Shown here piece after piece: positions 1 to 64,000 of a DNA stretch of 64,000 bases. Within the stretch, counting starts at the first letter, position 1; each line of letters opens with the position of its first letter. The notes under the pieces are model-generated. The model saw only the letters and a program-made list of their open reading frames with translations, was not told the origin of the DNA and searched no databases. The position numbers and the translations under genes were made by a program. This DNA is from Vampirovibrio chlorellavorus (GTDB lineage Bacteria > Cyanobacteriota > Vampirovibrionia > Vampirovibrionales > Vampirovibrionaceae): assembly GCA_903866275.1 (NCBI GenBank), contig CAIPMU010000012.1:6452-70451 (forward strand), written 5' to 3'.

Positions 1-608
1 ATCAGCTGATGGCCCTGCGTGCCAATGCACTGGCCTTGCAAGAGCGTGAGCTTCAAAGCCTGCGCTTCCTGCAATCGCCTACGGTTTCCAAGGTGCTGGC
101 CAAGCTGGTGGAACCTTATGACAACATGGTTAACCCGGAAGTCTTGCGGGTGTTGACCAGTCTGATGTGGAACCCCGCCATTTATGGCGCAACCCCGATT
201 GTATTCTTCCAGACGGCACCGCTGGCTCACGAAACGGATATTGATCCGGTGGTGAACGTTGGTGGCACCGGCAAGAATGTCAATCGTGTGACCAGCAAGC
301 GCAACCGCAACGCGCGTCTGGAGCAACCCAAGCAGGTGGTTCACCTGGAAGCGCACCATATTATCGACATCTGCCATCGGATCAGTCCCCACGGGCAGGT
401 TAGTCTGGCGCAGCTGCGGCAGTACAAGCCCCGCAATGAGGCCGAGGGCAAGGTGCTGAACCTTTTGCGCCAAACGCACATCTTCCGTGCGCTGGCCGGT
501 ATGGAGCCTGAAACAGAGCTGCTTAGCGAAAAAGACGTTCAGTTGGCCGTCGAAGAGGGTGCTTTGGTCTTGAACGACCCCTATATCGTTCTGGTGATGA
601 TGCCCTAA
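1..608 (+). CDS. 3' portion of a CDS truncated by the window start; function unknown
   Basis: Reading frame is open from nt 3 with no upstream stop in the window. It encodes 199+ aa and I recognise no catalytic or binding motif. Confidence 0.4.
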   Translation, partial: QLMALRANALALQERELQSLRFLQSPTVSKVLAKLVEPYDNMVNPEVLRVLTSLMWNPAIYGATPIVFFQTAPLAHETDIDPVVNVGGTGKNVNRVTSKRNRNARLEQPKQVVHLEAHHIIDICHRISPHGQVSLAQLRQYKPRNEAEGKVLNLLRQTHIFRALAGMEPETELLSEKDVQLAVEEGALVLNDPYIVLVMMP

Positions 609-916
609 CCGGTTCACTCCTCTCACGATTGCGCGGTGTCTGATTTTTTCTGGACTGGATGGGTCAGCCTTTAGGCTTTTGGGGACGTGAACAGGCGCTT
701 CATTGCGCCTTGGGCTTGGGCTTGTCTGTGATATAGTAGGCTCAGGCGTGGATTTGGGTGACGTGCTGCAGGACAGCCATCCTCCAGATGCCCGTTAAAC
801 AGTGAATGCAGGCTCTGGAGAAGGGTGGTCATGCAGTCTAAAGTTGGTAAGTCACTAACAACCGGAATTGATTCAAAAACTGGCTCGGCTTTCGTCTCTG
901 GCGAGGGTTTTTTCTG

Positions 917-1879
917 ATGAGCAGACGCATTCTGGTCACGGGTAGCAATGGCTATATCGGGAGCCATCTCACGCAGCGACTTCTCACCGTGCCGCAGGTG
1001 AATTTATTTTCGCTGAACCGCACCTATGATACCCGCATTGACCCGGCCCAATCGTTGGAGGGTAATCTGCTCACGGCCGATCTGCTGGGCTGGTTGGCCG
1101 ATGTGAAGCCGGACGTGGTTTTCCATTGCATTGGGGCCGGTCCACGCCTGCCCTTTGAGCATCAGTTGCAGTTACACGCTGAAGGCACGCGTCGCTTGTT
1201 GCAGGCGCTAGTCGATAACGGCCTCTACCCCCGCGTGGTCCTGATGGGCTCTGCGGCCGAGTATGGTGTGCAGGATGAGGCCGTGAACGAGCAGACTGTT
1301 GGTCATCCCGATGGCGAGTATGGCATTGCCAAGCTGGCCCAGACTCAAGTGGCCCAGGCTTTTGCACGACGGTATGATTTACCCGTGGTGATTGGTCGCC
1401 TGTTTCATGTGTACGGGCAGACCCCGCGTCATTTGGCTATCGCCTCGTTGGCCAGCCAGATTGCCCATGCGGAGATGGTCTATCCGGAATACTCGGAGTT
1501 GCATGTCTATAATCTCCGCTCCCGGCGGGACTTTGTGCATATTGATGATGCCGTGGAGGCCTTGCTGTCCCTGTCTGAGCTGTCTCAGCCGAACGAAATC
1601 AGCGGGCAGGTGTTTAACATCGGCAGTGGGGGCAGTACATCCATTAGTACCATTCTGGATTGGCTGCTGGCGCACTCCCGACTGGATGCCGCGGCCCTGA
1701 AGCGGGTTTCGATGCGCCTGCATGAGGTGCAAAAGGAAGACAACAGCTTTGCCGATATTGCCAAAATCACCCAGCACACTGGCTGGCAACCCAAAATTTC
1801 GCTAGAGCGCGGCCTCTACCGGGAATTGAATTACTGGCGCTCGCATTTGCCGGTCACACAGTCCGTTTCGCTAGCTTAA
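917..1879 (+). CDS. NAD-dependent sugar-nucleotide epimerase/dehydratase (SDR family)
   Basis: N-terminal Rossmann motif VTGSNGYIGSHL, catalytic YxxxK (YGIAK) and a length of 320 aa. It sits in a sugar-nucleotide cluster. Confidence 0.8.
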   Translation: MSRRILVTGSNGYIGSHLTQRLLTVPQVNLFSLNRTYDTRIDPAQSLEGNLLTADLLGWLADVKPDVVFHCIGAGPRLPFEHQLQLHAEGTRRLLQALVDNGLYPRVVLMGSAAEYGVQDEAVNEQTVGHPDGEYGIAKLAQTQVAQAFARRYDLPVVIGRLFHVYGQTPRHLAIASLASQIAHAEMVYPEYSELHVYNLRSRRDFVHIDDAVEALLSLSELSQPNEISGQVFNIGSGGSTSISTILDWLLAHSRLDAAALKRVSMRLHEVQKEDNSFADIAKITQHTGWQPKISLERGLYRELNYWRSHLPVTQSVSLA

Positions 1880-1925
1880 GCCCCTGTTTGTAGGAGCGGC
1901 CGTTTGCGTCGATTGGGCTTCTGTT

Positions 1926-3221
1926 CTAAAAAATCCGAATGCGCGGTGTTCTCATCACGGATTCAAGGGCACTGCGTTGCTGCGTTATCGTTTCCATAAC
2001 CACTGTATGGCTTACCAGAATGCCGATATAATCAACGCCTTGGGCGATCGCCTCTAAACTTTGGTCCTGATACTCCGGCAAGAGCGGATCGTAGCTGACC
2101 ACGTCAACGCCTTTTTCCTGCAGGATCTCGACCACCCGCATGGCGGGACTTTCCCGGACATCGCCCACGTCGGGTTTATAGGTCAATCCAACCAGACAGA
2201 GTTTGGGTTGGTCAATATCATCCACATCCCACAGGATTTTTTGGGCAGTGTACTCGGGCATGCGGTCATTGACTTCTCGAGAGGTCGCAATCAGCCGGGT
2301 ATTCACCGGGGAAGCCTCCACAAAGAACCACGGGTCCACGGCAATACAGTGTCCTCCTACGCCAATGCCCGATTTGAGGAGATTGACGCGAGGGTGCATG
2401 TTGATCAGCGTCCGTGCTTCCGGCATATCCACGCCGTACTCATCGGCCAGTATGGAGAGCTCGTTGGCCAAGGCAATATTCACGTCCCGGTAGGTATTTT
2501 CCGCCAATTTGCAGAACTCGGCCGTTATATCGTTGGTCATAAAAATTTCGCCGCGCATCACGCGAGCCATAAACGCTTTTCCCAGAATTGCAGAATCGGG
2601 ATTAATGCCCCCCAGCACCCGGTGATTGTGCACCAGTTCATGCGTGGTGGTGCTTCCCGGCAACACGCGCTCCGGAGAGAAACACAGGAAGATGTTTTCA
2701 CCGGCTTTCAGGCCTGTGTAACTTTCAATCATGGACTGGACCAGCTTTCGGGTCGTGCCCGGCGGCACGGTAGATTCCAGAATCACCAGATTGCCCGCTT
2801 TGAGGCAGGGTAAAATCGATTCGGTGGCGGCGCGCACCATCGAGAGATCACAGCGTTTGTCCTCCGGGTTGACCGGTGTGGGTACGGTGATCAGAAAGAC
2901 ATCTGCGGGTTGTGGTTGGGCCGAAGCGCAAAACTGCTCAGACGCCTGGACTTCCTGCCACCAGTCGGACAGCTCGGGGTAAATCTCTCCCACCCGCGAT
3001 TGGGCCAGATTCTCCAGCACGCGCGGGCTGACATCCACGCCGTGAACTGTCAGGCCATTTCGGGCGAACAGTAACGCGGTGGGCAAGCCTACATATCCCA
3101 GCCCGACCACGCAAACCTGTTGATAAGCCTGCGCCATTGCCTCTAGCTGGGACACCCGGTGTGGTGGACAGTCAATCCCACTCACGTCGGGTATGTTCTG
3201 AGAGTACGTCATTGAATCCAT
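1926..3221 (-). CDS. UDP-N-acetyl-D-mannosamine (or UDP-GlcNAc) dehydrogenase-like nucleotide-sugar dehydrogenase
   Basis: N-terminal GLGYVGLP NAD-binding motif and catalytic-Cys motif GGHCIAVDP typical of WecC/Cap5O-type enzymes. The start is uncertain. The ORF track extends to 3299, overlapping the upstream glycosyltransferase; internal Met at 3221, 3212 or 3137 are plausible starts. Confidence 0.75.
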   Translation of the reverse strand: MDSMTYSQNIPDVSGIDCPPHRVSQLEAMAQAYQQVCVVGLGYVGLPTALLFARNGLTVHGVDVSPRVLENLAQSRVGEIYPELSDWWQEVQASEQFCASAQPQPADVFLITVPTPVNPEDKRCDLSMVRAATESILPCLKAGNLVILESTVPPGTTRKLVQSMIESYTGLKAGENIFLCFSPERVLPGSTTTHELVHNHRVLGGINPDSAILGKAFMARVMRGEIFMTNDITAEFCKLAENTYRDVNIALANELSILADEYGVDMPEARTLINMHPRVNLLKSGIGVGGHCIAVDPWFFVEASPVNTRLIATSREVNDRMPEYTAQKILWDVDDIDQPKLCLVGLTYKPDVGDVRESPAMRVVEILQEKGVDVVSYDPLLPEYQDQSLEAIAQGVDYIGILVSHTVVMETITQQRSALESVMRTPRIRIF

Positions 3222-3225
3222 TCCC

Positions 3226-4542
3226 CTATTGTAATCGAGAAGCGGGGGAGCAGGTTGTCTCGTCAAAAGAATCCGTCTGTTTGAATGAATTGTCTGCAAT
3301 CGGTTCGGCGTGGTATCCGGTCAGATGATGATAGAGCTGTGTCAGGCTGTGGGCGCTATGAGCCCAATGGTATCGCTCTACCACGGTCTGGTGGCCATTG
3401 AGGGACATGTCCCGCCGCAGATCTGGTCGGGTATAGAGGGTATACAGCATTTCCGCCAATACGGCCGCATTACCGGCCGGAAAGACGGCCCCGCCGCCGC
3501 TTTCTTCCACATACTGCTGCAGGGGTCGGGTGTTGCCGGTCAAGACTGGTTTCTTCAGCGCCTGACACCGGTATAATGCTTCCGGGAACGTGGAATTGGT
3601 CTGATCGTTGGGCAGGTAGGGGAAGATGCACACATCGCTGACATCGATATAGCTGACTTCCGCAACATCGTCTACCCGACCGGCCAGATGGACCTTGTCT
3701 TGCAGGTTGTGCGCCTCGATCAGGAGAAGTAATTGGCGACGATACCCTTCCCGGATGGGCCCAGCATTGATGAAGACCATCTCCGGAATGTGATCGCGCA
3801 ACAGATTCATGGCTTCCAGCACGGTTTGAATCCCCTGAAAGGAATCGCTCAGACGGCCCACATGGGTCACCACAAAGTTGGACTTGAACCGTTTGATGAT
3901 CTCCATATCCACGGAGCTGTGCATTACAGTCTCAATCTCGACGCTGTTCTCAATGGTGGTCATCAGGTCGGGATGAACCCCTTTTCGCAACAGTCGCTGT
4001 CGGGATTCTGTGGTGGCAGTTAGGACTCGGCTTGCCAACTCCACGCCACGGGCTTCCAGAAGCTCCCAGCGGTTTCGCAGGGCCAGCGAGGCTTTCTCCC
4101 GCTGGGATGAATGGGTCAGTTGCATCAGGGCGGGATAATGATCCGGTAAGTCCGCGACCAACGGGATGCCATAACGCGTGGAGATGTTCAGGGTGGTGTC
4201 CAGCAGGCGCAAGCCGTGGACATGCAGTACCTGGATATCGTAATTGCGCGTAAATCGATGAATCAGGGTATGCCAGGGGGTGTCGATGTTCTTGAACCGC
4301 AAGAAGGCCTGACGAAACAAGCCCTGATACAAAAAGTGGGTCGGGCGGCCTAGCCAGGGAATTTCGATGCTCACTGCGTTGGGGTCTACCCGGTGAATGT
4401 AGAAACCCCGGTAGGCCTCATCCACCAAGACATCGTTCGGGTGCAGCAAGCAGAGCAGATGCACCTCATAGCCCGCTTCAACCAGCGCCACGGCTTCCCG
4501 CTCCACCCGGGGCTCGGCTGGAAAGGGTTGATCCAGAATCAT
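3226..4542 (-). CDS. Glycosyltransferase family 4 (GT-B fold)
   Basis: GT4-like N-terminus (MILDQPFPAEP...EAGYEVHLL) and C-terminal sugar-donor binding region. I chose the internal Met at 4542 because the longest ORF (to 4611) overlaps the upstream gene by 40 nt. Confidence 0.7.
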   Translation of the reverse strand: MILDQPFPAEPRVEREAVALVEAGYEVHLLCLLHPNDVLVDEAYRGFYIHRVDPNAVSIEIPWLGRPTHFLYQGLFRQAFLRFKNIDTPWHTLIHRFTRNYDIQVLHVHGLRLLDTTLNISTRYGIPLVADLPDHYPALMQLTHSSQREKASLALRNRWELLEARGVELASRVLTATTESRQRLLRKGVHPDLMTTIENSVEIETVMHSSVDMEIIKRFKSNFVVTHVGRLSDSFQGIQTVLEAMNLLRDHIPEMVFINAGPIREGYRRQLLLLIEAHNLQDKVHLAGRVDDVAEVSYIDVSDVCIFPYLPNDQTNSTFPEALYRCQALKKPVLTGNTRPLQQYVEESGGGAVFPAGNAAVLAEMLYTLYTRPDLRRDMSLNGHQTVVERYHWAHSAHSLTQLYHHLTGYHAEPIADNSFKQTDSFDETTCSPASRLQ

Positions 4543-4571
4543 ACCCACCCGGATACGGGGAGTCGATCTGG

Positions 4572-5813
4572 CTATAAAAGTTGATGGCGGGTTAGTATCG
4601 ACTGATAGCATTCACAGAGTGTCCTGATTTGAGTTTCAATGTTAAACCGCTCATAAACCATTCGTAAAGCGTTTTGTCTGAGGGTTTCCAATTTCCAGAA
4701 GGCAGACATCAGCTCTTCAATCATGCCTGCCAGCGCAAAGACATCTCCCGGTGGGTAGAGGAGCCCGTTTAAGCCGGATTCGATAATTTCTGGAATCCCG
4801 CCCGCGTTGGCACCGATGCAGGGTACCCCCTGTGCGGCGGCCTCAATGACCACACGACCAAAAGGTTCATTGATCGAGGGCACCACCAGCAGGTCAATCG
4901 CTTCGTACAGGGGTGCCAAGTCTTGCTGGTAGCCCAGGAAGTGCACTGACCGCTTCAGGCATTCCTCCTGAACCGCCCGGTGAATGCGGCCCTTATATTC
5001 ATGATCCACAAAGTCGCCAGCCACCAGCAGTTCCACGGGCACATTTTTACGCCTTAAGAGGGCAATGGCCTCCAGCAGTTCATGAAATCCCTTCCCGGCG
5101 GATAGTCTGCCAATGTAACCCACCCGAAACACTTTGTCATCCGGCAGGCCAAACACCTTGAGGGATAAGGTTTTCATAATGGCGCGCTGGGGGTCATTGA
5201 TGGGGAAAAAATCAGGCTGTGCGGGTAGTTCCAGGGCGTTATACAGCAAAACGTACTTGCCGGGCTCCTGGGTCAGGTAGCGGCCGAACTGTTGCTGGAC
5301 GACGCTCGAAATACAGAGCACCTGATCTGAAAAGCGATCGATAAACCAGCGGGAAAAACGCCTGCCCAGAATCAGATGGAACTTAGGACTTGGCGTCATG
5401 AAGAGTTCGCGAATGTGCCAGACGTGGGGAATGCCTGCCAGGGCCGCAGCCAGGGCACCTTCCAAAGAAACTGAAGAATTGGTATGAACCAGGTTTATTT
5501 TTTCGCGGCGGATGGTATTAAGTAGATAGAGTGTTCTTGGAACGGCAGATACCATCAGGTTCAGCACATCGCCAACGCGCTGGAACAGGTTGCGGTGATC
5601 ATGCTTGACCCATTGTAAACGCTTGTGCCTCAGCACGACCGTATTGGGATAGCCCTGCAGCAGCTTCTGCAAGGGGCCTGGTCGGGCAATGGATACAAAG
5701 CACTGGTACTCCCCTTGTGGCAGGTTCCGCACCAACAGGTTCAAGCTCTGCTGAGAGCCATACAAATCCCCATCGTGACAAATAAACAGGATACGAGTCG
5801 GTAAATCTATCAC
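4572..5813 (-). CDS. Glycosyltransferase family 4
   Basis: EX7E motif region EPFGRVVIEAAAQGVPCIGANAGGIPEII; 413 aa. Confidence 0.8.
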   Translation of the reverse strand: MIDLPTRILFICHDGDLYGSQQSLNLLVRNLPQGEYQCFVSIARPGPLQKLLQGYPNTVVLRHKRLQWVKHDHRNLFQRVGDVLNLMVSAVPRTLYLLNTIRREKINLVHTNSSVSLEGALAAALAGIPHVWHIRELFMTPSPKFHLILGRRFSRWFIDRFSDQVLCISSVVQQQFGRYLTQEPGKYVLLYNALELPAQPDFFPINDPQRAIMKTLSLKVFGLPDDKVFRVGYIGRLSAGKGFHELLEAIALLRRKNVPVELLVAGDFVDHEYKGRIHRAVQEECLKRSVHFLGYQQDLAPLYEAIDLLVVPSINEPFGRVVIEAAAQGVPCIGANAGGIPEIIESGLNGLLYPPGDVFALAGMIEELMSAFWKLETLRQNALRMVYERFNIETQIRTLCECYQSILTRHQLL

Positions 5814-6730
5814 TAGCGCTAACTCAGACCTTTGGCGTCAACCGCATAAATTCCACATCAGACCCAAACAGACGAATCGTTTTAGCCAATTAGACCCTGT
5901 CTCCAACGAAAGGAGGATCTTTATAAAATCTTGAAGGGCAAACCCCCGAGTATGATTCCTTTTTCCACTCAGCTTTGCTAGAATAACGTCATAGGCAATT
6001 GCTGACACAGGATAAAAGTGGTTAGAGTTATTCTATCATACTGGACTTCGAGGGACTAAGCAATTTTGACCGTGTTTTCTTTTATACAACCATAGAGCTC
6101 GTTTCTTAATTCATTTGGATTGTTATCAATTTCAGGTGTTTTCTCTGGCAAGTCGTTTCTACTCTTCTCGTTTGAGTGCTTCAACAGCCTAATCAAAAGA
6201 ACGCTGAGCCAAACCAGTCAGTTTACCGGGTTGGGGTTACTCCCGATTCAATCGTTACAGCCTACACGCCAGTTCAATTTTCGTCCAAGGGTGATATTGT
6301 GCAACACATGAAACAGCAACTGAATCAAATGAAGTCGATTGCCCGCATCCAGCGGAATTTGTCCCGGCTTCGTGGCGTCTTCTCTGACTTTTTCTACCTT
6401 TTATTTCTATAGATTAAATTGTAAAATTAATTCAATTTAACCTGTTTTGGTTTTTGTGTTTGGTGTCTTCTGAGTTGCTTTGACCTGCTCTGGGTGCGAT
6501 GTATGGCTTGGGTGGGATAAGCTGGACCTCTCCTGGGTTATCCGGGCTGTGTGTAGGTCTGGCCTGGATTTTAAGCCTGCCATTTCAACCGTAATGCAGG
6601 TGATGAGCTTGGCAAAATCGAACAGACCATTGGGTTAATCCTGACTTTTTTATTTTAATCAGTCAGCTAATTGAACCGGATGCTTGGGTTGCCTATGCTC
6701 TGGGGGTTCCATAAGCAGAGGGGTTCTATC

Positions 6731-6925
6731 ATGGCTAATAAAATGCTGGTTAAAGGAAATTGGAATATCATTAAGGGTAAATTGAAAGAAGCCTATGGCA
6801 CGCTCACGGATGATGACCTGATGTTCACTGAAGGCAAGGAGGAAGAGCTCTATGGCCGTATTCAGCGACGCATCGGCAAAAGCCAGGATGAAGTGCGTAA
6901 GCTGATTGAGAGCTTTAACCCTTAA
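6731..6925 (+). CDS. csbD: CsbD-family general stress protein
   Basis: KGNWNIIKGKLKEAYGTLTDDDL...GKEEELYGRIQRRIGKSQDEV matches the CsbD signature. GAGGGG Shine-Dalgarno sits 8 nt upstream of ATG 6731. The ORF-track start at 6671 has no SD. Confidence 0.8.
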   Translation: MANKMLVKGNWNIIKGKLKEAYGTLTDDDLMFTEGKEEELYGRIQRRIGKSQDEVRKLIESFNP

Positions 6926-6996
6926 ACGCAGGCGTTCCAAAATTCGATTTTAAAATTTGAACGTTTTAAAATGCTTCGAATTTTGAGTTGATTTGC

Positions 6997-7080
6997 AAAA
7001 ACCCGTTTCGCAATGGATTTCAGGATTCCCAATGGTGGGAATTTGCATCCATTTCTCTGCGGAACGGGTTTTTTGCGTTT
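6997..7080. terminator. Bidirectional intrinsic terminator with nested hairpins between convergent csbD and wecB
   Basis: Outer stem AAAAACCCGTTTCGCA (6997-7012) pairs with TGCGGAACGGGTTTTTT (7058-7074). Inner stems are AATGGAT/ATCCATT and ATTCCCA-atgg-TGGGAAT. A T-tract follows on the + strand and an A-tract precedes, so there is a U-tract on both strands. Confidence 0.6.
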
Positions 7081-7145
7081 TATAAAATAATCAGTGAGAG
7101 CAACCAGCCTTGAATCATTCACACCAGTTCATTCAGGCCGTTTGA

Positions 7146-8249
7146 CTAGACGGAAAGCGACTCGGCGGCGGTGGGACTGGAAATCGCTTGTCCCTGCAGG
7201 ATGGAGACAATGGCTTTGCTGGCCTGTCCGTTGCCAAAAAACTGGCGGATGGCATTTAAATCCCAATGGCCGGGGCGTTGATGAAGGGCCGCCGCCAGTG
7301 CTTCGGGGGAGAGCCCGACGATCGTGTTCATGCCCATATCCACCGTTTCGGTCCATTCGGTTTCGGTGCGCAGGGTGATACACGGCACGCCAAGCATCGC
7401 CGCTTCTTTTTGCACACCGCCAGAATCAGTTAAAATTTGGGCTGCCCCGCATTCGGCCAGAATCATTTCCAGATACCCCAGGGGGTCTATGCAGCGAATG
7501 TTTCGGAACGGGCCGGCTGATTCCACCAACGCCCGGGTGCGGGGGTGAACCGGAAATACAATCGGGACGTCTTGCGCGTCCATCAGGCGTAACAGGGCAA
7601 TGGCCTGCTCCGGTGAGGCCGTGGTTTCGGCGCGGTGCATGGTTAAAAGCCAGTAGCCTTTCTGCTGGAGGCCAAGACGCTCCCAGAAGTCGGGGAAGGT
7701 TTCGCGGGCTTTGGCCTCGAATTGCAAGAGGGCATCCAGCATGACATCCCCCACCAGATAGGCCCGTTGGGCCAAGCCGTCGTGGCTCAGGTGCCGCATC
7801 GCGGTTGGGGTGGGCGCCAGACACCAGGTCGCCAGCTGATCGGTCAGGATGCGGTTGGTCTCTTCGGGCATGGCCCGGTTAAAACTGCGTAAGCCTGCTT
7901 CCACGTGGGCAATGGGAATCTGAAAGGTATCGGCCACAAAAGCGCCAACGAGTGTGGCGTTGGTGTCTCCATACACCAGCACAATGTCCGGTTTCTCAGC
8001 GGCCAGCACGGGCTCCAGTCGGCGAAGGCCCTCTGCCATCTGAAAGGGGCGACTGCCAGACCCTACGGCCAGTGCGTAACCCGGCTTGGGCAAGTCCAGT
8101 TCTTCAAAGAAGATGTCTGACATGTTGGCATCATAGTGCTGGCCGGTGTGTACGAGCACTTCTTCAATGCCCGCCAGCCGAAAGGCTTTGGAGACTGGCG
8201 CGGCTTTAATGAATTGCGGCCGGGCGCCTAAAACAGTCACAATTTTCAA
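7146..8249 (-). CDS. wecB: UDP-N-acetylglucosamine 2-epimerase (non-hydrolysing)
   Basis: N-terminus MKIVTVLGARPQFIK is canonical when translation starts at TTG 8249-8247, which lies 6 nt after an AGGAGG SD. The ORF-track GTG at 8279 adds 10 residues with no SD. The C-terminus has a Gly-rich UDP-binding region; 367 aa. Confidence 0.85.
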   Translation of the reverse strand: MKIVTVLGARPQFIKAAPVSKAFRLAGIEEVLVHTGQHYDANMSDIFFEELDLPKPGYALAVGSGSRPFQMAEGLRRLEPVLAAEKPDIVLVYGDTNATLVGAFVADTFQIPIAHVEAGLRSFNRAMPEETNRILTDQLATWCLAPTPTAMRHLSHDGLAQRAYLVGDVMLDALLQFEAKARETFPDFWERLGLQQKGYWLLTMHRAETTASPEQAIALLRLMDAQDVPIVFPVHPRTRALVESAGPFRNIRCIDPLGYLEMILAECGAAQILTDSGGVQKEAAMLGVPCITLRTETEWTETVDMGMNTIVGLSPEALAAALHQRPGHWDLNAIRQFFGNGQASKAIVSILQGQAISSPTAAESLSV

Positions 8250-8628
8250 AGGGCATCCTCCTGCACCGCATTTTAGCACGAACCACCGTCATGGCTGGGA
8301 CGCAACTCATCCTCGTCACAAATCCTTGGCCAGACCCCTCTGATAGGCTTGCTTTAGCGCGAGTGGGCAGAAATGGTCTTTTGACCTGGTGAATGCGGGC
8401 AGGTCCCGGTTGCAGAATCAGTATGTGACATCCGAAAGAGGGCCTTCTATAATGAAGCCACGTCAATGAAACAGATCGTCAATTGGTTTGCCGCTGTTTG
8501 GGATCGTGTCTTGTCCAGTCCTGTTGGAACCTTCCGTATTCCGGGCGTCCTCATGCAGTATGAAAGAGTATCTAAACCAGTGACTGTGAGTCAAATGTGC
8601 TGACAGTATCAGTATTGAATTTGAGAAA

Positions 8629-9450
8629 ATGATGAATCGATTTTTCACCCATCGTAAAATGACTATGCTGGGCATTGCGCTTGGTCTTTCCGTTAGTCTG
8701 GGGATGGTAACTAAGCCCGCTCAGGCTGTTCGGTATACCCAGATCTTCACCGGGAGCGCTTCACCGGCGGCCACTTCGGCGACTGCTGTTAAAAACATGC
8801 CTGGTTCGGCCCCTATTTCGGGTCGGGTATATCAGGCGCAACCACCTCAGGTCGTTACGCCGCTCCGGGTGGTCAAACCCCTGAATCAGCCCCTGATGGG
8901 GCCTCAGGCGATACTGGATTTCATCAAGTCTAAAGATGGCATCCCGGCTTCGGTGGCCTCAACCATTACAGTGGAAAAGTCCTCCGTCCTGAACTCATAC
9001 ACCGATGGTCAGAGCATTGTGATTACCAGTGGTCTTTTGGATAAGTTGCCGACCAACGATCAGCGTGCCTTCGTGATTTCTCATGAGCTAAGCCATGTGC
9101 TGCTCTCTCATGTCACCAAAACCGAGGTCCGTCGCGTGGGGTTATCCCTGTTTGATGCGCTGGTGGTCCAGCGTTATGTGGGAAAGGGTACGCCACTGGA
9201 CTCCGCCACCCGATTTGGCCTGGGTTTGGTTGATATGCGTTCTTCTCGCGGGTACGAGTATCAGGCAGACGATCTGGGGGTGCGCTTGATGAGCGAGGCG
9301 GGTTACAATCCCGAGGCCGCGATTCAGGTGTTTGCGATTCTCAAGGCGAACACCCCCGCCAATCAAACGCCCGGCTTTCTGATGGACCACCCGATTACTG
9401 ATGATCGCATTCAGGCGCTGGTGCGTAAGTACCAGTTGCAGCCCAACTAA
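8629..9450 (+). CDS. Secreted M48-family zinc metallopeptidase-like protein
   Basis: N-terminal signal peptide (MTMLGIALGLSVSLGMVTKPAQA), HExxH motif (ISHELSHVLLSH) and a downstream EYQADDLG motif. Confidence 0.65.
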   Translation: MMNRFFTHRKMTMLGIALGLSVSLGMVTKPAQAVRYTQIFTGSASPAATSATAVKNMPGSAPISGRVYQAQPPQVVTPLRVVKPLNQPLMGPQAILDFIKSKDGIPASVASTITVEKSSVLNSYTDGQSIVITSGLLDKLPTNDQRAFVISHELSHVLLSHVTKTEVRRVGLSLFDALVVQRYVGKGTPLDSATRFGLGLVDMRSSRGYEYQADDLGVRLMSEAGYNPEAAIQVFAILKANTPANQTPGFLMDHPITDDRIQALVRKYQLQPN

Positions 9451-9743
9451 TAGCAGCTCAAGGGTTCGGCAGTCGTGTTGCCTGCTTTTGCGATGTAAGG
9501 GCAGGTTTTTCCGGTTCGATTCGTCAAATGTCCAGATGGGACAGGCTAATTCCTGTTGAAGTCCTGAATAACGGCGTGGGTAAAGCTTATTAATTTTAAA
9601 AAACAGGACTTGAAAGTTCCCAAAAATGGTTTCATAATACACACTAAGAGTTTCTGCGGATAGGTTGTTCAGTCTCACCAAGACAAGGCCTCGTTCAAGA
9701 AAACTCCTCGGTTAAATACTCTATAAGATGAGGCCATTTTCAA

Positions 9744-10070
9744 ATGGAAGACAAACAACTAGCCTGTACGACTTGCGGTACGGAGTTTACGTTTACGGGG
9801 GAAGAGCAGGAATTTTACTTCTCCAAGGGTTTCCAGGAACCCAAAAAATGCAAGCCTTGCCGTGATGCTGCCAAGCAAGCCCGTGGTGGCGGTGGCCGTA
9901 GTGGCGGTGGTTTTGGTGGCGGCGGCAGCTACGGCGGCGGCGCCCCTCGTCAGTTGTTCGATGCAGTTTGCGCCGGTTGCGGTGTGCAAACCCAGGTGCC
10001 TTTCCAGCCGAAAGGTTCCAAGCCGGTATACTGCCGTGAGTGCTTCCAGGCTAGCCGCTCTTACTACTAG
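9744..10070 (+). CDS. Double zinc-ribbon protein with Gly-rich linker
   Basis: CxxC-x19-CxxC, then a GGGGRSGGGFGGGGSYGGG linker, then CxxC-x17-CxxC. A strong terminator follows immediately. Confidence 0.6.
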   Translation: MEDKQLACTTCGTEFTFTGEEQEFYFSKGFQEPKKCKPCRDAAKQARGGGGRSGGGFGGGGSYGGGAPRQLFDAVCAGCGVQTQVPFQPKGSKPVYCRECFQASRSYY

Positions 10071-10098
10071 AGATCAGGCTGCATAGCATTTTCATTTA

Positions 10099-10140
10099 AA
10101 AAAAAGAGACAAGTTGCCCAGGCGCTTGTCTCTTTTTTGT
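10099..10140 (+). terminator. Rho-independent terminator downstream of the zinc-ribbon gene
   Basis: AGAGACAAG-ttgcccaggcg-CTTGTCTCT followed by TTTTTT, preceded by an A-tract. Confidence 0.8.
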
Positions 10141-10282
10141 GGGCTGCTGAATGGCAGGGGCATCGCCTTGTCGCCTGTACTGGGTACATTGACCGCCGGT
10201 GTGCTGGGCTCCATTTTATGGATCAGGCAGTTTTCAGGGCGCTATTCATTGCCTTGTGCATGCTCTCTGAATGGTCTGGTAT

Positions 10283-10316
10283 TCAAAAAGCCGCTGAAGG
10301 CAAACTTCAGCGGCTT
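10283..10316 (-). terminator. Rho-independent terminator of the desaturase gene
   Basis: AAGCCGCTGAAG-gcaaa-CTTCAGCGGCTT hairpin with a T-tract on the minus strand (AAAAA at 10285-10289), just downstream of the desC stop. Confidence 0.7.
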
Positions 10317-10342
10317 TCAGATTAAAGGAGGGTGGGGTTCGT

Positions 10343-11242
10343 CTAACCGCTTTTCTGCTGGCTAACTTTTAAGGGCTTAACCACCGCGGCAATATTGTTG
10401 GCCACAATGGGATGGAGTTTCCAGGCCAAGCCTGTGAACTGCATGAGCTTGATGACACCATAGGTGACATCGATTTCCCACCAGCGGTGACCACTACGGG
10501 CTGCGCTGGGGTTGGCGTGATGGTTGTTGTGCCAGCCTTCGCCAAAGGTCACCAGAGCCACCCACCACAGGTTGCGGCTGTCGTCCTTGGTTTGATAGTT
10601 GCGGTAGCCGAACAGGTGGGTCACCGAGTTCACGAACCAGGTGGTGTGCCAAACATAGGCAATCCGCAGGAAACCACCCCAGATGGCCATTGAGATGGCG
10701 ACTTTTTGACCGCCAATGGCATAACCGATGCCCATTAACACGCCCAGAAAGGCCAGGTTAATCACTTCGAAGTACTTGGCCAGAAAACGGGCCCAGGGAT
10801 CGTTGGCCAGATCGGGAACGTAACGTTCCAGTGTGGCCTGATCTTTCGCGCAACCGTCACCGTACATCAGCCACAGAACGTGTGACCAGAGGAAGCTGAC
10901 TTTCGGGGAATGCGGGTCCATGGGCTGATCGGATTCGCGGTGGTGAATTCGGTGCGTGGCCGACCACCACAGGGGGTCGCCTTCCAGTGCCAGGGTACCG
11001 CACAGCATCAGGAACCATTTCACAATCTTGTGCGTTTTAAAGCTACGGTGGCTCAGGAGCCGGTGATAGCAAAGCGTTACGCCCAGGCATCCCGTCACGA
11101 ATGCCATGACCACGAATGAAATCAATCCAGGCAAGGTATACGTAAACGGCGCCGCAAGCGCTAATCCATGAACGACGATGAGAGCAATCAACATGGAAGG
11201 CCTGAACTGGTCACGGGTGGCTCTGGGGTGCAACAAGGGCAT
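10343..11242 (-). CDS. desC: Membrane acyl-lipid/acyl-CoA delta-9 fatty-acid desaturase
   Basis: Histidine boxes HRLLSH, HRIHH and HNNHHA, with several hydrophobic segments. Confidence 0.85.
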   Translation of the reverse strand: MPLLHPRATRDQFRPSMLIALIVVHGLALAAPFTYTLPGLISFVVMAFVTGCLGVTLCYHRLLSHRSFKTHKIVKWFLMLCGTLALEGDPLWWSATHRIHHRESDQPMDPHSPKVSFLWSHVLWLMYGDGCAKDQATLERYVPDLANDPWARFLAKYFEVINLAFLGVLMGIGYAIGGQKVAISMAIWGGFLRIAYVWHTTWFVNSVTHLFGYRNYQTKDDSRNLWWVALVTFGEGWHNNHHANPSAARSGHRWWEIDVTYGVIKLMQFTGLAWKLHPIVANNIAAVVKPLKVSQQKSG

Positions 11243-11290
11243 AAATGCTTCCTTAAATTAGCTAACGGTTATGCTGGTATCAGATGGGGG

Positions 11291-11416
11291 TTACTGAGCG
11301 GCCGCCGGTCTGGGAGCAGAAGAACGACGACGTTTGTCAGTGCTTTTTTTGCGGTATTTTCTGGCGTTTTCCAGATTGCGTAACGCTTTTTCTCGTTTCT
11401 GATTGTTTTTAGCCAT
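11291..11416 (-). CDS. 41-aa highly basic small protein (MAKNNQKREKALRNLENARKYRKKSTDKRRRSSAPRPAAAQ)
   Basis: Not in the ORF track (<60 aa). AAGGAA SD sits 7 nt upstream of ATG 11416, immediately upstream of and co-oriented with desC. The K/R-rich sequence suggests a nucleic-acid or ribosome-associated peptide. Confidence 0.45.
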   Translation of the reverse strand: MAKNNQKREKALRNLENARKYRKKSTDKRRRSSAPRPAAAQ

Positions 11417-11963
11417 GATGGGTTCCTTTATTGGTTTGTCTAAACTGAAGTTTGTAAGCTGGTTGAAGCCTTAGAGCGAGCTTGATGCAGGCCGCCCTTG
11501 TGGCAGGCTTCAGGAACAGGAGAAGGCGTCTCCCGGGCATGAAGCATTCGCAGCGCCATTGCAGCTGCCCAATGGACCGGGATCCCCTGGAAGTCTGCGT
11601 GGAATTGCGTATCGAATAATCAGTGTTCAAGCCTCTTGGTTATTTGTGCCGGTAAGAAGCTGCCAAACTGGTCCGGTCACAAGGCGGGCACCCTATAAAA
11701 GCAAAGCTCGGTCCAATGGAAATAGAGGGGGCCAGTAGAAAATTTGGGTCACTCTTGAAGGTTGCTTTAACATCAAACAAAGCTGTTAAACACAGCAGAC
11801 AAACCTTAAAAAGTTTCATTCGTCATTATGCGCTGTTCGGATCGAATATTCAAGTTTTTTGCCTGTTCTGGAGGCTGAGTCTGTTTAAAAGCCTGAACGG
11901 GGTGCGTTTGAAATGCTGGAGTCTGGCTAAACGCAAGGGAAGGGGGCGGGCTTGTGAATTCCC

Positions 11964-11995
11964 GGAAGCCCTTTTGGCTGGCTTCCCCTTTTTGG
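11964..11995 (+). terminator. Orphan intrinsic terminator-like hairpin (possible 3' end of a small RNA)
   Basis: GGAAGCC-cttttggct-GGCTTCC followed by CCTTTTTGG. No credible upstream CDS on the + strand; the 135-aa ORF 11716..12123 has implausible composition. Confidence 0.4.
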
Positions 11996-12195
11996 TGCAA
12001 TCGGTTATGCTGGCATCACATTGGGGGAAGACTGAGCCATTCCGGCGAGATCACCCGATTGGGATTCTGATGGGTTTGGTAATTGTTTCTCTTTTTAGAG
12101 CCTCTTTTCCCCGTGAGTGTTGAGTTTAAGGTTGCAGTTGATGATTGACCCGACGAGGTCGCGAGCGGTTGTTTGCCGCTGGAAGGAGTGACGGT

Positions 12196-12666
12196 TTGAA
12201 AAATAAGGTCTGGGCTCTCCTGTTCGGTCTTCTGATGATGATGGTGGCTTCCGTTGAGGCGAAAACGGAACATTGGCAATCCCTGGGGAAGCATCCGATG
12301 GGTGAGATGTCTTATAACACCGAGTCGATTATTCTGAGGGACTCCTTAATCTTCTTTTGGGCGCGTCGGGTTTATGATCAGCCGCAGGATTCCAAAATCA
12401 GCAAGATGAAATTTACGGAGCAGCGGGTGTTTCAGGAGCTGGATTGCAAGAAACACACCATGCGGATGGTGGGCATGATTTTTTATGACGCCAAAGGAAA
12501 GCCCACCGGGGCTTACAAGGATTTAAAAACAGGAGCACAGCCCATCCAGTCCAGCGGATTTTTTGCGAAAGAGGCCGACTTGCTCTGCCCGATTATGTCC
12601 GGGATGGAGTCCGCGCCGGTCAAAAACCTGACAGCAAAACCAACTGTCAAGAAGCCTGCAAAGTAA
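12196..12666 (+). CDS. Secreted small protein resembling the surface-adhesin protein E-like family
   Basis: TTG start 7 nt after a GGAAGGAG SD gives a classic signal peptide MKNKVWALLFGLLMMMVASVEA. The mature part contains W...Y.D..S......W.R....Q......K...T...V..ELDC......V..IFYDAKG. Confidence 0.5.
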   Translation: MKNKVWALLFGLLMMMVASVEAKTEHWQSLGKHPMGEMSYNTESIILRDSLIFFWARRVYDQPQDSKISKMKFTEQRVFQELDCKKHTMRMVGMIFYDAKGKPTGAYKDLKTGAQPIQSSGFFAKEADLLCPIMSGMESAPVKNLTAKPTVKKPAK

Positions 12667-12948
12667 TACTGCCTGTGGCGTCTCAGTCTAAAAAAAACCG
12701 TTCAGTGTGTTGCTGAGCGGTTTTTTAGTCGTTTTTTTCCGGGGTTCAGTTTCAGGTGGATAGCCGCTGATTTTTGTTTGGATTCAAATTTTTTAAAATA
12801 TAGTAATCTGGCCAATATAATCGGGTCGTTCTCACGTGGTAGCCTATTGGATAGTTGTGCGATGGTTTTTCCCCAGCGGCTCGGCCTTTGCGGGCGGAGC
12901 GTTCTCGTTCCAGTGACCCCAGACCGCTATCAGGAGAGGAGGGTGAGT

Positions 12949-13350
12949 ATGCCTTCAGGTCGTCATTATCATGTCATGCCCTACTATACCGGGTGGTGTG
13001 TCCTGGACGACGCCCAGCCGGAAGCGCTTTCGGAATTTGATACCCGTGAAGCTGCCATTTTGTATGCGGAAAATGCCGCTCATCAGTCGCAGGGCGAAGT
13101 TTTTGCTCATTCCACCCGGTATGCTTTTCCGCCTGATGACGCGACCCATGCCACTGAACTGCCGGAGGTGCCGCAACGGGGCTTATCCGCCAATCCCGAT
13201 CCGGTAACCCATACGCTTCGCCGTCAGAAAATGGCCGTACCGGGCGCAACGGCCTGGCCTGAGGCTGAGTCTGTCTTGGCGCAGGCGGAACGTTTTCCGG
13301 GTGATTTTGATCCCTTGTTGGGTTTTGATGCCTATTATTTTGAAATTTAA
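12949..13350 (+). CDS. DUF2188-domain protein
   Basis: RHYHVMPYYTGWCVLDDAQPEALSEFDTREAAILYAENAAHQSQGEVFAH matches the DUF2188 consensus (YHV.P...GW.V...G..R.....T..EAI..A). A GGAGAGGAGGG SD precedes ATG 12949. The ORF-track start at 12778 is probably too long. Confidence 0.55.
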   Translation: MPSGRHYHVMPYYTGWCVLDDAQPEALSEFDTREAAILYAENAAHQSQGEVFAHSTRYAFPPDDATHATELPEVPQRGLSANPDPVTHTLRRQKMAVPGATAWPEAESVLAQAERFPGDFDPLLGFDAYYFEI

Positions 13351-13362
13351 GCGGTCAATGGG

Positions 13363-14124
13363 TCAGGGCAGGGTTTTTAAATAGGCCAGCACTGCCTGAA
13401 ATGCTCGCCCGCGATGACTGATGGCGTTTTTCTCCGCTGTGGACAGCTCGGCCATCGTGCGGGGACTGGGTTCACCCAGGGCATTGAGCGGGACTGTGAT
13501 GGGATCGTAGCCAAATCCATTTAGGCCGCGAGGTGCCTCATCAATGATCTGCAGTTCAGTGCTTTCCAGGATCTCAAAGCAACGGCCGCGTTGGGGGTGC
13601 CACAGGACCATGCCGCAGCAGTAGTGCCCGTTGCGGTTGCTTTGGCCAGCCAGCAATTTTAAAATCCCCTGACAGAGATCGCTGTTGGTCACGCCCGCTT
13701 CACTGATCCGATCCAGTGGCATGCGATTGGGATGGCTGTTGCCCAGAAGCTCATCCCGAAGGGCGGGGGTGAGCCAGCGATTGCTGTGTAAGCCCGGAAA
13801 AGGGTTCAGCCCGTAGTGTCCTGCCAGTGCGTCAACCACCAGCCCTGAGTCTTCAGCCAGCACATACCCGTCGGGCTGGACGGGTGCGGTTTGCTCGGCT
13901 TTTAGCCAGGCGTTTTCCAGAAAATCCTGCCCGGTCTCTTCCACATCCGGCGCTGCTTCGTGGATGGCCAGGGTGATGGGCAAGCCACTGGCTTCGACCC
14001 AGTGCATCAATTCTCGCTGTTTGCCTGTATTTTTGGTGGCCAGGGTGATCACCAGTGGCATCGTGGCGGCGTCATCCAGCGGTTGAGACACGGGATGCAT
14101 CGGGGAGGGCGGTGGGTTAGACAT
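13363..14124 (-). CDS. rdgB: Non-canonical purine NTP pyrophosphatase (dITP/XTP pyrophosphatase, RdgB/Ham1 family)
   Basis: LVITLATKNTGKQRE, an EDSGL core and a C-terminal FGYDPI...SHRGRA match the RdgB/Ham1 family. The true start may be the internal Met at 14061 (MPLVITLATKN). Confidence 0.8.
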   Translation of the reverse strand: MSNPPPSPMHPVSQPLDDAATMPLVITLATKNTGKQRELMHWVEASGLPITLAIHEAAPDVEETGQDFLENAWLKAEQTAPVQPDGYVLAEDSGLVVDALAGHYGLNPFPGLHSNRWLTPALRDELLGNSHPNRMPLDRISEAGVTNSDLCQGILKLLAGQSNRNGHYCCGMVLWHPQRGRCFEILESTELQIIDEAPRGLNGFGYDPITVPLNALGEPSPRTMAELSTAEKNAISHRGRAFQAVLAYLKTLP

Positions 14125-14208
14125 GAGGGCGGCACTCCTTGCGGGATTTGAGGTTGAGGCTGCGATTCCGTTGTTTGTCTGAACGGAACGGGTTACGCAT
14201 GATGGTGA

Positions 14209-15204
14209 TCAGTGCACCGGCTGCTTTTGGCACAGCCAGCCCATGCGCGGATACCGATACTCTATAAAGGGTGCGTCCAATTGTCCAAGACTTTCTATCT
14301 GCAAGCGCAGGTTGGGGTGAGCCGCTTGGACCTGAGACCACAGCGAGGCTTGCGCCTTGGCCTCCACCTCGCCCTGATTGACAACGATGAGCAAACCGCC
14401 CGGCGCAAGCAGATCCAGCAGATGGTTCAACAGGGCTTGCGGCGCAAAGTGATTCAGCGGCAGGCCCCAGGCCAGATGAGGCTCTTCAAAAACAAAGGGG
14501 AGAAACAGGCTGATGATGTCCGCCGGTTGTTGCCACTGTTGAATGGCACCGGCATGATAGGCGGCGTGGGGCAGGTGTTGAATAAAGGCTTGGGCCGCCT
14601 GTGCGCGAGTCTGCAGGTTGGTGTATCGTCGGTGTGGGTCCAGTTCCACCCCATCCAGTTCATAGGTCGGGGCAGAAGTCTCTGCAACTGGGGCCAATAG
14701 CTTGGCTTTATCGGCATTCTTGGACAGCTGCTGCCTGATAAACCCATCCAGCGCTTCCACATAGGCCCAGTTCTTGGCGCCCACATCCAGCCAGCGAAAA
14801 GGTTGACCGGCATCTGGCTGGCATGAGGTCAGCCCCTGAAAAAAGTGTGGATGCTGCTGAAAGATCTGATCCAGCCAGTGCAGGTAGGTCAGGGTTTCCA
14901 GTACGCGTTGCTCGCTGGCGCGTTGGGGCAAATGCTTCAATCCGTAGCAGTCTAGCAGTGTATTTCCAAGGTCAATGGCCTCTGGGGGTAAACCTTTTAG
15001 GGCCTGATGACCGGCGGGCGTCTCCCGGTAATGGCCGGGTGACCAGTGCATAAAATTTCGCAATGCCCAGTGCAGGGCATTGTTTCTGGACTGCCAATCC
15101 CACCGCCAGCGCTCCCAGGGGTTTTGGTTCAGGGTATTAGGCCCTGAAATGCCAGTGGTCTGGGTAACCGTCGGTTGGTGTGCACTGTGCTGCTGGGGAT
15201 CCAT
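14209..15204 (-). CDS. Hypothetical protein, possibly class I SAM-dependent methyltransferase-like
   Basis: Weak motif-I-like WLDVGAKNW, an acidic beta2 end LDGVELDP and LAPGGLLIV. It has 331 aa and I recognise no precise family. Confidence 0.35.
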   Translation of the reverse strand: MDPQQHSAHQPTVTQTTGISGPNTLNQNPWERWRWDWQSRNNALHWALRNFMHWSPGHYRETPAGHQALKGLPPEAIDLGNTLLDCYGLKHLPQRASEQRVLETLTYLHWLDQIFQQHPHFFQGLTSCQPDAGQPFRWLDVGAKNWAYVEALDGFIRQQLSKNADKAKLLAPVAETSAPTYELDGVELDPHRRYTNLQTRAQAAQAFIQHLPHAAYHAGAIQQWQQPADIISLFLPFVFEEPHLAWGLPLNHFAPQALLNHLLDLLAPGGLLIVVNQGEVEAKAQASLWSQVQAAHPNLRLQIESLGQLDAPFIEYRYPRMGWLCQKQPVH

Positions 15205-15316
15205 CTGATTCCGAAGCGCTCCCGGTGTCTCATCATCCTCACGCTTCTATCATACCGGATCGCTCAGCGTTGAGCCCCCCAATGATCCGTCGAGTTTTTT
15301 AGAAGTGTTGCTGACT

Positions 15317-15562
15317 CTAGCGCTCGCCGGTTTGACTATCAGTGCTCGTGCTGGTCCGCAGTGCCATTAAATCCTGTTGAGCCTGAAGCTTGGCCATTTT
15401 AAGCTGTTCTGTGCTGCCAATATCCCGGCCACTCATGGCGGACAGCACACTGATCAGACACATCAATAACAATGATGAGAGCAACACCTTTTCCAGCAGG
15501 GAGAGTTTGAGTTTACGAACCTCAGTCAAAAAATGACTGCTATAGCCAAGCCGAGACTTCAT
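15317..15562 (-). CDS. Small bitopic membrane protein, FtsB/DivIC (septum-formation initiator)-like
   Basis: Short basic N-terminus, one TM segment (LLSSLLLMCLISVLSAM), then a coiled-coil-like Q/L-rich tail; 81 aa. Confidence 0.4.
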   Translation of the reverse strand: MKSRLGYSSHFLTEVRKLKLSLLEKVLLSSLLLMCLISVLSAMSGRDIGSTEQLKMAKLQAQQDLMALRTSTSTDSQTGER

Positions 15563-15990
15563 GGTAATGCAGGCGCCTTTCTGTGGTTAAGGTGTGCGGA
15601 TCAAAAGCTGGATGTACCTGGGGCCAGACTGGACTCTGGCGGAACTGGAGTTGCTTTGAGCAGTTTTCGACTGGCTAGAAGGTCAGTTTGAATACCCAAA
15701 AACAGTTAGCTGGTTTAAAAATGGAAATTTGAAATGGATAAAGTAGCGTGTCAAAATCGAAAAATGGATAGAAAAAATGGACTCAGGCTTGAACTAAAAC
15801 ATCGTTTTTGCGTTTGGCGTTTTGTCTCAAGGATTGCTTAAAGACTATACTTTAATTATAAAGCCAATTGCTAAGCTTAGATAGTGGTATTGAAAAAAAA
15901 ATCTGGTAAGATTTCATCAGCCGCTCTAGCCTTTGGCTGATACCTTTATTATATGCCCAGAAACCCTGATTTACGGAACCCCCCACAAGA

Positions 15991-16971
15991 ATGAATTTTC
16001 CTGTAGTAAGAAAGCGCCGCTTGCGCAAGACCCCGCTGTTGCGAGACATGGTCGCGGAAACTCAACTGACCGCCGCGGATCTGGTTTACCCCCTGTTCAT
16101 CAATGATGAGCCCCATAGCCGAATTCCAGTCGCCTCTATGCCGGGTATTTATCAGCAATCGATTGATAACGCCGTGATTGAAGTCGGTCAGGCCCTGGAG
16201 CTGGGCGTGCGCTCGGTGCTACTCTTCGGTGTGCCCTCCGAAAAGGATCAGGAGGGCTCCAACGCATGGTTTGAGCAGGGTGTGACCCAGCGGGCCATTC
16301 GTGAACTCAAGCGTCAGTTTGGGCAGGATCTGGTGGTCATCGCCGATACCTGTATGTGTGAGTACACCTCGCATGGCCATTGCGGGGTGCTGATGGATGG
16401 TCGGGTGTTGAATGATCCCACACTGGAGTTACTGTCCCGCACGGCAATCTCTCAGGCGCTGGCCGGAGCCGATATTATTGCGCCGTCGGATATGATGGAC
16501 GGACGCATTGCCTATATTCGGGATTCGCTGGATGATGCCGGCTACGACGATATTCCCCTGATGTCCTACTCGGCCAAGTACGCCAGCAGTCTCTACTCAC
16601 CGTTTCGGGATGCCGCGGAATCCACGCCCGCCTGTGGGGATCGCAAGAGCTACCAGATGGACCCCCGTAACGCTCGGGAAGCGCTGGAAGAAGTGTTGCA
16701 GGATGTTCAGGAAGGTGCAGACATCATTATGGTGAAGCCCGCCCTGTCCTATCTGGACATCATCAGTCAGGTGCGACAACTCACCCGGCTGCCCTTGGCT
16801 GCCTACAACGTTTCCGGGGAGTACAGCATGGTGAAGGCTGCCGCGGCCAATGGCTGGATCAACGAACGCGACGTGGTTCTGGAGTTGCTCACCGGTATTA
16901 AACGGGCGGGCGCGGAAATCATTATCACCTATCACGCTATGGATGCGGCCCGCTGGCTACTTAAACAGTAA
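15991..16971 (+). CDS. hemB: Porphobilinogen synthase (delta-aminolevulinic acid dehydratase)
   Basis: N-terminus VVRKRRLRKTPLLRDMVAETQL, an active-site lysine region (IMVKPAL) and metal-binding CxC region (DTCMCEYTSHGHCG). Confidence 0.9.
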   Translation: MNFPVVRKRRLRKTPLLRDMVAETQLTAADLVYPLFINDEPHSRIPVASMPGIYQQSIDNAVIEVGQALELGVRSVLLFGVPSEKDQEGSNAWFEQGVTQRAIRELKRQFGQDLVVIADTCMCEYTSHGHCGVLMDGRVLNDPTLELLSRTAISQALAGADIIAPSDMMDGRIAYIRDSLDDAGYDDIPLMSYSAKYASSLYSPFRDAAESTPACGDRKSYQMDPRNAREALEEVLQDVQEGADIIMVKPALSYLDIISQVRQLTRLPLAAYNVSGEYSMVKAAAANGWINERDVVLELLTGIKRAGAEIIITYHAMDAARWLLKQ

Positions 16972-17466
16972 ATTCCCCAGCCAACCACACACCGTTAGCG
17001 GCAAGCGCCGGAGCATTGGCAGTGCTAGATGGAGTGTGGCCACGCGCTTGGCTTGTTGCCGGTATTTGCGCCACACCGGGAAGAGTCGAATCGTCGCGGA
17101 TTGAATGATTGGAGAGCGTCCCTGGCTCTTGACGCTGATGCCCCATTGACTGGGCTTCGCGTCGTTGGTTCTGGAGGCTTGAATTTGGTTCTGCTGTTTT
17201 GTTCCTGTGCACCGTGGGCTGCCTGTGTAGAGTTTTGCGGGTCGTGGGGCAAAAGGTAGCACCTGCGACGACGGTGAGGCTTGGGGCTTGGGGGCGAGCA
17301 ATTGTAGATTGGCTTCATACCGAGCCCATTCCTCAATCGGACAGAGCTGCATGGCGAGCAGTTCAATCCGGGCTTCCCAGGCATCAGCGGCTGCCCGATT
17401 GTTGTCGGGTGTTTCGGTTTGACGATGACGCTGGTGGCGTTTTGGGTGGTGTTTCAGCTTTTTCAT
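16957..17466 (-). CDS. Hypothetical protein (doubtful)
   Basis: Its 3' end overlaps the hemB 3' end by 15 nt. The N-terminus is basic (MKKLKHHPKRHQRHRQ) and the rest is low-complexity. Confidence 0.2.
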   Translation of the reverse strand: MKKLKHHPKRHQRHRQTETPDNNRAAADAWEARIELLAMQLCPIEEWARYEANLQLLAPKPQASPSSQVLPFAPRPAKLYTGSPRCTGTKQQNQIQASRTNDAKPSQWGISVKSQGRSPIIQSATIRLFPVWRKYRQQAKRVATLHLALPMLRRLPLTVCGWLGNLLFK

Positions 17467-17816
17467 GGGTGGCTCGTTTGTCTAGGTTGCCTTGCTAACC
17501 GTGAACTATGCTCATTAAACCCAAGGCGCTGCCATTTGTGCTGCAACTGGCGAGAACCAAGACGTATCTTTTATGGATCTCGCTGGAATTGCCATGTTAA
17601 GGCAACACTCCCCCGGTGAACCGTATTGAGATTGTCCTGATTTTAATTAATTTGCCGAGCGTTGACTATTGCTCGTTGTGGTAATTTTTTGGCTGTTTGT
17701 TATTCAGTTAGGGTGAGTTCTTCTTCAGTGAGGGAGAAACGATGGCGGTAAAGGTCAGGGCAATTGTCATTTTCTGAAATGAAGCTTTTTAAATGAACGG
17801 TCGAGGCCGGTTGAAT

Positions 17817-18845
17817 TCAGTTGGGTCTGGCTTGAAAGCCTTGCAATTTGTCCAGTTCGTGGGGTGGGATAATGCGAATGGTGTGAATGGGTTTTCGGGT
17901 GAGTTGTTCCAACTGTGGCGTGCAGAGCCAGTCGGCGAAAATCACCTGTGCCCGTTTCAGCACCCGCTCGGTTTCCGCGAGGGGTTCCTGCCCGGCCAAT
18001 ATCGTGCGAATGCTGAGCGAATCGCCACGCAGCGCGGAAATGACCGCCTCGGCCTGCTGCAAAATGATCGTGCTGCTGGAAATGACGGCAATTAAACTAT
18101 CCGGCGGCAATTGGCGAATAAAATCCAGCTCTTGCTTTACTGCACCAACATCAATGACGGTAATGCGCTCGCTGATGGCGTGTTCATCCAGCGGGAGTGA
18201 AGGTGAGCCTGCCCTGTTGGAGATTTCTGAGCCTGTTGGAAGCTCTTGCTGTGCGGTGGCGAGTTTTTCCTTGAGGGCCTGATAATGATAGCGGCTGGTG
18301 AGAAAGTGACTGAATGGCTCCTGCTCCGGATGAAGCTGCGTGAGTGTGGTCACCTTGACAGGGCGTTGCAGGGCGTGTTGCAGTTCGGCCTGAAACACGC
18401 CCAGAATGTCGTGGTGAATATCCACGAAAATCAGCGGCTGCAGGTTTTGTTGCGTCTGCGTTTGACGACAAGCCTCAATCGCAGCCAGCGCCTCGGGCCA
18501 GGTGTAGCCCTGTTGCATCACCTGATGCGTGAAAAATTCCGCCAGGGCTTGCAAGCCACTGGGTTCGCTGTGTTGTGGCGATAGAATGCCCCGTCGGGCC
18601 TCCACGCCCAGGGTGGCCACTTTGGCGCCGCTGCCATGCCGGATTTCAATCAGCCCTTTGGCCTCCAGTTCCCGGTAGGCGCTGAGGCAAGTGTTGTGGT
18701 GGATGCCCAGCTTCTGCGATAAGAGGCGAATGCTGGGCAGTTTGATGCCCGGCTTGAGAATGCCTGCGGCTATCTGCATGGAAAATTGTGTCACCAGCTG
18801 TTGGTGCACTGAGATATGGGTGCCCTTTTGAATGGCGATGTCCAT
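17817..18845 (-). CDS. GntR-family transcriptional regulator with large C-terminal effector domain
   Basis: N-terminal winged-HTH (LPSIRLLSQKLGIHHNTCLSAYRELEAKGLIEIRHGSGAKVA); 342 aa. Confidence 0.6.
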   Translation of the reverse strand: MDIAIQKGTHISVHQQLVTQFSMQIAAGILKPGIKLPSIRLLSQKLGIHHNTCLSAYRELEAKGLIEIRHGSGAKVATLGVEARRGILSPQHSEPSGLQALAEFFTHQVMQQGYTWPEALAAIEACRQTQTQQNLQPLIFVDIHHDILGVFQAELQHALQRPVKVTTLTQLHPEQEPFSHFLTSRYHYQALKEKLATAQQELPTGSEISNRAGSPSLPLDEHAISERITVIDVGAVKQELDFIRQLPPDSLIAVISSSTIILQQAEAVISALRGDSLSIRTILAGQEPLAETERVLKRAQVIFADWLCTPQLEQLTRKPIHTIRIIPPHELDKLQGFQARPN

Positions 18846-19127
18846 CTTGAAATATCCTTCTCCTGAAACGAGCCAGTTTTATTGGCTTACGGCTGCCATG
18901 AGTCGGTGCATATCCGGTGGGCGGCTGGCCTTGCTCTGCTGAACTGAATTGAGTGTAACAATTTAAAGTCAGCACATGTACAGTTATTGTAACAGTTTAA
19001 GGAAGTGTTATAGCCTCAGCGGCAACGGGTAAAACCGTGCGTTAGGGTGTGAATGATGGATGCTGCGCTGATGGTCAGTGTGGGTTCGTCTGTTTGTGGA
19101 TTTGACTTATTCAATTGGAGATCAGCC

Positions 19128-19889
19128 ATGCTGAAGCCCAAGCGTTATAAAAGCCGTTTTGAACTTCCCTATCCCTTTACGCGAGCTGTGGCCCGTTTTT
19201 TACTGTGGCTTGGCTTTGCGCTGGAGGTTCAGGGACAGGAATGGCTGTTACCCGACGGCCCGAATGCGACTCACGGTCGCACCACTGACGAAAAAAATCG
19301 GGGACATCGTCCCGGCCTGATTCTGGCCGGAAATCATACGGGCTATCTGGATAGTCTGGTGGTGGTGGCTGCAGTGGCAAGTCGGTTTCGATTCCTGATG
19401 ACCCATGAAGTCTTTGATTGGGGTTGGGTGGGGCGTTGTGTGCCCTATGTCAATATCATTCCCATTGCACCGGGCCGTGAAAAACGCGCGCTGGTGGAGG
19501 CGGTGCAAGCGTTGCAGCAATCGGAAACGATCTGTATTTTTCCGGAAGGACGGTTGAGCCGGGACGGTAGTCTGGGGCCATTTCAGAATGGTGTGGGTCT
19601 GTTGCAGCAAAAAAGCGGCGCGATGATTGTGCCGTTCGCCATTTGCGGCGGTTTTGCCGCATGGCCGGAGGGACAGCGACTGCCACGCTTTGGGAAAATT
19701 CTGCTTCTTTTTGGGGAACCCATGTTGCCGGATATGTCAGCCGATCGGCAGGCGATCACCCAAACCTTGAAAACTCGGGTGCAAGCCTTGCTGGACACAG
19801 GCAACGCCCAATTGGAACAGCGCAGGAGGACCGCCAAGGCGCCGACGGATTTCGGCAAGCCACGGACCTTCGGCAATTCGGCTGGGTAA
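19128..19889 (+). CDS. 1-acyl-sn-glycerol-3-phosphate (lysophospholipid) acyltransferase, PlsC/LPLAT family
   Basis: H(x4)D motif AGNHTGYLD and FPEGRLS motif. GGAG SD sits 7 nt upstream of ATG 19128. Confidence 0.75.
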   Translation: MLKPKRYKSRFELPYPFTRAVARFLLWLGFALEVQGQEWLLPDGPNATHGRTTDEKNRGHRPGLILAGNHTGYLDSLVVVAAVASRFRFLMTHEVFDWGWVGRCVPYVNIIPIAPGREKRALVEAVQALQQSETICIFPEGRLSRDGSLGPFQNGVGLLQQKSGAMIVPFAICGGFAAWPEGQRLPRFGKILLLFGEPMLPDMSADRQAITQTLKTRVQALLDTGNAQLEQRRRTAKAPTDFGKPRTFGNSAG

Positions 19890-19994
19890 TGGGAAGGAAC
19901 TGTCTGATACAACTCTTTGATACAACTCTGGAATTGTAACAGTGTATGCCGGGTTGGCTGGCCTTACAGCGATGATTTCCGATACAATGGGTGC

Positions 19995-21254
19995 ATGAGA
20001 GAGACCAATTCAGAAGAGACTGCAGCGTCAACTGCCATAGCCAGAGCTGCCGAATCCGGTTTTAAAGTGACCGCACTTTTATGCTGGCTGGGTTGGATTT
20101 TTGACTTCTACGATCTCATCCTGATCGCCTTCTTAATTCCGACTATTGAGCATTCCTTGCAGATGAGCCCTGAGCAGAGTGCGTGGTTACTGGGGATTGG
20201 TCTGGGTGCTTCTGGCGTGGGTGGTTTATTATTTGGCTGGCTGGCCGATTTGTACGGTCGCAAGTCCATTCTGACCTTGACCGTGATTCTGTTTTCTTTG
20301 GGGATGCTGGCCAGCGGTTTTGTGGAAACGCCTTTGCAGTTTTTTGTGGCCCGGTTTATCACGGGCCTGGGTTTGGGTGGGGAATGGGCCGTGGGCCACG
20401 CGCTCATCGCAGAATCTGTCCCTGCCGTTAAACGCGCCCGCTGGAGCGCGTTCCTGCAAAGCGGTGAACCGGTGGGTGTGGCTTTGGCAGCGGTGATGGG
20501 TTTTCTCGTGGCCCCCACCATTGGCTGGCGTAGCGTGTTTATTGTGTCTGCGTTCAGTGGGTTGCTGGCCTTGTTTTTCCGGCGCTTTATGCAGGAATCG
20601 CCGTTGTGGCTGAAAAGTCCAAAGCTGAACTCTGCCCAGCGGGTGCAGGCGTTGCGGCCTTTCTTAGGGCAGTATTGGCCATTGATGGTGTTGGCGCTGG
20701 TGCTGGCCATCTTTAAACTGGGCACCTACTGGACTTGTTATACCTGGTTGCCCCGTTTTATTCTGCAATCCTTCGGGGTGGCCATGCTGAAATCTACCCT
20801 GTGGATTTTGCTGGGTCAGGTGGGCCAGTTTTTGGGCATGGCTACTTTCGGTCTGATCGCCGATCGGGCTGGTCGCCGCTGGGCGTTTACCCTTTTCTCG
20901 CTGATTACGGCTGGGGCCTTGCTGCCTTTGGCCCTGGGCTGGAATGCGCTCTTTCATCATTATCAGGCCCTCTTTTGGACGCTGATTTTTGTGTTGGGGT
21001 TTGGTTCAGGCTGTACGGCGGGTTTTGGGGCCCTGCTGGCGGAAATTTTTCCAACGGCTCAGCGCACCGTGGCGATGGGTACGGTGTACAATACCGCTCG
21101 GGGCGTACAGATGTTTGCCCCCGTGGTGATGTTCTGGGCTGTAGGACGTGGTGGCATTGAAGGCGCCCTGATGGTGCCCACAGTGCTTGCCCTGTTGACT
21201 GCGGCCTGGGTTTGGAGTCTCCCGGAGCGGCGCGGCGAGCCTTTGGTGGAGTGA
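19995..21254 (+). CDS. MFS transporter (possibly lysophospholipid transporter LplT-like)
   Basis: About 12 predicted TM segments and an MFS loop motif GWLADLYGRKS. The start is uncertain; the ORF-track start is 19917. Adjacency to an LPLAT gene resembles the aas-lplT pairing. Confidence 0.65.
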   Translation: MRETNSEETAASTAIARAAESGFKVTALLCWLGWIFDFYDLILIAFLIPTIEHSLQMSPEQSAWLLGIGLGASGVGGLLFGWLADLYGRKSILTLTVILFSLGMLASGFVETPLQFFVARFITGLGLGGEWAVGHALIAESVPAVKRARWSAFLQSGEPVGVALAAVMGFLVAPTIGWRSVFIVSAFSGLLALFFRRFMQESPLWLKSPKLNSAQRVQALRPFLGQYWPLMVLALVLAIFKLGTYWTCYTWLPRFILQSFGVAMLKSTLWILLGQVGQFLGMATFGLIADRAGRRWAFTLFSLITAGALLPLALGWNALFHHYQALFWTLIFVLGFGSGCTAGFGALLAEIFPTAQRTVAMGTVYNTARGVQMFAPVVMFWAVGRGGIEGALMVPTVLALLTAAWVWSLPERRGEPLVE

Positions 21255-21401
21255 TCGGTTTTTAAACGGTTTGGTTTGTGTTCCAGTTCTCAAAATCGAT
21301 AGTTGAATGGCGTGGCTTGGGCATCCCCCTCTACTGTGACAAAAGGCGTATAATAGAAAGATTGGTCACTGGCATAGAGTCGCCCTTTAGGTAAGTTTTG
21401 T

Positions 21402-22787
21402 TTGAACGATCCACAATCAAAGCAGAGTGAGGCAAGGGCATCCGGAGAGGAGGCGGCATCCGGGCGTGGTTATACGTCCCTGAAAGCTTTTGTGGTTAGT
21501 GATGTACATCTGAATAATCATCCCTATGATCGACACAAGGAAACGGAAAATCCCCGGCGGCAAAATTTTCGGGAGTTTTTGACCCGCATTAATCAGGAAA
21601 TGGCGCCGCAGGAAAAAGTTTTAATCATTTTAAACGGGGATATTCTGGATATTACCGGCTCGTGGTTTGAGCCCATTATGCCGTGGAACAAAAATGAAGC
21701 CGTGGTAGAAACCATTCTGGAAAAACTGCTGCATGATATTGTCGATAATAATCTGGCCACCTTTCAGGAGTTACGCCGTTTTTTGCAGCATCCTCACGCG
21801 GAAATTATTTATATTTTTGGGAATCATGATGGCCTGTTGCAGGAGTTTCCAGCATCCCAATCAATATTGCGAGATTTTTTATGCGCCTCGCCCTCATCCG
21901 ATTTAAACATCCCCGAATCGGATTCTCCGATTCAGCTGGATGAATCAATAAGTGCCCGTCTCCGCTTTGAGCCTTTTTATGTCTCAAAAGAGCTGGATTT
22001 ATACATTGAGCATGGGCATTTGCTTGACCCCTTTAATCACTCCCAGAGTGATCAACCGCCGTTGGGCGATGTGATTAATATTTTAGTGGTCAATCGCTTT
22101 GTGGAATTGACGGTGTCCCGCTTGCGCTCGCAGGGCTACTCCGAGGAATTTATCAGCCGGATGCATGCACAATTACATGATATAGAATACTTGCGGCCGC
22201 TGGCACTGGTGCCGGTCTGGATTGAAACCATTGCTCGCCAGCACGACCGTCACCCGGAAAATATTGGTAAGCAGCGCTCGATTCGGGATATTCTGATTTC
22301 GGTGGTGGCTAAAACCCTGCAAAACCCTCAGATGACCCGCTACTTGATCCACCAGTTGCGGTTGCCCAGGCCGATCTTGTATTTCATGATCAAACTGACC
22401 ATGCGGTTGCCAGCCACTCTGCCTTTACTGTCTTTTATTACTTCCAGGCTGGTTCGTCGCACCCATTCCAACAAGTATCAGTACAAGGCTGCACAAAAGA
22501 TTTACAAGGAGCATGGGGCTCGCCTGATTGCCTTTGGACACACGCATATTCCTGCCGTGCAACCCCTCAGCGAAAATGCCTACTATTTTAATACCGGCAG
22601 CTGGAAGCCGGTGATTAATATCTTCAAGTATTCCAAGGAAGATTTAGTCGAGCTGGAATATCTCAACCCGGATGTGCAGTTCAACAAGGTGGAACGTTCC
22701 GGGATTTTAAAGCTGGAAAAACATGACGTGACCAGCCATCATCCTGCTGAATTTTCCTTGCAGACCATTCAGAGTGGCTTGAGCTAA
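21402..22787 (+). CDS. Calcineurin-like metallophosphoesterase with large insertion (LpxH-like motif pattern)
   Basis: MPP motifs in order: SDVHL, NGDILDITGSW, GNHDG, EHGH, FGHTHIP. About 170 aa are inserted between motifs IV and V; 461 aa. Confidence 0.6.
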   Translation: MNDPQSKQSEARASGEEAASGRGYTSLKAFVVSDVHLNNHPYDRHKETENPRRQNFREFLTRINQEMAPQEKVLIILNGDILDITGSWFEPIMPWNKNEAVVETILEKLLHDIVDNNLATFQELRRFLQHPHAEIIYIFGNHDGLLQEFPASQSILRDFLCASPSSDLNIPESDSPIQLDESISARLRFEPFYVSKELDLYIEHGHLLDPFNHSQSDQPPLGDVINILVVNRFVELTVSRLRSQGYSEEFISRMHAQLHDIEYLRPLALVPVWIETIARQHDRHPENIGKQRSIRDILISVVAKTLQNPQMTRYLIHQLRLPRPILYFMIKLTMRLPATLPLLSFITSRLVRRTHSNKYQYKAAQKIYKEHGARLIAFGHTHIPAVQPLSENAYYFNTGSWKPVINIFKYSKEDLVELEYLNPDVQFNKVERSGILKLEKHDVTSHHPAEFSLQTIQSGLS

Positions 22788-22826
22788 TGAGAAAAAATCA
22801 GGTTGGGTCAACCGGACTGCGTTGAA

Positions 22827-24293
22827 TTAAACCAGACTCAGTTCGGCTGGCGTGAGATTGCACAGGCCTGTGGCTTGTTCAAAGGCGTGCGCCACCCGGA
22901 AGAGGGTTTCTTCCGAGCGATGGGGACCCATGAGCTGCAAGCCGATGGGTAACTTCAGGTCATCAAAGCCGCAGGGGATGTTGATGGCTGGAATGCCCAC
23001 CAGATTCACCGGAATTGTGGCAATATCGGAGAGGTACATGCTCACGGGATCGTTGGTTTTTTCGCCGATTTTAAAGGCCGTGGTTGGCGAGGTGGGGCAA
23101 ACCAGCACGTCCACGTGCGCCCAGACCTTATCAAATTCGTGCTTTAGCAGTTGACGGATTTTTTGAGCCTTGCCGTAGTAAGCATCGTAATACCCCGAAC
23201 TCAAGGCAAAGGTGCCCAATACAATCCGGCGTTTGACTTCGGGGCCAAAACCCTGAGCCCGCGTTTTACAGTAGGTGTTGTAAATGTCTTCGCCTTCTTC
23301 GCGCAAGCCATAGCGCACGCCGTCAAAGCGGGCCAGATTGGAGCTGGCTTCAGCGGTGGCGATGATGTAGTAGGAGGCCACGGCATATTTGATGCTGGGG
23401 ATGGAGAAGGTCTGAATCTCTGCACCCAGTTTCCGGAAGGTGTCCAGAGAGGCCTGAAACGCGGCAGCTACTTCCGGCTGCATGCCTTCGCCGTTCAGTT
23501 CGCTGATGACGCCCACGCGCAGCTTGCTGACGGGTTGGTCAATGGTTTGCAGGTAGTTGGGCACGTCGCCTTGCAAGGAGGAAGAGTCACGGGTGTCAAA
23601 GCCTGCCAGTATTTGCAGGAGCGCGGCGGTGTCTTTGACGTTGCGGGCGAAGGGACTGATCTGATCCAGACTGCTGGCAAAGGCGACCAGACCATAGCGG
23701 GACACCAGACCGTAGGTCGGCTTGAGGCCTACCAGTCCACATAAGGAGGCGGGTTGACGCACACTGCCGCCGGTATCAGATCCCAGTGAGAGCAAAGTTT
23801 GGCTGGAAGCCACTGCAGCCGCAGAGCCACCGGAGCTGCCGCCAGGCACCCGATCCAGATCCCATGGGTTGCGGGTGATTCGGGTGGCGCTGTTTTCTGT
23901 GGAGCTGCCCATGGCAAACTCGTCCAGGTTGGTTTTGCCCACGATGGGCATTAAATGGGCTTTCACCTTGAGGGTGGCCGTTGCATCGTAAGGCGAGACA
24001 TAACCGTGCAGGATTTTACTGCTGCACGTGGTCGGATAGCCTTTGACGTTGATGTTGTCCTTCACGGCCAGGGGCACGCCAGCCAGAATGGGCAGGGTCT
24101 CTCCGGCTTTCACTTTTTGATCAACCGCCTGGGCGGTTTCAAAGGCCAGATCTCGGGACAGGGAGTTGAAAGCGCCAACTTTGCCATCCAAAGCATCAAT
24201 TCTGCGATACGTTTCTTCTAAAACTGCTACGGCGCTGCGTTCGCCGGACTGGATTTTCTGGTGAAGGCTTAGTGCGCTGAGGTTTTCGGTCAT
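22827..24293 (-). CDS. gatA: Glutamyl-tRNA(Gln) amidotransferase subunit A
   Basis: Amidase signature GGSSGGSAAAVA...GSDTGGSVRQPA; 488 aa. Confidence 0.9.
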   Translation of the reverse strand: MTENLSALSLHQKIQSGERSAVAVLEETYRRIDALDGKVGAFNSLSRDLAFETAQAVDQKVKAGETLPILAGVPLAVKDNINVKGYPTTCSSKILHGYVSPYDATATLKVKAHLMPIVGKTNLDEFAMGSSTENSATRITRNPWDLDRVPGGSSGGSAAAVASSQTLLSLGSDTGGSVRQPASLCGLVGLKPTYGLVSRYGLVAFASSLDQISPFARNVKDTAALLQILAGFDTRDSSSLQGDVPNYLQTIDQPVSKLRVGVISELNGEGMQPEVAAAFQASLDTFRKLGAEIQTFSIPSIKYAVASYYIIATAEASSNLARFDGVRYGLREEGEDIYNTYCKTRAQGFGPEVKRRIVLGTFALSSGYYDAYYGKAQKIRQLLKHEFDKVWAHVDVLVCPTSPTTAFKIGEKTNDPVSMYLSDIATIPVNLVGIPAINIPCGFDDLKLPIGLQLMGPHRSEETLFRVAHAFEQATGLCNLTPAELSLV

Positions 24294-24523
24294 GGCGGTC
24301 GTGTCCCATCAATGATCTTTAGGCCAATATCTCTGAATTCTATCCTAAACCCGAGTCTAGCGCCAAGCCTCGTCGCCCTCAGTCATGCCAGTGAAATCAG
24401 TATTTGTTTGAAAGGACAGGTTTCGCGGGCAATTTTGGGGAGTTGCCTGTGTTAGTATAGCAAGCTGTTGAACGGTCATCATTCATGACTTTCTGACATC
24501 CAGACCTTAACAGGATTTGCTTT

Positions 24524-24985
24524 ATGCGACTGAATAATCCGCCAATACAGACGTTTCCCAATGCGGTTCCTTACAGCCGTTCTGCTCAAGGCAATCAACC
24601 CCCGGATCAGAACATGTTTTTACAGAGTAATCAGTCTCAGGCAGCACCAGCGCAAACCGTAGACATTCCTGGTGCGGACCTTCAGCTCTTTCTGGATGCA
24701 TTGGCCGGGTTGCAGCGTTCTGTCCACGCTCAACCTCGTCAGGTGAACACGCCTTCAGCATTCGAGCCCAATCCGCGCTTTCCCTGGCGGCGACCCAGTC
24801 GACATGAGCAATATGCCGATATTTTGACTTCGCCACGGACGGATGATGAGGTTAGCGATTCCAATCCCAATGTGAAGCAACGCGCCGATGTTCGAAAGCG
24901 TGTGACCAATCGTCGTTATTTACTCAATCGTCAAAAACGGTTGCAGGCCAAGCATAAAGCCCAAAAAACCAATTTTCTGGCCTGA
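24524..24985 (+). CDS. Hypothetical Q/P/S-rich protein with basic C-terminal tail
   Basis: Low-complexity N-terminal two-thirds; C-terminus RKRVTNRRYLLNRQKRLQAKHKAQK. Confidence 0.4.
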   Translation: MRLNNPPIQTFPNAVPYSRSAQGNQPPDQNMFLQSNQSQAAPAQTVDIPGADLQLFLDALAGLQRSVHAQPRQVNTPSAFEPNPRFPWRRPSRHEQYADILTSPRTDDEVSDSNPNVKQRADVRKRVTNRRYLLNRQKRLQAKHKAQKTNFLA

Positions 24986-25002
24986 AAGCACAGTTCATCA
25001 AT

Positions 25003-25036
25003 CTCGGACTTTTTTGAAGCTCGGACTTTTTTGAAG
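25003..25036. repeat. Perfect tandem duplication of the 17-mer CTCGGACTTTTTTGAAG
   Basis: Copies at 25003-25019 and 25020-25036, 18 nt after the stop of the 24524..24985 ORF. Confidence 0.9.
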
Positions 25037-25167
25037 AATTTCATATTTTGCAGCTTTCAACTGACTATTCATCTTGAAAAATTAACCCGTTGGTTTCTCT
25101 CTTTTAAATTTCGGAAAATTCCCTTGCCTATCGCTTTCACCATCAAAAAAATCAAGGATTTAATCTG

Positions 25168-25839
25168 ATGAGATACTATCTGAAACCCATCTTTAGCCAG
25201 AATCCGGCATCTGCTGTGCGTCAAACTGCTGCAGTATCTCAGCCGGCTCAACTGGAACCGATTGAAGCGTTGCTAAACTCACTTCCGGTCGATTCTTTTA
25301 CTGCGTTGCAAAATGATTCTACTGGGCTGCCGTACATTTTTAGCGATGCGTTACCTCAATTTCAGGACTGGTTTCGGGCAGAAGCGAGGCCGCAGTCCGC
25401 ACCGGCGGCTCAGCCTGCTTCAGTCCAAACGCCAGGAGTTGGCACGTCTGTATCGCATGGGCACATGAATCAAAGTCATCTGGTGCCTGAGATTTTTGAG
25501 GATGCCCGTCCCGAAATCCGGAATTGGTTTATTGAAATGGATCAGGACAACGTGAAGGCTGAGCCCGCCAGGGATGCACAGGCTGGGAATTTAGGAACCT
25601 CTCGCTCATCATTGGGTGTGGCTCCTTCCAGGGTGATTACAACCTATGACAAGCCAAGGGGAGCGGGTCAAGATGCTGATCATGTAGATTTCTTTTCTTC
25701 AGATTTGTTTAGCCGCACTCAGGGTCAGGGGAATACGACGATAACCTCTGGCAATTTGCCTGGGAGTGCTTTTCATGCGGGAGGGGCTTTAGATGAACAT
25801 CGTAGACATGACCAGCATACGCATGGACGGCTCTATTAG
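25168..25839 (+). CDS. Hypothetical Q/P/A-rich, probably disordered protein
   Basis: 223 aa. The start context resembles that of the 24524 ORF (AGGATTT...ATG.GA.T), suggesting distant paralogy. Confidence 0.4.
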   Translation: MRYYLKPIFSQNPASAVRQTAAVSQPAQLEPIEALLNSLPVDSFTALQNDSTGLPYIFSDALPQFQDWFRAEARPQSAPAAQPASVQTPGVGTSVSHGHMNQSHLVPEIFEDARPEIRNWFIEMDQDNVKAEPARDAQAGNLGTSRSSLGVAPSRVITTYDKPRGAGQDADHVDFFSSDLFSRTQGQGNTTITSGNLPGSAFHAGGALDEHRRHDQHTHGRLY

Positions 25840-25994
25840 AGCAGGCATTTTTTTAAACCGCTCATGATCAACGGGATTATATAATTTTTATATAAGTTTT
25901 GTTAATAATTCGTTGAAAAGTAACAACTTTTTACCGGAATTTGTTTTTTAACATGTAGAGTCTCTGTTTTCAGTTACACAGGGGGTACCGGTTT

Positions 25995-26237
25995 ATGGCA
26001 AGCCCGCAGCTGTATCTCACATTGGCCAGCAACTTCTTTAAGCGGAATAATCCGATTGAGACGATTGCCATGAGTGTGATGACGGGATTGTACAACCTGA
26101 TTACCTACCAAAGCCGCATGAAACTGCTTAAGTACCGCTTCATGCTGGAAATGCAGAAGCTGGAACGTATTGAGAACACCCTGAACGGGTTTAATCCCTA
26201 CGAACATCAGGGAAACCGGATGAATCGGCATTACTAG
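25995..26237 (+). CDS. Hypothetical 80-aa protein
   Basis: Shares a LASNFF motif with the following ORF (LASLTNGFF) and lies 45 nt upstream of it. Confidence 0.35.
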   Translation: MASPQLYLTLASNFFKRNNPIETIAMSVMTGLYNLITYQSRMKLLKYRFMLEMQKLERIENTLNGFNPYEHQGNRMNRHY

Positions 26238-26282
26238 TCAATCGGGTAGCCTCAGGGCACCCAGTAACCAGAAAGGTCAGTC

Positions 26283-26618
26283 ATGGGCTTCGCGGCAAAT
26301 CAAGCCAGATTAACGGCAATGGTCTCGCGGAAAAGCGATTTGGAACTGGAGGCCCAGTTCCTGGAGCAGCATAAGCTGTTTCTGGCCAGTCTGACCAATG
26401 GGTTTTTTAACGTACAGGCCAAGCTGGAACCGGATTCTCCGGCGGCAAAATTGCTGGAAGCCCGTATCAAGCAGCTGGAACAGGCCGACAAGATTCTGGA
26501 CATGCACCTGCGTCGGGTCACCAGTCAGCAGGAAGCCGTGAGTAAAGAGCTGGAAAGCACTTCCAAGCTGGTTCAAAAGAACATTCAGAGTTCCTTTGGA
26601 TTGATGGGCGGCAGCTAA
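26283..26618 (+). CDS. Hypothetical 111-aa coiled-coil protein
   Basis: Heptad-like L/E/Q/K-rich sequence with no recognised motif. Confidence 0.4.
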   Translation: MGFAANQARLTAMVSRKSDLELEAQFLEQHKLFLASLTNGFFNVQAKLEPDSPAAKLLEARIKQLEQADKILDMHLRRVTSQQEAVSKELESTSKLVQKNIQSSFGLMGGS

Positions 26619-26737
26619 GGCATACTTTCCTCCCGATTTGGGCCTCCCCATCCTCTCGCTATAATGGGAGGATATGATGGCGGTTTCGGTCACGTTTGTC
26701 GGATGACTGGAATCCCCCGGAGAAGGAAGTCTGACTC

Positions 26738-27751
26738 ATGCCTGCTGCGAAATATTCTCTGAAGCAATCGCTGGAAAAGAACCGGTTTAAAAGCGCCTTG
26801 CGCCAGATTGCCGGGACGATCTGGACCGAAAAAGGCGAGCAAAACTGTGATTATCGGCTGGATGGCAAGTTGGGCGGGGGCTGGTTGCGCGCCAAGCAGT
26901 TCAGCAATGGCACCCTCTATCTGGAAGCCAGTACAGATGACCTGCTGAGTCAGATGACCGCGTTGCTCAGTGCAAGTCCGGTCAGTCGGTCTAACCCGGC
27001 GACAGCAACCGGTGTATCGGCGAAATCGTCAACCGGTTCCGTTGGAAATAGCGCTGGGCCTGCTGCTTCTGCGCACGGAAAAACGTCTGGTCTGTTGGAC
27101 GTGCAAGGGACCTATATCGGCACCGATGAATCCGGAAAGGGCGATTATTTTGGTCCTCTGGTGGTGGCCGGGGTGCTGGTCACGGACGAGACTGCCGCCG
27201 TGCTGACTGGACTGGGTGTGATGGATAGTAAAAAGCTGACCGATGCCAAAATCGGTGCGCTGTATGCCCAGATTGTGCAAGTTGTGGGTGAGTCCGCTAT
27301 CAGCGTGATTGCGCTGGAGCCCACCCGTTATAACGCCCTTTATCAGGACTTTAAGCGCAACGGTAAAAATCTGAACCATCTGCTGGCCTGGGGGCATGCC
27401 ACGGTGATTGAAAATTTGCTCACCTTACACCCGGATTGCCAGCAAGCCATCGCCGATCAGTTTGGGGATGAGCGCTACATTCTGTCTCAATTGCAGGAAA
27501 AAGGGCAGGGGATTCGACTCCATCAAACCCATCGTGCGGAAGCCAATGTGGGTGTGGCGGCGGCCAGTATTGTGGCCCGATATGAATTTACCCGGCGCAT
27601 AAAGGCCTTGTCGAATCGCTTTGGCATTGCTTTGTCATTGGGCGCTGGACCGGCCGTTAAAGTGGCTGCCCGTTCAGTGGTATCTCAGCACGGACGGCCT
27701 GCACTGGCGGACGTCGCCAAGCTCCATTTCAAAACCACCGATGAGTTGTAA
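26738..27751 (+). CDS. rnhC: Ribonuclease HIII
   Basis: GTDESGKGDYFGPLVVAGVLV catalytic motif of the RNase HII/HIII fold, preceded by about 120 aa of N-terminal TBP-like domain and a Ser/Ala/Gly linker. This architecture is typical of HIII. GGAGAAGGAAG SD. Confidence 0.8.
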   Translation: MPAAKYSLKQSLEKNRFKSALRQIAGTIWTEKGEQNCDYRLDGKLGGGWLRAKQFSNGTLYLEASTDDLLSQMTALLSASPVSRSNPATATGVSAKSSTGSVGNSAGPAASAHGKTSGLLDVQGTYIGTDESGKGDYFGPLVVAGVLVTDETAAVLTGLGVMDSKKLTDAKIGALYAQIVQVVGESAISVIALEPTRYNALYQDFKRNGKNLNHLLAWGHATVIENLLTLHPDCQQAIADQFGDERYILSQLQEKGQGIRLHQTHRAEANVGVAAASIVARYEFTRRIKALSNRFGIALSLGAGPAVKVAARSVVSQHGRPALADVAKLHFKTTDEL

Positions 27752-27850
27752 GGCGAGCCTGTCAGGGTCAATTTTCTCAGTTTTTTGAGTTACTTTTTCC
27801 CGGTTATTGTCCCCCGGTGAATCTCTCTCGGTGTGGGGATGCCGGTTGGT

Positions 27851-29125
27851 TTATGGCTTGAGGGGGCTTGTGGGTGTTTTTATGCGGGGTTTTGGGGATG
27901 ACTTGCCCATCGCTGGCGTCACTGGCGGGGCAAAAGGCGGGATGTTTCCATTGGGTGTGCTTGCGGGCAATGTGGTGAATGTTGCGTCAGTGGTGCTGGC
28001 AGGCAGTTGGGTGGTGGCGTTGAAAAGTTCTCCGGGCACAAAAAAGGTGATTCGGCTGCGGGGATTAAAGCCCAGTGCGAATTCAGCCTGCGTTTGATAT
28101 TCCGAACCGTCCGGCGTTTTAACCGAAGTAAGCCGAACGGTATAGCTTCGGCTGGCGGGAACGGCAGCGGTTACCTGCCCTTCAAAATGGCTCTCCTTGG
28201 GGAGAGGGCCGATGGCGTTCACCAGGTTGAAGCTGACCGATTGTCCAACCGTCAACTGGGCTTCCAGAATGGCCGTGGAGGGTGACAAAACCAGCGGGAG
28301 GCCAGGAGGTACCATTGGTATCGATGTTTCCAGCTCCGATTTCAACGGGGACCGGCGCTGAATCAGGTGAATCAGGTAAGTCACCAGCGGAGTGGCGTCC
28401 TTGTAGGTCAATAAGGCATGGGGGCGCAATTCAGTCTGCGGTACAGGCTCCCGAAAAAAATGGACTCTGGCCATTTTGCTCACCGATTGGGCCTCTTGTG
28501 GGCTGAGCTGATCCCGATCGGTAAACCCTTGCAACAAATGCGGTAGCATTTCGGCGGGTGGGACGGGTCCGGTAATGGCGTGGGCCAATGATTCATAGGC
28601 CTCGGCAAAGGTGATAGGCCGATCGGGATAGTAAAATCCGTGATCGGCTTCAAATGTCAGCAGTTTTTTCTCGCGGGCCACCTCGATGGGTACGTAGCCG
28701 GGATGCGTCAGTGGGACATCCCGGTACACCGGAAATTCACCAACCAGTTGCGTGTTGTGATGAATGGCGGCCACCAGTACCGCAGCCCATTCAGCGCGCG
28801 TGACGGGTTGCGTGCGCTCATTGGCATCGGGTGGAAATATTTTGTTGTTGACGAGCAGTTGCAGGGGTGAAAATGGAACCAGCGTGGCGCTCACGGGCAG
28901 TGGTGTGGCCGGGGTCTGCATAAAATTGGGCTTGGCCTGAGCGGCGGGTGGTATATTTTCCTGCGAGGGCTTGTGATGATGAAAAAATGGAAAGGCTTGC
29001 ACGGGGGCAACGCCCAGCCAAAGGGCCAGACTCAATGGCAGCCAGCGAGGCCTCCGGCCATTTCGCCCACAATTAAATCCAAAATTAAACTGGTAGAATC
29101 CACGAATTGTTTGCATCGGAAGCAT
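27851..29125 (-). CDS. Secreted protein with an S-layer-homology (SLH)-like domain
   Basis: Signal peptide (WLPLSLALWLGVAPVQA). SLH-like segment FPVYRDVPLTHPGYVPIEVAREKKLLTFEADHGFYYPDRPITFAEAYESLAHAI. Confidence 0.55.
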   Translation of the reverse strand: MLPMQTIRGFYQFNFGFNCGRNGRRPRWLPLSLALWLGVAPVQAFPFFHHHKPSQENIPPAAQAKPNFMQTPATPLPVSATLVPFSPLQLLVNNKIFPPDANERTQPVTRAEWAAVLVAAIHHNTQLVGEFPVYRDVPLTHPGYVPIEVAREKKLLTFEADHGFYYPDRPITFAEAYESLAHAITGPVPPAEMLPHLLQGFTDRDQLSPQEAQSVSKMARVHFFREPVPQTELRPHALLTYKDATPLVTYLIHLIQRRSPLKSELETSIPMVPPGLPLVLSPSTAILEAQLTVGQSVSFNLVNAIGPLPKESHFEGQVTAAVPASRSYTVRLTSVKTPDGSEYQTQAEFALGFNPRSRITFFVPGELFNATTQLPASTTDATFTTLPASTPNGNIPPFAPPVTPAMGKSSPKPRIKTPTSPLKP

Positions 29126-29264
29126 TGACCTCGGGTTTCAGTCTGTAAAATTTCAGGACAAAAGTCAAGCGTTGCAGACGGCAGGAATCGCTGGCGCAAG
29201 ATTCGGGTCACGCCGCATAAATCACTGTACAATGGGAACATAGTCGATGCCCGTTGTGTGAGTC

Positions 29265-31535
29265 GTGTGCACTGTGACCCAGCCATCTATGTCATCTAGG
29301 TCATCCAGCCCCAACATTCTGCTTTCTCCTGAAAGCCTGATGCAGCGCGTGAGTGCTCCCCTGCTGCTGGTGAATTCGACGGGTGAGGTTTTGTTTGCGA
29401 ACGACACTGGGCAAAAGGCCTGGGGGGAGTGGCTGGTAATTGCAGACCCCTTGCGAGCAGCCGGACAGGCCCTGGCTTCGGGTTCAGGGTGTGCACCCGC
29501 CGACTGGATTGCCAATAGCCTGCAATACGTCGGGCCCAGCTGGTATGCGCTGGAAGGGGCCTTGATGAAATGTACGCCCTTGCCGCCCAGTGAGTCTGGT
29601 CCTGCGGGTTTGCTGGAGTGGTTTCCCGCCAGCGGTGTGGATTCCGGGCAGGAAAAATTGCGAATTTTGCAGGATGTGAGTCAGGCGGTCAACTCTTCGT
29701 TGATCATGGAAGATATTTTTGACGCTTTGGGTGATGTGCTGCGCGATCATATCCCGTATCAGGAGGCCGTGATCGTGATTCTGGACGACACCCAGAACGG
29801 GATTAAGATGCTGGTGCGGATGTCCGAGGATGGGGAGCTGGAAATCACCGGAGAGCATCACGCCTTCGCCGGAAACGATCCCCTGATGGATCGGGTATTG
29901 CGCGAGCCTTTTTCGCGGCTTTATACCCGCGACGCCTTGCCGGAAACCTTTCTGCTGACGGCGGATGCCGTTGCCGCGCTGGTGGTGCCGCTGATTAACA
30001 AGGGCGTGGTGATTGGCCTGATTGCCATGTCCACTGCCGCAGAAGGGGGGTTTTACCAGTATCAGGAAGAATTGCTCACTGAAGTGTCCGCCCAGTTGGC
30101 TGTGGCGGTGGAAAACGCCAAGTTCTACTGGCAAACCCAGACCCAGGCGAGTCGGGAGTTTTTAATCAACCAGCTCACCCGCTCCATTCGGCAATCGTTG
30201 GATATTGACATCATTCTGAGTACCGCCGTGATGGAGTTGAGCAAGGTGATGGGGATCAGTCGTTGCTTCATCCGGTACTTTGATCCCGGCGGGGAGGAGG
30301 AAGTCTTCCATTATCAGTTGCCGGGCACCCCACCCTTGGCGATTACCGACTGGGACTACGAGAAATCCGTGTTTCAGCTTCGCCGCGATCAGCCCTACAA
30401 CCCATTTATCCTGAACGATGTGCGGGATTGCCCCAATACCCTGGCCGAACAGGCCCATTTTGTGGAAAACGACGTCAAATCGCTGGCCATTGTGCCCATT
30501 CTCATTCGGGACAACCTGGCCGGGATTATCACCCTGCACCAGTGCGATGCCTACCGGGCCTGGGTGATGGAGGACATTGAATTGCTGCGGGCTCTGGCAG
30601 AGCATTTGGGCGTGGCCCTGCATCAGGCGCAACTCTTTCTGGAACTGGATCAGCAGAAACGCGCGCTGGAGCAAACTCTGGAAGAGCTACAACAGGCCCA
30701 GCTTTACCTGATTCAATCCGAGAAAATGGCGGTATTGGGTCAATTCGTCGCCGGGATCGCCCACGAGGTCAATACCCCGCTGGGCACGATGCTCAGCAAC
30801 AATGCCACCCTCAAGGTGTGCATCGACAAAATGAAGCAACTACCCCAGCTGAGCGCTGGCGAACCTTCAACGGCAGACCATCCCCATGTTGCGCCAGCGA
30901 CAGAGGCACCCCAGCTTAGCGCCGAGCAGCTGTTTACGAACATCGACAACCTGCTTTCGCTGAACAAACTGGCCGGATCTCGCATTCAGGAGATCGTGAA
31001 AAACCTGCGTAACTTTGCCCGTCTGGATGAATCGGAACTGAAGACCGTAGACGTGCATGAGGGCATTGAAAGCACCATCCTGCTGATTCAAAGCTCAATC
31101 GATCCCCGTATCGTGATTGAGCGCGATTATCAGCCGGATCTGCCCCAGGTGCAATGCTACCCCGGTTTGCTGAATCAGGTGTTTATGAATCTGCTGGTCA
31201 ACGCCTCCCACGCGATCGAGGATGTGAAGCCGGAACAGCGTCCGCCGGGCAGCCAGCCCACCATTACCATTCAAACCCGTTTCGACCCGGACACAGGAAA
31301 AATGAGCATTGCCATTGAGGATACCGGTAAGGGCATCGCCCCAGAGCATCTGGGCAAGGTCTTTGACCCCGGTTTTACCACCAAGGGTGCTGGCGTGGGA
31401 ACCGGGCTGGGGCTGGCGTTGTGCTATCGCATCGTGGAAAAGCACCACGGGCGCATTCTGCTGGCCAGTCAGGTCAATCAGGGCACCCGGTTTACGGTGG
31501 AAATTCCCCTGTCCCCCAGCGCACAGTCCGCTTGA
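29265..31535 (+). CDS. Cytoplasmic sensor histidine kinase with tandem GAF-like sensory regions
   Basis: H-box GIAHEVNTPLGTM, N-box NLLVNASHAIE, G1 DTGKGI and G2 GVGTGLGLAL. No TM segments and no adjacent response regulator. Confidence 0.8.
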   Translation: MCTVTQPSMSSRSSSPNILLSPESLMQRVSAPLLLVNSTGEVLFANDTGQKAWGEWLVIADPLRAAGQALASGSGCAPADWIANSLQYVGPSWYALEGALMKCTPLPPSESGPAGLLEWFPASGVDSGQEKLRILQDVSQAVNSSLIMEDIFDALGDVLRDHIPYQEAVIVILDDTQNGIKMLVRMSEDGELEITGEHHAFAGNDPLMDRVLREPFSRLYTRDALPETFLLTADAVAALVVPLINKGVVIGLIAMSTAAEGGFYQYQEELLTEVSAQLAVAVENAKFYWQTQTQASREFLINQLTRSIRQSLDIDIILSTAVMELSKVMGISRCFIRYFDPGGEEEVFHYQLPGTPPLAITDWDYEKSVFQLRRDQPYNPFILNDVRDCPNTLAEQAHFVENDVKSLAIVPILIRDNLAGIITLHQCDAYRAWVMEDIELLRALAEHLGVALHQAQLFLELDQQKRALEQTLEELQQAQLYLIQSEKMAVLGQFVAGIAHEVNTPLGTMLSNNATLKVCIDKMKQLPQLSAGEPSTADHPHVAPATEAPQLSAEQLFTNIDNLLSLNKLAGSRIQEIVKNLRNFARLDESELKTVDVHEGIESTILLIQSSIDPRIVIERDYQPDLPQVQCYPGLLNQVFMNLLVNASHAIEDVKPEQRPPGSQPTITIQTRFDPDTGKMSIAIEDTGKGIAPEHLGKVFDPGFTTKGAGVGTGLGLALCYRIVEKHHGRILLASQVNQGTRFTVEIPLSPSAQSA

Positions 31536-31711
31536 TGAATTCCATATTGGCGATATGATAGAGAATCAGGATTTAACATGAGCCTGGGCAAGTCAGATTC
31601 AGTCTGGCCTTGATGGCCGCCCGACCCGCTCAGCTCCCCCTTTTCGTTATGATGAACTGCCCCAGAGAGATTTTGCAAATGCCACATCCTACCCCGACTC
31701 AGGAGTCCAAA

Positions 31712-33523
31712 ATGACCGGCTTTTTCACCAAACGCACCCATTTTTGCGGTGATTTCTCCAAGGAACAACTGGGTCACACCGTGACCGCTAATGGCTGGGT
31801 TTCTGCCAACCGCGATTTGGGCGGCATCGTCTTCGTGGAAATCCGGGATCGCACCGGCATCATTCAATTGGTGGCCGATCCTTCCAAGAATCCGCAAGCC
31901 CACGCGGCGTTGTCGGGCCTGAAAAGCGAAGATGTGGTCTCCGTGACTGGCCCTATCAGCCTGCGCCCCGAAGAAACCGTGAACGTCAAATTAAGCACTG
32001 GCGACATTGAAATTTATCCCGAACTGGTAGAGGTTCTGAACCGCTCCAAAACCCCCCCCTTTCCTATTGATGACGAGGCGGATAACGTGGACGAGTTCCT
32101 GCGCCTGAAGTATCGCTATCTGGATCTGCGTCGGCCTCGACTGGCCCGCAACCTGCTGCTGCGCCACCAGATTCTCCAAAGTGTGCGGAGCTATTTGAAC
32201 GATCGCCGGTTTCTGGAAGTGGAAACGCCCATCCTGATTAAAACCACCCCCGAAGGCGCGCGGGATTACCTGGTGCCCAGCCGGGTGCATGCGGGCAAGT
32301 GCTTTGCTTTGCCGCAATCGCCGCAAATTTTCAAACAACTGCTGATGGTGGGCGGGATTGAGCGCTACTACCAGGTTGCCCGCTGCTTCCGGGATGAAGA
32401 CTTGCGCGCGGATCGCCAGCCGGAGTTCACCCAGCTTGATATTGAGATGTCTTTTATCGAACAGGAAGACGTGCTGAACCTGATGGAAGGCCTGCTGGTG
32501 AACATGTTCGCCGTGGCTAACATCACGATTCAGGCACCCTTCCAGCGCATCACCTGGAAAGAGGCGATGGACCAGTACGGTTCGGATAAACCGGATCTGC
32601 GGTTTGGGCTTGAGTTTACCGATCTGACCGACGTGTTTGCCGCCAGCGAATTTGGCGCTTTCCGCAAGCCCGTAGATGAAGGTGGCGTGGTGAAAGCACT
32701 CTGCGTGAAAGGTGCGGCCTCCTATAGCCGTAAGGAACTGGATGATCTGCAAGTGGAAGCCAAGCGCTTTGGGGCCAAAGGCTTAGCTTATGTGGTCTTC
32801 GCGGAAGAGGGGCCGAAATCGCCCATCCTGAAATACCTGAGCGACGCCGAGCAAAAGGCCATTGCTGAACGCACCGGCGCGCAAACTGGCGATGTGGTCT
32901 TCTTTATGGCCGATCAGTTTATTCCCGCTTGCACGGTGCTGGGTCGCTTCCGGCTGCACTTCGCCGAGAAGCACAACCTGATTGACCCCAATCATCACGC
33001 CATTCTGTGGGTGACTGATTTCCCCATGTTTGAGCGCACGGAAACCGGCGGCTTGAGTGCGAACCACCACCCCTTTACCTCCCCTCACCCCGAGGATGTG
33101 GCCTTGCTGGATTCCGCGCCCGAAAAGGCCCGCTCGCTGGGCTACGATGTGGCTTATAATGGCACCGAAATCGGCGGCGGCTCCATCCGGATTCACCAGG
33201 CCGACTTGCAGGCCAAAATCTTCACCCTGCTGGGCCTGAGCGACGAAGAAGCGCAGGAGAAATTTGGCTTCCTGTTGGATGCCTTCCAGTTCGGCACCCC
33301 ACCCCACGGCGGTATTGCGCTGGGCATCGATCGCATTGTGGCCCTCCTGTCCGGCAGCGACAGCATTCGCGACGTGATTGCTTTCCCCAAGACGAACAAC
33401 GCTGTTTGCCCCATGACCGAAGCCCCCGCCGAAGTCGCCGATGAGCAACTCCGTGAGCTGCATATGAAATGGGACATCAAAAAGCCGGAACCCAAGAAGC
33501 CGGAAGCATCCAAGCAGGCATAG
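31712..33523 (+). CDS. aspS: Aspartate--tRNA ligase
   Basis: N-terminus RTHFCGDF, class II motifs FRDEDLRADRQPEFTQLD and GGGSIRIH...GLDR. AGGAGT SD sits 5 nt upstream of ATG 31712. The ORF-track start at 31610 adds 34 non-homologous residues. Confidence 0.9.
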   Translation: MTGFFTKRTHFCGDFSKEQLGHTVTANGWVSANRDLGGIVFVEIRDRTGIIQLVADPSKNPQAHAALSGLKSEDVVSVTGPISLRPEETVNVKLSTGDIEIYPELVEVLNRSKTPPFPIDDEADNVDEFLRLKYRYLDLRRPRLARNLLLRHQILQSVRSYLNDRRFLEVETPILIKTTPEGARDYLVPSRVHAGKCFALPQSPQIFKQLLMVGGIERYYQVARCFRDEDLRADRQPEFTQLDIEMSFIEQEDVLNLMEGLLVNMFAVANITIQAPFQRITWKEAMDQYGSDKPDLRFGLEFTDLTDVFAASEFGAFRKPVDEGGVVKALCVKGAASYSRKELDDLQVEAKRFGAKGLAYVVFAEEGPKSPILKYLSDAEQKAIAERTGAQTGDVVFFMADQFIPACTVLGRFRLHFAEKHNLIDPNHHAILWVTDFPMFERTETGGLSANHHPFTSPHPEDVALLDSAPEKARSLGYDVAYNGTEIGGGSIRIHQADLQAKIFTLLGLSDEEAQEKFGFLLDAFQFGTPPHGGIALGIDRIVALLSGSDSIRDVIAFPKTNNAVCPMTEAPAEVADEQLRELHMKWDIKKPEPKKPEASKQA

Positions 33524-33552
33524 CAAGCGAACAATCAGCAATTTTAAATTCA

Positions 33553-33586
33553 AGAGCCCGACCTGTTGATGGTTGGGCTCTTTTTA
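33553..33586 (+). terminator. Rho-independent terminator after aspS
   Basis: AGAGCCC-gacctgttgatggtt-GGGCTCT followed by TTTT. Confidence 0.75.
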
Positions 33587-33617
33587 CGAGCAAAAGAGAA
33601 ACAAGAAGAGGCAGTGA

Positions 33618-33821
33618 TTAAGGCTTGCCTTTATAATCCCACGGGCAGTGGCGGCAGGCGGAGAGGCAACAGGTGCCGCGCTCCAGGTGATATAGCTCGG
33701 TGAAGACCAGAAAACCCGTCTGAGCGTCCGTATACCAGTGTTGCCCCAAGGCCACGGCCTGATCGTGCTGAGATTGAACGTGCGAAGACTGACAAACGGG
33801 CTGGGTTTCCGAGTTGGACAT
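33618..33821 (-). CDS. Small Cys-rich protein (CCxxxCRHCPW motif; DUF5522-like)
   Basis: C-terminus GTCCLSACRHCPWDYKG. The start is uncertain; the ORF track extends to 33881. Confidence 0.4.
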   Translation of the reverse strand: MSNSETQPVCQSSHVQSQHDQAVALGQHWYTDAQTGFLVFTELYHLERGTCCLSACRHCPWDYKGKP

Positions 33822-34113
33822 TGAAAATGGACCTATGGAATAAGGGTGCTCACTCAGGGGTAAAAATACCGCACCCGCCATTTATTGCTAAATAACGTCC
33901 CGGCTGACGGTCTTGCAGCACCCGCAGGTAAAGACTTATTGCTGCTACGTTCCCGTCCTGACAAGGTTCATCCGCCTTGCGCCGCGCAAGAATCAAACCG
34001 GTGGTGCGGTACTGGTTACTATAACACAACCCGCCCCAGAGACAACGTCATGATGCGTTCCGTTTGCCTGAAGCATTTTTAGCGATGAGGTTCGCCAACA
34101 CCGGTTCATGTGC

Positions 34114-35598
34114 TTAGCTTAACGCTGCAACCAGTTCCGCATCATCAGGTGTGCCTGCTGGATAATGACCGCTAAAGCAGGCGGTGCAAGGAGCATCGTA
34201 GCCCGCCACGGCCACCATGTCATCCACTGACAGGTACGCCAGCGAATCCACGCCGAGATATTCTCGGATGGCTTCTACATCGGCCATTTGATTGGCGATC
34301 AGCTCACTTTTGTTGGACATATCGATGCCGTAAAAGCAGGGATGCGTCACTTGGGCGGATGAGACGCGGAAGTGAATCTCCTTCACGCCGCATTCCCGAA
34401 GCATTTTGACCAGCTTGCGGCTGGTGTTGCCTCGCACGATAGAGTCATCGACCACCACGGCGCGCTTGCCCTTCAGTACATCGCGCAAGGGGTTGAGCTT
34501 GAGCTGAATCCCCTTCTCGCGCAACTCGTGCGTAGGACTAATAAACGTCCGGCCCACATAGCGATTCTTGATCAGGCCTTCCACATAAGGGATACCGGAT
34601 TCCCGGCTGTAGCCCACCGCGGCCACGTTCCCCGAATCGGGCACGGGAATCACCACGTCGGCTTCAATTTTGGGGCCAATCTGTGCCAGGCGGCGGCCCA
34701 GATTCATGCGGTAGTTATAGACGGAATGCCCGTGAATCTGGCTGTCCGGGCGGGCAAAGTAAACCAGCTCAAACACACAGAGGTGCTCTTTTTTCTCGCC
34801 GTCCAGATAGAACGACTCCGTGCGGCCCACGCCTTCGCGGTGCAGGCCCGCATAGAACTCTTCCAGCTCTGCCACAACGATCTCGCCGGGTTGTATATCG
34901 CGTTCGTAGTTTGCGCCCACAATATCCAGCGCACAGGTTTCAGACGCAAAGACCAGCGCGCCCTTGGGCGTGCGACCCATGCAAAACGGTCGCAATCCGT
35001 GCCGGTCACGCGCCGCGATCAGCGTATCCCCAGTGGCGATTACAATAGAGAACGCACCCTCGCAGGCTTCTAATGCCATTTTAACCGCCAGCTTCAGGGG
35101 GTGCCCCTGAGAGAGCATATGGCTGATGTACAGCGCCATGAGATGGCTATCGCTGTTGCCGTGCCCGAAGTGACCATGCTTTTCCAGTTCGGCGCGCAAG
35201 TTTTCGGTGTTGATGAGGTTGCCATTGTGGGCTAGGGTCATCGCCCCAAAGGGGGTGCGAACCACGACGGGCTGGGCATTACCTAGATTGCTATCCCCGG
35301 TAGTGGAATAGCGGGTATGACCAATGCCGATCTGCCCGGTCAAATTGTCGAGCAGGTGTTCGTTAAAGACCTGATTGACCAGCCCCATTTCCTTGTGCAG
35401 GCGAAGTTGGTGGTTATCATACACGGCCATTCCACAGCTCTCCTGCCCGCGATGCTGCAACGCATAGAGGCCAAAGTACAGCGTGTGGCCCAAACCCGCT
35501 GATGTGCGATCCATAATACCAAACACCCCACACTTCTCGTTCAGGGCGCGATCTGCGGTGGTGGCGGCCTCATGGGCGTTGCTCGGACATAGATCCAT
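34114..35598 (-). CDS. purF: Amidophosphoribosyltransferase
   Basis: Propeptide plus N-terminal nucleophile CGVFGI, a PRTase motif VVVDDSIVRGNTS and a C-terminal Cys cluster for the [4Fe-4S] site. I chose the start at 35598, 11 nt after the purL stop. The ORF-track start at 35664 overlaps purL. Confidence 0.9.
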   Translation of the reverse strand: MDLCPSNAHEAATTADRALNEKCGVFGIMDRTSAGLGHTLYFGLYALQHRGQESCGMAVYDNHQLRLHKEMGLVNQVFNEHLLDNLTGQIGIGHTRYSTTGDSNLGNAQPVVVRTPFGAMTLAHNGNLINTENLRAELEKHGHFGHGNSDSHLMALYISHMLSQGHPLKLAVKMALEACEGAFSIVIATGDTLIAARDRHGLRPFCMGRTPKGALVFASETCALDIVGANYERDIQPGEIVVAELEEFYAGLHREGVGRTESFYLDGEKKEHLCVFELVYFARPDSQIHGHSVYNYRMNLGRRLAQIGPKIEADVVIPVPDSGNVAAVGYSRESGIPYVEGLIKNRYVGRTFISPTHELREKGIQLKLNPLRDVLKGKRAVVVDDSIVRGNTSRKLVKMLRECGVKEIHFRVSSAQVTHPCFYGIDMSNKSELIANQMADVEAIREYLGVDSLAYLSVDDMVAVAGYDAPCTACFSGHYPAGTPDDAELVAALS

Positions 35599-35611
35599 TT
35601 CAGTGGCAGGC

Positions 35612-37906
35612 TTAAAGGACAGCAAGGGTGGTACTCCAATTTGCTTTGACCGGTTGCAGGGCAATGGCCGGTTGAGCGTTCAACGTCAGTTCAAAGGTAT
35701 CCAGCGTTTGGCCAATGGGGATCAGGCTCAGGTTCGGCTGTCCGGTGGCTTGCACTCGGGCCAGCAGCTCCGCTTCCTGCGCTGGGTGGTAGGCCACAAT
35801 GTATGTGCCCGCCGTTTCCCCGAAGAGCAGTTCATCCAGTCGCCATTCAGGGTTCAATGCCTTTAATGGCGAGAGATTCAGGGCGAGGCCAATCTCGTGT
35901 TCAAAGCCCATTTCCAGAATGGTCGACAACAACCCGCCCAAAGAAACATCTTGCACCGCACTCAGTTTGCCATCACCAATCAGCGAGAGAATTAAGGTCT
36001 GGGTAGTGGTTTCCAAAGCCAAATCCACCGCAGGCGGTTGGCCTTCAATGCGACTCAGGCTGAGTTTTTGGTATTCCGTGCCGCCCAGTGTCGGGTTAAA
36101 GTGGCCGATGAGGGCGAGTTTCAGGCCCGCTTCCCGCAGCGTGGGAGTGGCTACTTTCGTGTCGTCTTCAATCAACCCAATCATCGCAATGGTGGGGGTG
36201 GGGAAGATCGGCTCGCCGGAATGCTCGTTGTAGAGGCTCACGTTGCCACTGATGACCGGCGTTTCAAAAGCGAGGCAAGCATCTTTAATGCCATTCACTG
36301 CTTGCACCAGCTGATAATAAATATCCGGTTTTTCAGGGTTGCCAAAGTTCAGGTTGTCACTGACTGCCAGCGGGAGGGCGCCCGTGCAGGCTAGATTGCG
36401 TGCGGCTTGCGTGACGGCAAACAGGCTGCCCTGATAGGGATCCAGTGTCACATAGCGGGCGTTGCAATCCACGGTCATCGAGAGTGCCTTGCCAGAGAAC
36501 TCGCCGCTTTTTTTGCGCAGACGAATCACACCGGCGCCGAGATTTTCGGAGGCGAGCAGGGTATTGTTCTGCACGTGACGGTCGTACTGGGAAATAATAC
36601 CGGTGGGACGCGCCAGATTGGGAGAATTGAAGAGACGTTCCAGCCACTGGGAGACTTCAGCGGGTGCCAATTCAGGCAGCGCCTTTCGGGGATCGACGGA
36701 ACGGCGGGCTTGGGCCGCTTCCGGCTCCGGGGGATTCATCCCGCGATTGTAGGAGGGCGCCAAATCGGTGAGCAGCGGGGCCGGAATATCCACCACTGTT
36801 TTGCCTTTGTGGAGAATGCGTACGTTTTCATCGGCGGTAATTTCACCGATGATCACCGCCGGAATGCGCCACTTTGCGAAGACATTCAGTACGGGTTGCT
36901 CGTTGCCCTTTTCCAGCACAAAGAGCATGCGCTCCTGGGATTCGGAAAGGAGGTATTCATGGGCTTGCATGTCGGGTTCGCGGGCCGGTACCTTGTCCAG
37001 ATCCATTAAAATGCCCACACCACCCTTGGCCGCCATCTCGCAACTGGAGCTGGTCAGGCCAGCCGCGCCCATATCCTGAGCGGCAACCACGCAGCCGGTG
37101 GCAAAGGCTTCAATGCAGGCTTCAATCAGTAACTTTTCAGCGAAGGGGTCGCCGACTTGAACGGCGGGCCGGTCTTCGTTGCTGTTCTCATCCAGTTCCT
37201 TGCTGGCAAAGGCCGCGCCCCCCATGCCATCTTTTCCGGTGGCTGAGCCCACATAGAGGACCGGATTGCCGACGCCCCTGGCGGCAGAAGGCATCTCTTC
37301 GCCTTCGTAGAGGATGCCCACGGCCATCGCGTTCACCAGCGGATTGCCGCTGTAGCACTCGTCAAAGAAGACCTCTCCGGCGACAGTCGGGACGCCGACA
37401 CAGTTGCCGTAGTGGGCGATTCCTTTGACCGCGCCGCTGAGCAAATAGCGGTTGCGCACTTGCGTTGGGCTGTCCTCGCCGCGTTCCGGAAAACTGGGTG
37501 GGCCAAAACGCAGGGAGTTCAAATTGGCCACAGGTCGAGCGTTCATGGTGAAAATATCGCGCAAGATCCCGCCGACCCCAGTGGCTGCACCCTGAAAAGG
37601 CTCCACGGCGGTGGGGTGATTGTGGCTTTCAATCTTGAAGGCCACCTGAATGCCGTCGCCCACGTCAATAATGCCAGCGTTCTCGCCGGGGCCAGCCACC
37701 ACGCGCGGCCCTTTGTTCGGGAACAACCGCAGCAGGTGGCGGGAATTTTTGTAGCAGCAATGCTCACTCCAGAGTACACTGAACATCGCCAACTCGTTGA
37801 AGTTGGGCTCCCGGTGGAGATGATCGCAGATGCGCTGGTACTCATCCTGAGTGATATTGAGGGACTTCAGCAAAGACTGGGTGTCGGGTGCAAGCGTGGC
37901 GGGCAT
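35612..37906 (-). CDS. purL: Phosphoribosylformylglycinamidine synthase subunit PurL
   Basis: Tandem PurM-like domains (GPGENAGIIDVGDG and GGILRDIF); about 764 aa from Met 37906. The ORF-track start at 38014 adds 36 residues. Confidence 0.9.
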   Translation of the reverse strand: MPATLAPDTQSLLKSLNITQDEYQRICDHLHREPNFNELAMFSVLWSEHCCYKNSRHLLRLFPNKGPRVVAGPGENAGIIDVGDGIQVAFKIESHNHPTAVEPFQGAATGVGGILRDIFTMNARPVANLNSLRFGPPSFPERGEDSPTQVRNRYLLSGAVKGIAHYGNCVGVPTVAGEVFFDECYSGNPLVNAMAVGILYEGEEMPSAARGVGNPVLYVGSATGKDGMGGAAFASKELDENSNEDRPAVQVGDPFAEKLLIEACIEAFATGCVVAAQDMGAAGLTSSSCEMAAKGGVGILMDLDKVPAREPDMQAHEYLLSESQERMLFVLEKGNEQPVLNVFAKWRIPAVIIGEITADENVRILHKGKTVVDIPAPLLTDLAPSYNRGMNPPEPEAAQARRSVDPRKALPELAPAEVSQWLERLFNSPNLARPTGIISQYDRHVQNNTLLASENLGAGVIRLRKKSGEFSGKALSMTVDCNARYVTLDPYQGSLFAVTQAARNLACTGALPLAVSDNLNFGNPEKPDIYYQLVQAVNGIKDACLAFETPVISGNVSLYNEHSGEPIFPTPTIAMIGLIEDDTKVATPTLREAGLKLALIGHFNPTLGGTEYQKLSLSRIEGQPPAVDLALETTTQTLILSLIGDGKLSAVQDVSLGGLLSTILEMGFEHEIGLALNLSPLKALNPEWRLDELLFGETAGTYIVAYHPAQEAELLARVQATGQPNLSLIPIGQTLDTFELTLNAQPAIALQPVKANWSTTLAVL

Positions 37907-38119
37907 GATGCGGTCTTTCTGGGGCTTCAATGAAAAAACAGAGCGAAAAGCAAAAATGAGGGAGCGCCAGCAATCAAGCGGCGGGAAACCCTGAAGATTA
38001 TCACCGAAAGCCAAGGTTTTTCCAAGTGAAAGTGTTCGATGAAAGAGAAGAAGATGGCTTAATGTGGCGAATGTGTGGCTTGAGCTCGCTCTGGCGGAAG
38101 ATAACCCCTCGTCAGAGGC

Positions 38120-38854
38120 ATGGTGCTGTGCTTGGGCTCGGTAGGCTTTGCGCTGGTTTTGGCTTCAGTTTCAGGATTGATTGTTTTGCATTTGCATCAC
38201 GCCGGTCTTTTCGGTTTAATGAGTCCCATGAATGAGCCTTTGCAGAATTCCGAACGTGCTGCCGGTCCAGCCTTGCTGGATAAAGCTCAGCTGTTTGAGG
38301 TGATTGTGATGGAAGGTGTGGATGCCTTCAATCATTATCGACGTCAAACGGGCTACATGCCGCTGGATTTGTCGGGGCTGGATTTCACAGCCAAGGATAT
38401 GGCGGGTATTAATTTAAGTAATACCAACTTGAGTGGTTGTAATTTCGATTTTGCGTATCTGGTTGAATCGACCCTGATTTTGGCCGATCTCTCCCGCTCC
38501 TCTTGCCGGGAAACAGACTTTTATATGGCGAATCTGGAAGAGGCTGACTTGCCCCACGCCAATCTGGAGCAGGCCAATTTTGCCAGTGCTTCGTTAAGTG
38601 AAGCAGTGCTGGAGGGCTGTCAGGCGCTTCGGGCTAATTTTCAGGATGCCGATTTAAGCCAGTGTAACTTTCGCAAAGCCAAACTGGCGGATGCCGATTT
38701 AACCGGGGCGAATGTAATGGGTGCAGATTTCCGGGATGCCGAACTGGAGTGGGCTATTCTGGAGGATGTGCGTTTTGATGCCAGCACCCAATGGGGCAAA
38801 AATCCGCCGCTTTTTGTGACCCAGACGCAAGCGGGACGTGACGGGTTAGATTAA
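38120..38854 (+). CDS. Pentapeptide-repeat protein
   Basis: Long run of A(D/N)LxX pentapeptides (ANLEEADLPHANLEQANFASASLSEAVL...). The N-terminal 33 aa are hydrophobic and may be a TM segment. Alternative start at 38219. Confidence 0.75.
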   Translation: MVLCLGSVGFALVLASVSGLIVLHLHHAGLFGLMSPMNEPLQNSERAAGPALLDKAQLFEVIVMEGVDAFNHYRRQTGYMPLDLSGLDFTAKDMAGINLSNTNLSGCNFDFAYLVESTLILADLSRSSCRETDFYMANLEEADLPHANLEQANFASASLSEAVLEGCQALRANFQDADLSQCNFRKAKLADADLTGANVMGADFRDAELEWAILEDVRFDASTQWGKNPPLFVTQTQAGRDGLD

Positions 38855-39532
38855 CCCCTTCGAAATGTTGAGGGTGCCTGAGTCATGATTCATGGTTTAG
38901 TCCATGTCTTCCGGCTTTTTTATGAGTTGTTTGATGGATTTAATTCTGACTTTTAAAAATGATGATTAAAAATAAAACATGGGGGGTATTACAGTGGAGC
39001 AAGATGGAAGTCAGTTAATAGGGCGTTGTTGGACATCGTCGCCACGGGAAAGATGCTGTTGAGGACAGTACCCGGGTTGCGAGCAGTTGCCATCGCAGGG
39101 ACAGAATCGGATGTTGTCCCGGTCAGTCTGGATGTCTGGTCAGTTATTGATAGGAGCCCGGATGACGCATGTGGAATCCTCAGGATCCTCAACTTCAGCA
39201 GGTCCCGCCTTGGGTCCACTGGCATTGGCTCTCAGGCGCCGATATTCCTCTGGCGCTGAGTGACAGTCAGGAGGATAGTCGCAGGACGCAGCTGGATCCG
39301 GTTCCCAAATGGGAGGCTTTGCGTTTAGTTGAACTGGAGCGGTACCATCGTCAGTTATTTATGTGGCGTCTACTCCAGATGCATTTTAAATTTAACGCCG
39401 TATTTGGCATGATACCTTTTGGGTGTGTCCAAGAATAAGGCATCGTTTTGAGTGATTCGAAGCCGCCCAAAAACTCCTGGAATTGTGCTTATTGCAATCA
39501 ATAGCAGACTAAAGATTTTGTTCAGTCAGATT

Positions 39533-39652
39533 GTGTTTATGATAGCCTGACATGGGTTTCAAATGAATCAATTTTTATGGGTAACATCATATCAGTGGAA
39601 CTTCACCATCACGGGATGGGTGGAGTGAGTATGAGGATTATTTTCAATGGGA
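39533..39652 (+). promoter_or_regulatory. Conserved promoter/leader module, copy 1
   Basis: GTGTTTATGATAGCCTGACATGGGTTTCAAATGAATCAA at 39533-39571 and ATGAGGATTATTTTCAATGGGA at 39631-39652 are near-identical to the module upstream of the 40691 ORF. Spacing to the CDS is the same (115 vs 113 nt). It contains the start of a 20-codon uORF (39631..39693, MRIIFNGTSFIFSGCWAECF) preceded by a GGTGGAG SD. Confidence 0.6.
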
Positions 39653-40177
39653 CTTCATTTATCTTCAGTGGTTGTTGGGCAGAATGCTTTTAATAGTCGT
39701 GGCTCTCGTCGTCAAACGATTGAAAAGCGCCCTGTGGCTCAGCTTCAGGCTTTACCACCTCAGGTGGTGCATGCCGAAACACAGCCTGTGTTGAAGAAAG
39801 ATCACATGCAACGTCGATTTCACTTTCTGGCAACGGCTGCCCCCAGCTTGAAGGACACCCCTAAGCGCCCGGAACCACCGGATGCAACATCGCGGGCTGC
39901 TGCTCAGCCAACCCGCTCCAAAAGTCGGCTGGTGATTATGGAAGATGCAACCGGTAAAATCTGGAATACCCACTTTCAGCTCTGGAATGACGCCAGCAAA
40001 ATTTTGTTGCACATGACCGAGGATGTCAAAAAGGCCTCTTCGCCTCTGGAAGCTGCGGGAATCTTCATGAAATCGGGCGTGGATCTGCATGTCACGGCAC
40101 TGGATGGCTCCGTTCATCAGTTTCGCAATACCTTGGACTTTATTGGGGAACTCCTCAAGAAGATGGGAGGTTCCTAA
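39647..40177 (+). CDS. Hypothetical 176-aa protein, paralog A of a tandem pair
   Basis: Ser/Thr/Gln/Arg-rich N-terminal 60 aa, then a predicted helical C-terminal domain. It has its own terminator, no SD at its ATG, and low-GC context. Confidence 0.5.
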   Translation: MGLHLSSVVVGQNAFNSRGSRRQTIEKRPVAQLQALPPQVVHAETQPVLKKDHMQRRFHFLATAAPSLKDTPKRPEPPDATSRAAAQPTRSKSRLVIMEDATGKIWNTHFQLWNDASKILLHMTEDVKKASSPLEAAGIFMKSGVDLHVTALDGSVHQFRNTLDFIGELLKKMGGS

Positions 40178-40286
40178 TACCCAGAATACAGGTCGATTTC
40201 AGGATTATTGTGCGGGACTTTAATTTTGAAATGGTCGAACTGTATTGAGCAACAATCTACTTCAATAGCGAGCAACGAGAATCAGC

Positions 40287-40316
40287 ACCCTCGGTATGGA
40301 CAGGCCGAGGGTTTTT
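40287..40316 (+). terminator. Rho-independent terminator after paralog A
   Basis: CCCTCGG-tatggacagg-CCGAGGG followed by TTTTTT. Confidence 0.75.
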
Positions 40317-40577
40317 TATGGGCGGGTTTATGCGCTGAGGGTGTCTTTATTGGGCTGATTGCTCTTCAGGGTTATTTTGAGAGGAATGGGTGAGAGTCAT
40401 CCCGAACATTGGACAAATTCCTCTAGAGATAATTTAAATTTAATATCATATTTGGAGCGGTTGCTTTGGTGTTTTCCAGGACCTCCTGAAACAGCGTGCT
40501 AGTGCCAATAGCGCTTGAACTCTGGCTGATGCGTCTAGTATATCCATCAATTTAATAAAAGCTTTGTCAAAAAAATC

Positions 40578-40695
40578 GTGTTTATGTTAGCCTGACAATG
40601 GTTTCATAAAACAATTAGGTTGAAAAAACAACATATAAGCGAATTTCCGCCATCTTTAAATGGCAGGAAATGGAATGAGGAGTATTTCAAATGGG
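40578..40695 (+). promoter_or_regulatory. Conserved promoter/leader module, copy 2
   Basis: GTGTTTATGTTAGCCTGACAATGGTTTCATAAAACAATT and ATGAGGAGTATTTCAAATGGGA. uORF 40675..40722 (MRSISNGNYDVIFAC) has an AGGAAA SD. Confidence 0.6.
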
Positions 40696-41296
40696 AACTA
40701 TGATGTCATTTTCGCCTGTTAGCAGCCTCACACCGGCGCAACCCAAAAAGGGGCTGCTTGCTGGTCGTCAGCAAAGTCCTCTTGTGAAGTCTTCGGTTCA
40801 ACGTCCGACGCAACGGATTCTGGTGGTTCGCGCCCAACAGGAACCCCAGGATAGCTTTAAACCCAAAGCAAAAGAAATTTTGACCCAGGAAGATATTGAT
40901 GCGGTTGTTTTGCCGACTCAGGAAGCTCTGAAAAACCTGCTTGAACAGGTAAAAGTGGATGAGAAGGTCAAAGAGAGTCTGGCCAAGGTCTATGAAGTGA
41001 TTCCGGAAGAGGCTACCAAGACAGCGGTCAGCTCATATGCAAAAACCGGTAAAAATACACTGGATAGCGCCCTTGAAATTTCCAGAGAAGCTATCAATGA
41101 AGCTGCGAACACCAAGTCGCCTGTGAATCTGGTGGGTACCTGGTGGAAAACGTTTACCAAAATGCACTCCCTTGCCCTGAAGACTGGTCTGGAGCATACC
41201 GGTACATCGGCTAAACTGATTAACGATGTATTCAAGTCCAAAAAAGCTGAAGCCCCCGCCGAAGCGCCCAAGGACGACGCTCCCAAAGGCGAATAA
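40691..41296 (+). CDS. Hypothetical 201-aa protein, paralog B of a tandem pair
   Basis: N-terminal S/T/Q/K-rich 60 aa, a helical middle, and an A/P/E/K-rich C-terminus (AEAPAEAPKDDAPKGE). Confidence 0.5.
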   Translation: MGTMMSFSPVSSLTPAQPKKGLLAGRQQSPLVKSSVQRPTQRILVVRAQQEPQDSFKPKAKEILTQEDIDAVVLPTQEALKNLLEQVKVDEKVKESLAKVYEVIPEEATKTAVSSYAKTGKNTLDSALEISREAINEAANTKSPVNLVGTWWKTFTKMHSLALKTGLEHTGTSAKLINDVFKSKKAEAPAEAPKDDAPKGE

Positions 41297-41362
41297 TTGA
41301 ATCATGAATGAGAGCAGGCACTCGGTCAAATGTACCGGGTGCCTGTAATCCTTCAACAGGTT

Positions 41363-41436
41363 CCACCCTGCAAAGGGTGTTTCTTCAGTATTCAGAGCTA
41401 AAATCCCTTTGGTTTGTGTGGGCCAAGGGTTTTTTG
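41363..41436 (+). terminator. Two tandem terminator hairpins after paralog B
   Basis: CACCCT-gcaa-AGGGTG followed by TTTCTTC, then CCCTTTGG-tttgtgtgggc-CCAAGGG followed by TTTTTT. Confidence 0.65.
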
Positions 41437-41503
41437 TATTTAGTTCATTCCGTTTGCCGGTTGGGCTGTGTGGCATTAACGGTTTGGTTTGCAGTGTGAG
41501 GGG

Positions 41504-41980
41504 TTATAAGCGGTAGTCGTAAACCGGTGCGGGCAACGATTCCTGCATCATTTCATTTTTCATATGGCTGGCAATGTAATACTGTTCATCCTCGGTTAAA
41601 TACGCCTCCGCCCACGGAAACAGGATTTCCTCATCGTTTCGTTTGGCCAGGTCCAGCAGGCCCCCCAGATTGACCACCTGATAGTAATACTCTCCGCGGG
41701 GTTCATCCACGTGCATCATAATCGCGTGTTCGGACACTTCCTCGATGCCCTCATGCACGGTCAGCATTCGGGCAATCAGGTCTTCATGTTCGCCAGTTTT
41801 GTGGATGTAGGGAAAAAACAGATTCTGTTCGATCTGAAGGTAGCTGTTTACCTCATCCAGAATGGTGCTCGATTTCTCCAGTCGCTGGTCATCGTTCAGC
41901 TTTTGATAGTTTTCACTCAAGTCCTGAATGACCCGACGGGCCAGATTGCGTTTTGCGGCGAGCACTTGCAACACGTCCAT
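41504..41980 (-). CDS. Hemerythrin-like (HHE cation-binding) domain protein
   Basis: Spaced His/Glu pattern (H..E..H...HE..EE..EH...H) in a 158-aa all-helical-looking protein. This is a tentative call. Confidence 0.4.
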   Translation of the reverse strand: MDVLQVLAAKRNLARRVIQDLSENYQKLNDDQRLEKSSTILDEVNSYLQIEQNLFFPYIHKTGEHEDLIARMLTVHEGIEEVSEHAIMMHVDEPRGEYYYQVVNLGGLLDLAKRNDEEILFPWAEAYLTEDEQYYIASHMKNEMMQESLPAPVYDYRL

Positions 41981-42432
41981 AACATCCCTCCCCTGGTAAG
42001 CGTTTTCATTCTAGTCTTTTGTCAACGTGGCAGCATCCCCTGAAAGACTATTTGTAAACAAGCCGCAACGCTTGGCTTTTTTTTCTTGTGCGAAGCTCGC
42101 CTTTTCATTTTAATCATGAGTAGAGTTAGCAGAAATGGAACGATTATCTTTGTCCTGCACTGCCTCACCGAACCGCCCCCTCTCTTTATCCCTGCGCCGT
42201 GTTGCCATCCAGCAACCTCACTTTGGGCAAAGACAACGGGTTATCTGCGCATCGGTGGTTCAGGCGATTCGGCAGGTTTGCTCAACGAGCGTGACGTTCC
42301 CCGGAATCTTTCTGAAATGAGTGCTGTTTGCCTGCGTTCTGAAATCAGGGACAACCATCAGTCATTTTTGTGCTCTGTCTGGTTTTGTTTTCATAGTTCT
42401 CGTGTAATCGCCGCCAAGGGTTTGCCTTCGTC

Positions 42433-44142
42433 ATGAATGTCACCGCACCGTATCTTGTGAATGCCCTGACTTTTGCACCACCTCCCCTGGTTTCAACCCC
42501 TCCTGTCAGCGCTGTGCCTGCGATTCGGTTGGCGCCGCCAATGGCCGGGCTGCATTCGCGAGATCATTTCAGTCGGTCGGTGAACCTGATGAACCCACCC
42601 TCCGATTCTCCTCCTGAGGCGACAGCGGGGCAAAAGTATATGCCCGTTCTGCCCGCTTTGGCTAAACCGTCGGGTTATCAATCCCTTCGTATCGTTTACA
42701 ATAACGATCCCCACGAAAAATTCAAGGCGCTACCTTATCTGGTCAGCGCCTTTCGTTTGGCGTCCGCGCAGGGGCAATTGGCCGGGCGGGATGTCCTGCG
42801 TTTAAACTCAGGCGATAACAACGTGGGCAAGGAGCCCGATGAGTGGGGCTTGCAGGTCAAGCTGCTCAATATGATGCGTTATGATGCGGTCACGATGGGG
42901 AACCATGAGCTGGATTTGGGCACTGCGAACTATGCTCGTGGGCTCCAGAATGCCAATTTTCCTACGCTGGTGTCCAACCTGAAGATTCCAGCGGGCAGCA
43001 GTCTGGCCCGACTTATTCAGCAAGGGAAATTACGCACCCTGCCCCAGATCCTGCAAACCCCGAAGGGGGTTTATGGCCTGATTGGCGTCACTGCGCCGGA
43101 TCTGAAATCGGTGGTCAGTAAGCAGGCCAAGCTGGAAGGGGTGGATCCACAACGCTTTGAAGAGACGGCGGCCAATGTGGCGGCTCAGGTGAACTGGCTG
43201 AAAAATCAGGGTGTCAATCAGGTGATTGTGCTCTCCCATATGGGTTATCCGCTGGAGCAAAAGCTGGCCCGCACGGTGCCGGGTATTGATATTATCGTGG
43301 GTGGTCATTCCCATGATGTCATTGATGGCATAACGCCCGGCAACAACTACCTGAATGGCCCTACCGGCGAGCCTGTCCTGTTGTTGCAGGGAGGCAAGAA
43401 CGCCCAGTATATGGGCGTGGCGGATGTGCTGTTTGACCCTCAGGGCCGACTGATCCCGCAGCAGAACAAGCTGTTTAGTCCGTTGATTGCTCCGCCGGAT
43501 GCCAAAGCCAAGGCCCTGCAGGATAGCATGTTGGGCATGCCTCGCAAGATTGCCGATGTGTTTCACAGTTACGACGCCAATGGGAATGAGTACCATCCCG
43601 ATCCGGTGGCGCAGTTTACCGCGGATACCATGCGCGCGCTGAGTGGCGCTGATATTGCCTTTGTGCGCTCCTCGGAGATCCGGGATAACTTTCAGCCCGG
43701 TGCTTTCACGGATCATGATCTCAAGGCCCTGATGCCCTTCACGGATCCCATTATCCGTCTCAACGTGACCGGACAGGAGATTTTGAACAGTCTCACCCGT
43801 TCCGCGCGAGGTATTGCCAATCGGGAAAGTCATCCGGGTATGTTGCACCCCTCCGGTTTGGCGGTGAGCCTGAACGGGACTGTGGGTCAGGTGCAGCAGG
43901 CCTTTGTCTTCAGTCGGGCCAATCAGCGGTGGGAACCCCTGGATCCGGCCAGGACCTACAGTGTGGCGATGGATGAATTCACCGTAAAAAACCATGAATT
44001 CCCCGATTTCGCACACCCGGACCGTGTGCAGTGGAATTCGAATCAGCCCTTGCGTAACTTTTTCAATTGGGGCTTGCGTCAGTCCGGTGCTCCGTTTCAG
44101 CCGGTTCACTTCCACGATGATGGTCGGCTGCAGGTGGTTTAA
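42433..44142 (+). CDS. Bifunctional metallophosphatase/5'-nucleotidase family protein
   Basis: N-terminal MPP motifs (NNDPHEK, GDNNVG, GNHELD, GGHSHD) and a C-terminal 5'-nucleotidase substrate-binding domain; 569 aa. Confidence 0.75.
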   Translation: MNVTAPYLVNALTFAPPPLVSTPPVSAVPAIRLAPPMAGLHSRDHFSRSVNLMNPPSDSPPEATAGQKYMPVLPALAKPSGYQSLRIVYNNDPHEKFKALPYLVSAFRLASAQGQLAGRDVLRLNSGDNNVGKEPDEWGLQVKLLNMMRYDAVTMGNHELDLGTANYARGLQNANFPTLVSNLKIPAGSSLARLIQQGKLRTLPQILQTPKGVYGLIGVTAPDLKSVVSKQAKLEGVDPQRFEETAANVAAQVNWLKNQGVNQVIVLSHMGYPLEQKLARTVPGIDIIVGGHSHDVIDGITPGNNYLNGPTGEPVLLLQGGKNAQYMGVADVLFDPQGRLIPQQNKLFSPLIAPPDAKAKALQDSMLGMPRKIADVFHSYDANGNEYHPDPVAQFTADTMRALSGADIAFVRSSEIRDNFQPGAFTDHDLKALMPFTDPIIRLNVTGQEILNSLTRSARGIANRESHPGMLHPSGLAVSLNGTVGQVQQAFVFSRANQRWEPLDPARTYSVAMDEFTVKNHEFPDFAHPDRVQWNSNQPLRNFFNWGLRQSGAPFQPVHFHDDGRLQVV

Positions 44143-44159
44143 GGGTTTTTAAAGACGCT

Positions 44160-45227
44160 TTAGTTGCATCGCGGGACTTTGGGTAGCCATTGATTGGGAT
44201 TCACCGGCAGTCCGCTGACGTACATGCCCCAGTGTAGATGAGGCCCCGTGGCAAACCCGGTGGCGCCCACAAAGCCCAGCACATCGCCTTTTTTGACGCG
44301 CTGGCCGGGCGTAACGTTCAGGCGGGACATATGAATATAGATGGAGCCAACTCCCTGGCCGTGATCAAGGCCCACAGTGCCGCCGTGTAACCGGAACATC
44401 TGCGCGATTTGCACCACGCCGCCATTGATGGCCCGAATGGGACGCCCTGCAGGGGACCTCAAGTCTACCCCCTTGTGGTAATCTCCGGTTGGGACCCCGT
44501 TGTGTAGCCGCAATACGCCAAATGGAGAGTTTTGGCAGTCGGGAGTTGGACTGATAAAGCCTTCATCCCAGAATTTGAGCGGGCTGACCCGCTCCTTGAG
44601 GGCCTGAATGGCTTCCATTTCGCCGGGAAAGGGTTGCAGGCCCTCGGTGCTTTTGCTCACACTGACGTTCTGTGTTTTAAACGCGGCATTGATCACGCTG
44701 ACTGGAACCGGTTTTAGGGGGTCACCCTGGGTGCCAGATATACTGAGCGTATAGGCCCCCGGTTTCTGAAAGACGGAAACGGGTACGAGTGCCAGCAAAC
44801 TGCCGTCCTTTTTCGGGAAAAACGTGGCCTTGCGCCCGGCAAATTCGGCCGTAGCTCCAGCGGTTGGGTGGCCGACTGTGCTAGAATCGTTCAGATAAAC
44901 GTTCAGTACATTCCCCTGCTTCACCGTGTTGGCGACCAACACGCCCGTTACACGCAATATCGGGCGCTCTGCGATACCCGATTGCATGGGTTTCAGCGTG
45001 GGCGTCCCTGCATCTGTCGGTACGGGCGCGGGTTGGGCGTTTGCAACCTCTACACCACCACCACTTCCCCAAAGGCACAGACTGCCGAGCATCACCAGCA
45101 GAGCCAAAGCGCTCCAGCGTCCTGTCCCTGAGTCAGACCGTCTGTTTTTTTCTCCCACTGCGCGCACGTCTCTCCCCTTTCCTTGGTTCATCCACTTTGT
45201 TTCAATTATAGTAGTACTTGCTGTCAA
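44160..45227 (-). CDS. M23-family peptidoglycan DD-endopeptidase
   Basis: HKGVDL and GATGFATGPHLHW zinc-binding motifs, with an N-terminal signal/TM segment. Confidence 0.85.
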   Translation of the reverse strand: MTASTTIIETKWMNQGKGRDVRAVGEKNRRSDSGTGRWSALALLVMLGSLCLWGSGGGVEVANAQPAPVPTDAGTPTLKPMQSGIAERPILRVTGVLVANTVKQGNVLNVYLNDSSTVGHPTAGATAEFAGRKATFFPKKDGSLLALVPVSVFQKPGAYTLSISGTQGDPLKPVPVSVINAAFKTQNVSVSKSTEGLQPFPGEMEAIQALKERVSPLKFWDEGFISPTPDCQNSPFGVLRLHNGVPTGDYHKGVDLRSPAGRPIRAINGGVVQIAQMFRLHGGTVGLDHGQGVGSIYIHMSRLNVTPGQRVKKGDVLGFVGATGFATGPHLHWGMYVSGLPVNPNQWLPKVPRCN

Positions 45228-45277
45228 TCGTCACTGTAAAATTACCCCCACCTCAAAACGATAGGAAAACACGCTCC

Positions 45278-46606
45278 ATGTTTGTTGATAAGGCGACCAT
45301 CCATATTAAATCCGGCTCCGGGGGCAACGGCATGGTGGCCTGGCGACGGGAAAAGTATGTTCCGTTTGGTGGCCCGGCTGGTGGCGATGGCGGGAATGGT
45401 GGCGATGTGGTTATTCGGGCCACGAGCAATCTGAATACGCTGATGGACTTTAAGTATCAGTCCATCTTCAAGGCGGAAGACGGCGAAAAGGGTTACATTA
45501 AGAATATGCACGGCAAGAATGGCAAGGATTTGATCATTCTGGTGCCCTGCGGCACCATTGTGCGCGATGCCGACAATGGAAACGCGGTGGCGGATTTGCG
45601 TGAAGAGGGTGATCAGGTATTGGTGGCCAGCGGTGGCCGTGGGGGACGCGGAAACGCCAGCTTCTCTTCCTCTAAGCGTCAGGCTCCCCAGTTCTCCGAA
45701 CCGGGAGAGCCTTGCATTGAGCGGAACATTGAGCTGGAGCTGAAACTGCTGGCCGAAGTGGGCATTATTGGTCTGCCCAACGCCGGGAAGTCGACTTTAA
45801 TCAGCGTTATTAGCGCGGCCAAGCCCAAGATTGCCAACTATCCCTTTACCACCATTGTGCCCAACTTGGGTGTGGTGCGTAAACCCAATGGCGACGGGAT
45901 TGTGGTGGCTGATATTCCCGGACTGGTGGAAGGTGCCAGTGAAGGCGTTGGTTTGGGGCACGAATTTTTGCGCCACGTGGAACGCTGCCGGATGCTAATC
46001 CATCTGGTTGATCTGTCCACGGAGGAATCCGAGGATGTGCTGGGCAATTACGATTTAATCAATCGGGAGCTGGCGCGCTATAACGAGCGACTGTCCAAAA
46101 AACCGCAAATTGCGGTCTTGTCCAAGGCGGATACGGTCAGCGAAGACGTGGTGGACTACTACCGTGATCTGCTGGCAGAAAAGACCGGCGAACGGGTCTT
46201 TATCATCTCCTCTGCCACGCGGGCCGGTGTGGATGATCTGGTGAATTTCGTGATGGCCAAGCTGGATCAGCTGCCACGGGATGAAGAAGTGGTCACACTG
46301 GTGCCTGACTTGAAGGCGTCTAACAATGATGACAGCGAGTTTGAGATCGAACGCCGGGGCAAGGTCTTTATTGTGCGCGGGGGTAAGATTGACCGTCTGT
46401 TCAGTGTGACGGATATGCGAAATCGCGAAGCCAGCGCCCGTCTCATGAACATCCTGAAAGCGATGGGGGTCTACAAGCAATTGGCTCTGGTGGGTGCCGA
46501 GGAAGGCCATATTATTCAAATGGCCGGGCTGGAGTTTGAGTACTTCCCCGATGAGCGTGATTATGAGGAAGAAGCCGAGTACGCGCTGGATGAAGATGAA
46601 GACTAG
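45278..46606 (+). CDS. obg: GTPase Obg with acidic C-terminal extension
   Basis: Obg-fold N-terminus MFVDKATIHIKSGSGGNG, G1 GLPNAGKST, G3 DIPG and G4 SKAD. AGGAAA SD before ATG 45278. Confidence 0.9.
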   Translation: MFVDKATIHIKSGSGGNGMVAWRREKYVPFGGPAGGDGGNGGDVVIRATSNLNTLMDFKYQSIFKAEDGEKGYIKNMHGKNGKDLIILVPCGTIVRDADNGNAVADLREEGDQVLVASGGRGGRGNASFSSSKRQAPQFSEPGEPCIERNIELELKLLAEVGIIGLPNAGKSTLISVISAAKPKIANYPFTTIVPNLGVVRKPNGDGIVVADIPGLVEGASEGVGLGHEFLRHVERCRMLIHLVDLSTEESEDVLGNYDLINRELARYNERLSKKPQIAVLSKADTVSEDVVDYYRDLLAEKTGERVFIISSATRAGVDDLVNFVMAKLDQLPRDEEVVTLVPDLKASNNDDSEFEIERRGKVFIVRGGKIDRLFSVTDMRNREASARLMNILKAMGVYKQLALVGAEEGHIIQMAGLEFEYFPDERDYEEEAEYALDEDED

Positions 46607-46663
46607 CAATACAATGACGACCCGGATGAATGTCGGGTTTTCGCTGCTAGTGGCCTAACCGAC

Positions 46664-47776
46664 TCAAGGGGCCGTTTGGTCGCCGGTTTGTGAGTCGATG
46701 CGTCGAGCGCGCTGTTGGTGTCGCTGGTGTTGCTCGTCCAGCTCAAAAATCACGCGAATGATGACATAAGCGGCATACAAAGCGCTCATGGAGAGCTCCC
46801 CGGTTGGATGCAAGCCCACCGATTGCTTTCCTGTGGCAGCGTGGAGAGGGGATTCATGGGCATTGGCTGGCGCCTCTGATTCAGCGCTGGCCGCCGGGGG
46901 ATTTGAATCGGGGCGAAGGGTGATGGCTTTTGGGTTGTCCTTCAGCACGAAGCTGAGATCGATGTGTCCGGCGCCGCCCAGCCCGGTGACGACTTCCTGA
47001 GCAATGGCGGCTGTAAATGCTGTCGCGATGGGTTCATGTTGAACAATGGCGTGCAACGGGGCTCGGCCTTGCGAGCTGAGGGTGATTCTAAATTGCCCCA
47101 GTGTTAAGGTTTCAATGAACAATGCCAGTTGTTCACCGGCTGTGCCAGCGGATTCGCCGCCTTCTCCGCTTCCGGCCGCTTCCTGTCTCAGGGAAAAGGC
47201 TTGCGGGGGATGCAGGGGGTAAGGCAGGTAAAGGTGGATGGCCGCATGCAAGGCCTGACCCGGTGATTGCTTGCTCTGGGCGACCAGTTCACTCAAGGTT
47301 CCGAGGAGCTCTCCCAGTTGGCCGGGGTGTCCGCCGCTCCCTCCGCCTGCGGATTGCAGCAGTTTTAGCAGTTTTTCCCGAGCTTCATCAACGTGGGTGA
47401 GCAGGGCGGCTTGCAGCTCATTCAGGGGGACAGGCGTTTCCGTTTGTAGCAGGGCTTCTAACAGTTCTGGTAATACTGTTTTGGCCATTGTCGGGTTCTC
47501 ATTGGCCAGCATGGCCAGTAGCTGGGCCAGTTCTTTGGGCAGCTTTAACAGGTTCCTCAACAACTGCAGGAGTTGTCCGGGCTGAAGGGCCAGTTCTGCA
47601 TTCAGGGCAGGCGTCAAACTTCCTGTGGGTAGCGCGTGATGCTCCGCTGATGAAGGTTGGTTGGCTGTATGCGGTTCTCCGGACGTACTCAGCGGCTCGC
47701 CCGATGTCGCTCCACGCGATGTGGCAATGGGGTTGGGCTGACCATTGGGTCTGAAGTTGGGGCCAATTTGAGTCAC
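46664..47776 (-). CDS. Protein with a C-terminal FliK-like Flg_hook domain, otherwise low-complexity
   Basis: LTLGQFRITLSSQGRAPLHAIVQHEPIATAFTAAIAQEVVTGLGGAGHIDLSF resembles the hook-length-control FliK C-terminal domain (LGxVxIxL...). I see no other flagellar genes in the window. Confidence 0.45.
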   Translation of the reverse strand: MTQIGPNFRPNGQPNPIATSRGATSGEPLSTSGEPHTANQPSSAEHHALPTGSLTPALNAELALQPGQLLQLLRNLLKLPKELAQLLAMLANENPTMAKTVLPELLEALLQTETPVPLNELQAALLTHVDEAREKLLKLLQSAGGGSGGHPGQLGELLGTLSELVAQSKQSPGQALHAAIHLYLPYPLHPPQAFSLRQEAAGSGEGGESAGTAGEQLALFIETLTLGQFRITLSSQGRAPLHAIVQHEPIATAFTAAIAQEVVTGLGGAGHIDLSFVLKDNPKAITLRPDSNPPAASAESEAPANAHESPLHAATGKQSVGLHPTGELSMSALYAAYVIIRVIFELDEQHQRHQQRARRIDSQTGDQTAP

Positions 47777-48033
47777 GTCGCCTCTTTAAATCGGATTTTA
47801 AATAAAGCGTTCACCCTATTATTCATGAGCCCTGTCAGAATCATAATCACTCTGGCCTTGCTCAAACTAGGGCCTGAAAAAAGTCGTCACTGAAAGACTT
47901 CGCAAGACAGAGTGAATTCATGACTGGTGTGGTATTTAATAAATCAAAATACTCCACCGATTATTTTAGGCGCGATTATCGAGAGGTAGAGCATTGACAA
48001 ATTCCCTTAAATGAGCCCATCTCAATAGGTTTC

Positions 48034-48609
48034 TTATATTTTTAACCAGGAAGGATCATACGTGCTGGAAGGCATAATCCCGCATCCAAACTGCCAGCAA
48101 CTATTGATTTTGATTTGTCCACGCGTGGTTATCATACCATCGTAATATAACTCAAGCGCCACGCCAGAACCGGGACTGGAATTGCCAAAATCGGGATCAA
48201 AGGTCCAGCCGATAAAATGCATGGTCGTTGTCCCGCCGAAAATGGTCGTAGGCGAATATTGCAATATTCCGCCATTCGCCAGTCTCAGACAAGGTGTGCC
48301 TGCAGTACAACTTTGTGTCGGCGCAATCACGGGCCAACCATCGATCGTTGAAGCCGTGTCAATACTCACGTAATTAATATAGGGTGTAATAACGCCAGGG
48401 CCGGTATTGGAACTGACCAAACCATTCAGTTTGGCCTGTTGAAATGCCGCGCTAATCATCCCCATCGTTTCTCGCGTTTTGGCATTATAAGCCTCACTCT
48501 GCTGAGTCACCATGATTTTGGGAATCGTAAAGGTCGCAATAACGCCCAGTATGGCCACTGAAATCAATAACTCAGCCAGGGTAAAGCCTTTTTTCCTGCT
48601 GGAAACCAT
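48034..48609 (-). CDS. Type IV pilin-like protein (prepilin-type N-terminal cleavage/methylation domain)
   Basis: Class III signal MVSSRKKG|FTLAELLISVAILGVIATF and two C-terminal Cys pairs; 191 aa. Confidence 0.75.
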   Translation of the reverse strand: MVSSRKKGFTLAELLISVAILGVIATFTIPKIMVTQQSEAYNAKTRETMGMISAAFQQAKLNGLVSSNTGPGVITPYINYVSIDTASTIDGWPVIAPTQSCTAGTPCLRLANGGILQYSPTTIFGGTTTMHFIGWTFDPDFGNSSPGSGVALELYYDGMITTRGQIKINSCWQFGCGIMPSSTYDPSWLKI

Positions 48610-48802
48610 ATCGGAAACACCCTCTTAATAGACCTTGGGGACGCTCAATAAAAAAGCTATTATAATACCTATTATAGCATACCTCATAGGTTTTAGAACC
48701 CCTTAAACTTTAGGGGTTAACCCACCAATGGGCCAATTGGGATTGCTGGCGTTATTGTCCAAGGCGTATCAGAACCTGGGGCAAATAGAATGCTGAAAGA
48801 CA

Positions 48803-48832
48803 AAGACGTTGTAGGGTGAGCTACAACGTCTT
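48803..48832 (-). terminator. Strong hairpin (12-bp perfect stem) downstream of the giant-protein gene; probable terminator
   Basis: AAGACGTTGTAG-ggtgag-CTACAACGTCTT. On the minus strand it is followed by a TGTCTTTC T-rich run, about 100 nt past the 48930 stop. Confidence 0.5.
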
Positions 48833-48929
48833 GATGCCTCGATTTTAAATCGGGTTTATTTAACATCGGTCAAATTCATTTAAATGAACATAAAACGAAT
48901 ATTGACAGGGGGTGCTTTTATATATTTCC

Positions 48930-51698
48930 CTATAAGATTGCAAAGTCCCCTTGATTGACCGGTGTTGGTGTTTCAGCGGGTACAGCCGGTACAAATTCTG
49001 AAACGGGTACCTTTACTCCGCCGATGTTGATAGATTCAACGTCACTGAAAATGACGGTATCCGTACCATTCACCGCAATGAAAGTCTTGCCTTGGTCATT
49101 GGAGGTGATTTTCCAATCCTGGATAGTTCCATTCAGATCAATGCTGTCATCGCCAGCGCCACCATTAAAGAGATAATTGTTATGATCGCCTGCTGATACG
49201 ATGACTGTATCACTATTAGAGCCACCGGTAATCACCCCAGTATTACCAGAACCACCATTCAGGCCAGTAATCGTCTCTGTGGACAGCGCGCTGTTATTTG
49301 AATTGAACGTGTTATCTGCACCGCCCAGGTTGACTTGGTCGTTATTAACAAGACGTGCGCGATTTGAATTACCATCAATGGTCACGACACCCGTATTGGC
49401 TTGGGCCCGCACTTCGTTATTACTGCCTGTAATAGTGACAGGGCCAGCGTTATTTTTGGCTATATTTTTACCATTGGTGTTAGTCTGTGCAACGCTATAG
49501 TAACCCATGGCCTTGTTATTGCCACCGTTACTCGCTTGAACAACAGAGGGCAATTGAGCAACAGAGGGCGAGTTTGTTACTGGTGTTGTGAATGTGGTGA
49601 ATTTGGATGACCCGTCAGTCAAAGTTTGTTCGTCATTTGCGAATTGCGGAGTGTTGATGGTTGGTTGATTTGCACCAATTGGTGGCTGATCTGCGCCAGT
49701 CGGCAGGGGTGCTTCTGTTGTGACCTGGGTTTGTTCTTGAGGGACGTTTGAACGGACAAACGGATTTGCTTTGTCTGTTGTAGGCCCTGCCACCGTGCTT
49801 CCTCCGGTAGTACTGAATGGGCTTACTGTTGGCGCAGCGGTATAAACGTCATCAAAAGTGGTTCCAGGGAGCACGCCACCGTTCTCTGCCTGTTTATTTT
49901 TTAGGTCGGCCTCAATCTGTGCAGGCGTGAATCCGTGTTGTTTCTCATAGCCTGCTATTGCGGTCACCTGAGGTGCTGCAAAAGAAGTGGAACGACCTAC
50001 TGCCACGATATCACCAGGTCCAGAGTCATTGTTGAGATGATTATTCTCGTCTGCAGATGCCACTGTAACGGCGGAGTCGGGAGCGAGTTGATTGGGCTTG
50101 TCAGGCCCAAAGTTGTCGGCTGCTACAACCACGGGAATGCCTAGAGTGGTTAGTTGATCGATTTGTTCCTGTACCTTTTTTGATTGTGGAGTTTGTGATG
50201 ATTGTTCCTGCGATAGGTTAACCGCATCGACGCTGTTAGGATCTTGCTTAGCTCGTGTCGCAATTTTACCCAGTGCATCGGCGATCACTTGCGTTCTATT
50301 GCTGTCATTGCCGACATTGACGTTGACATCATGAACCTTTATTTTGACTTTTGCCTCTAAATTGGGCTGATTGCCCCCTTTCTGAATGATACTGCTGACA
50401 GTTTCACCGTGGTTGAAACCCTCACCATTCTGGTTTTGCTGCCCAGGGTTCTTGAGATCGGGGTTAAAATCATCGACCACAAAAACATCAACAGGGTCAG
50501 GTTTGTTAACGACACCGTTATTTGTTTGAGCAACCTGGGTTTGCTCTTGGGTAACGTTTGGACTGACAAAAGGGTTTGCCTTGTCTGCGCCAGGCTTCAG
50601 GCCAGCTTGGGTGAGGGAGGTTTGAGGCGCTTGCAGTGCTTCACCACCGGCCAATAGAGCTTTATTGACTCCCTCACTGGCGCCGTTTTTATCACCATAG
50701 AAACCCGCTTGTGCTCCCTTAAAACCGGCTTGTGCGCCTTGAAGCCCTTTTTGCACGCCTTCAGGTGAGCCAATAATGCCTGCAACAACGCCACTTGAGC
50801 CAGCAGCGGCTCCGATTGCGCCAGAAAGAGCGCCCGCGATGGATCCTGAAACTCCAGCTACTGAACCTTCAGCACCAGAAATAGCACCTTCGATGGACCC
50901 TGCAGCCAAAGCGGCCTGGCCTGCGGCGGCGGAAGCCAAAGAGGTATTCAGAGCATCTCCTGAATATGCTGCCGCAGCTGCGCCTACGGCAGCACCTACA
51001 GCGCCCTGAGCTGCACCTATGGCGCCCTGACCAGGAGCTCCCCCAAAGGCCACGTTGTCACCGTGTTGATTGGTTTGTTTGACTTGGGTGACACCTACAG
51101 CCGTGTTTGTTCCATCAACGTTGCTTTGAGAACCTTGACCTGCGCTCCAGAGTACGTTCTCACCAGAATGAGTGTCTTGTGCGGCGATACCGATATTATT
51201 CGCTTTATTAGCGCCAACAGTCGTGCTCTGAGTTAAGTTTCCGACCTTAGAAGCTCTATTATCACCATTGAAATTTGCTTGACCACCCACCCCAGCATCT
51301 TGCAGGGTATTGGCACCATGCTGGTTAAATTGCGTTCCTGATCCAATGAGGGCTGCGGAATTTTCGCCCGTGTGATTGCCTTGGAGGCCAGATCCAGTTT
51401 GAAGAAGCGTGTTTTTACCATCCGCATTTTCCTGTAAGGCCTTTGCGACTTGAGCGCCACTATTGGCACCTGTTTGGTTCTTTTGAATCAAATAGGAACC
51501 TGCCCCCAGTTGAGCAGCCTTATTATCACCCTGAGTGTCTTTTTGGGTCGTGACTTGCGCAGGCTTGGGACTTGGGGAGCTGTTGACTGGAACTTGTGAC
51601 GGATTCGAAGCCGGCTTTTCTGTGGGTGCTTGTTTGACCGTTTGTTTTTTATGATGGGGTGCTGGGGTTGGTGTAGCTCCAATTCCAGAAATACTCAT
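48930..51698 (-). CDS. 922-aa secreted multi-domain protein: Gly/Ala-rich repeats, subtilisin-like (S8) domain, C-terminal RTX/hemolysin-type Ca-binding repeats; probable T1SS substrate
   Basis: No N-terminal signal peptide. An S8-like catalytic set is present: D (VFVVDDFNP), H (NHGETV), N (VVVAADNFG) and S (GRSTSFAAPQV). The C-terminus has GGxGxD-type repeats (GGSGNTGVITGGSNSDTVIV...NGGAGDDSIDLNG). Confidence 0.65.
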   Translation of the reverse strand: MSISGIGATPTPAPHHKKQTVKQAPTEKPASNPSQVPVNSSPSPKPAQVTTQKDTQGDNKAAQLGAGSYLIQKNQTGANSGAQVAKALQENADGKNTLLQTGSGLQGNHTGENSAALIGSGTQFNQHGANTLQDAGVGGQANFNGDNRASKVGNLTQSTTVGANKANNIGIAAQDTHSGENVLWSAGQGSQSNVDGTNTAVGVTQVKQTNQHGDNVAFGGAPGQGAIGAAQGAVGAAVGAAAAAYSGDALNTSLASAAAGQAALAAGSIEGAISGAEGSVAGVSGSIAGALSGAIGAAAGSSGVVAGIIGSPEGVQKGLQGAQAGFKGAQAGFYGDKNGASEGVNKALLAGGEALQAPQTSLTQAGLKPGADKANPFVSPNVTQEQTQVAQTNNGVVNKPDPVDVFVVDDFNPDLKNPGQQNQNGEGFNHGETVSSIIQKGGNQPNLEAKVKIKVHDVNVNVGNDSNRTQVIADALGKIATRAKQDPNSVDAVNLSQEQSSQTPQSKKVQEQIDQLTTLGIPVVVAADNFGPDKPNQLAPDSAVTVASADENNHLNNDSGPGDIVAVGRSTSFAAPQVTAIAGYEKQHGFTPAQIEADLKNKQAENGGVLPGTTFDDVYTAAPTVSPFSTTGGSTVAGPTTDKANPFVRSNVPQEQTQVTTEAPLPTGADQPPIGANQPTINTPQFANDEQTLTDGSSKFTTFTTPVTNSPSVAQLPSVVQASNGGNNKAMGYYSVAQTNTNGKNIAKNNAGPVTITGSNNEVRAQANTGVVTIDGNSNRARLVNNDQVNLGGADNTFNSNNSALSTETITGLNGGSGNTGVITGGSNSDTVIVSAGDHNNYLFNGGAGDDSIDLNGTIQDWKITSNDQGKTFIAVNGTDTVIFSDVESINIGGVKVPVSEFVPAVPAETPTPVNQGDFAIL

Positions 51699-51887
51699 GC
51701 TCTCTCTCCTATTTTTGAATTTTTTGCGCTAAAGCCACAGGTTTTAAGTCTCTATTAAAATATTAAAAACAAATATATAGGAAGGAATTGCCTTGAGATT
51801 TAAGATGGATATAAGGAATTGTTAGTTTTTCTTAATAGTTTGACTAGAGCGTGTTTGTTATGGCACCCCTATAATCAGAAGGCTGTC

Positions 51888-51966
51888 ATGCCTGTGAACG
51901 CAGGCATCCATCTCGCCTTTGACCTGAAAGCCAAGCCGCACAATGGATTCCCGCGTTCGCGGGAAT
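51888..51966. repeat. Two perfect palindromic hairpin elements in the AT-rich spacer
   Basis: ATGCCTG-tgaacg-CAGGCAT at 51888-51907 and ATTCCCGCG-tt-CGCGGGAAT at 51947-51966. Confidence 0.7.
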
Positions 51967-52637
51967 GACAAGCCTTCAGCCATTTGTAACTGATAACATG
52001 CCCTGGCCAATCCACCACTGCTGTTTTAAAGTTAATTCGGTAAGATTGAATCAACTTATATGCTGACTGTTCTGACCGCAAAATCTGGAAACACAGGCGT
52101 CAAGTAGCCCTGGTTGTTTTGCCGCTTTGCGTCATAGAGCGATTTCACATCGCTGCATCGTGTGAATGCTTCACCGTGATGGTTGAGCATATCAGGATTG
52201 GATTAAGGCTCAATGTATAAAAGGGCATCGCTAAATCTCTGAAGCCTTTTAGCGCCGACTTGAGCATAACCGGCGGGATATTGGCAGGCTTTTGATTCTA
52301 CAACCCCTGATTCGTTTGGATACGTTGAGGAAAAGTTGAAATCTGCAATGAATTTTACCAATCAAACACCAATCAAACATGGGGCACTTTGGGCATGGAA
52401 GCTTTTACCCTTTTTGGCCAAAGCCCCTAAAATGTGACCTTGATAGGTTTTCAATAATTGTTTTTTTGAATGGAGGTTTTGGGCGCATCAATTTCGCTGC
52501 ACTGGTTTTATACCAGCAGATGCAATAGAACCAGAAAATCTCAATTCCAATCCAAGGTTGACGACAGCCGAAACAGCTTCGTTTTTTCGGTATTGCCCGT
52601 TTCCTGTTAAACATTGAATGAATGGGAGTGATCCACA

Positions 52638-52973
52638 ATGAGTCTTAGTCCAAGTAGCTTTAGATATTCGTCGTCTTTTGCCAGACCCGAGGGAAATCGC
52701 CCACCCAAGTTGAGTCCCCAGAAGAGAGCGACTGAATTTGCGATCTCGGTTCCTGCCGCTGCCCTGAATACGGGCAAGGCAATCATGAAGGGACTCATTT
52801 TCACCGCTGTTACTACCACGGGGCTGGCTAAAACCGGGCATCCTCTGCTGGCTGGATTGGCTGGTGCGGTCGAGGTGGTCGGCACTATTCCTTATGCGGC
52901 CCTGAAAGGGTGTGCCAGTTTTTACGGTCACGTTAAAACCGGTGTCACTGGGCGCCCGCCGGGTGAAAAGTAA
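52638..52973 (+). CDS. Small membrane protein with glycine-zipper-like segment
   Basis: GLIFTAVTTTGLAKTGHPLLAGLAGAVEVVG; 111 aa. Confidence 0.4.
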   Translation: MSLSPSSFRYSSSFARPEGNRPPKLSPQKRATEFAISVPAAALNTGKAIMKGLIFTAVTTTGLAKTGHPLLAGLAGAVEVVGTIPYAALKGCASFYGHVKTGVTGRPPGEK

Positions 52974-53211
52974 CGGGTAACCTGAATCGTCAAACAGAAA
53001 GCGTTCAGCAGGTCTGGACGCTTTCTGTACTTCAATGGTTGCTCAGTGAAGCGGGGGCGGTTTTAAAAATCCTGTTTATCAAGCATGCTAATGGATCGGG
53101 ATGTGCTCGTCTGAATCTCTTGTAGAAGACTAAGATTTAAGTAGGCACAAAATTTTTTCACGGGTTTTTATTCAGCAGAACCCTGTCCTTAACCCTCATG
53201 GAGTCCACATT

Positions 53212-53607
53212 ATGGTACTCAACGCTTCTTCTTCTCGGAATCATTGTGCCAGCAGTTGTCCGGTTGCGACCACTAAGGCTGGCTCTGCCACGTTGCCTCA
53301 GTCTGGGGCTCAGTCAGCGCCTGATAGCTTTCGTAATAAAACGAATGCTCAGCCACGGTTTGGTGGTGGTGACTCGGAAACACTGGTTCAAAAGCCCGGT
53401 TTTCTGAAAAAAACGTTTGCCACCAGTTTGGGTGTGTTGTCCGGGATTGGTTTGGCCATCGGTGTCCCGCTGGGCCTTCTGCAATTGGCGGTAGGACTAG
53501 TCTTTCATCCTTTACTGATTACCGGCCTGATCACGATGGCGATTCCCGCGGCAGGACTGTTTGGTGCCTGGTTGCTGGGCCGAGAAAAGACTGTCACTAA
53601 AAGTTAA
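53212..53607 (+). CDS. Small membrane protein, compositional paralog of the 52638 ORF
   Basis: LGVLSGIGLAIGVPLGLLQLAVGLVFHPLLITGLITMAIPAAGLFGAWLLG; 131 aa. Confidence 0.4.
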   Translation: MVLNASSSRNHCASSCPVATTKAGSATLPQSGAQSAPDSFRNKTNAQPRFGGGDSETLVQKPGFLKKTFATSLGVLSGIGLAIGVPLGLLQLAVGLVFHPLLITGLITMAIPAAGLFGAWLLGREKTVTKS

Positions 53608-53738
53608 GTGTTCAGCGATCCGCTGCCAAAAAATTCAGAACAAAACGCCCAAGCTCTCAGGCTTGGGCGTTTTGGCTTTAAAAATGGGGCATCTGCAGAC
53701 AGAGTGCCCCTTAAAGGTCAGATGACTGTGCTTTGGGT

Positions 53739-54020
53739 CTAGGTTGACTTGAAGCGTCGGATTCGGGAGGGTCCTTCGCCCTGGTCATTCTGGGAAGGCG
53801 GGGTGTCATTGTCGCTGGACTCTTCGTCGTGGTCTACCAATTGCAGGTGTCGCTTGAATTCAACATAGAAGCCACAGTTCTTGACCAGAACATCCCCTTC
53901 CAGATGAGCGACTCCCACGGCCAGCGCTTCCAGCAGAGGACACATCACCCCTTTGAGAAAGTACTCGCAGGAGTAACATTGGTCTTCTTCTTCAATATGG
54001 ACGCTACCGTCGTAAAACAT
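53739..54020 (-). CDS. Hypothetical 93-aa protein with CxxC...C motif and acidic tail
   Basis: DQCYSCEYFLKGVMCPL. Confidence 0.35.
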   Translation of the reverse strand: MFYDGSVHIEEEDQCYSCEYFLKGVMCPLLEALAVGVAHLEGDVLVKNCGFYVEFKRHLQLVDHDEESSDNDTPPSQNDQGEGPSRIRRFKST

Positions 54021-54638
54021 GGTGGATCATTGTTCCTTCGTTCAAGGTGTTTTGTAATTTCAGAAGCGGTTGAGCGGCCTGACGTCGGGTTAAAGGGGGA
54101 TGAATCATCTGGCCGGAATGCGTGTTTAGCCTTGTTGGGCCGCTTTAGTTCAAAAAGTATACCGACTATCTTATTATAGATCCGCTGTCGGTGAATTTAA
54201 AGTAGTCGTCTGGTTATGAAGTCCCAAAAACTTCAGTTTAAAATTGCGGCCTTATGGCTGAGCGTGTTTACCTACTACATCTTAAATATTGATGTTTACA
54301 ATGTGTTACAATCTGCCGGTTTTCCGTAAAAACGTTGACATTTGTTACACTCGGGCCAGAACCGACGGTGCCTGATCGCTGGTTGAAGGTGTTGATTTTG
54401 CGTGAATGATGGTAAAAATCCCTTCGACTTTCCCGCTTTTGTCGTACTCTGTAAGGAGAACGCTGGCTGGGACTTCGGATGATCGAAAACCTGCCGGGCT
54501 TTGCGTGATATTCGGTTCAGTGTCTCAGGGTTGTTCCTGGTTTTTTCATTGGGATGAGAGAGTCCTTTGAGCCGGTTCATCGTATCGTTGAGGATTGGTA
54601 AGCTGTTTGAAGCTCAGGAATGAGGGAATAGAAACACG

Positions 54639-56249
54639 ATGGATGTGTTAAAAAGCAGTATTAACATCAGTGATCCGACCTATCTGGAGAACCATGAGGC
54701 CATGTCTGCCCTGGTGGCCGACCTGAAAGCCCGTGTGAGTCAGGTAAAACTGGGCGGGGGCGAAGTGGCTGTCCAGCGCCACACCAGCCGGGGTAAACTC
54801 TTCGTGCGGGATCGCATTGAAGCACTGCTGGATGCGGATACGCCGTTTCTGGAATTTAGCGCACTCGCTGCGACAGATATTTACGATAACGCAGCCCCCA
54901 GTGCGGGCATTATTACAGGCATCGGGCAGGTGCATGGTACCCAGTGCGTCATTGTGGCCAACGATGCCACGGTGAAAGGCGGCTCTTACTACCCGCTCAC
55001 GGTTAAAAAACACCTGCGCGCTCAGGAGATTGCCCTAGAGAACGGCCTGCCTTGTATCTATCTGGTGGATTCCGGCGGGGCCTTTTTACCCTTGCAGGAT
55101 GAAGTGTTCCCGGATAAAGAACACTTTGGGCGGATTTTTTACAATCAGGCGCGTATGTCTGCCAAGGGGATTCCTCAGATTGCGGTGGTGATGGGTTCTT
55201 GCACCGCGGGCGGCGCTTATATTCCGGCCATGTGCGATGAAAGTGTGATCGTGCGGAATCAGGGTACCATTTTTCTGGCCGGGCCTCCGCTGGTAAAAGC
55301 CGCGACCGGAGAAGAAGTCAGTGCTGAAGATCTGGGTGGGGCCGATGTGCACTGCCGGACTTCGGGGGTGACCGATCATTATGCGCTGGATGATGAGGAC
55401 GCCATCGCCATCACCCGCAACATTGTGCAGAACCTGAACCGTCGTCCACAGGCCGTTCTTTCGCAGGATGTCCCGGAGGATCCGCTGTTTGATCCCCATG
55501 AGATCTACGGCATCATCCAGAAAGATATTCGCAAACCCTACGATGTCCGCGAAGTGATTGCCCGTCTGGTGGATGGTAGCCGCTTTCACGAGTTTAAGGC
55601 ACTGTATGGCACCAGTCTGGTGACTGGCTTTGCCCGTATCTGGGGTTATCCGGTGGGGATTGTGGCCAACAACGGCGTGCTCTTCTCGGAAAGCGCCATG
55701 AAGGCAACTCACTTTATTGAGTTGTGCAGTCAACGGGGCATTCCGTTGGTCTTTTTGCAAAATATCACCGGGTTTATGGTGGGTCGTCAGTACGAATCCG
55801 GCGGGATTGCCCGGGATGGCGCCAAGATGGTAATGGCTGTGTCGAATGCGGCAGTCCCCAAGTTTACCGTGATCATTGGCGGCTCCTATGGCGCGGGCAA
55901 TTACGGCATGTGTGGTCGCGCTTTTGGCGCCCGACAGCTCTGGATGTGGCCCAATGCCCGCATCTCGGTGATGGGCGGCGAACAGGCGGCAAACGTCTTG
56001 CTCACCGTCAAGAAAGACCAGCTGGCCGCACAAGGCAAACCGGCCATGTCCACTGAGGATGAGGAAACGTTTAAAGCGCCCACCCTGGAAAAGTACGCCC
56101 GCGAGAGCAGCGCCTACTATAGCAGTGCCCGGCTTTGGGATGATGGCGTAATTGACCCGGCGGATACCCGAACGGTATTGGGGCTGGGCATTGCCGCCGC
56201 CCTGAACGCGCCTTTTCCGGCCCGCGAACATGGGGTTTTCCGGTTCTAG
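54639..56249 (+). CDS. Acyl-CoA carboxylase carboxyltransferase subunit (methylcrotonyl-/propionyl-CoA carboxylase beta-chain family)
   Basis: Two crotonase-fold CT halves and a conserved G(G)xYG(A)GNY region ([13 protein letters not shown]); 536 aa. Confidence 0.8.
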
Positions 56250-56251
56250 GG

Positions 56252-56833
56252 CTAAATCAGGCTTTTGCTCATGTAGTGGTAGTGTTCGCCATCAAAGCCG
56301 TTGCGTTCGTAAACACGAATGGCGCGAGCGTTGGCTTTCTCCACGTAAAGGCGCAGTTCGCGACCGCCTGTAGAGGCCGCGGCTTGTTCCAGCGTGTGTA
56401 GTATCTGTTCAAAGACGCCTTTTCCGCGATGCTCCGGTTGAATGTAGAGGCTTTGAATCCACCAGTAGGACGCGTTGTGCCAGTCGCTCCACTCCAGCGT
56501 AATCAAGGTGCAGGCAATGGGCACCTGCCCCAGTTCTGCGACCCAATAGGTGCCCAGCGCGGGATTGTTAAATACGGCACGAATGCCCGCCAGCAGGGTG
56601 TCCGGGTTGAGTTGCATGCCTTCGCTCTCCCAGGCCATGGCCAGAATGAGCGTGGCCAGCCCCTCGGTTTCCTCCGGGCGGGCAGGGCGAATATGTAAGC
56701 CGGTCCGATCATCGGTTGATCCTGAGGTCGTGGGGCTGACGGCTGGCTGGCTGTGTGGCACAGGCAACCCAGTAGACGCCGGAAAGGAGGTGTTAGGTTG
56801 GGAAGGGTCAGCAGGATGCGGCAAGTTTGTCAT
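56252..56833 (-). CDS. GNAT-family N-acetyltransferase
   Basis: QPEHRGKGVFEQIL acetyl-CoA-binding motif. The N-terminal about 45 aa is Pro/Ser-rich and may be non-coding. Confidence 0.65.
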   Translation of the reverse strand: MTNLPHPADPSQPNTSFPASTGLPVPHSQPAVSPTTSGSTDDRTGLHIRPARPEETEGLATLILAMAWESEGMQLNPDTLLAGIRAVFNNPALGTYWVAELGQVPIACTLITLEWSDWHNASYWWIQSLYIQPEHRGKGVFEQILHTLEQAAASTGGRELRLYVEKANARAIRVYERNGFDGEHYHYMSKSLI

Positions 56834-56870
56834 TCCGAGCAGACATTATTAAAAGCGGATTGTATCAGTT

Positions 56871-57764
56871 TCAGGCGATGCCGACCAGGCTGGAACCCTT
56901 CTGGAACGCAATCTGGAATTGCTCCAGTCCATGGGTGCCACCGTTCACCGCCTTACGCGCGGCAGTCAGATTGCCTTGCGCCAGCGCATTGCGAATTTCG
57001 GCCTCATGATCTTTCAAAAAGGCAGCCAGAATGCGCGCCGCAATCACAGATTCATTCGCGGCGCCGGGGGTTTTTAACAACTGATCGCCCAGTCCTACTT
57101 CCTGCGAGTACCGGAAGTAGTTGTTTTTGCCGGTGAGCTGCACAAAGCCCCGTCCTTTAAATCGGGCGCCATCCCCGGGCGCGTTGTTGCCGAGATCCTT
57201 GCGAAAATCGTAGAGGCCGAATGGCGCGCCACCGGGTGCCGTGTTGTACTTGGACTGATACTCATCGATTGGCGAAAAATTGCCGGTTTCCGCGCGGATG
57301 GTGGCCAGAGCCATCAGTACCATTGGCAAATCGCCCAGCCCCAATTGTCCCAGGGCTTGCAGGACCAGTGGTAGGTATTTTTGAATGTTTACCAACGGAA
57401 CATCCGGGAACATTTTGGCCACGGTCGGCACGGAAATCACAGGCCCGCTGGCCGGGGAAGGGTTAGCCGGTGGTGCGTTGTCCACGTCGTAACCCAATGC
57501 TTGCAGGGTGAGGTGATCGACCGAGCCTGTTGGGGTCAGGTCTTGCGCCCGTTGAAAGGCTGCAACGGCGCCTGCGGTAATATTGCCATAAATGCCATCC
57601 ACCAACCCCTGAAAAAATCCCAGTTCGTGCAAGCGGAGTTGAATGGTTTTCACGGCGTTACCTGCGTCACCGGGCTGAATTAAAACCAGTCCTAATGCAT
57701 CATTGATAGATTCCGGGATAGAATCTGGCATGGTTTGGGGTACCGGTGGCGATACGTTCGACAT
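56871..57764 (-). CDS. Peptidoglycan-binding (PG_binding_1) domain fused to a GH19-like lysozyme/chitinase catalytic domain
   Basis: N-terminal AVKTIQLRLHELGFF...YGNITAGAVAAFQ repeat. Catalytic region ATIRAETG plus GRGFVQLTGKNNY resembles the GH19 HETTG/GRGPIQLSWNYNY motifs. Confidence 0.65.
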   Translation of the reverse strand: MSNVSPPVPQTMPDSIPESINDALGLVLIQPGDAGNAVKTIQLRLHELGFFQGLVDGIYGNITAGAVAAFQRAQDLTPTGSVDHLTLQALGYDVDNAPPANPSPASGPVISVPTVAKMFPDVPLVNIQKYLPLVLQALGQLGLGDLPMVLMALATIRAETGNFSPIDEYQSKYNTAPGGAPFGLYDFRKDLGNNAPGDGARFKGRGFVQLTGKNNYFRYSQEVGLGDQLLKTPGAANESVIAARILAAFLKDHEAEIRNALAQGNLTAARKAVNGGTHGLEQFQIAFQKGSSLVGIA

Positions 57765-57783
57765 GGGGTCACTCTCTCTCGTT

Positions 57784-57830
57784 GCTCTCTGATTTTTGTG
57801 CGCTCTGATTTTTAGGCTCTCTGATTTTTG
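57784..57830. repeat. Three tandem direct repeats (about 16 nt, core CTCTGATTTTT) immediately upstream of the GH19 gene start
   Basis: GCTCTCTGATTTTTG, TGCGCTCTGATTTTTA and GGCTCTCTGATTTTTG. Confidence 0.8.
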
Positions 57831-58212
57831 TTCCAGGCAATCGCTATTGCAAAATCAAGGGGTGCTGATTTGGATAAACTCTTCTTGCGGAGTGTCGGGT
57901 TAAGCTTCGGCTGGCGTGCGTTTTGTCTTCAGAAAGTCTGTCTCAAGGTTTACGCAAGAGGATGACGCAAGCTGTGCGTCTGCCTGAAGTTCACATGCGT
58001 TTCAGCGATGATTCACCATTAAACTGCGATGTATATCATTATCATAGCGTTGAATAATTGGTTTTGAACAGGCTTTGTATCGAGACGTGAAAGCCATTCG
58101 CGTGTTAGGGTAGCACTTTTTTCAGATTGAATCGGAACCTGCAGCTGTTTTAACTCTCTTTTTCAGTGATGAACGATGGCATTCAACTTGAATTCAATTC
58201 GGGTGATTGAAT

Positions 58213-58728
58213 TCAGGTATTGATTTCTCGGGCCACCGGCGGGGGATCCATCCAGCGTGTGCGGATGTCGGATAGCAGCCCGGCGGAAGCCGCTTCAATG
58301 AGATCCAGAACATGTTCAAAGCCATCTGGTCCCCCGTAATAGGGATCGGGTACTTCCTTGACCCTTAGTTGGGGCGCAAAATCCAGGAAGTAATGAATTT
58401 TGTGCTGCAAGCCATTGGGGCACACTCGCATCACATGTTCATGGTTGGCGTGGTCCATCACCAGAATGTAATCAAACTGTTCAACGTGCTCTGGCTTGAA
58501 CTGCTGGGCCCGATGGGCGCTCATGTCGATGCCGCGCGCCAGTGCCGTCTGATGCGAGCGGGCATCGGCGGGATGTCCCACATGATACCCGTGCGTGCCG
58601 GACGAGGCGACTTGAATGAACGCCCCAAACCCACCGGTTTCCACATGGTAGCGAAACATGGCCTCCGCCGAGGGAGAGCGGCAGATATTGCCCATGCAGA
58701 CAAACATCACGGACACCGGTTTTTGCAT
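58213..58728 (-). CDS. Low-molecular-weight protein-tyrosine phosphatase
   Basis: P-loop VCMGNICRSP and a DP motif region; start chosen at MQKPVSVMFVCMGN. Confidence 0.85.
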   Translation of the reverse strand: MQKPVSVMFVCMGNICRSPSAEAMFRYHVETGGFGAFIQVASSGTHGYHVGHPADARSHQTALARGIDMSAHRAQQFKPEHVEQFDYILVMDHANHEHVMRVCPNGLQHKIHYFLDFAPQLRVKEVPDPYYGGPDGFEHVLDLIEAASAGLLSDIRTRWMDPPPVAREINT

Positions 58729-59052
58729 GTTTGCGGGGGATGGCATAGCAGCTCCTCGGACGCTTGACTGGGACTATTTGGGGTTACAACCTCAATGGGT
58801 AATGACGGAAAAACGTGGTTGAAAATAGCGATTCAGCAGGTCTTCAACCGGCCAGGTGCGGGACACAACATCCCGCGAACCCCATCCTACAATATTGTAA
58901 ACCCGGTGCCTATCCCCCTGCATGGCCCCAAACAGATTAACCGGTTGATCACACGCAACCCCTTTGACTGTCCGCAAGTTGGGCTGTCAGAAACGAGGCA
59001 AATAGTATATGATTGAGTCAGTCAGTTTGGCATTGAGAGAGAGTATTTTTCG

Positions 59053-59964
59053 ATGAAAGTTCTAGTTACAGGCTCCACAGGGCTCGTGGGTACTGCCTTG
59101 ATCGACTTTTTAAAAATGAACGGACACGAGGTGGTTCGTCTGGTACGTCGCAAAGGTCAATTTGATGAACCCCAGGTGGCCTGGAACATCGAGAAGGGGC
59201 AACTGAACCCCGCCGATCTGGAAGGCCTGGATGCTGTGGTGCATCTGGCTGGCGAGAGCATTGCTTCTGGCCGCTGGAGTGACGCGGTCAAAAAGCGCAT
59301 TCGGGAGAGCCGGGTGAAAGGCACCCGTTTGCTCACGGAAACGCTGGCCAAGCTGGAACATCCGCCAGCCACGCTGGTTTGTGCCAGTGCCATTGGCTAT
59401 TATGGCGATCAGGGCGATCAGGCTCTCACCGAAGTCAGCAGTATTGGCAAGGGTTTTCTCCCCAATGTATGCCGCGAGTGGGAGGCTGCCTGTCAGCCAG
59501 CCCGTGATAAAGGCATTCGTGTGGTTAATACCCGGCTGGGTATTGTGCTCAGTCCTAAAGGTGGCGCATTAAAAGCCATGTACTGGCCCTTCCGTTTAGG
59601 GTTGGCCGGTGATCTGGGCAACGGTAAGCAGTATATGAGCTGGGTGGCCCTCTCCGATGTGGTGGGCGCCATTGATCATGTGTTACACCACCCTGAAATC
59701 TCCGGTCCGGTCAACGTGACGGCGCCGAACCCGGTAACCAATGGCGTGTTTACCAGTACCATGCGGCATGTGCTGATTCCTGCGTTTCTGCCGATGCACT
59801 ACTGGACGCCACCAGCCCCGGCCATTGCGGTGAAACTGGCGTTGGGAGAAATGGGTGATGCCCTATTACTGGCCAGCAGCCGGGTTTTTCCGGTGGTGTT
59901 GCAAGAAACCGGCTACACCTTCAAGGCCTCCATTCTGGAACCTGCCTTGAAAAGCATGATCTAG
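59053..59964 (+). CDS. TIGR01777/YfcH-like NAD-dependent epimerase family protein
   Basis: MKVLVTGSTGLVGTAL Rossmann N-terminus; about 300 aa with the conserved C-terminal DUF1731-like region. Confidence 0.75.
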   Translation: MKVLVTGSTGLVGTALIDFLKMNGHEVVRLVRRKGQFDEPQVAWNIEKGQLNPADLEGLDAVVHLAGESIASGRWSDAVKKRIRESRVKGTRLLTETLAKLEHPPATLVCASAIGYYGDQGDQALTEVSSIGKGFLPNVCREWEAACQPARDKGIRVVNTRLGIVLSPKGGALKAMYWPFRLGLAGDLGNGKQYMSWVALSDVVGAIDHVLHHPEISGPVNVTAPNPVTNGVFTSTMRHVLIPAFLPMHYWTPPAPAIAVKLALGEMGDALLLASSRVFPVVLQETGYTFKASILEPALKSMI

Positions 59965-60131
59965 TTTTTTCGGTTTGATTTAAAGTTCGGGAATCCATTG
60001 GGCTCAAGTATTCATGCGAAGCGCTGAATGGATTCCCCACACGGTTGTGAGTCATTGCATTGTGGGATTGTCTATATTGAATGCAGTGTGTGAGTGCCAT
60101 TGATGATCAGTCGTTACGATTTTAAAACCTG

Positions 60132-62246
60132 ATGAGGGGACCGCTTATACCGTCTTGTCTGGAAAATTTTTTAAACTGTTTTTATAACCGGTTATTACCG
60201 ACCCTGCTAACGGGCGTTTTTCTGGCTGTTTTATGGATGGGTGGGCAACTTACCGAACTTCGGGTGCATGATTTATTCATGCGATGGAGTGCGCAACCCG
60301 CCACCCACAGTCCGGTTACGCTGATCCTGATCGATGATGACTCACTGAATCGATTGAGATCACGTTTTGGTCCGCCCCCCTGGTCTCGTAACCGGTACCA
60401 ATCCGTCTTTCAGGCGGTTCAGGCTGCTAACCCTGCTGTAATGGTGTTTGACAGTTTTTATGTCGATGAACCGTTACCCGATAAGCCCTCTTTTTCTGAA
60501 GAGGCGATTCGTTTTCCGCATTTGATCACTGGATTTGCACTGGAGGCATTAAAACCGGATATTCATTTCTTTCAACGCTTGAAACAGTCTTTATTTCAGT
60601 CGCAGTCAGTGTCTTCCCGATATGGTGAATTATCATATCTCATGCAGGGCAACCTGCGTCTGGGGGTGATCAATGTGAATGAGGACGCGGATGGGGTCAT
60701 TCGTTCGATCTATCCACTCTTTCACAGCGGAACCCAATTTGGGGGTAAAACCTTAAGAGGGCTTACCTTACCCGCACTTTCACTGGCTGCAATGAACGAC
60801 TATTTTTTCTTTTCAGAGGCATACCTACAAGTGGCATCTACCGGGTTAAGTCATTCCAAGGTGGTTGCACCTGGCCACGTAGCTCGGGGAGCATTTCAAG
60901 GGAAAACCCAAACTGGAATTAGTCTTTCGTCTGCTCAAGCTTTTAATCAGCAAGTGTCAGGTTTACCCTTGCTGGTGAATGATCAGGGGGCGCTGAATCT
61001 GCGCTGGCAAAAACTAATGACGCATCGTTTTTCTGAGCCGGCTCGGAGTCATTTGGCCATCCCCCTGTGGCATTTCTTTGATAATCGATACCCCAAACCG
61101 GATCTCTCCGGTCGAATCGCCCTGATTGGCAGTTCTTCCATGTTTTACCGGGATTATCACAAGACACCAATGGCCAACCGTCATCTGGGCTCTGATATTC
61201 ATGCCACGGCCATCGATAATTTGTTAATGGGTCAAACCGTGCGTAAAGTCCCCGGCTGGCTGAATTTTATGATGCTGGTCCTGCTTTGCCCTGCCATCTT
61301 CCTGATTCGGGTACGTTATCCCAAAATCAGCCGGACGATGTTGTACACGTTGGGCTCTATGGTGATTTACAGCTGGTTGGCATACTGCTGTTTTGCCCTG
61401 GGGGGATGGTGGCTGGACGTACTCACCCCGCTTTTGTTTATGACGGTGGCTTTTATTGCGGGCAGCACCTACCGCATTTGCAAGAAAGAAAAACAGCTGG
61501 CGCACATGGAAAAAAACCTGTCTCAACTGGTGGACCCGGAAGTGTTTCGGGAAATTCGCCGCTTATCTCATGTGCTCGCGCCCGGCGGTCAAAAACTGGA
61601 AATTACCTCCATGTTCGTGGATATTCGGGATTTCACCCGGTTGGCTGAACATTTGCAGCCCAATGAGCTGACCGAATTGCTCAACGAATTCTACGGGGAA
61701 ACGGTGAAAATTATTTTCAGCCATCAGGGCACCATTGATAAATTCATGGGGGATGGCATTCTGATTATTTTCGGGGCGCCATTGCCCAACGTGCAGCATC
61801 GTCGAATGGCCTTGCAGGCCGGTGCCGAAATTTTAAGCGTCACGGGGCAGCTCTGTCAGCGCTGGCGACAAACGTTGGGCATTGACACTGAAATTGGCAT
61901 TACCCTGAACAGCGGTCCAGCCTTTGTGGGTTTTTTGGGACCTGCCAACAAGCTGGAGTACACGGGGGTGGGGGATACCGTCAACACCTGTATTCGCTTG
62001 CAGGAGCAAACCCGGCCTTGCCGGACCCGCTTTATTATCAGCGAGTCCACGCTGATTGAATTAGCCGATGTGAACGGGCTTTCAGAACTTCCCTCACCTT
62101 ATCTGTCGCTGGGCGAGGTGCGTATTCGGGGGCGGGAAGGGACGCTGCGGATTTTCACAGTTTCCGAGGCATTGAGTTCAACGTTACCGATGCAGGGTCA
62201 GCGTTCTCCTTCGGCCCTGACCCTGGAAGAAGCGTTGAAGGTTTAG
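60132..62246 (+). CDS. CHASE2-sensor class III adenylate/guanylate cyclase
   Basis: N-terminal TM, a periplasmic CHASE2-like region, three TM segments, then a cyclase domain (FVDIRDFTRLAE...KFMGDGILIIFGAP). Confidence 0.8.
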   Translation: MRGPLIPSCLENFLNCFYNRLLPTLLTGVFLAVLWMGGQLTELRVHDLFMRWSAQPATHSPVTLILIDDDSLNRLRSRFGPPPWSRNRYQSVFQAVQAANPAVMVFDSFYVDEPLPDKPSFSEEAIRFPHLITGFALEALKPDIHFFQRLKQSLFQSQSVSSRYGELSYLMQGNLRLGVINVNEDADGVIRSIYPLFHSGTQFGGKTLRGLTLPALSLAAMNDYFFFSEAYLQVASTGLSHSKVVAPGHVARGAFQGKTQTGISLSSAQAFNQQVSGLPLLVNDQGALNLRWQKLMTHRFSEPARSHLAIPLWHFFDNRYPKPDLSGRIALIGSSSMFYRDYHKTPMANRHLGSDIHATAIDNLLMGQTVRKVPGWLNFMMLVLLCPAIFLIRVRYPKISRTMLYTLGSMVIYSWLAYCCFALGGWWLDVLTPLLFMTVAFIAGSTYRICKKEKQLAHMEKNLSQLVDPEVFREIRRLSHVLAPGGQKLEITSMFVDIRDFTRLAEHLQPNELTELLNEFYGETVKIIFSHQGTIDKFMGDGILIIFGAPLPNVQHRRMALQAGAEILSVTGQLCQRWRQTLGIDTEIGITLNSGPAFVGFLGPANKLEYTGVGDTVNTCIRLQEQTRPCRTRFIISESTLIELADVNGLSELPSPYLSLGEVRIRGREGTLRIFTVSEALSSTLPMQGQRSPSALTLEEALKV

Positions 62247-62309
62247 GATCATTGTGGTTTTCGGATTGTGGACTTGCTCTGTGGCTTCTCAGGTCCTAAG
62301 ATAAACAGC

Positions 62310-63179
62310 ATGTTTGAATTGATTGAATATTCCGGGGCAGCCCGTTTTCCGATGCGGGCCGGTCGATTGAGGGTTCCCGACGATCGGGGCGATAACCGTG
62401 CCATGTTGTTCATTCCCGGTTTGGGGGGCTCGGTCAAAGGTGCGCTGGATTTTCTGGAGCAGTTGCAGCCCGCCTACCCAACCATTTACGGTCCGGATTT
62501 GCGTGGCTTTGGCCTGAACCCGCTGGAAACACCCCTGACTGGGGCCGATTTGCTCTTACCGGATTTGGAAGCGTTTTATCAGCAGGTGATTCTTCCCGCC
62601 GGGCATCAGGAACTGGTCTTGTGTGGCATCAGTCTGGGCGGGGTGTTGGCAACCCTGCTGGCGGCCCGCCATCCCGAACGGTTTAGCAAGGTCATTCTCA
62701 TGGCACCGGCCTATAAGCCGCATCCCAAAACCTTTACCCTGAGTTATACCTTGATCAACACGCTGGCCTTTTTGCTAAAAGGGAAAAAAGCGTTGACCCA
62801 ATTGCCCTATGGCATGGATGCTTTAACCACCAATCCGGCGGTGCTTAACGACACGCAATACCTGCACATGGAACCGCTGATTCTTAATGCGGGCTTTTTG
62901 TTGGGGGTGCGCGACCTCTGTCAGAAAGCTTTTTCAGAGATTCGCCAACTGCGCTTGCCGACCATGATGGTCATTCCCGGTCAGGATGTGGTGTGTGATC
63001 CTGCCGCGATGCGCGCCGCCTTTGCCCGTATTCCCGAGCAGACTGCCAATGTTTGTCAGGAGTACCCCGACTTTTACCATGATGTGCTGTTTGAGGCGGA
63101 GCATCCCCGGATTGCTGAGGCCCTGTTGCAGTGGGTGGATCAGTCGGTTTCGCTGGCGAGTTCCTTGTCGTCCATATAA
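62310..63179 (+). CDS. Alpha/beta-hydrolase fold protein
   Basis: Nucleophile elbow GISLGG, upstream HG-like motif and C-terminal His region. The ORF-track GTG start at 62268 has no SD. Confidence 0.7.
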   Translation: MFELIEYSGAARFPMRAGRLRVPDDRGDNRAMLFIPGLGGSVKGALDFLEQLQPAYPTIYGPDLRGFGLNPLETPLTGADLLLPDLEAFYQQVILPAGHQELVLCGISLGGVLATLLAARHPERFSKVILMAPAYKPHPKTFTLSYTLINTLAFLLKGKKALTQLPYGMDALTTNPAVLNDTQYLHMEPLILNAGFLLGVRDLCQKAFSEIRQLRLPTMMVIPGQDVVCDPAAMRAAFARIPEQTANVCQEYPDFYHDVLFEAEHPRIAEALLQWVDQSVSLASSLSSI

Positions 63180-63490
63180 GGCTGCACAAATTCCACCGAT
63201 TCCATGTTGATTTGCAAGAGTCCATAAGGCTTGGGGTTTTTCGCGCCTGTGATTCGATCGGTGACGATGACATTGGTCAGGGCCATAAACCGACGATCCG
63301 TATTCAGGAGGTTGGACAGGCGGCGTCCTTCTTTTCCCAGCCGGGGAAAGTGCAGAAAGCCTTCCAGACTAAATGACCGGGTTGAAACCACCACCCGCAA
63401 TTTGTCTGCTACGGGTTTTTGAAACTGGGTTAAATCCGTATCCAAAATCCTGCTCTCCCGTTGAACGCTCGTGCCATGCCCCGGGGCCAC
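63140..63490 (-). CDS. Hypothetical small protein (possibly Sm-like)
   Basis: 116-aa ORF convergent with, and overlapping, the hydrolase 3' end by 40 nt. I see only weak resemblance to cyanobacterial Hfq-like beta-strand patterns. Confidence 0.3.
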   Translation of the reverse strand: MAPGHGTSVQRESRILDTDLTQFQKPVADKLRVVVSTRSFSLEGFLHFPRLGKEGRRLSNLLNTDRRFMALTNVIVTDRITGAKNPKPYGLLQINMESVEFVQPYMDDKELASETD

Positions 63491-63747
63491 ACGGGTTATC
63501 TATGGTTTTAGAGTAGTCTTTTTTATGTGCCATCCACCTCCCCTAAACTCAGGAGCTCTGATGGAAGAATTTAAGATTGGAAAATGCTGGTTTCACAGGC
63601 TTGGGATTTTGGGTAAATCGGGCATAATAGAAGCAGATACTTTTTCCCTGAGTGATCCTCGGGCAGAGGTTTGTATTTCGGCCTGTTGCCTACGCTGACC
63701 TTTTGCCTGATGCCCTGTCCAATATCCATACCTGAGTGCTAATCCTG

Positions 63748-64000
63748 ATGTCTCCCTATCCTTCGCCATCATTTGATTTCCAGACGGCCTTGAGCCGTCT
63801 GCCGGAGTTGCCCGGTGTGTATCGCATGTACGGCGACAAGGGCACGCTGTTGTACGTGGGTAAGGCCAAAATCCTGAAAAACCGGGTGCGGAGTTATTTT
63901 CAGAACCCATCGGGAATGGCCCCCAAGGTGCAGGCCCTGATGCAACAGGTGGTGCGCTTCGATTACATTGTCACCGATTCGGAAATTGAAGCGCTGATTC
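63748..64000 (+). CDS. uvrC: Excinuclease ABC subunit C, N-terminal GIY-YIG domain (truncated by window end)
   Basis: LPELPGVYRMYGDKGTLLYVGKAKILKNRVRSYF is the GIY-YIG signature. Confidence 0.85.
   Translation, partial: MSPYPSPSFDFQTALSRLPELPGVYRMYGDKGTLLYVGKAKILKNRVRSYFQNPSGMAPKVQALMQQVVRFDYIVTDSEIEALI

Follow-up and report, generated by a model that had tools for sequence, protein, structure and literature searches.

The window analysed here is a 64,000-nt stretch of contig CAIPMU010000012.1 from Vampirovibrio chlorellavorus (assembly GCA_903866275.1), in which two orphan genes stand in tandem on the + strand, together with the promoter, leader, and terminator elements described below. Gene A (39647..40177) encodes a 176-aa protein whose N-terminal half is disordered and whose C-terminus forms a helical hairpin, and gene B (40691..41296) encodes a 201-aa protein with a disordered N-terminal segment of ~64 aa and a helical C-terminal domain. 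Between a pentapeptide-repeat gene and gene A lies a conserved 89-aa open reading frame (ORF89, 39169-39438), which we regard as a real gene because its dN/dS is 0.08. The first-pass annotation, made from the sequence alone, had described a low-GC region that sits between the pentapeptide-repeat gene and a hemerythrin-like gene and carries two separately terminated genes. These points hold: GC is 45-49% vs ~55% in the surroundings, the neighbors are as named (the hemerythrin-like gene being a weak match), and a terminator scan placed intrinsic terminators with stems at 40287-40312 and 41406-41429. The first belongs to the 3'UTR and terminator region of gene A (40248..40322), with a T-run to 40318; the second, the terminator of gene B (41406..41435), was recovered by both scan and alignment and is homologous to that of gene A. 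In more distant relatives, the homologous hemerythrin-like gene lies between genes for a 5'-nucleotidase and a ketoacyl synthase, with neither A nor B there.

A syntenic locus from a second species, here called L001, provides the comparison, giving four leaders in total (A and B of the window, A and B of L001). Word-indexed homolog searches returned one ortholog cluster each for the two proteins: A has a single ortholog, with 53% identity by BLASTP and 62% in a MAFFT alignment, and B has one ortholog cluster, with 67% identity by BLASTP and ~72% in MAFFT and codon alignments. No significant profile match to A or B was found among described families (Pfam, NCBIfam, PADLOC, and PDB sequences), and an exhaustive HMMER search of 1.84 billion representatives with a B profile recovered its own cluster only, without retrieving A. 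The AF2 models have a pLDDT of 46 for protein A and 50 for protein B, values too low for a meaningful comparison of folds. Both are real proteins, since dN/dS is well below 1 for each (pN 0.24 vs pS 0.77 for gene A, dN/dS 0.15 for gene B), and both are fast-evolving orphans present in only two species. The two sequences had been judged almost completely diverged from one another, and BLASTP indeed detects no similarity between A and B. Smith-Waterman alignment against shuffles yielded a collinear, near-full-length match for the L001 pair (p=0.001) and p=0.04-0.15 for the other pairs, while hhalign matched the N-terminal RQ..QRP..VVRAQQ.P region (E=0.038). For three of the four pairs, the statistical support for protein-level homology between A and B is weak.

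The flanks of the two coding sequences are homologous and collinear on both sides, the arrangement expected of a tandem duplication. Three collinear non-coding anchors, namely the tail of ORF89, the leader, and the 3'UTR/terminator, are offset by 1048, 1045/1044, and 1118 nt, respectively, and these offsets are consistent with one another, since 1118 nt approximates 1044 nt plus the 75-nt difference in CDS length. The first repeat unit begins with the 3' end of ORF89 (39383..39438), which aligns with a remnant copy at the start of the second unit upstream of gene B (40434..40480), and the distance from stop codon to terminator stem is 110 nt in both genes. Similarity between the two units extends past the interval first delimited (39480-41440), reaching 39383 and 40434 on the upstream side and both terminators on the downstream side. 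Two shared blocks had been reported upstream of the genes at the same spacing. In a search of the 64-kb window allowing 3 mismatches (chance expectation 0.01 matches), each was found exactly twice: block 1, GTGTTTATG[A/T]TAGCCTGACA, at 39533-39552 and 40578-40597, and block 2, ATGAGGA.TATTT..AATGGGA, at 39631-39652 and 40675-40696, with 114 nt (A) and 113 nt (B) between block 1 and the main ATG. Global alignments of the two units against shuffled controls gave z scores of 11.7-12.4 for the leader vs 2.7-5.8 for the CDS, 3.0-6.0 for the 3'UTR, and 4.2 for the stretch upstream, in keeping with the initial observation that the leader is better preserved than the coding sequence.

We consider it likely that A and B are old, co-regulated tandem duplicates that retained their promoter and leader while their proteins drifted almost completely; the flank anchors, the terminators, and the leader all support the tandem pair of deeply diverged paralogs proposed at first pass. 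A history in which an unrelated gene received only a copy of the regulatory module, or in which gene conversion homogenised that module, such that A and B are not paralogs at all, would account for the empty BLASTP comparison and for the failure of the B profile to retrieve A. This history is nonetheless very unlikely, given that the 3'UTRs and terminators downstream are also homologous, with identical stop-to-stem distances, that the CDS nucleotide alignments score above shuffles (z 2.7 and 5.8), and that the protein alignment of the L001 pair is collinear. Some conversion is hinted at in the stretch upstream of the promoter, where genome-specific shared sites outnumber paralog-specific ones (9 vs 4). 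In the leader, ~155 aligned columns across the four copies comprise 80 invariant, 20 paralog-specific, 2 genome-specific, and 0 cross sites; the predominance of paralog-specific over genome-specific sites argues against recent conversion and, as had been claimed, against a recent duplication.

On this reading, a unit of ~1.05 kb was duplicated before the split of the two known species of the lineage, a timing shown by the presence of the same arrangement at the syntenic locus in L001. The unit comprises the final ~55 nt of ORF89, the promoter, a 5'UTR of ~92 nt, the CDS, a 110-nt 3'UTR, and the terminator. Each copy would have stayed an independent, monocistronic gene, and the products are small, fast-evolving, lineage-restricted proteins that are now ~20% identical.

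Synonymous sites are saturated between the two species (pS 0.54-0.77, with 33-57% of fourfold sites identical). Leader B is 86-93% identical between them vs 72% for CDS B, and leader A is ~66% conserved at aligned sites, its L001 copy carrying a 50-nt insertion. Islands of ~85% identity also occur in other intergenic regions of the species pair, among which leader B is the best conserved yet no outlier. Both the duplication architecture and this pattern of conservation are directly evident in the alignments. The 3'UTR/terminator of gene A is 97-100% identical to that of L001; its complementarity to the leaders is no better than that of shuffles. With low probability, this unusually conserved 3'UTR (40248-40322) might act as a further regulatory RNA of the locus. 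A scan of representative genome contigs for block 1 returned only two unrelated chance matches, one in an AT-rich MAG and one in a Balneolales MAG.

Block 1 appears to form the core of a promoter. The putative -10 elements of the four copies (TGATAGCCT, TGTTAGCCT, TGCTAGCCT, and TGTTAGATT) all fit TGnTAGnnT and differ at the n positions only; the variable positions of the block, -13 (A/T/C/T) and -9/-8 (CC/CC/CC/AT), coincide exactly with those that TGnTAnnnT leaves unconstrained. In the window, the extended -10 would read TG-A-TAGCCT in promoter A (39540..39548) and TG-T-TAGCCT in promoter B (40585..40593). The candidate -35 of promoter B, TTGTCA (40564..40569), is preceded by an A/T-rich stretch, lies 18 nt before the -10, and is conserved in L001 A and B. 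Promoter A has a poor -35, the candidate being a weak -35-like region (TTTGTTCAG, 39517..39525) in register with TTGTCA in each of the remaining leaders. Taken together, these elements would constitute a promoter of the sigma-70 type, combining the extended -10 TGnTAGnnT with a TTGTCA -35 that three of the four copies carry 18 nt upstream; transcription would start from it at ~39555 and ~40600. A simple sigma-70 scan called neither promoter, as TAGCCT matches TATAAT at only 3/6 positions. As in other extended -10 (TGn) sigma-70 promoters, a single base separates the TG from a TAnnnT hexamer downstream; unlike in those, the hexamer TAGCCT is weak relative to TATAAT. Alternatively, the -10 is possibly CATAAA/TATAAA, ~20 nt downstream. 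Readings of block 1 as a Pho-box, HLR1, NtcA, or Fur site were rejected, none of them fitting all four copies. Separately, a TTGTCA-N23-TGACAA dyad surrounds the -10 of B in the B copies only.

Purifying selection has probably kept the whole cis-regulatory module in both copies, including the conserved start-of-transcript box GGTTTYA, the 5'UTR hairpin described below, and a translation initiation region that is A/U-rich and places a strong Shine-Dalgarno (SD) sequence 8-9 nt before the ATG-GGA start. Both paralogs would likely share transcriptional and translational control and be expressed together in a single condition, probably strongly; we infer their co-regulation from these shared sequence elements.

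In the treatment of translation initiation, the first-pass annotation requires revision. It had described the main ATG as lacking an SD sequence, when in fact a canonical one is conserved in 4/4 leaders: GAGGA (39633..39637) lies 9 nt before the ATG of gene A at 39647, GAGGAG (40677..40682, with AGGAG at 40678-40682) lies 8 nt before that of gene B at 40691, and GAGGA is invariant at 8-9 nt from the main ATG throughout. The +1-frame ORFs opening at ATGAGG were correctly given as 20 codons (39631..39693) and 15 codons (40675..40722). The SD sequence assigned to these uORFs is not confirmed: its purines (GGUGGAG and CAGGAAA) are the 3' arm of a stable hairpin, H1, and before the uORF ATG, L001 leader A has no SD-like sequence and L001 B only a weak one. 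Across the four leaders, the uORFs span 20, 15, 51, and 15 codons, with a stop position that is not conserved between the A orthologs. L001 conserves neither the length nor the stop nor the SD of the uORF of A, which is probably not a functional ORF. The function of the uORF of B is doubtful; L001 B matches it in length and has TAA in place of the TAG stop. The leader-peptide, attenuation, or coupling mechanism that had been suggested is therefore not supported, the uORF SD, length, and stop being unconserved and the main SD canonical. The overlap of the uORF with the CDS itself excludes a terminator-antiterminator attenuator, and the terminator scan found neither a terminator nor an antiterminator between uORF and CDS. 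The ATG of ATGAGGA probably belongs to the SD region rather than to a regulatory leader peptide.

It is distinctly unlikely that this upstream ATG opens a translated regulatory uORF or serves as a decoy start, with out-of-frame ribosomes tuning or blocking the translation of A and B. All four leaders carry this ATG, and so does a third gene of the window (9744-10070, encoding a zinc-ribbon protein and adjoining a fatty-acid desaturase) in its similar initiation region, but no SD-like sequence precedes it in L001 leader A or in the third gene, and the purine-rich SD-like run found 5-6 nt before it in the window copies is the H1 arm already described. The high conservation of leader B stops at ~40724, just past the uORF B stop, and the uORF of B has the same length and a kept stop in both species; lengths vary across the full set, however, and the peptides are similar only where the SD and the conserved main-frame N-terminus (MGL..SS..VGQN) constrain the nucleotides. 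Within uORF B, the differences alter 1 amino acid when read in the uORF frame vs 3 in the main frame, a comparison that at n=4 substitutions is too small to carry weight, and the strong SD downstream of the uORF ATG has the right spacing for the main ATG. A and B resemble leader-peptide attenuation and uORF control of the trp, erm, cat, and secM type in that a short ORF starts before the main start codon, with purines ahead of it in the window copies. They differ in that the uORF has no SD, length, stop, or regulatory codons that are conserved, in that it runs into the CDS where those leaders have a terminator or an SD-sequestering helix downstream, and in the position of the uORF ATG within the main SD region.

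Hairpin H1 is the one structured element common to the leaders. It folds at 39601..39625 in leader A (CUUCACCAUC-ACGG-GAUGGGUGGAG; -12.9 kcal/mol, z -2.8) and at 40643..40671 in leader B (AUUUCCGCCAU-CUUUAA-AUGGCAGGAAAU; -12.5 kcal/mol, z -3.2), and it occupies the same position in 4/4 leaders, with energies of -8.3 to -12.9 kcal/mol and z scores of -2.8, -3.2, -1.1, and -3.4. The loops vary but the CCAU/AUGG core does not, and the L001 ortholog of leader B keeps the stem and changes the loop. H1 would probably act as an mRNA-stabilising or protein-binding element. The present data make it unlikely that the 5'UTR as a whole is a structured cis-regulatory RNA (a thermosensor, a riboswitch, or an sRNA- or protein-responsive element) inherited by both paralogs. 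The length of the 5'UTR, the ~90% conservation of leader B over ~190 nt, beyond saturated synonymous divergence, and the retention of the H1 stem in all four copies under a changing loop would fit such an RNA, as would the occurrence of two of the leader boxes at the zinc-ribbon gene (p ~0.006-0.01). Against this, folding of whole leaders gave no global structure above background (z -0.8, -1.9, +0.25, and -0.6), and the alifold consensus consisted of H1 alone with a covariation term of 0, the four sequences from two species giving this term low power. Alternative structures of the leader were not found, nor was a helix consistently occluding the SD in A and B, and L001 leader A tolerates both its 50-nt insertion and a weakened H1. 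Rfam searches at permissive E-values over 39000-41600 and 38800-39250 produced two chance matches to snoRNA models (E 1.4-7.4) and no plausible match at E<=10, gathering scores across the window being reached by SRP RNA only. A scan of JGI metagenome contigs for GGTTTYA-N65-95-ATGAGGNNNATTTNNAATGG returned 18 loci, all of them low-GC chance matches in unrelated contexts. Also with low probability, the promoter-proximal box, H1, and the ATGAGGA-N-ATTT-N-AAATGG region may together make up an undescribed post-transcriptional leader, for example one that is protein- or temperature-responsive and uses the SD-embedded AUG as a decoy start, marking a small stress regulon of A, B, and possibly the zinc-ribbon gene in this uncultured freshwater (lake) lineage.

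Duplicated genes with retained leaders have a precedent in the paralogous cold-shock genes cspA, cspB, cspG, and cspI of Escherichia coli, which retain 'cold box' leaders. A study of Staphylococcus aureus describes cspB and cspC as paralogous genes with RNA thermoswitches in their 5'UTRs (PMC8034633). Like A and B, the csp genes are monocistronic duplicates with strong SDs, in which both copies are controlled by a long 5'UTR and an initiation region whose homology is still recognisable. In contrast, csp coding sequences are highly conserved, whereas those of A and B have diverged almost completely, and csp UTRs fold into demonstrated alternative structures, whereas the A and B leaders have one conserved hairpin, with no thermosensing or alternative fold found by folding.

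The A/B locus is a case of ordinary retention of regulatory sequence after duplication, and it would represent a new mechanism only if the leader acts at the RNA level. As tandem duplicates, A and B offer a clean natural example of regulatory DNA and RNA outlasting coding sequence: promoter, 5'UTR hairpin, and ribosome-binding site are still recognisable, while the proteins have fallen below BLAST and HMMER detection. This calls for caution in paralog detection, as synteny of non-coding flanks shows homology that protein searches miss, and it provides a handle on co-regulated orphan genes in uncultured bacteria.

Genes A (39647-40177, 176 aa) and B (40691-41296, 201 aa), tandem orphans on the forward strand, arose by an old tandem duplication, and both copies retain the same probable promoter, 5'UTR hairpin and ribosome-binding site as a module while their proteins drift. 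The two shared upstream blocks read from the sequence by the first-pass annotation lie where it placed them (block 1, GTGTTTATG[A/T]TAGCCTGACA, 39533-39552 and 40578-40597; block 2, ATGAGGA.TATTT..AATGGGA, 39631-39652 and 40675-40696), and a pattern scan of the 64 kb allowing up to three mismatches found each at just these two sites, with 0.01 expected. Its description of two separately terminated genes in a low-GC region was likewise borne out, by an intrinsic terminator 3' of each gene in a terminator scan (40287-40312 and 41406-41429) and by a GC content of 45-49% versus ~55% elsewhere. BLASTP detected no similarity between proteins A and B, and no relatives of either were found in Pfam, NCBIfam, PADLOC or PDB sequences.

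The extent of the duplicated unit was delimited with a repeat finder and an alignment of four copies, namely A and B in the window and in L001, a syntenic locus from a second species. Similarity starts within the final ~55 nt of ORF89, the 89-aa gene upstream of A (39383-39438 resembling 40434-40480), runs on through promoter and leader, and picks up again in the 3'UTR and terminator. The copies are displaced by 1048, 1045/1044 and 1118 nt, where the third value is 1044 with the 75 nt added by which the two CDSs differ in length, and the distance from stop codon to terminator stem start is exactly 110 nt in both genes. Compared with shuffles, promoter and leader aligned globally with z of 11.7-12.4, as against 2.7-5.8 in the CDS, 3.0-6.0 in the 3'UTR and 4.2 in the stretch further upstream. 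Local alignment of protein A with B was collinear and near-full-length for the L001 pair (p=0.001), with p of 0.04-0.15 for the remaining pairs, and hhalign aligned the N-terminal RQ..QRP..VVRAQQ.P region (E=0.038). Based on the flank, CDS and protein alignments and the consistent offsets, A and B are homologous in position and very probably genuine paralogs, with coding sequences decayed to about 20% identity. ORF89 itself (39169-39438) encodes a conserved orphan protein (dN/dS 0.08), and a remnant of its last ~50 nt is duplicated upstream of gene B at 40434-40480. The stretch upstream of the promoter carries 9 genome-specific shared substitutions versus 4 paralog-specific ones, and there are hints of local gene conversion there, unlike in the leader.

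Synonymous sites between the two species are near saturation (pS 0.54-0.77; fourfold sites 33-57% identical), and non-synonymous changes are far fewer than synonymous ones in every gene, A, B and ORF89 among them (B dN/dS 0.15; A pN 0.24 versus pS 0.77). A, B and ORF89 are real proteins, though fast-evolving ones (dN 0.17-0.28 versus 0.04-0.06 in neighbors). Between promoter and ATG, 80 columns are invariant across all four leaders, 20 are paralog-specific, 2 genome-specific and none cross, so the duplication is older than the speciation and the leaders are not being homogenized. Given this pattern and the near-saturated synonymous sites, the earlier proposal that the leader is under selection, and that the duplication is not a recent one, holds, and purifying selection must maintain the positions common to the four leaders. 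Leader B is 86%-93% identical between species, versus 72% for its CDS, and is the best-conserved intergenic region of the species pair, yet no outlier, as islands of ~85% identity occur in other intergenic regions. Leader A reaches only ~66% identity at aligned sites; in L001 it contains a ~50-nt insertion (5857-5905) repeating the GGTTTYAT box (GGTTTTATAAA ... GGTTTCATCAA).

The four copies of block 1 read TGATAGCCT, TGTTAGCCT, TGCTAGCCT and TGTTAGATT and differ solely at the unconstrained positions of an extended -10 element, TGnTAGnnT. In three copies this -10 has a TTGTCA hexamer 18 nt ahead of it (window A reads TGTTCA instead), and an A/T-rich stretch precedes this -35-position hexamer. 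We infer from these motifs that block 1 probably belongs to an extended -10 promoter of sigma-70 type, with predicted transcription starts near 39555 and 40600 and predicted 5'UTRs of ~92 nt that would open with a conserved GGTTTYA. A simple promoter scan did not pick up these sites because TAGCCT agrees with TATAAT at 3/6 positions only; a -10 at CATAAA/TATAAA, ~20 nt further downstream, is a conceivable alternative to block 1. Scanning genome contigs elsewhere for block 1 returned unrelated matches only. The sole structure common to the UTRs is hairpin H1 (39601-39625 in leader A, 40643-40671 in leader B), with an invariant CCAU/AUGG core, variable loops, energies of -12.9, -12.5, -8.3 and -10.2 kcal/mol and z of -2.8, -3.2, -1.1 and -3.4 in the four copies; it is weakened in L001 leader A. 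Whole leaders folded no better than shuffles (z -1.9 to +0.25), and Rfam gave no match for them.

Block 2 forms the translation initiation region, where GAGGA is invariant and is followed by an A/U-rich spacer of 8-9 nt and by ATG-GGA. The first-pass annotation had stated that the main ATGs lack a Shine-Dalgarno (SD) sequence and that the ATG of ATGAGG opens a short +1-frame uORF, which might act as a leader peptide. The former is wrong, with GAGGA 9 nt before ATG 39647 and AGGAG 8 nt before ATG 40691. The 20- and 15-codon ORFs do exist, but the mechanism built on them and on the missing SD fails, and we consider a regulatory uORF very unlikely. The upstream ATG, merely that of ATGAGGA, is conserved, but the other hallmarks of a regulatory uORF are not. 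The putative SD coincides with the 3' arm of H1 in the window copies, is absent from L001 leader A and is weak in L001 leader B; lengths vary (20, 15, 51 and 15 codons); and the uORF overlaps the CDS instead of preceding a regulatory helix. In its favor, the B uORF alone keeps its stop (TAG to TAA), with conservation dropping just past it, on the basis of four substitutions only.

The cold box leaders of the E. coli csp paralogs are an analogue of the A/B leaders. Unlike in the csp analogues, no RNA switch is demonstrable in the A/B leaders. Paralogs of the csp type that have kept paralogous 5'UTRs are the closest known analogues (PMC8034633). It seems unlikely that the leader represents a new control element acting at the RNA level, perhaps one also carried by the zinc-ribbon gene at 9744-10070. 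This region (9620-10070) encodes a 108-aa Gly-rich treble-clef zinc-ribbon protein (zf_Tbcl) adjoining a fatty-acid desaturase gene (10343-11242, minus strand). Upstream lies AATGGTTTCATAATACA, which matches leader B at 16/17 positions, and the initiation region, ATGAGGCCATTTTCAAATGG, has the same SD-embedded ATG as the A/B leaders. Local alignment of its upstream region with the leader gave p of about 0.006-0.01, and the likeness could reflect a shared regulon or coincidence.

Other non-coding features were observed nearby. The 3'UTR and terminator of gene A (40248-40322) are 97%-100% identical to L001, terminator loop included, exceeding every nearby CDS, and the paralogous gene B 3'UTR is 42%-67% identical; the gene A 3'UTR may give rise to an sRNA or hold a protein-binding site. 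Its complementarity to the leaders was not above shuffles. Between the pentapeptide gene and ORF89, a conserved non-coding island (38931-39078; 80%-93% identical to L001 5260-5400) contains a hairpin, CGGG..GCUGU-UGAGGA-ACAG..CCCG, and a tiny ORF, ATGGAAGTCAGTTAA; it had no Rfam match and no significant fold z-scores. Bacterial small SRP RNA (33899-33998, minus strand, 58.6 bits) was the one Rfam family to pass its gathering score within the window, where no tRNAs were found. Three long minus-strand ORFs (48930-51698, 27851-29125 and 46664-47776; 922, 424 and 370 aa) had no Pfam match at E<=1e-5.

A search of 5.8 billion proteins turned up one other homolog cluster for gene A (P0004, 53% BLASTP identity) and one for gene B (P0002, 67% BLASTP identity), and a B profile run against 1.84 billion representatives found nothing beyond its own cluster. 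Orthologs of both occur at the fully syntenic L001, from a lake metagenome (order purF-purL, pentapeptide, ORF89, A, B, hemerythrin-like, 5'-nucleotidase, M23); loci L002, L005 and L028 are of the same species as L001. In distant relatives (L029-L031, related to window 41504-44142), the hemerythrin-like gene lies between 5'-nucleotidase and ketoacyl synthase genes with no A or B beside it, confining the pair to two known species. The hemerythrin-like gene and divergent 5'-nucleotidase form a conserved pair there, with ketoacyl synthase and methyltransferase genes as neighbors; the hemerythrin-like protein has a weak match to NCBIfam PA2171 'ribosome-binding persister protein' (E 0.003).

Proteins A and B each begin with Met-Gly (39647-39664; 40691-40708) and fit MGxxxS (MGLHLS, MGTMMS; MGLLIS for A and MGTMML for B in L001), followed by S/T/Q/R/P-rich disordered regions. 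It is pure speculation that these superficially resemble eukaryotic N-myristoylation or transit-peptide features of secreted effectors. AF2 models of B and A were poor (pLDDT 50 and 46) and agree in predicting 64-92 disordered N-terminal residues and a helical C-terminal domain. The pentapeptide-ORF89-A-B block occurs in the window lineage alone, in which A and B would be small cytoplasmic, probably abundant, condition-specific proteins.

Follow-up and report, generated by a model that had tools for sequence, protein, structure and literature searches.

Flagella, type IV pili and a T4SS have been reported for Vampirovibrio chlorellavorus, and delivery of hydrolytic enzymes to its prey has been proposed (Soo et al., 2015, PMC4451040); its fliK gene is annotated within fliJ-fliK-flgD-flgE (PMC4451040 Table S3). 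Here we analyzed a stretch of 64,000 nucleotides (the window) from a MAG of the Vampirovibrionales, a group of non-photosynthetic relatives of cyanobacteria. An earlier sequence-only reading had described the interval between obg and an acyl-CoA carboxyltransferase (CT) gene in this window as a low-GC accessory island of ~8 kb.

Results

The housekeeping flanks were confirmed where the sequence-only reading had placed them: obg (GTPase ObgE; 45278-46606, + strand) on the left, by Pfam GTP1_OBG (E=1.6e-62) and NCBIfam NF008955 (ObgE; E=1.1e-161), and CT (54639-56249, + strand) on the right, by Carboxyl_trans (E=1.1e-159). The genes between them are real, and p370, pilin191, p922, p111, p131 and p93 were also called on the source contig by an independent gene caller. 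The closest relative that we found, L090, encodes Obg and CT proteins 94% and 96.6% identical to those of the window; together with L091, a second assembly of the same relative, it is the sole case with full synteny. Both carry the order LMWPc-PGbinding-GNAT-CT-p93-p131h-p111h-338aa-p370h-obg-M23-5'NT, and protein identities between L090 and the window were 97% for CT, 96% for p93, 55% for p131, 33% for p111, 62% for p370 and 94% for Obg. At the variable gene, the 338-aa protein of L090 (L090-338) was 48% identical to p922, in the C-module only. DNA identity to L090 (blastn) was ~80% in the flanks; between 47.79 and 53.14 kb, nothing but a few short patches was detectable. The window has pilin191, the N-terminal expansion of p922 and its central protease cassette, all of them missing at the L090 locus. 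The more distant L002, L092, L093, L097 and L098 retain M23-obg-p370 only. Obg-p370 on the left and p93-CT on the right constitute a conserved frame of native composition around an interior of ~6 kb (47.8-53.7 kb), whose genes have low GC3 and diverge quickly.

Measured against 28 annotated genes (GC3 0.642±0.039), p370 (0.60) and p93 (0.617) were normal, whereas pilin191 (0.50), p922 (0.414, even across its modules), p111 (0.53) and p131 (0.49) were low. The proposed low-GC island hence narrows to ~47.8-53.7 kb (GC3 0.41-0.53), and the reading as an accessory island is borne out in part only: the interior is low in GC and fast-evolving, but p370 and p93 are of normal composition and the gene order is the same in L090. 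In L090, the 338-aa homologue has a GC3 of 0.454 versus ~0.70 in its neighbors, so that low GC3 in the variable gene is a standing property of the locus and not the mark of a fresh import; an older acquisition still short of host composition would also fit such persistence. Elsewhere in the window, GC falls to a comparable extent at 6-7, 25-26 and 40-41 kb.

These data bear on whether a genomic island was acquired horizontally between obg and CT. The four interior genes lie 3-6 SD below the annotated genes in GC3 and the spacers are AT-rich, as an island would predict; however, low GC3 is common to the L090 homologue and to hypothetical genes at 24.5-25.8 kb (less so at 39-41 kb), and p370 and p93 are conserved with native composition. 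A palindromic repeat element in a spacer, the fact that L090 has neither pilin191 nor the protease cassette here, and a protease relative next to a Tn3 transposase and resolvase in L086 also fit acquisition, yet the locus holds no integrase, transposase or other mobility domain, no tRNA gene, and no att-like or flanking direct repeat. Plasmid matches were absent, viral-contig matches were weak (26-34% identity), PADLOC gave no match and PHROG no informative match. Finally, the sequence-only reading had itself set conserved gene order against a horizontal island, and the order CT-p93-p131-p111-X-p370-obg is the same in L090 and L091, including homologues of p111, p131 and the C-module. This leaves an island mostly unsupported, and we consider it unlikely; the interval is probably a vertically inherited, lineage-specific Vampirovibrionales neighborhood that is neither a recent import nor one operon.

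Within this neighborhood, each interior gene is apparently its own transcription unit, given that p922, p111 and p131 each have a hairpin 3' of the gene and that pilin191 is preceded by a promoter-like region. The AT-rich spacers with palindromes noted earlier were borne out: GC was 0.39-0.45, and the hairpins at 48803-48832, 52994-53028 and 53641-53674 all stand directly 3' of stop codons. The palindromic repeat element, located in the 939-bp spacer upstream of p922 (51885-51998), forms a long hairpin (-46.9 kcal/mol) and has copies in other spacers of L090 (845-959 and 2643-2686); no second copy was found within the window. One Logan contig terminates inside this element.

On the CT side of the interior, p111 (52638-52973, + strand) is a small Gly-rich protein whose gene is followed by the hairpin at 52994-53028 (inverted repeat I13); it matched no Pfam or NCBIfam family and was 33-36% identical to a 119-aa L090 protein at the same position. 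The membrane-like p131 (53212-53607, + strand), followed by the perfect 14-bp hairpin at 53641-53674 (I14), has a conserved hydrophobic C-terminal half and was 55-61% identical to a 145-aa L090 protein, the last ~80 residues being nearly invariant. The two had been taken for paralogous Gly-zipper mini-proteins; both are small, Gly-rich and hydrophobic, but neither BLASTP (E=0.014) nor hhalign (probability 6.5%) supported paralogy. As described earlier, p93 (53739-54020, - strand) is a 93-aa Cys-containing (CxxC) protein; its gene, part of the conserved frame, is divergent from CT. It had no family match and was 95.7% identical to its L090 counterpart, with DNA around it ~80% identical. The p93-CT intergenic region (54021-54638), which had no Rfam match, lies mostly within the ~80%-identical L090 block (blastn 53739-56692); its first ~310 nt match in all frames in tblastx, with matches fading towards CT, and this pattern points to conservation at the DNA level.

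On the obg side, p370 (46664-47776, - strand) lies outside the variable low-GC segment and is Vampirovibrionales-specific: its homologues form 30 clusters, all those with a source name being Vampirovibrio, and it adjoins obg in 9 of the 11 contexts examined. It is thus a Vampirovibrionales core neighbor of obg. The claim that p370 resembles the FliK C-terminus (Flg_hook) did not hold up in profile searches, in which neither p370 nor any of its 30 homologues matched Flg_hook. Its C-terminal domain may still be T3S4 (FliK/PscP)-like, and if p370 carried a T3S4 switch domain and belonged to the FliK/YscP type, the locus could be tied to flagellar type III export, with p922 and its small standalone relatives (mini-subtilases) as substrates. 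The layout of p370 is FliK-like (a conserved N-terminus, then a disordered stretch rich in Pro and Gln, helices, and a small domain of the alpha/beta type), and hhalign sets TLGQFRITLSS...LHAIVQHE of p370 on ELGQVHISLKL...LQMVSPHS of Salmonella FliK (2rrl) with E=0.03 but a probability of 1.7%; Foldseek and HMM searches of the PDB with p370 returned nothing. The proposed substrates have Ser/Pro/Thr/Asn-rich N-termini without a signal peptide, and among the mini-subtilases just 2 of 81 have a hydrophobic signal-like segment and Asp+Glu make up 3.6% of the first 25 residues, a composition that may resemble that of T3SS signals. Furthermore, a FlgE/FlgG-type gene adjoins the p370 homologue in L097; the window itself, however, has no flagellar genes, and a fliK gene is already annotated in V. 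chlorellavorus, in the cluster cited above. We therefore regard a flagellar export locus as improbable.

The largest interior gene, p922 (48930-51698, - strand), has an AGGAG-type RBS upstream and encodes a 922-aa mosaic without a signal peptide. No full-length relative was present among 1.84 billion representatives, and no other protein with the same architecture was found. Residues 76-220 (51039-51473, - strand) consist of some nine repeats, each 17 residues long, with the pattern xGxNxxxxxGxxxQxNx (autocorrelation z=9.3 at lag 17 and z=10.8 at lag 34), for which no relatives were found beyond L090-338 (p922 residues 86-213 against its residues 23-153: a weak match, 31%, E=3e-4). A Gly/Ala-rich, glycine-zipper-like heptad region follows at residues 226-360 (50619-51023, - strand; period 7, z=7.4), without a counterpart in L090-338. 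AF2 modeled the N-terminal and zipper modules at very low confidence, with pLDDT ~30 in the repeats and low-confidence helices in the zipper.

An 18-residue motif lies on either side of the protease domain as a direct repeat (family D1): DKANPFVSPNVTQEQTQV at residues 372-389, just before it (50532-50585, - strand), and DKANPFVRSNVPQEQTQV at residues 642-659, after the domain and linker 626-641 (49722-49775, - strand). The copies, 810 nt apart, share 84% nucleotide identity and differ at 6 synonymous versus 3 non-synonymous codons, which suggests constraint on the peptide. The C-terminal module (residues 736-904; 48987-49493, - strand) is beta-rich with two GGxGxD-like turns and is common to L090, being 48% identical to residues 164-330 of L090-338 (E=5e-37); L090 also has a decayed second copy. 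AF2 gave strands here (pLDDT 40-70). The module matched DUF3060 weakly (E=0.003), and residues 801-914 matched P0120 (E=2e-4), which itself matches RTX-type NCBIfam models. HemolysinCabind was not detected in p922 in profile scans, where the RTX assignment made earlier falls short of curated thresholds, and the C-terminal region showed no significant periodicity; of the four earlier domain calls, two (this one and Flg_hook) did not survive profile searches. L090-338 aligns with both ends of p922 but not with residues 214-735. p922 sits where L090 has this 338-aa repeat-plus-beta-module protein, and differs from it by more 17-residue repeats and a central cassette of ~520 residues, made up of the Gly/Ala zipper, a reduced subtilase and the 18-residue motif on either side of the latter.

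The reduced, S8-like catalytic domain spans residues 403-625 (49824-50492, - strand). Of the earlier description of p922 as a signal-less S8-like/RTX protein, the S8 part holds for the isolated domain only: a full-length Pfam scan gave no Peptidase_S8 match, and residues 395-640 by themselves gave E=3e-10 (40.4 bits versus a cut-off of 21.8). AF2 pLDDT was 88-98 over most of residues 401-630, and the top 50 Foldseek matches in the PDB were all subtilases (probability 1.0), with intracellular subtilisin 2x8j at rank 10. The candidate catalytic residues D409 (50472-50474), H430 (50409-50411) and S572 (49983-49985) and the candidate oxyanion residue N529 (50112-50114), all on the - strand, recur in 86 of the 86-88 members of the family. 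The model and this conservation show a subtilase fold with conserved catalytic residues. The family is rare (~85 clusters); its members are mostly standalone and signal-peptide-less with the catalytic residues kept, and nearly all are short and lack the other p922 modules. Genes of standalone relatives adjoin tig-clpP-clpX.

Immediately downstream on the same strand, pilin191 (48034-48609, - strand) encodes a type IV pilin/pseudopilin-like protein (N_methyl, E=1.8e-7; TIGR02532, E=4.4e-7) with a prepilin site, KKG|FTLAELL, and Glu at +5. The profile match and the G|FTLAE motif, the sole prepilin motif in the window, uphold the earlier call of a prepilin-type protein. TATAAT-like boxes and an RBS upstream indicate that pilin191 apparently has its own promoter, and a terminator-like hairpin (48803-48832, - strand; 12-bp stem, then a T-rich tail) separates it from p922. 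That pilin191 and p922 act jointly as a pilus-associated protease/adhesin module seems highly unlikely to us. They are neighbors on the same strand, share low GC3 and are both missing from this locus in L090, but they are kept apart by a strong hairpin and promoter-like sequence, and p922 has no prepilin motif. Moreover, the pilin191 orthologues of L092, L093 and L098 (41-44% identical, with a near-identical N-terminal helix, 2-6 kb from p370) stand beside other small genes without a p922-like neighbor, and the protease relatives examined are not beside N_methyl genes, one locus having a Flp-type pilin gene ~10 kb off. Instead, pilin191 is probably a dispersed type IV pilin gene unrelated to p922 and served by pilus machinery elsewhere.

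Discussion

As stated earlier, the window contains no flagellar, T1SS or pilus-assembly genes, none appearing in Pfam scans of large ORFs or in the annotation of 39-61 kb. The earlier proposal of a secreted protease/adhesin served by machinery elsewhere is compatible with p922, because its subtilase core looks intact, it has repeat and beta-rich modules and no Sec signal, and secretion genes are lacking in the window. It is likely a secreted or surface protease-adhesin with a non-Sec exit. Export could proceed by type I secretion (RTX-like C-terminus), a T4SS or the flagellar export apparatus, all with machinery encoded beyond the window. In that case, the repeat modules might bind calcium or a surface while the subtilase cuts targets. 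The 18-residue motifs on either side of the subtilase may also be sites at which it cleaves p922, an idea based on 18 codons. We infer from these features that p922 may be exported, catalytically active and self-processing, and may act at the cell surface or in predation.

We consider it quite unlikely that p922 and its relatives act in the cytoplasm as intracellular-subtilisin-type proteases, or that p922 is a decaying fusion; in either case the interior would have no secretion role. The proximity of standalone relatives to tig-clpP-clpX, which are protein quality-control genes, would suit a cytoplasmic protease, but the mini-subtilase genes are divergent from tig and ~600-700 bp away, and so outside the clp operon. 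Decay would agree with the second C-module copy in L090 and with the very low AF2 confidence for two thirds of p922, yet the 922-codon ORF is intact, recorded identically on 8 contigs, and its catalytic residues are conserved. Fusions to LysM or DUF4214 in a few protease relatives, the link of the C-module through P0120 to RTX-type modules, and the fast divergence of standalone orthologues (46-71% identical versus 81-98% for their neighbors) are hints of an extracytoplasmic role. Although p922 does without both a signal peptide and a propeptide (I9), as would a cytoplasmic protease akin to the intracellular subtilisins, represented by 2x8j among the Foldseek matches, a secreted or surface protease-adhesin is still the preferred reading.

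Gene order between obg and the carboxyltransferase gene is shared with the closest relative found

The stretch comes from a Vampirovibrionales (Melainabacteria) metagenome-assembled genome (MAG), and the interval analyzed here is bounded on the left by obg (45278-46606; GTP1_OBG at E=1.6e-62 and the ObgE equivalog at E=1.1e-161) and on the right by a carboxyltransferase gene (54639-56249; E=1.1e-159). Between them lie genes for proteins that we name by their length in residues: p370 (46664-47776, minus strand), pilin191 (48034-48609, minus), p922 (48930-51698, minus), p111 (52638-52973, plus), p131 (53212-53607, plus) and p93 (53739-54020, minus). The flanks agree with an earlier reading of the sequence alone (the sequence-only reading), and an independent gene caller returned the same calls. 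That reading had also taken the small proteins p111 and p131 for paralogues, a relationship that our comparisons did not support, and no paralogues of interval proteins were found elsewhere in the window.

Among GTDB species representatives, the closest was a Vampirovibrionales MAG, with 68% identity in Obg. A nearer relative, available as two assemblies (L090 and L091), was found via P0013, a homologue of p370; its Obg and carboxyltransferase are 94% and 96.6% identical to the window proteins. Read from the right flank, L090 carries LMWPc, PG-binding, GNAT and carboxyltransferase genes, genes for 93-, 145-, 119- and 338-aa proteins, and then the p370 homologue, a 139-aa ORF, obg, M23 and 5'-nucleotidase genes, and across the interval this gene order is that of the window. 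Protein identity between window and L090 is 95.7% for p93, 62% for p370, 55% for p131 and 33% for p111, and the 338-aa protein (L090-338), the counterpart of p922, matches only part of it. The two loci differ at the interval only in pilin191, which has no orthologue at the L090 locus, and in part of p922. At the DNA level the flanks are ~80% identical, and similarity is undetectable across 47.79-53.14 kb except for a few short patches. In the more distant relatives L002, L092 (V. chlorellavorus), L093, L097 and L098, the M23-obg-p370 block is kept and different genes lie beyond it.

The p93 protein contains a CxxC motif and two further Cys residues and had no family match; its 95.7% identity to the L090 counterpart compares with ~80% for the surrounding DNA. 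Its gene (53739-54020) and the carboxyltransferase gene are divergently transcribed. The 618-bp spacer between them is largely conserved, and most of it falls within the ~80%-identical block common to L090. L091, the second assembly of the L090 genome, has a stretch of unknown residues, caused by N bases, inside the 338-aa gene (L091, 5681-6556), which suggests that the variable slot is hard to assemble.

The low-GC interval is a conserved frame with a fast-evolving interior

The interval had been proposed to be a low-GC accessory island, possibly acquired horizontally. Compared to 28 Pfam-annotated genes (GC3 0.642±0.039, minimum 0.545), GC3 was low in p922 (0.414, uniform over its three parts at 0.39, 0.44 and 0.43), p131 (0.49), pilin191 (0.50) and p111 (0.53), but normal in p370 (0.596) and p93 (0.617), and spacer GC was 0.39-0.45, with one short spacer at 0.50. 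The compositional dip is thus real, but narrower than claimed. Comparable GC dips occur elsewhere in the window, at 6-7, 25-26 and 40-41 kb. Clusters of hypothetical genes without a Pfam match lie at 24524-25839 (GC3 0.45-0.47) and 39169-41296 (about 0.50-0.52); several of their proteins have N-termini rich in Gln/Pro/Ser, and L090 has a syntenic counterpart of the set at 39-41 kb. Since other hypothetical genes are low as well, low GC3 seems to be a general mark of lineage-specific genes in this genome. In L090, the 338-aa gene has a GC3 of 0.454 vs ~0.70 in its neighbours.

Searches of the region for integrase and transposase genes, tRNAs and convincing flanking repeats found none; direct repeats spanning the interval were short, ~76% identical and chance-like, and the window as a whole has no tRNA genes. 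An empty site with the flanks directly adjacent was not seen in L090/L091, which retain homologues of p93, p131, p111 and the C-terminal module of p922. The shared gene order and the lack of mobility genes, tRNA and repeats in the region contradict a recent insertion. Taken together, synteny, absence of these markers and the low GC3 of the L090 gene argue for a conserved frame around a fast-evolving interior. A defence island or prophage was also considered and rejected, with 0 matches in PADLOC and only generic pilin matches in PHROGs. The interval resembles classical genomic islands in its local drop in GC and GC3, its lineage-specific genes and its site between housekeeping genes. Unlike them, it has no integrase, tRNA or direct repeats, its boundary genes p370 and p93 are native, and its gene order is common to the closest relative found. 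As an island the interval is therefore largely ordinary, a conserved, variable locus and not a new mobile element.

The perfect palindromes described in the spacers by the sequence-only reading do exist, in the form of terminator-type hairpins just past stop codons: after p922 (48803-48832), after p111 (52994-53028) and between the convergent p131 and p93 (53641-53674). These hairpins and a promoter-like region upstream of pilin191 suggest that the interval genes are monocistronic. A ~100-nt palindromic repeat element (51885-51998) that folds at -46.9 kcal/mol lies in the 939-bp spacer upstream of p922; its ends are inverted (AGGCTGTCAT...ATGACAAGCCT) and it has two hairpins inside, reads MDSRVRGNDK in one frame, and has copies in L090 (845-959 and 2643-2686) in different spacers than the window copy. 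One Logan contig ends within this element. Pseudogene remnants in the 939-bp spacer were discarded as an explanation, tblastx giving nothing beyond the repeat element and one conserved patch of 45 nt, as was an ncRNA or riboswitch in the spacers, the whole interval being without an Rfam match at E<=1. The only Rfam family of the window is the bacterial small SRP RNA (RF00169; 33899-33998, minus strand, 58.6 bits).

p922 carries a reduced subtilase domain

Full-length p922, which the sequence-only reading had described as S8-like, matched nothing in HMMER scans of Pfam, NCBIfam or PDB sequences. The S8 call did hold when residues 395-640 were searched alone: they matched Peptidase_S8 (PF00082) at E=3e-10 (40.4 bits vs a gathering threshold of 21.8; profile positions 35-273 of 288), with a weak thermitase match as well. 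Precomputed annotation lists no domain for p922. The biased composition of its repeat and Gly/Ala regions may mask the S8 match in the full-length protein, and for long, compositionally biased proteins domain scans are worth repeating on sub-segments.

The subtilase core spans residues 403-625, with D409, H430, oxyanion N529 and S572 in subtilisin order. An AlphaFold model built with homologues from the mini-subtilase family described below as the alignment had pLDDT values of 88-98 over most of residues 401-630 and was unstructured elsewhere. In a Foldseek search of the PDB, all of the best 50 matches were subtilases, among them proteinase K, Tk-subtilisin, PCSK9 and an intracellular subtilisin; the best had E=3.8e-6, probability 1.0 and a TM-score to the target of ~0.5. 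An AGGAG-type ribosome-binding site lies ahead of the p922 start codon, the N-terminus (MSISGIGATPTPAPHHKKQ...) is without a hydrophobic signal segment, and no Inhibitor_I9 propeptide was matched in p922 or its relatives. Intracellular subtilisins have neither a signal peptide nor an I9 propeptide, so these are not strict requirements of the S8 family. By the same token p922 may be cytoplasmic, with an intracellular-subtilisin-like role.

The p922 domain belongs to a rare family of signal-less mini-subtilases

HMMER, run exhaustively against 1.84 billion representatives, returned 84 proteins at E<=0.001. With two exceptions these cover only p922 residues ~350-650 and nearly all are short (~170-510 aa), and we refer to these ~85 clusters as mini-subtilases; residues 1-345 matched nothing in the same search. 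In an alignment of 88 members, the catalytic residues were kept almost throughout among aligned relatives (Asp in 86/86, His in 86/87, Asn in 86/88 and Ser in 86/88), and only 16 of the 88 reached Pfam S8 at E<=1e-3. Two members are fused to LysM and two to DUF4214. A hydrophobic, signal-peptide-like N-terminal segment was present in only 2 of 81 relatives, and Ser, Ala, Pro, Gly, Asn, Thr and Gln are abundant in the first 25 residues of the relatives, where Asp+Glu make up 3.6%.

Three standalone orthologues occupy a fixed slot (L082, 10001-10741; L083, 10001-10867; L088/L089, 3601-4440), with tig-clpP-clpX on one side and a Gfo/Idh/MocA oxidoreductase and alanine racemase on the other. Within this slot the mini-subtilases are 46-71% identical vs 81-98% for their neighbours (Tig 81-93%, ClpP 95-98%). 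At another locus (L086, 5522-10136; GCA_902168245.1), the mini-subtilase P0008 directly adjoins resolvase and Tn3-family transposase genes, so at least one family member may ride on a transposon. A tblastn search of plasmids with the protease domain gave no match, and weak matches on viral contigs (26-34% identity) are probably generic S8 proteases. What is new is a rare clade of reduced subtilases that have neither signal peptide nor propeptide and that standard full-length annotation misses, together with the one-of-a-kind architecture of p922.

The remainder of p922 is a mosaic of repeats, duplicated motifs and a beta-rich module

p922 is on record in identical form for 8 contigs (ENA/NCBI and Logan assemblies); a word-indexed homologue search with p922 found only the protein itself, and a metagenome scan found no relative. 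Ahead of the protease domain, residues 76-220 form about nine 17-residue repeats (z=9.3 at lag 17 and 10.8 at lag 34) and residues 226-360 a glycine-zipper-like Gly/Ala heptad (lag 7, z=7.4); behind it, residues 736-904 form a beta-rich module (the C-module). An 18-residue motif, DKANPFV(S/R)(P/S)NV(T/P)QEQTQV, occurs once on each side of the protease domain (residues 372-389 and 642-659), as a 55-nt direct repeat with copies 810 nt apart. The copies differ by 6 synonymous vs 3 non-synonymous codon differences, a small sample, which hints that the peptide and not the DNA alone is maintained. Recombination between them would excise the protease domain and leave the zipper in place.

L090-338 aligned to the C-module (48% identity, E=5e-37) and weakly to residues 86-213 (31%, E=3e-4), and showed no alignment to residues 214-735. 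Therefore, either p922 is L090-338 extended by further N-terminal repeats and by a ~520-residue cassette in its centre, or the cassette has been lost from L090. Downstream of the 338-aa gene, L090 (8900-9500) holds a decayed second copy of the C-module (..GGPGTDTLLLAGSGWKVTCTDGKNFTATNG..) and, broken up by stop codons, an EF-hand-like fragment (DFNGIDKNHDSKLSLQELTEYYK); the decayed copy is a further sign of turnover in this slot.

The C-terminal region had been assigned to the RTX (HemolysinCabind) proteins. Neither PF00353 nor the NCBIfam RTX models were found in p922, searched at full length or in pieces, and the L090 homologue stayed below threshold (16.4 vs 23 bits). The p922 C-terminus has two nonapeptide-like turns, GGSNSDTVI and GGAGDDSID, and its periodicity at lags 9-11 was not significant (z<=2.1). 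The sole profile link to RTX was indirect: residues 801-914 matched P0120 (E=2e-4), a protein that itself matches RTX-type NCBIfam models. With no profile match and no significant 9-residue periodicity, RTX membership of p922 was rejected.

p370 is an obg-linked family and pilin191 a dispersed prepilin

Where a source name is attached to a p370 homologue, it is Vampirovibrio, V. chlorellavorus included, and the gene adjoins obg in 9 of 11 contexts. From the N-terminus, the family has a strongly conserved MSxIGPNFRPP, a disordered Pro/Gln-rich stretch and a helical region, followed by an invariant YLPxYPLHPPQAFSLR, a small alpha/beta domain and a C-terminal helix; AlphaFold was confident only at residues 190-280 and 330-365. 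A metagenome scan with the family returned three loci, one of them long. A motif common to p370 and the mini-subtilases, M-S-x-I-G, was set aside, a rough hand estimate being not far above its composition-chance frequency.

p370 had been read as a FliK-like (Flg_hook) protein, a call that failed in profile searches, with 0 matches to Pfam Flg_hook or NCBIfam FliK profiles at E<=1 in p370 and its 30 homologues. Foldseek with p370 gave nothing (best E 0.31), nor did the family HMM against PDB sequences. When hhalign was given the C-terminal sequence of Salmonella FliK taken from PDB 2rrl, p370 TLGQFRITLSS...LHAIVQHE paired with ELGQVHISLKL...LQMVSPHS at E=0.03 and a probability of 1.7%. On an 840-kb Vampirovibrionales contig (L097), the p370 homologue has a FlgE/FlgG-type flagellar hook/rod gene (8197-9396; Flg_bb_rod, LlgE_F_G_D1, Flg_bbr_C) as its immediate, divergently transcribed upstream neighbour, the sole such context. 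V. chlorellavorus has a separate annotated fliK within fliJ-fliK-flgD-flgE (Soo et al. 2015, PMC4451040 Table S3). Unlike the FliK/YscP/PscP rulers, p370 is tied to obg-M23 and not to a flagellar operon, and it has no profile or Foldseek match. Given the profile failures and the separate fliK, the FliK idea is a weak lead with several agreeing hints, unsupported as a call.

The prepilin assignment of pilin191 was borne out (N_methyl E=1.8e-7; TIGR02532 29.5 bits vs 16.3). Its prepilin site falls between MVSSRKKG and FTLAELLISVAILGVIATFTIPK (KKG before the site, FTLAELL after it), with Glu at +5. Like type IV pilins and pseudopilins such as GspG, ComGC and PilA, the 191-aa protein has Gly-1, Phe+1, Glu+5, a hydrophobic N-terminal helix and Cys in its C-terminal half; unlike named pilins, it falls under the equivalog cut-off of every named family and stands alone, with no assembly genes near. 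Orthologues in L092, L093 and L098 are 41-44% identical, with a near-identical N-terminal helix, and lie 2-6 kb from p370. Many dispersed prepilin genes have been reported in V. chlorellavorus (PMC4451040 Table S3), and pilin191 is one of this type. In V. chlorellavorus-like genomes, the orthologue follows conserved small genes (~165, 122, 210 and 124 aa; L092, 3985-7704; L098, 2174-6393; L093, 2537-4432), of which one product has a signal-peptide-like and one a hydrophobic, membrane-like N-terminus, with 0 prepilin motifs.

The absence of flagellar, type I secretion and pilus-assembly genes from the window, noted in the sequence-only reading, was confirmed by Pfam on the large ORFs elsewhere and by precomputed annotation of 39-61 kb, and no prepilin peptidase or assembly ATPase/platform gene was found in the window. 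The large ORFs elsewhere encode glycosyltransferases, purine-synthesis enzymes, AspRS, a histidine kinase and similar proteins. An Adhesin_E-like protein (12145-12666; E=3.7e-10) and a pentapeptide-repeat protein (38120-38854; E=3.4e-44) are also encoded in the window.

A possible role for the locus and comparison with known systems

To our knowledge, no relatives of cyanobacteria other than the Vampirovibrionales are known to be predatory. Members of this group are also pests of algal cultures, and their attack on prey has been deduced almost wholly from annotation. As a site of fast-evolving signal-less proteins, the interval is a candidate attack or surface locus. p922 is a candidate protease that is predicted to be exported and may be self-processing. 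Export would rely on machinery encoded outside the window. One candidate is type I secretion, through the RTX-like C-terminus ending ..GDFAIL. Another is a T4SS, and a subtilisin-like protease of Streptococcus suis has reportedly been found to be secreted by such a system. A T4SS has been proposed to deliver hydrolytic enzymes to prey (Soo et al., PMC4451040). Flagellar type III export is a further candidate. Outside the cell, p922 could act as a protease-adhesin, perhaps cutting itself at the duplicated motifs.

A bolder reading joins three proposals: p922 as a self-processing effector polyprotein of a predatory Vampirovibrionales bacterium, the mini-subtilases as an unrecognized class of non-Sec effectors, and p370 as a switch. 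The protease would cut the two conserved DKANPFV..QEQTQV motifs, so that a repeat/zipper module, the protease itself and a beta-module that binds calcium are set free; the ~85-cluster subtilases would be effectors delivered by flagellar T3SS, T4SS or T1SS; and the p370 family linked to obg might provide a second switch protein of the T3S4 type, tied to that export. As a whole, we consider this combination improbable. Should the mini-subtilases be exported as effectors, prey-cell degradation would be a candidate function for them, and they would be small subtilases that fold without a propeptide.

Like the subtilases proteinase K, thermitase, Tk-subtilisin and PCSK9, the p922 domain has an alpha/beta fold, the Asp-His-Ser order and an oxyanion Asn, with VVDDF, NHGE, AADN and STSFAAP as equivalents of DTG, HGTH, AAGN and GTSMAxP. 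Unlike them, its core has ~220 residues vs ~270-300 and sits mid-way in a 922-aa mosaic with a copy of the 18-residue motif on each side, and in contrast to classical secreted subtilases it is without a Sec signal or I9 propeptide. p922 differs from RTX type I substrates (serralysin-type proteases, RTX adhesins) in its two nonapeptide-like turns at most and in the absence of ABC/MFP/TolC genes from the window. It resembles them in having no N-terminal signal, in a beta-rich C-terminal module with turns that is rich in Gly/Asp/Asn, and in an end formed by a hydrophobic tail behind an acidic residue. Serratia Ssp, Neisseria NalP and Bordetella SphB1 are self-processing subtilase autotransporters or surface maturases; these carry a Sec signal at the N-terminus and a beta-barrel translocator at the C-terminus, p922 has neither, and its self-cleavage is a prediction. 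What p922 would have in common with them, and what serves as our working model, is a subtilase fused to non-catalytic surface or passenger modules that cuts itself or surface proteins.
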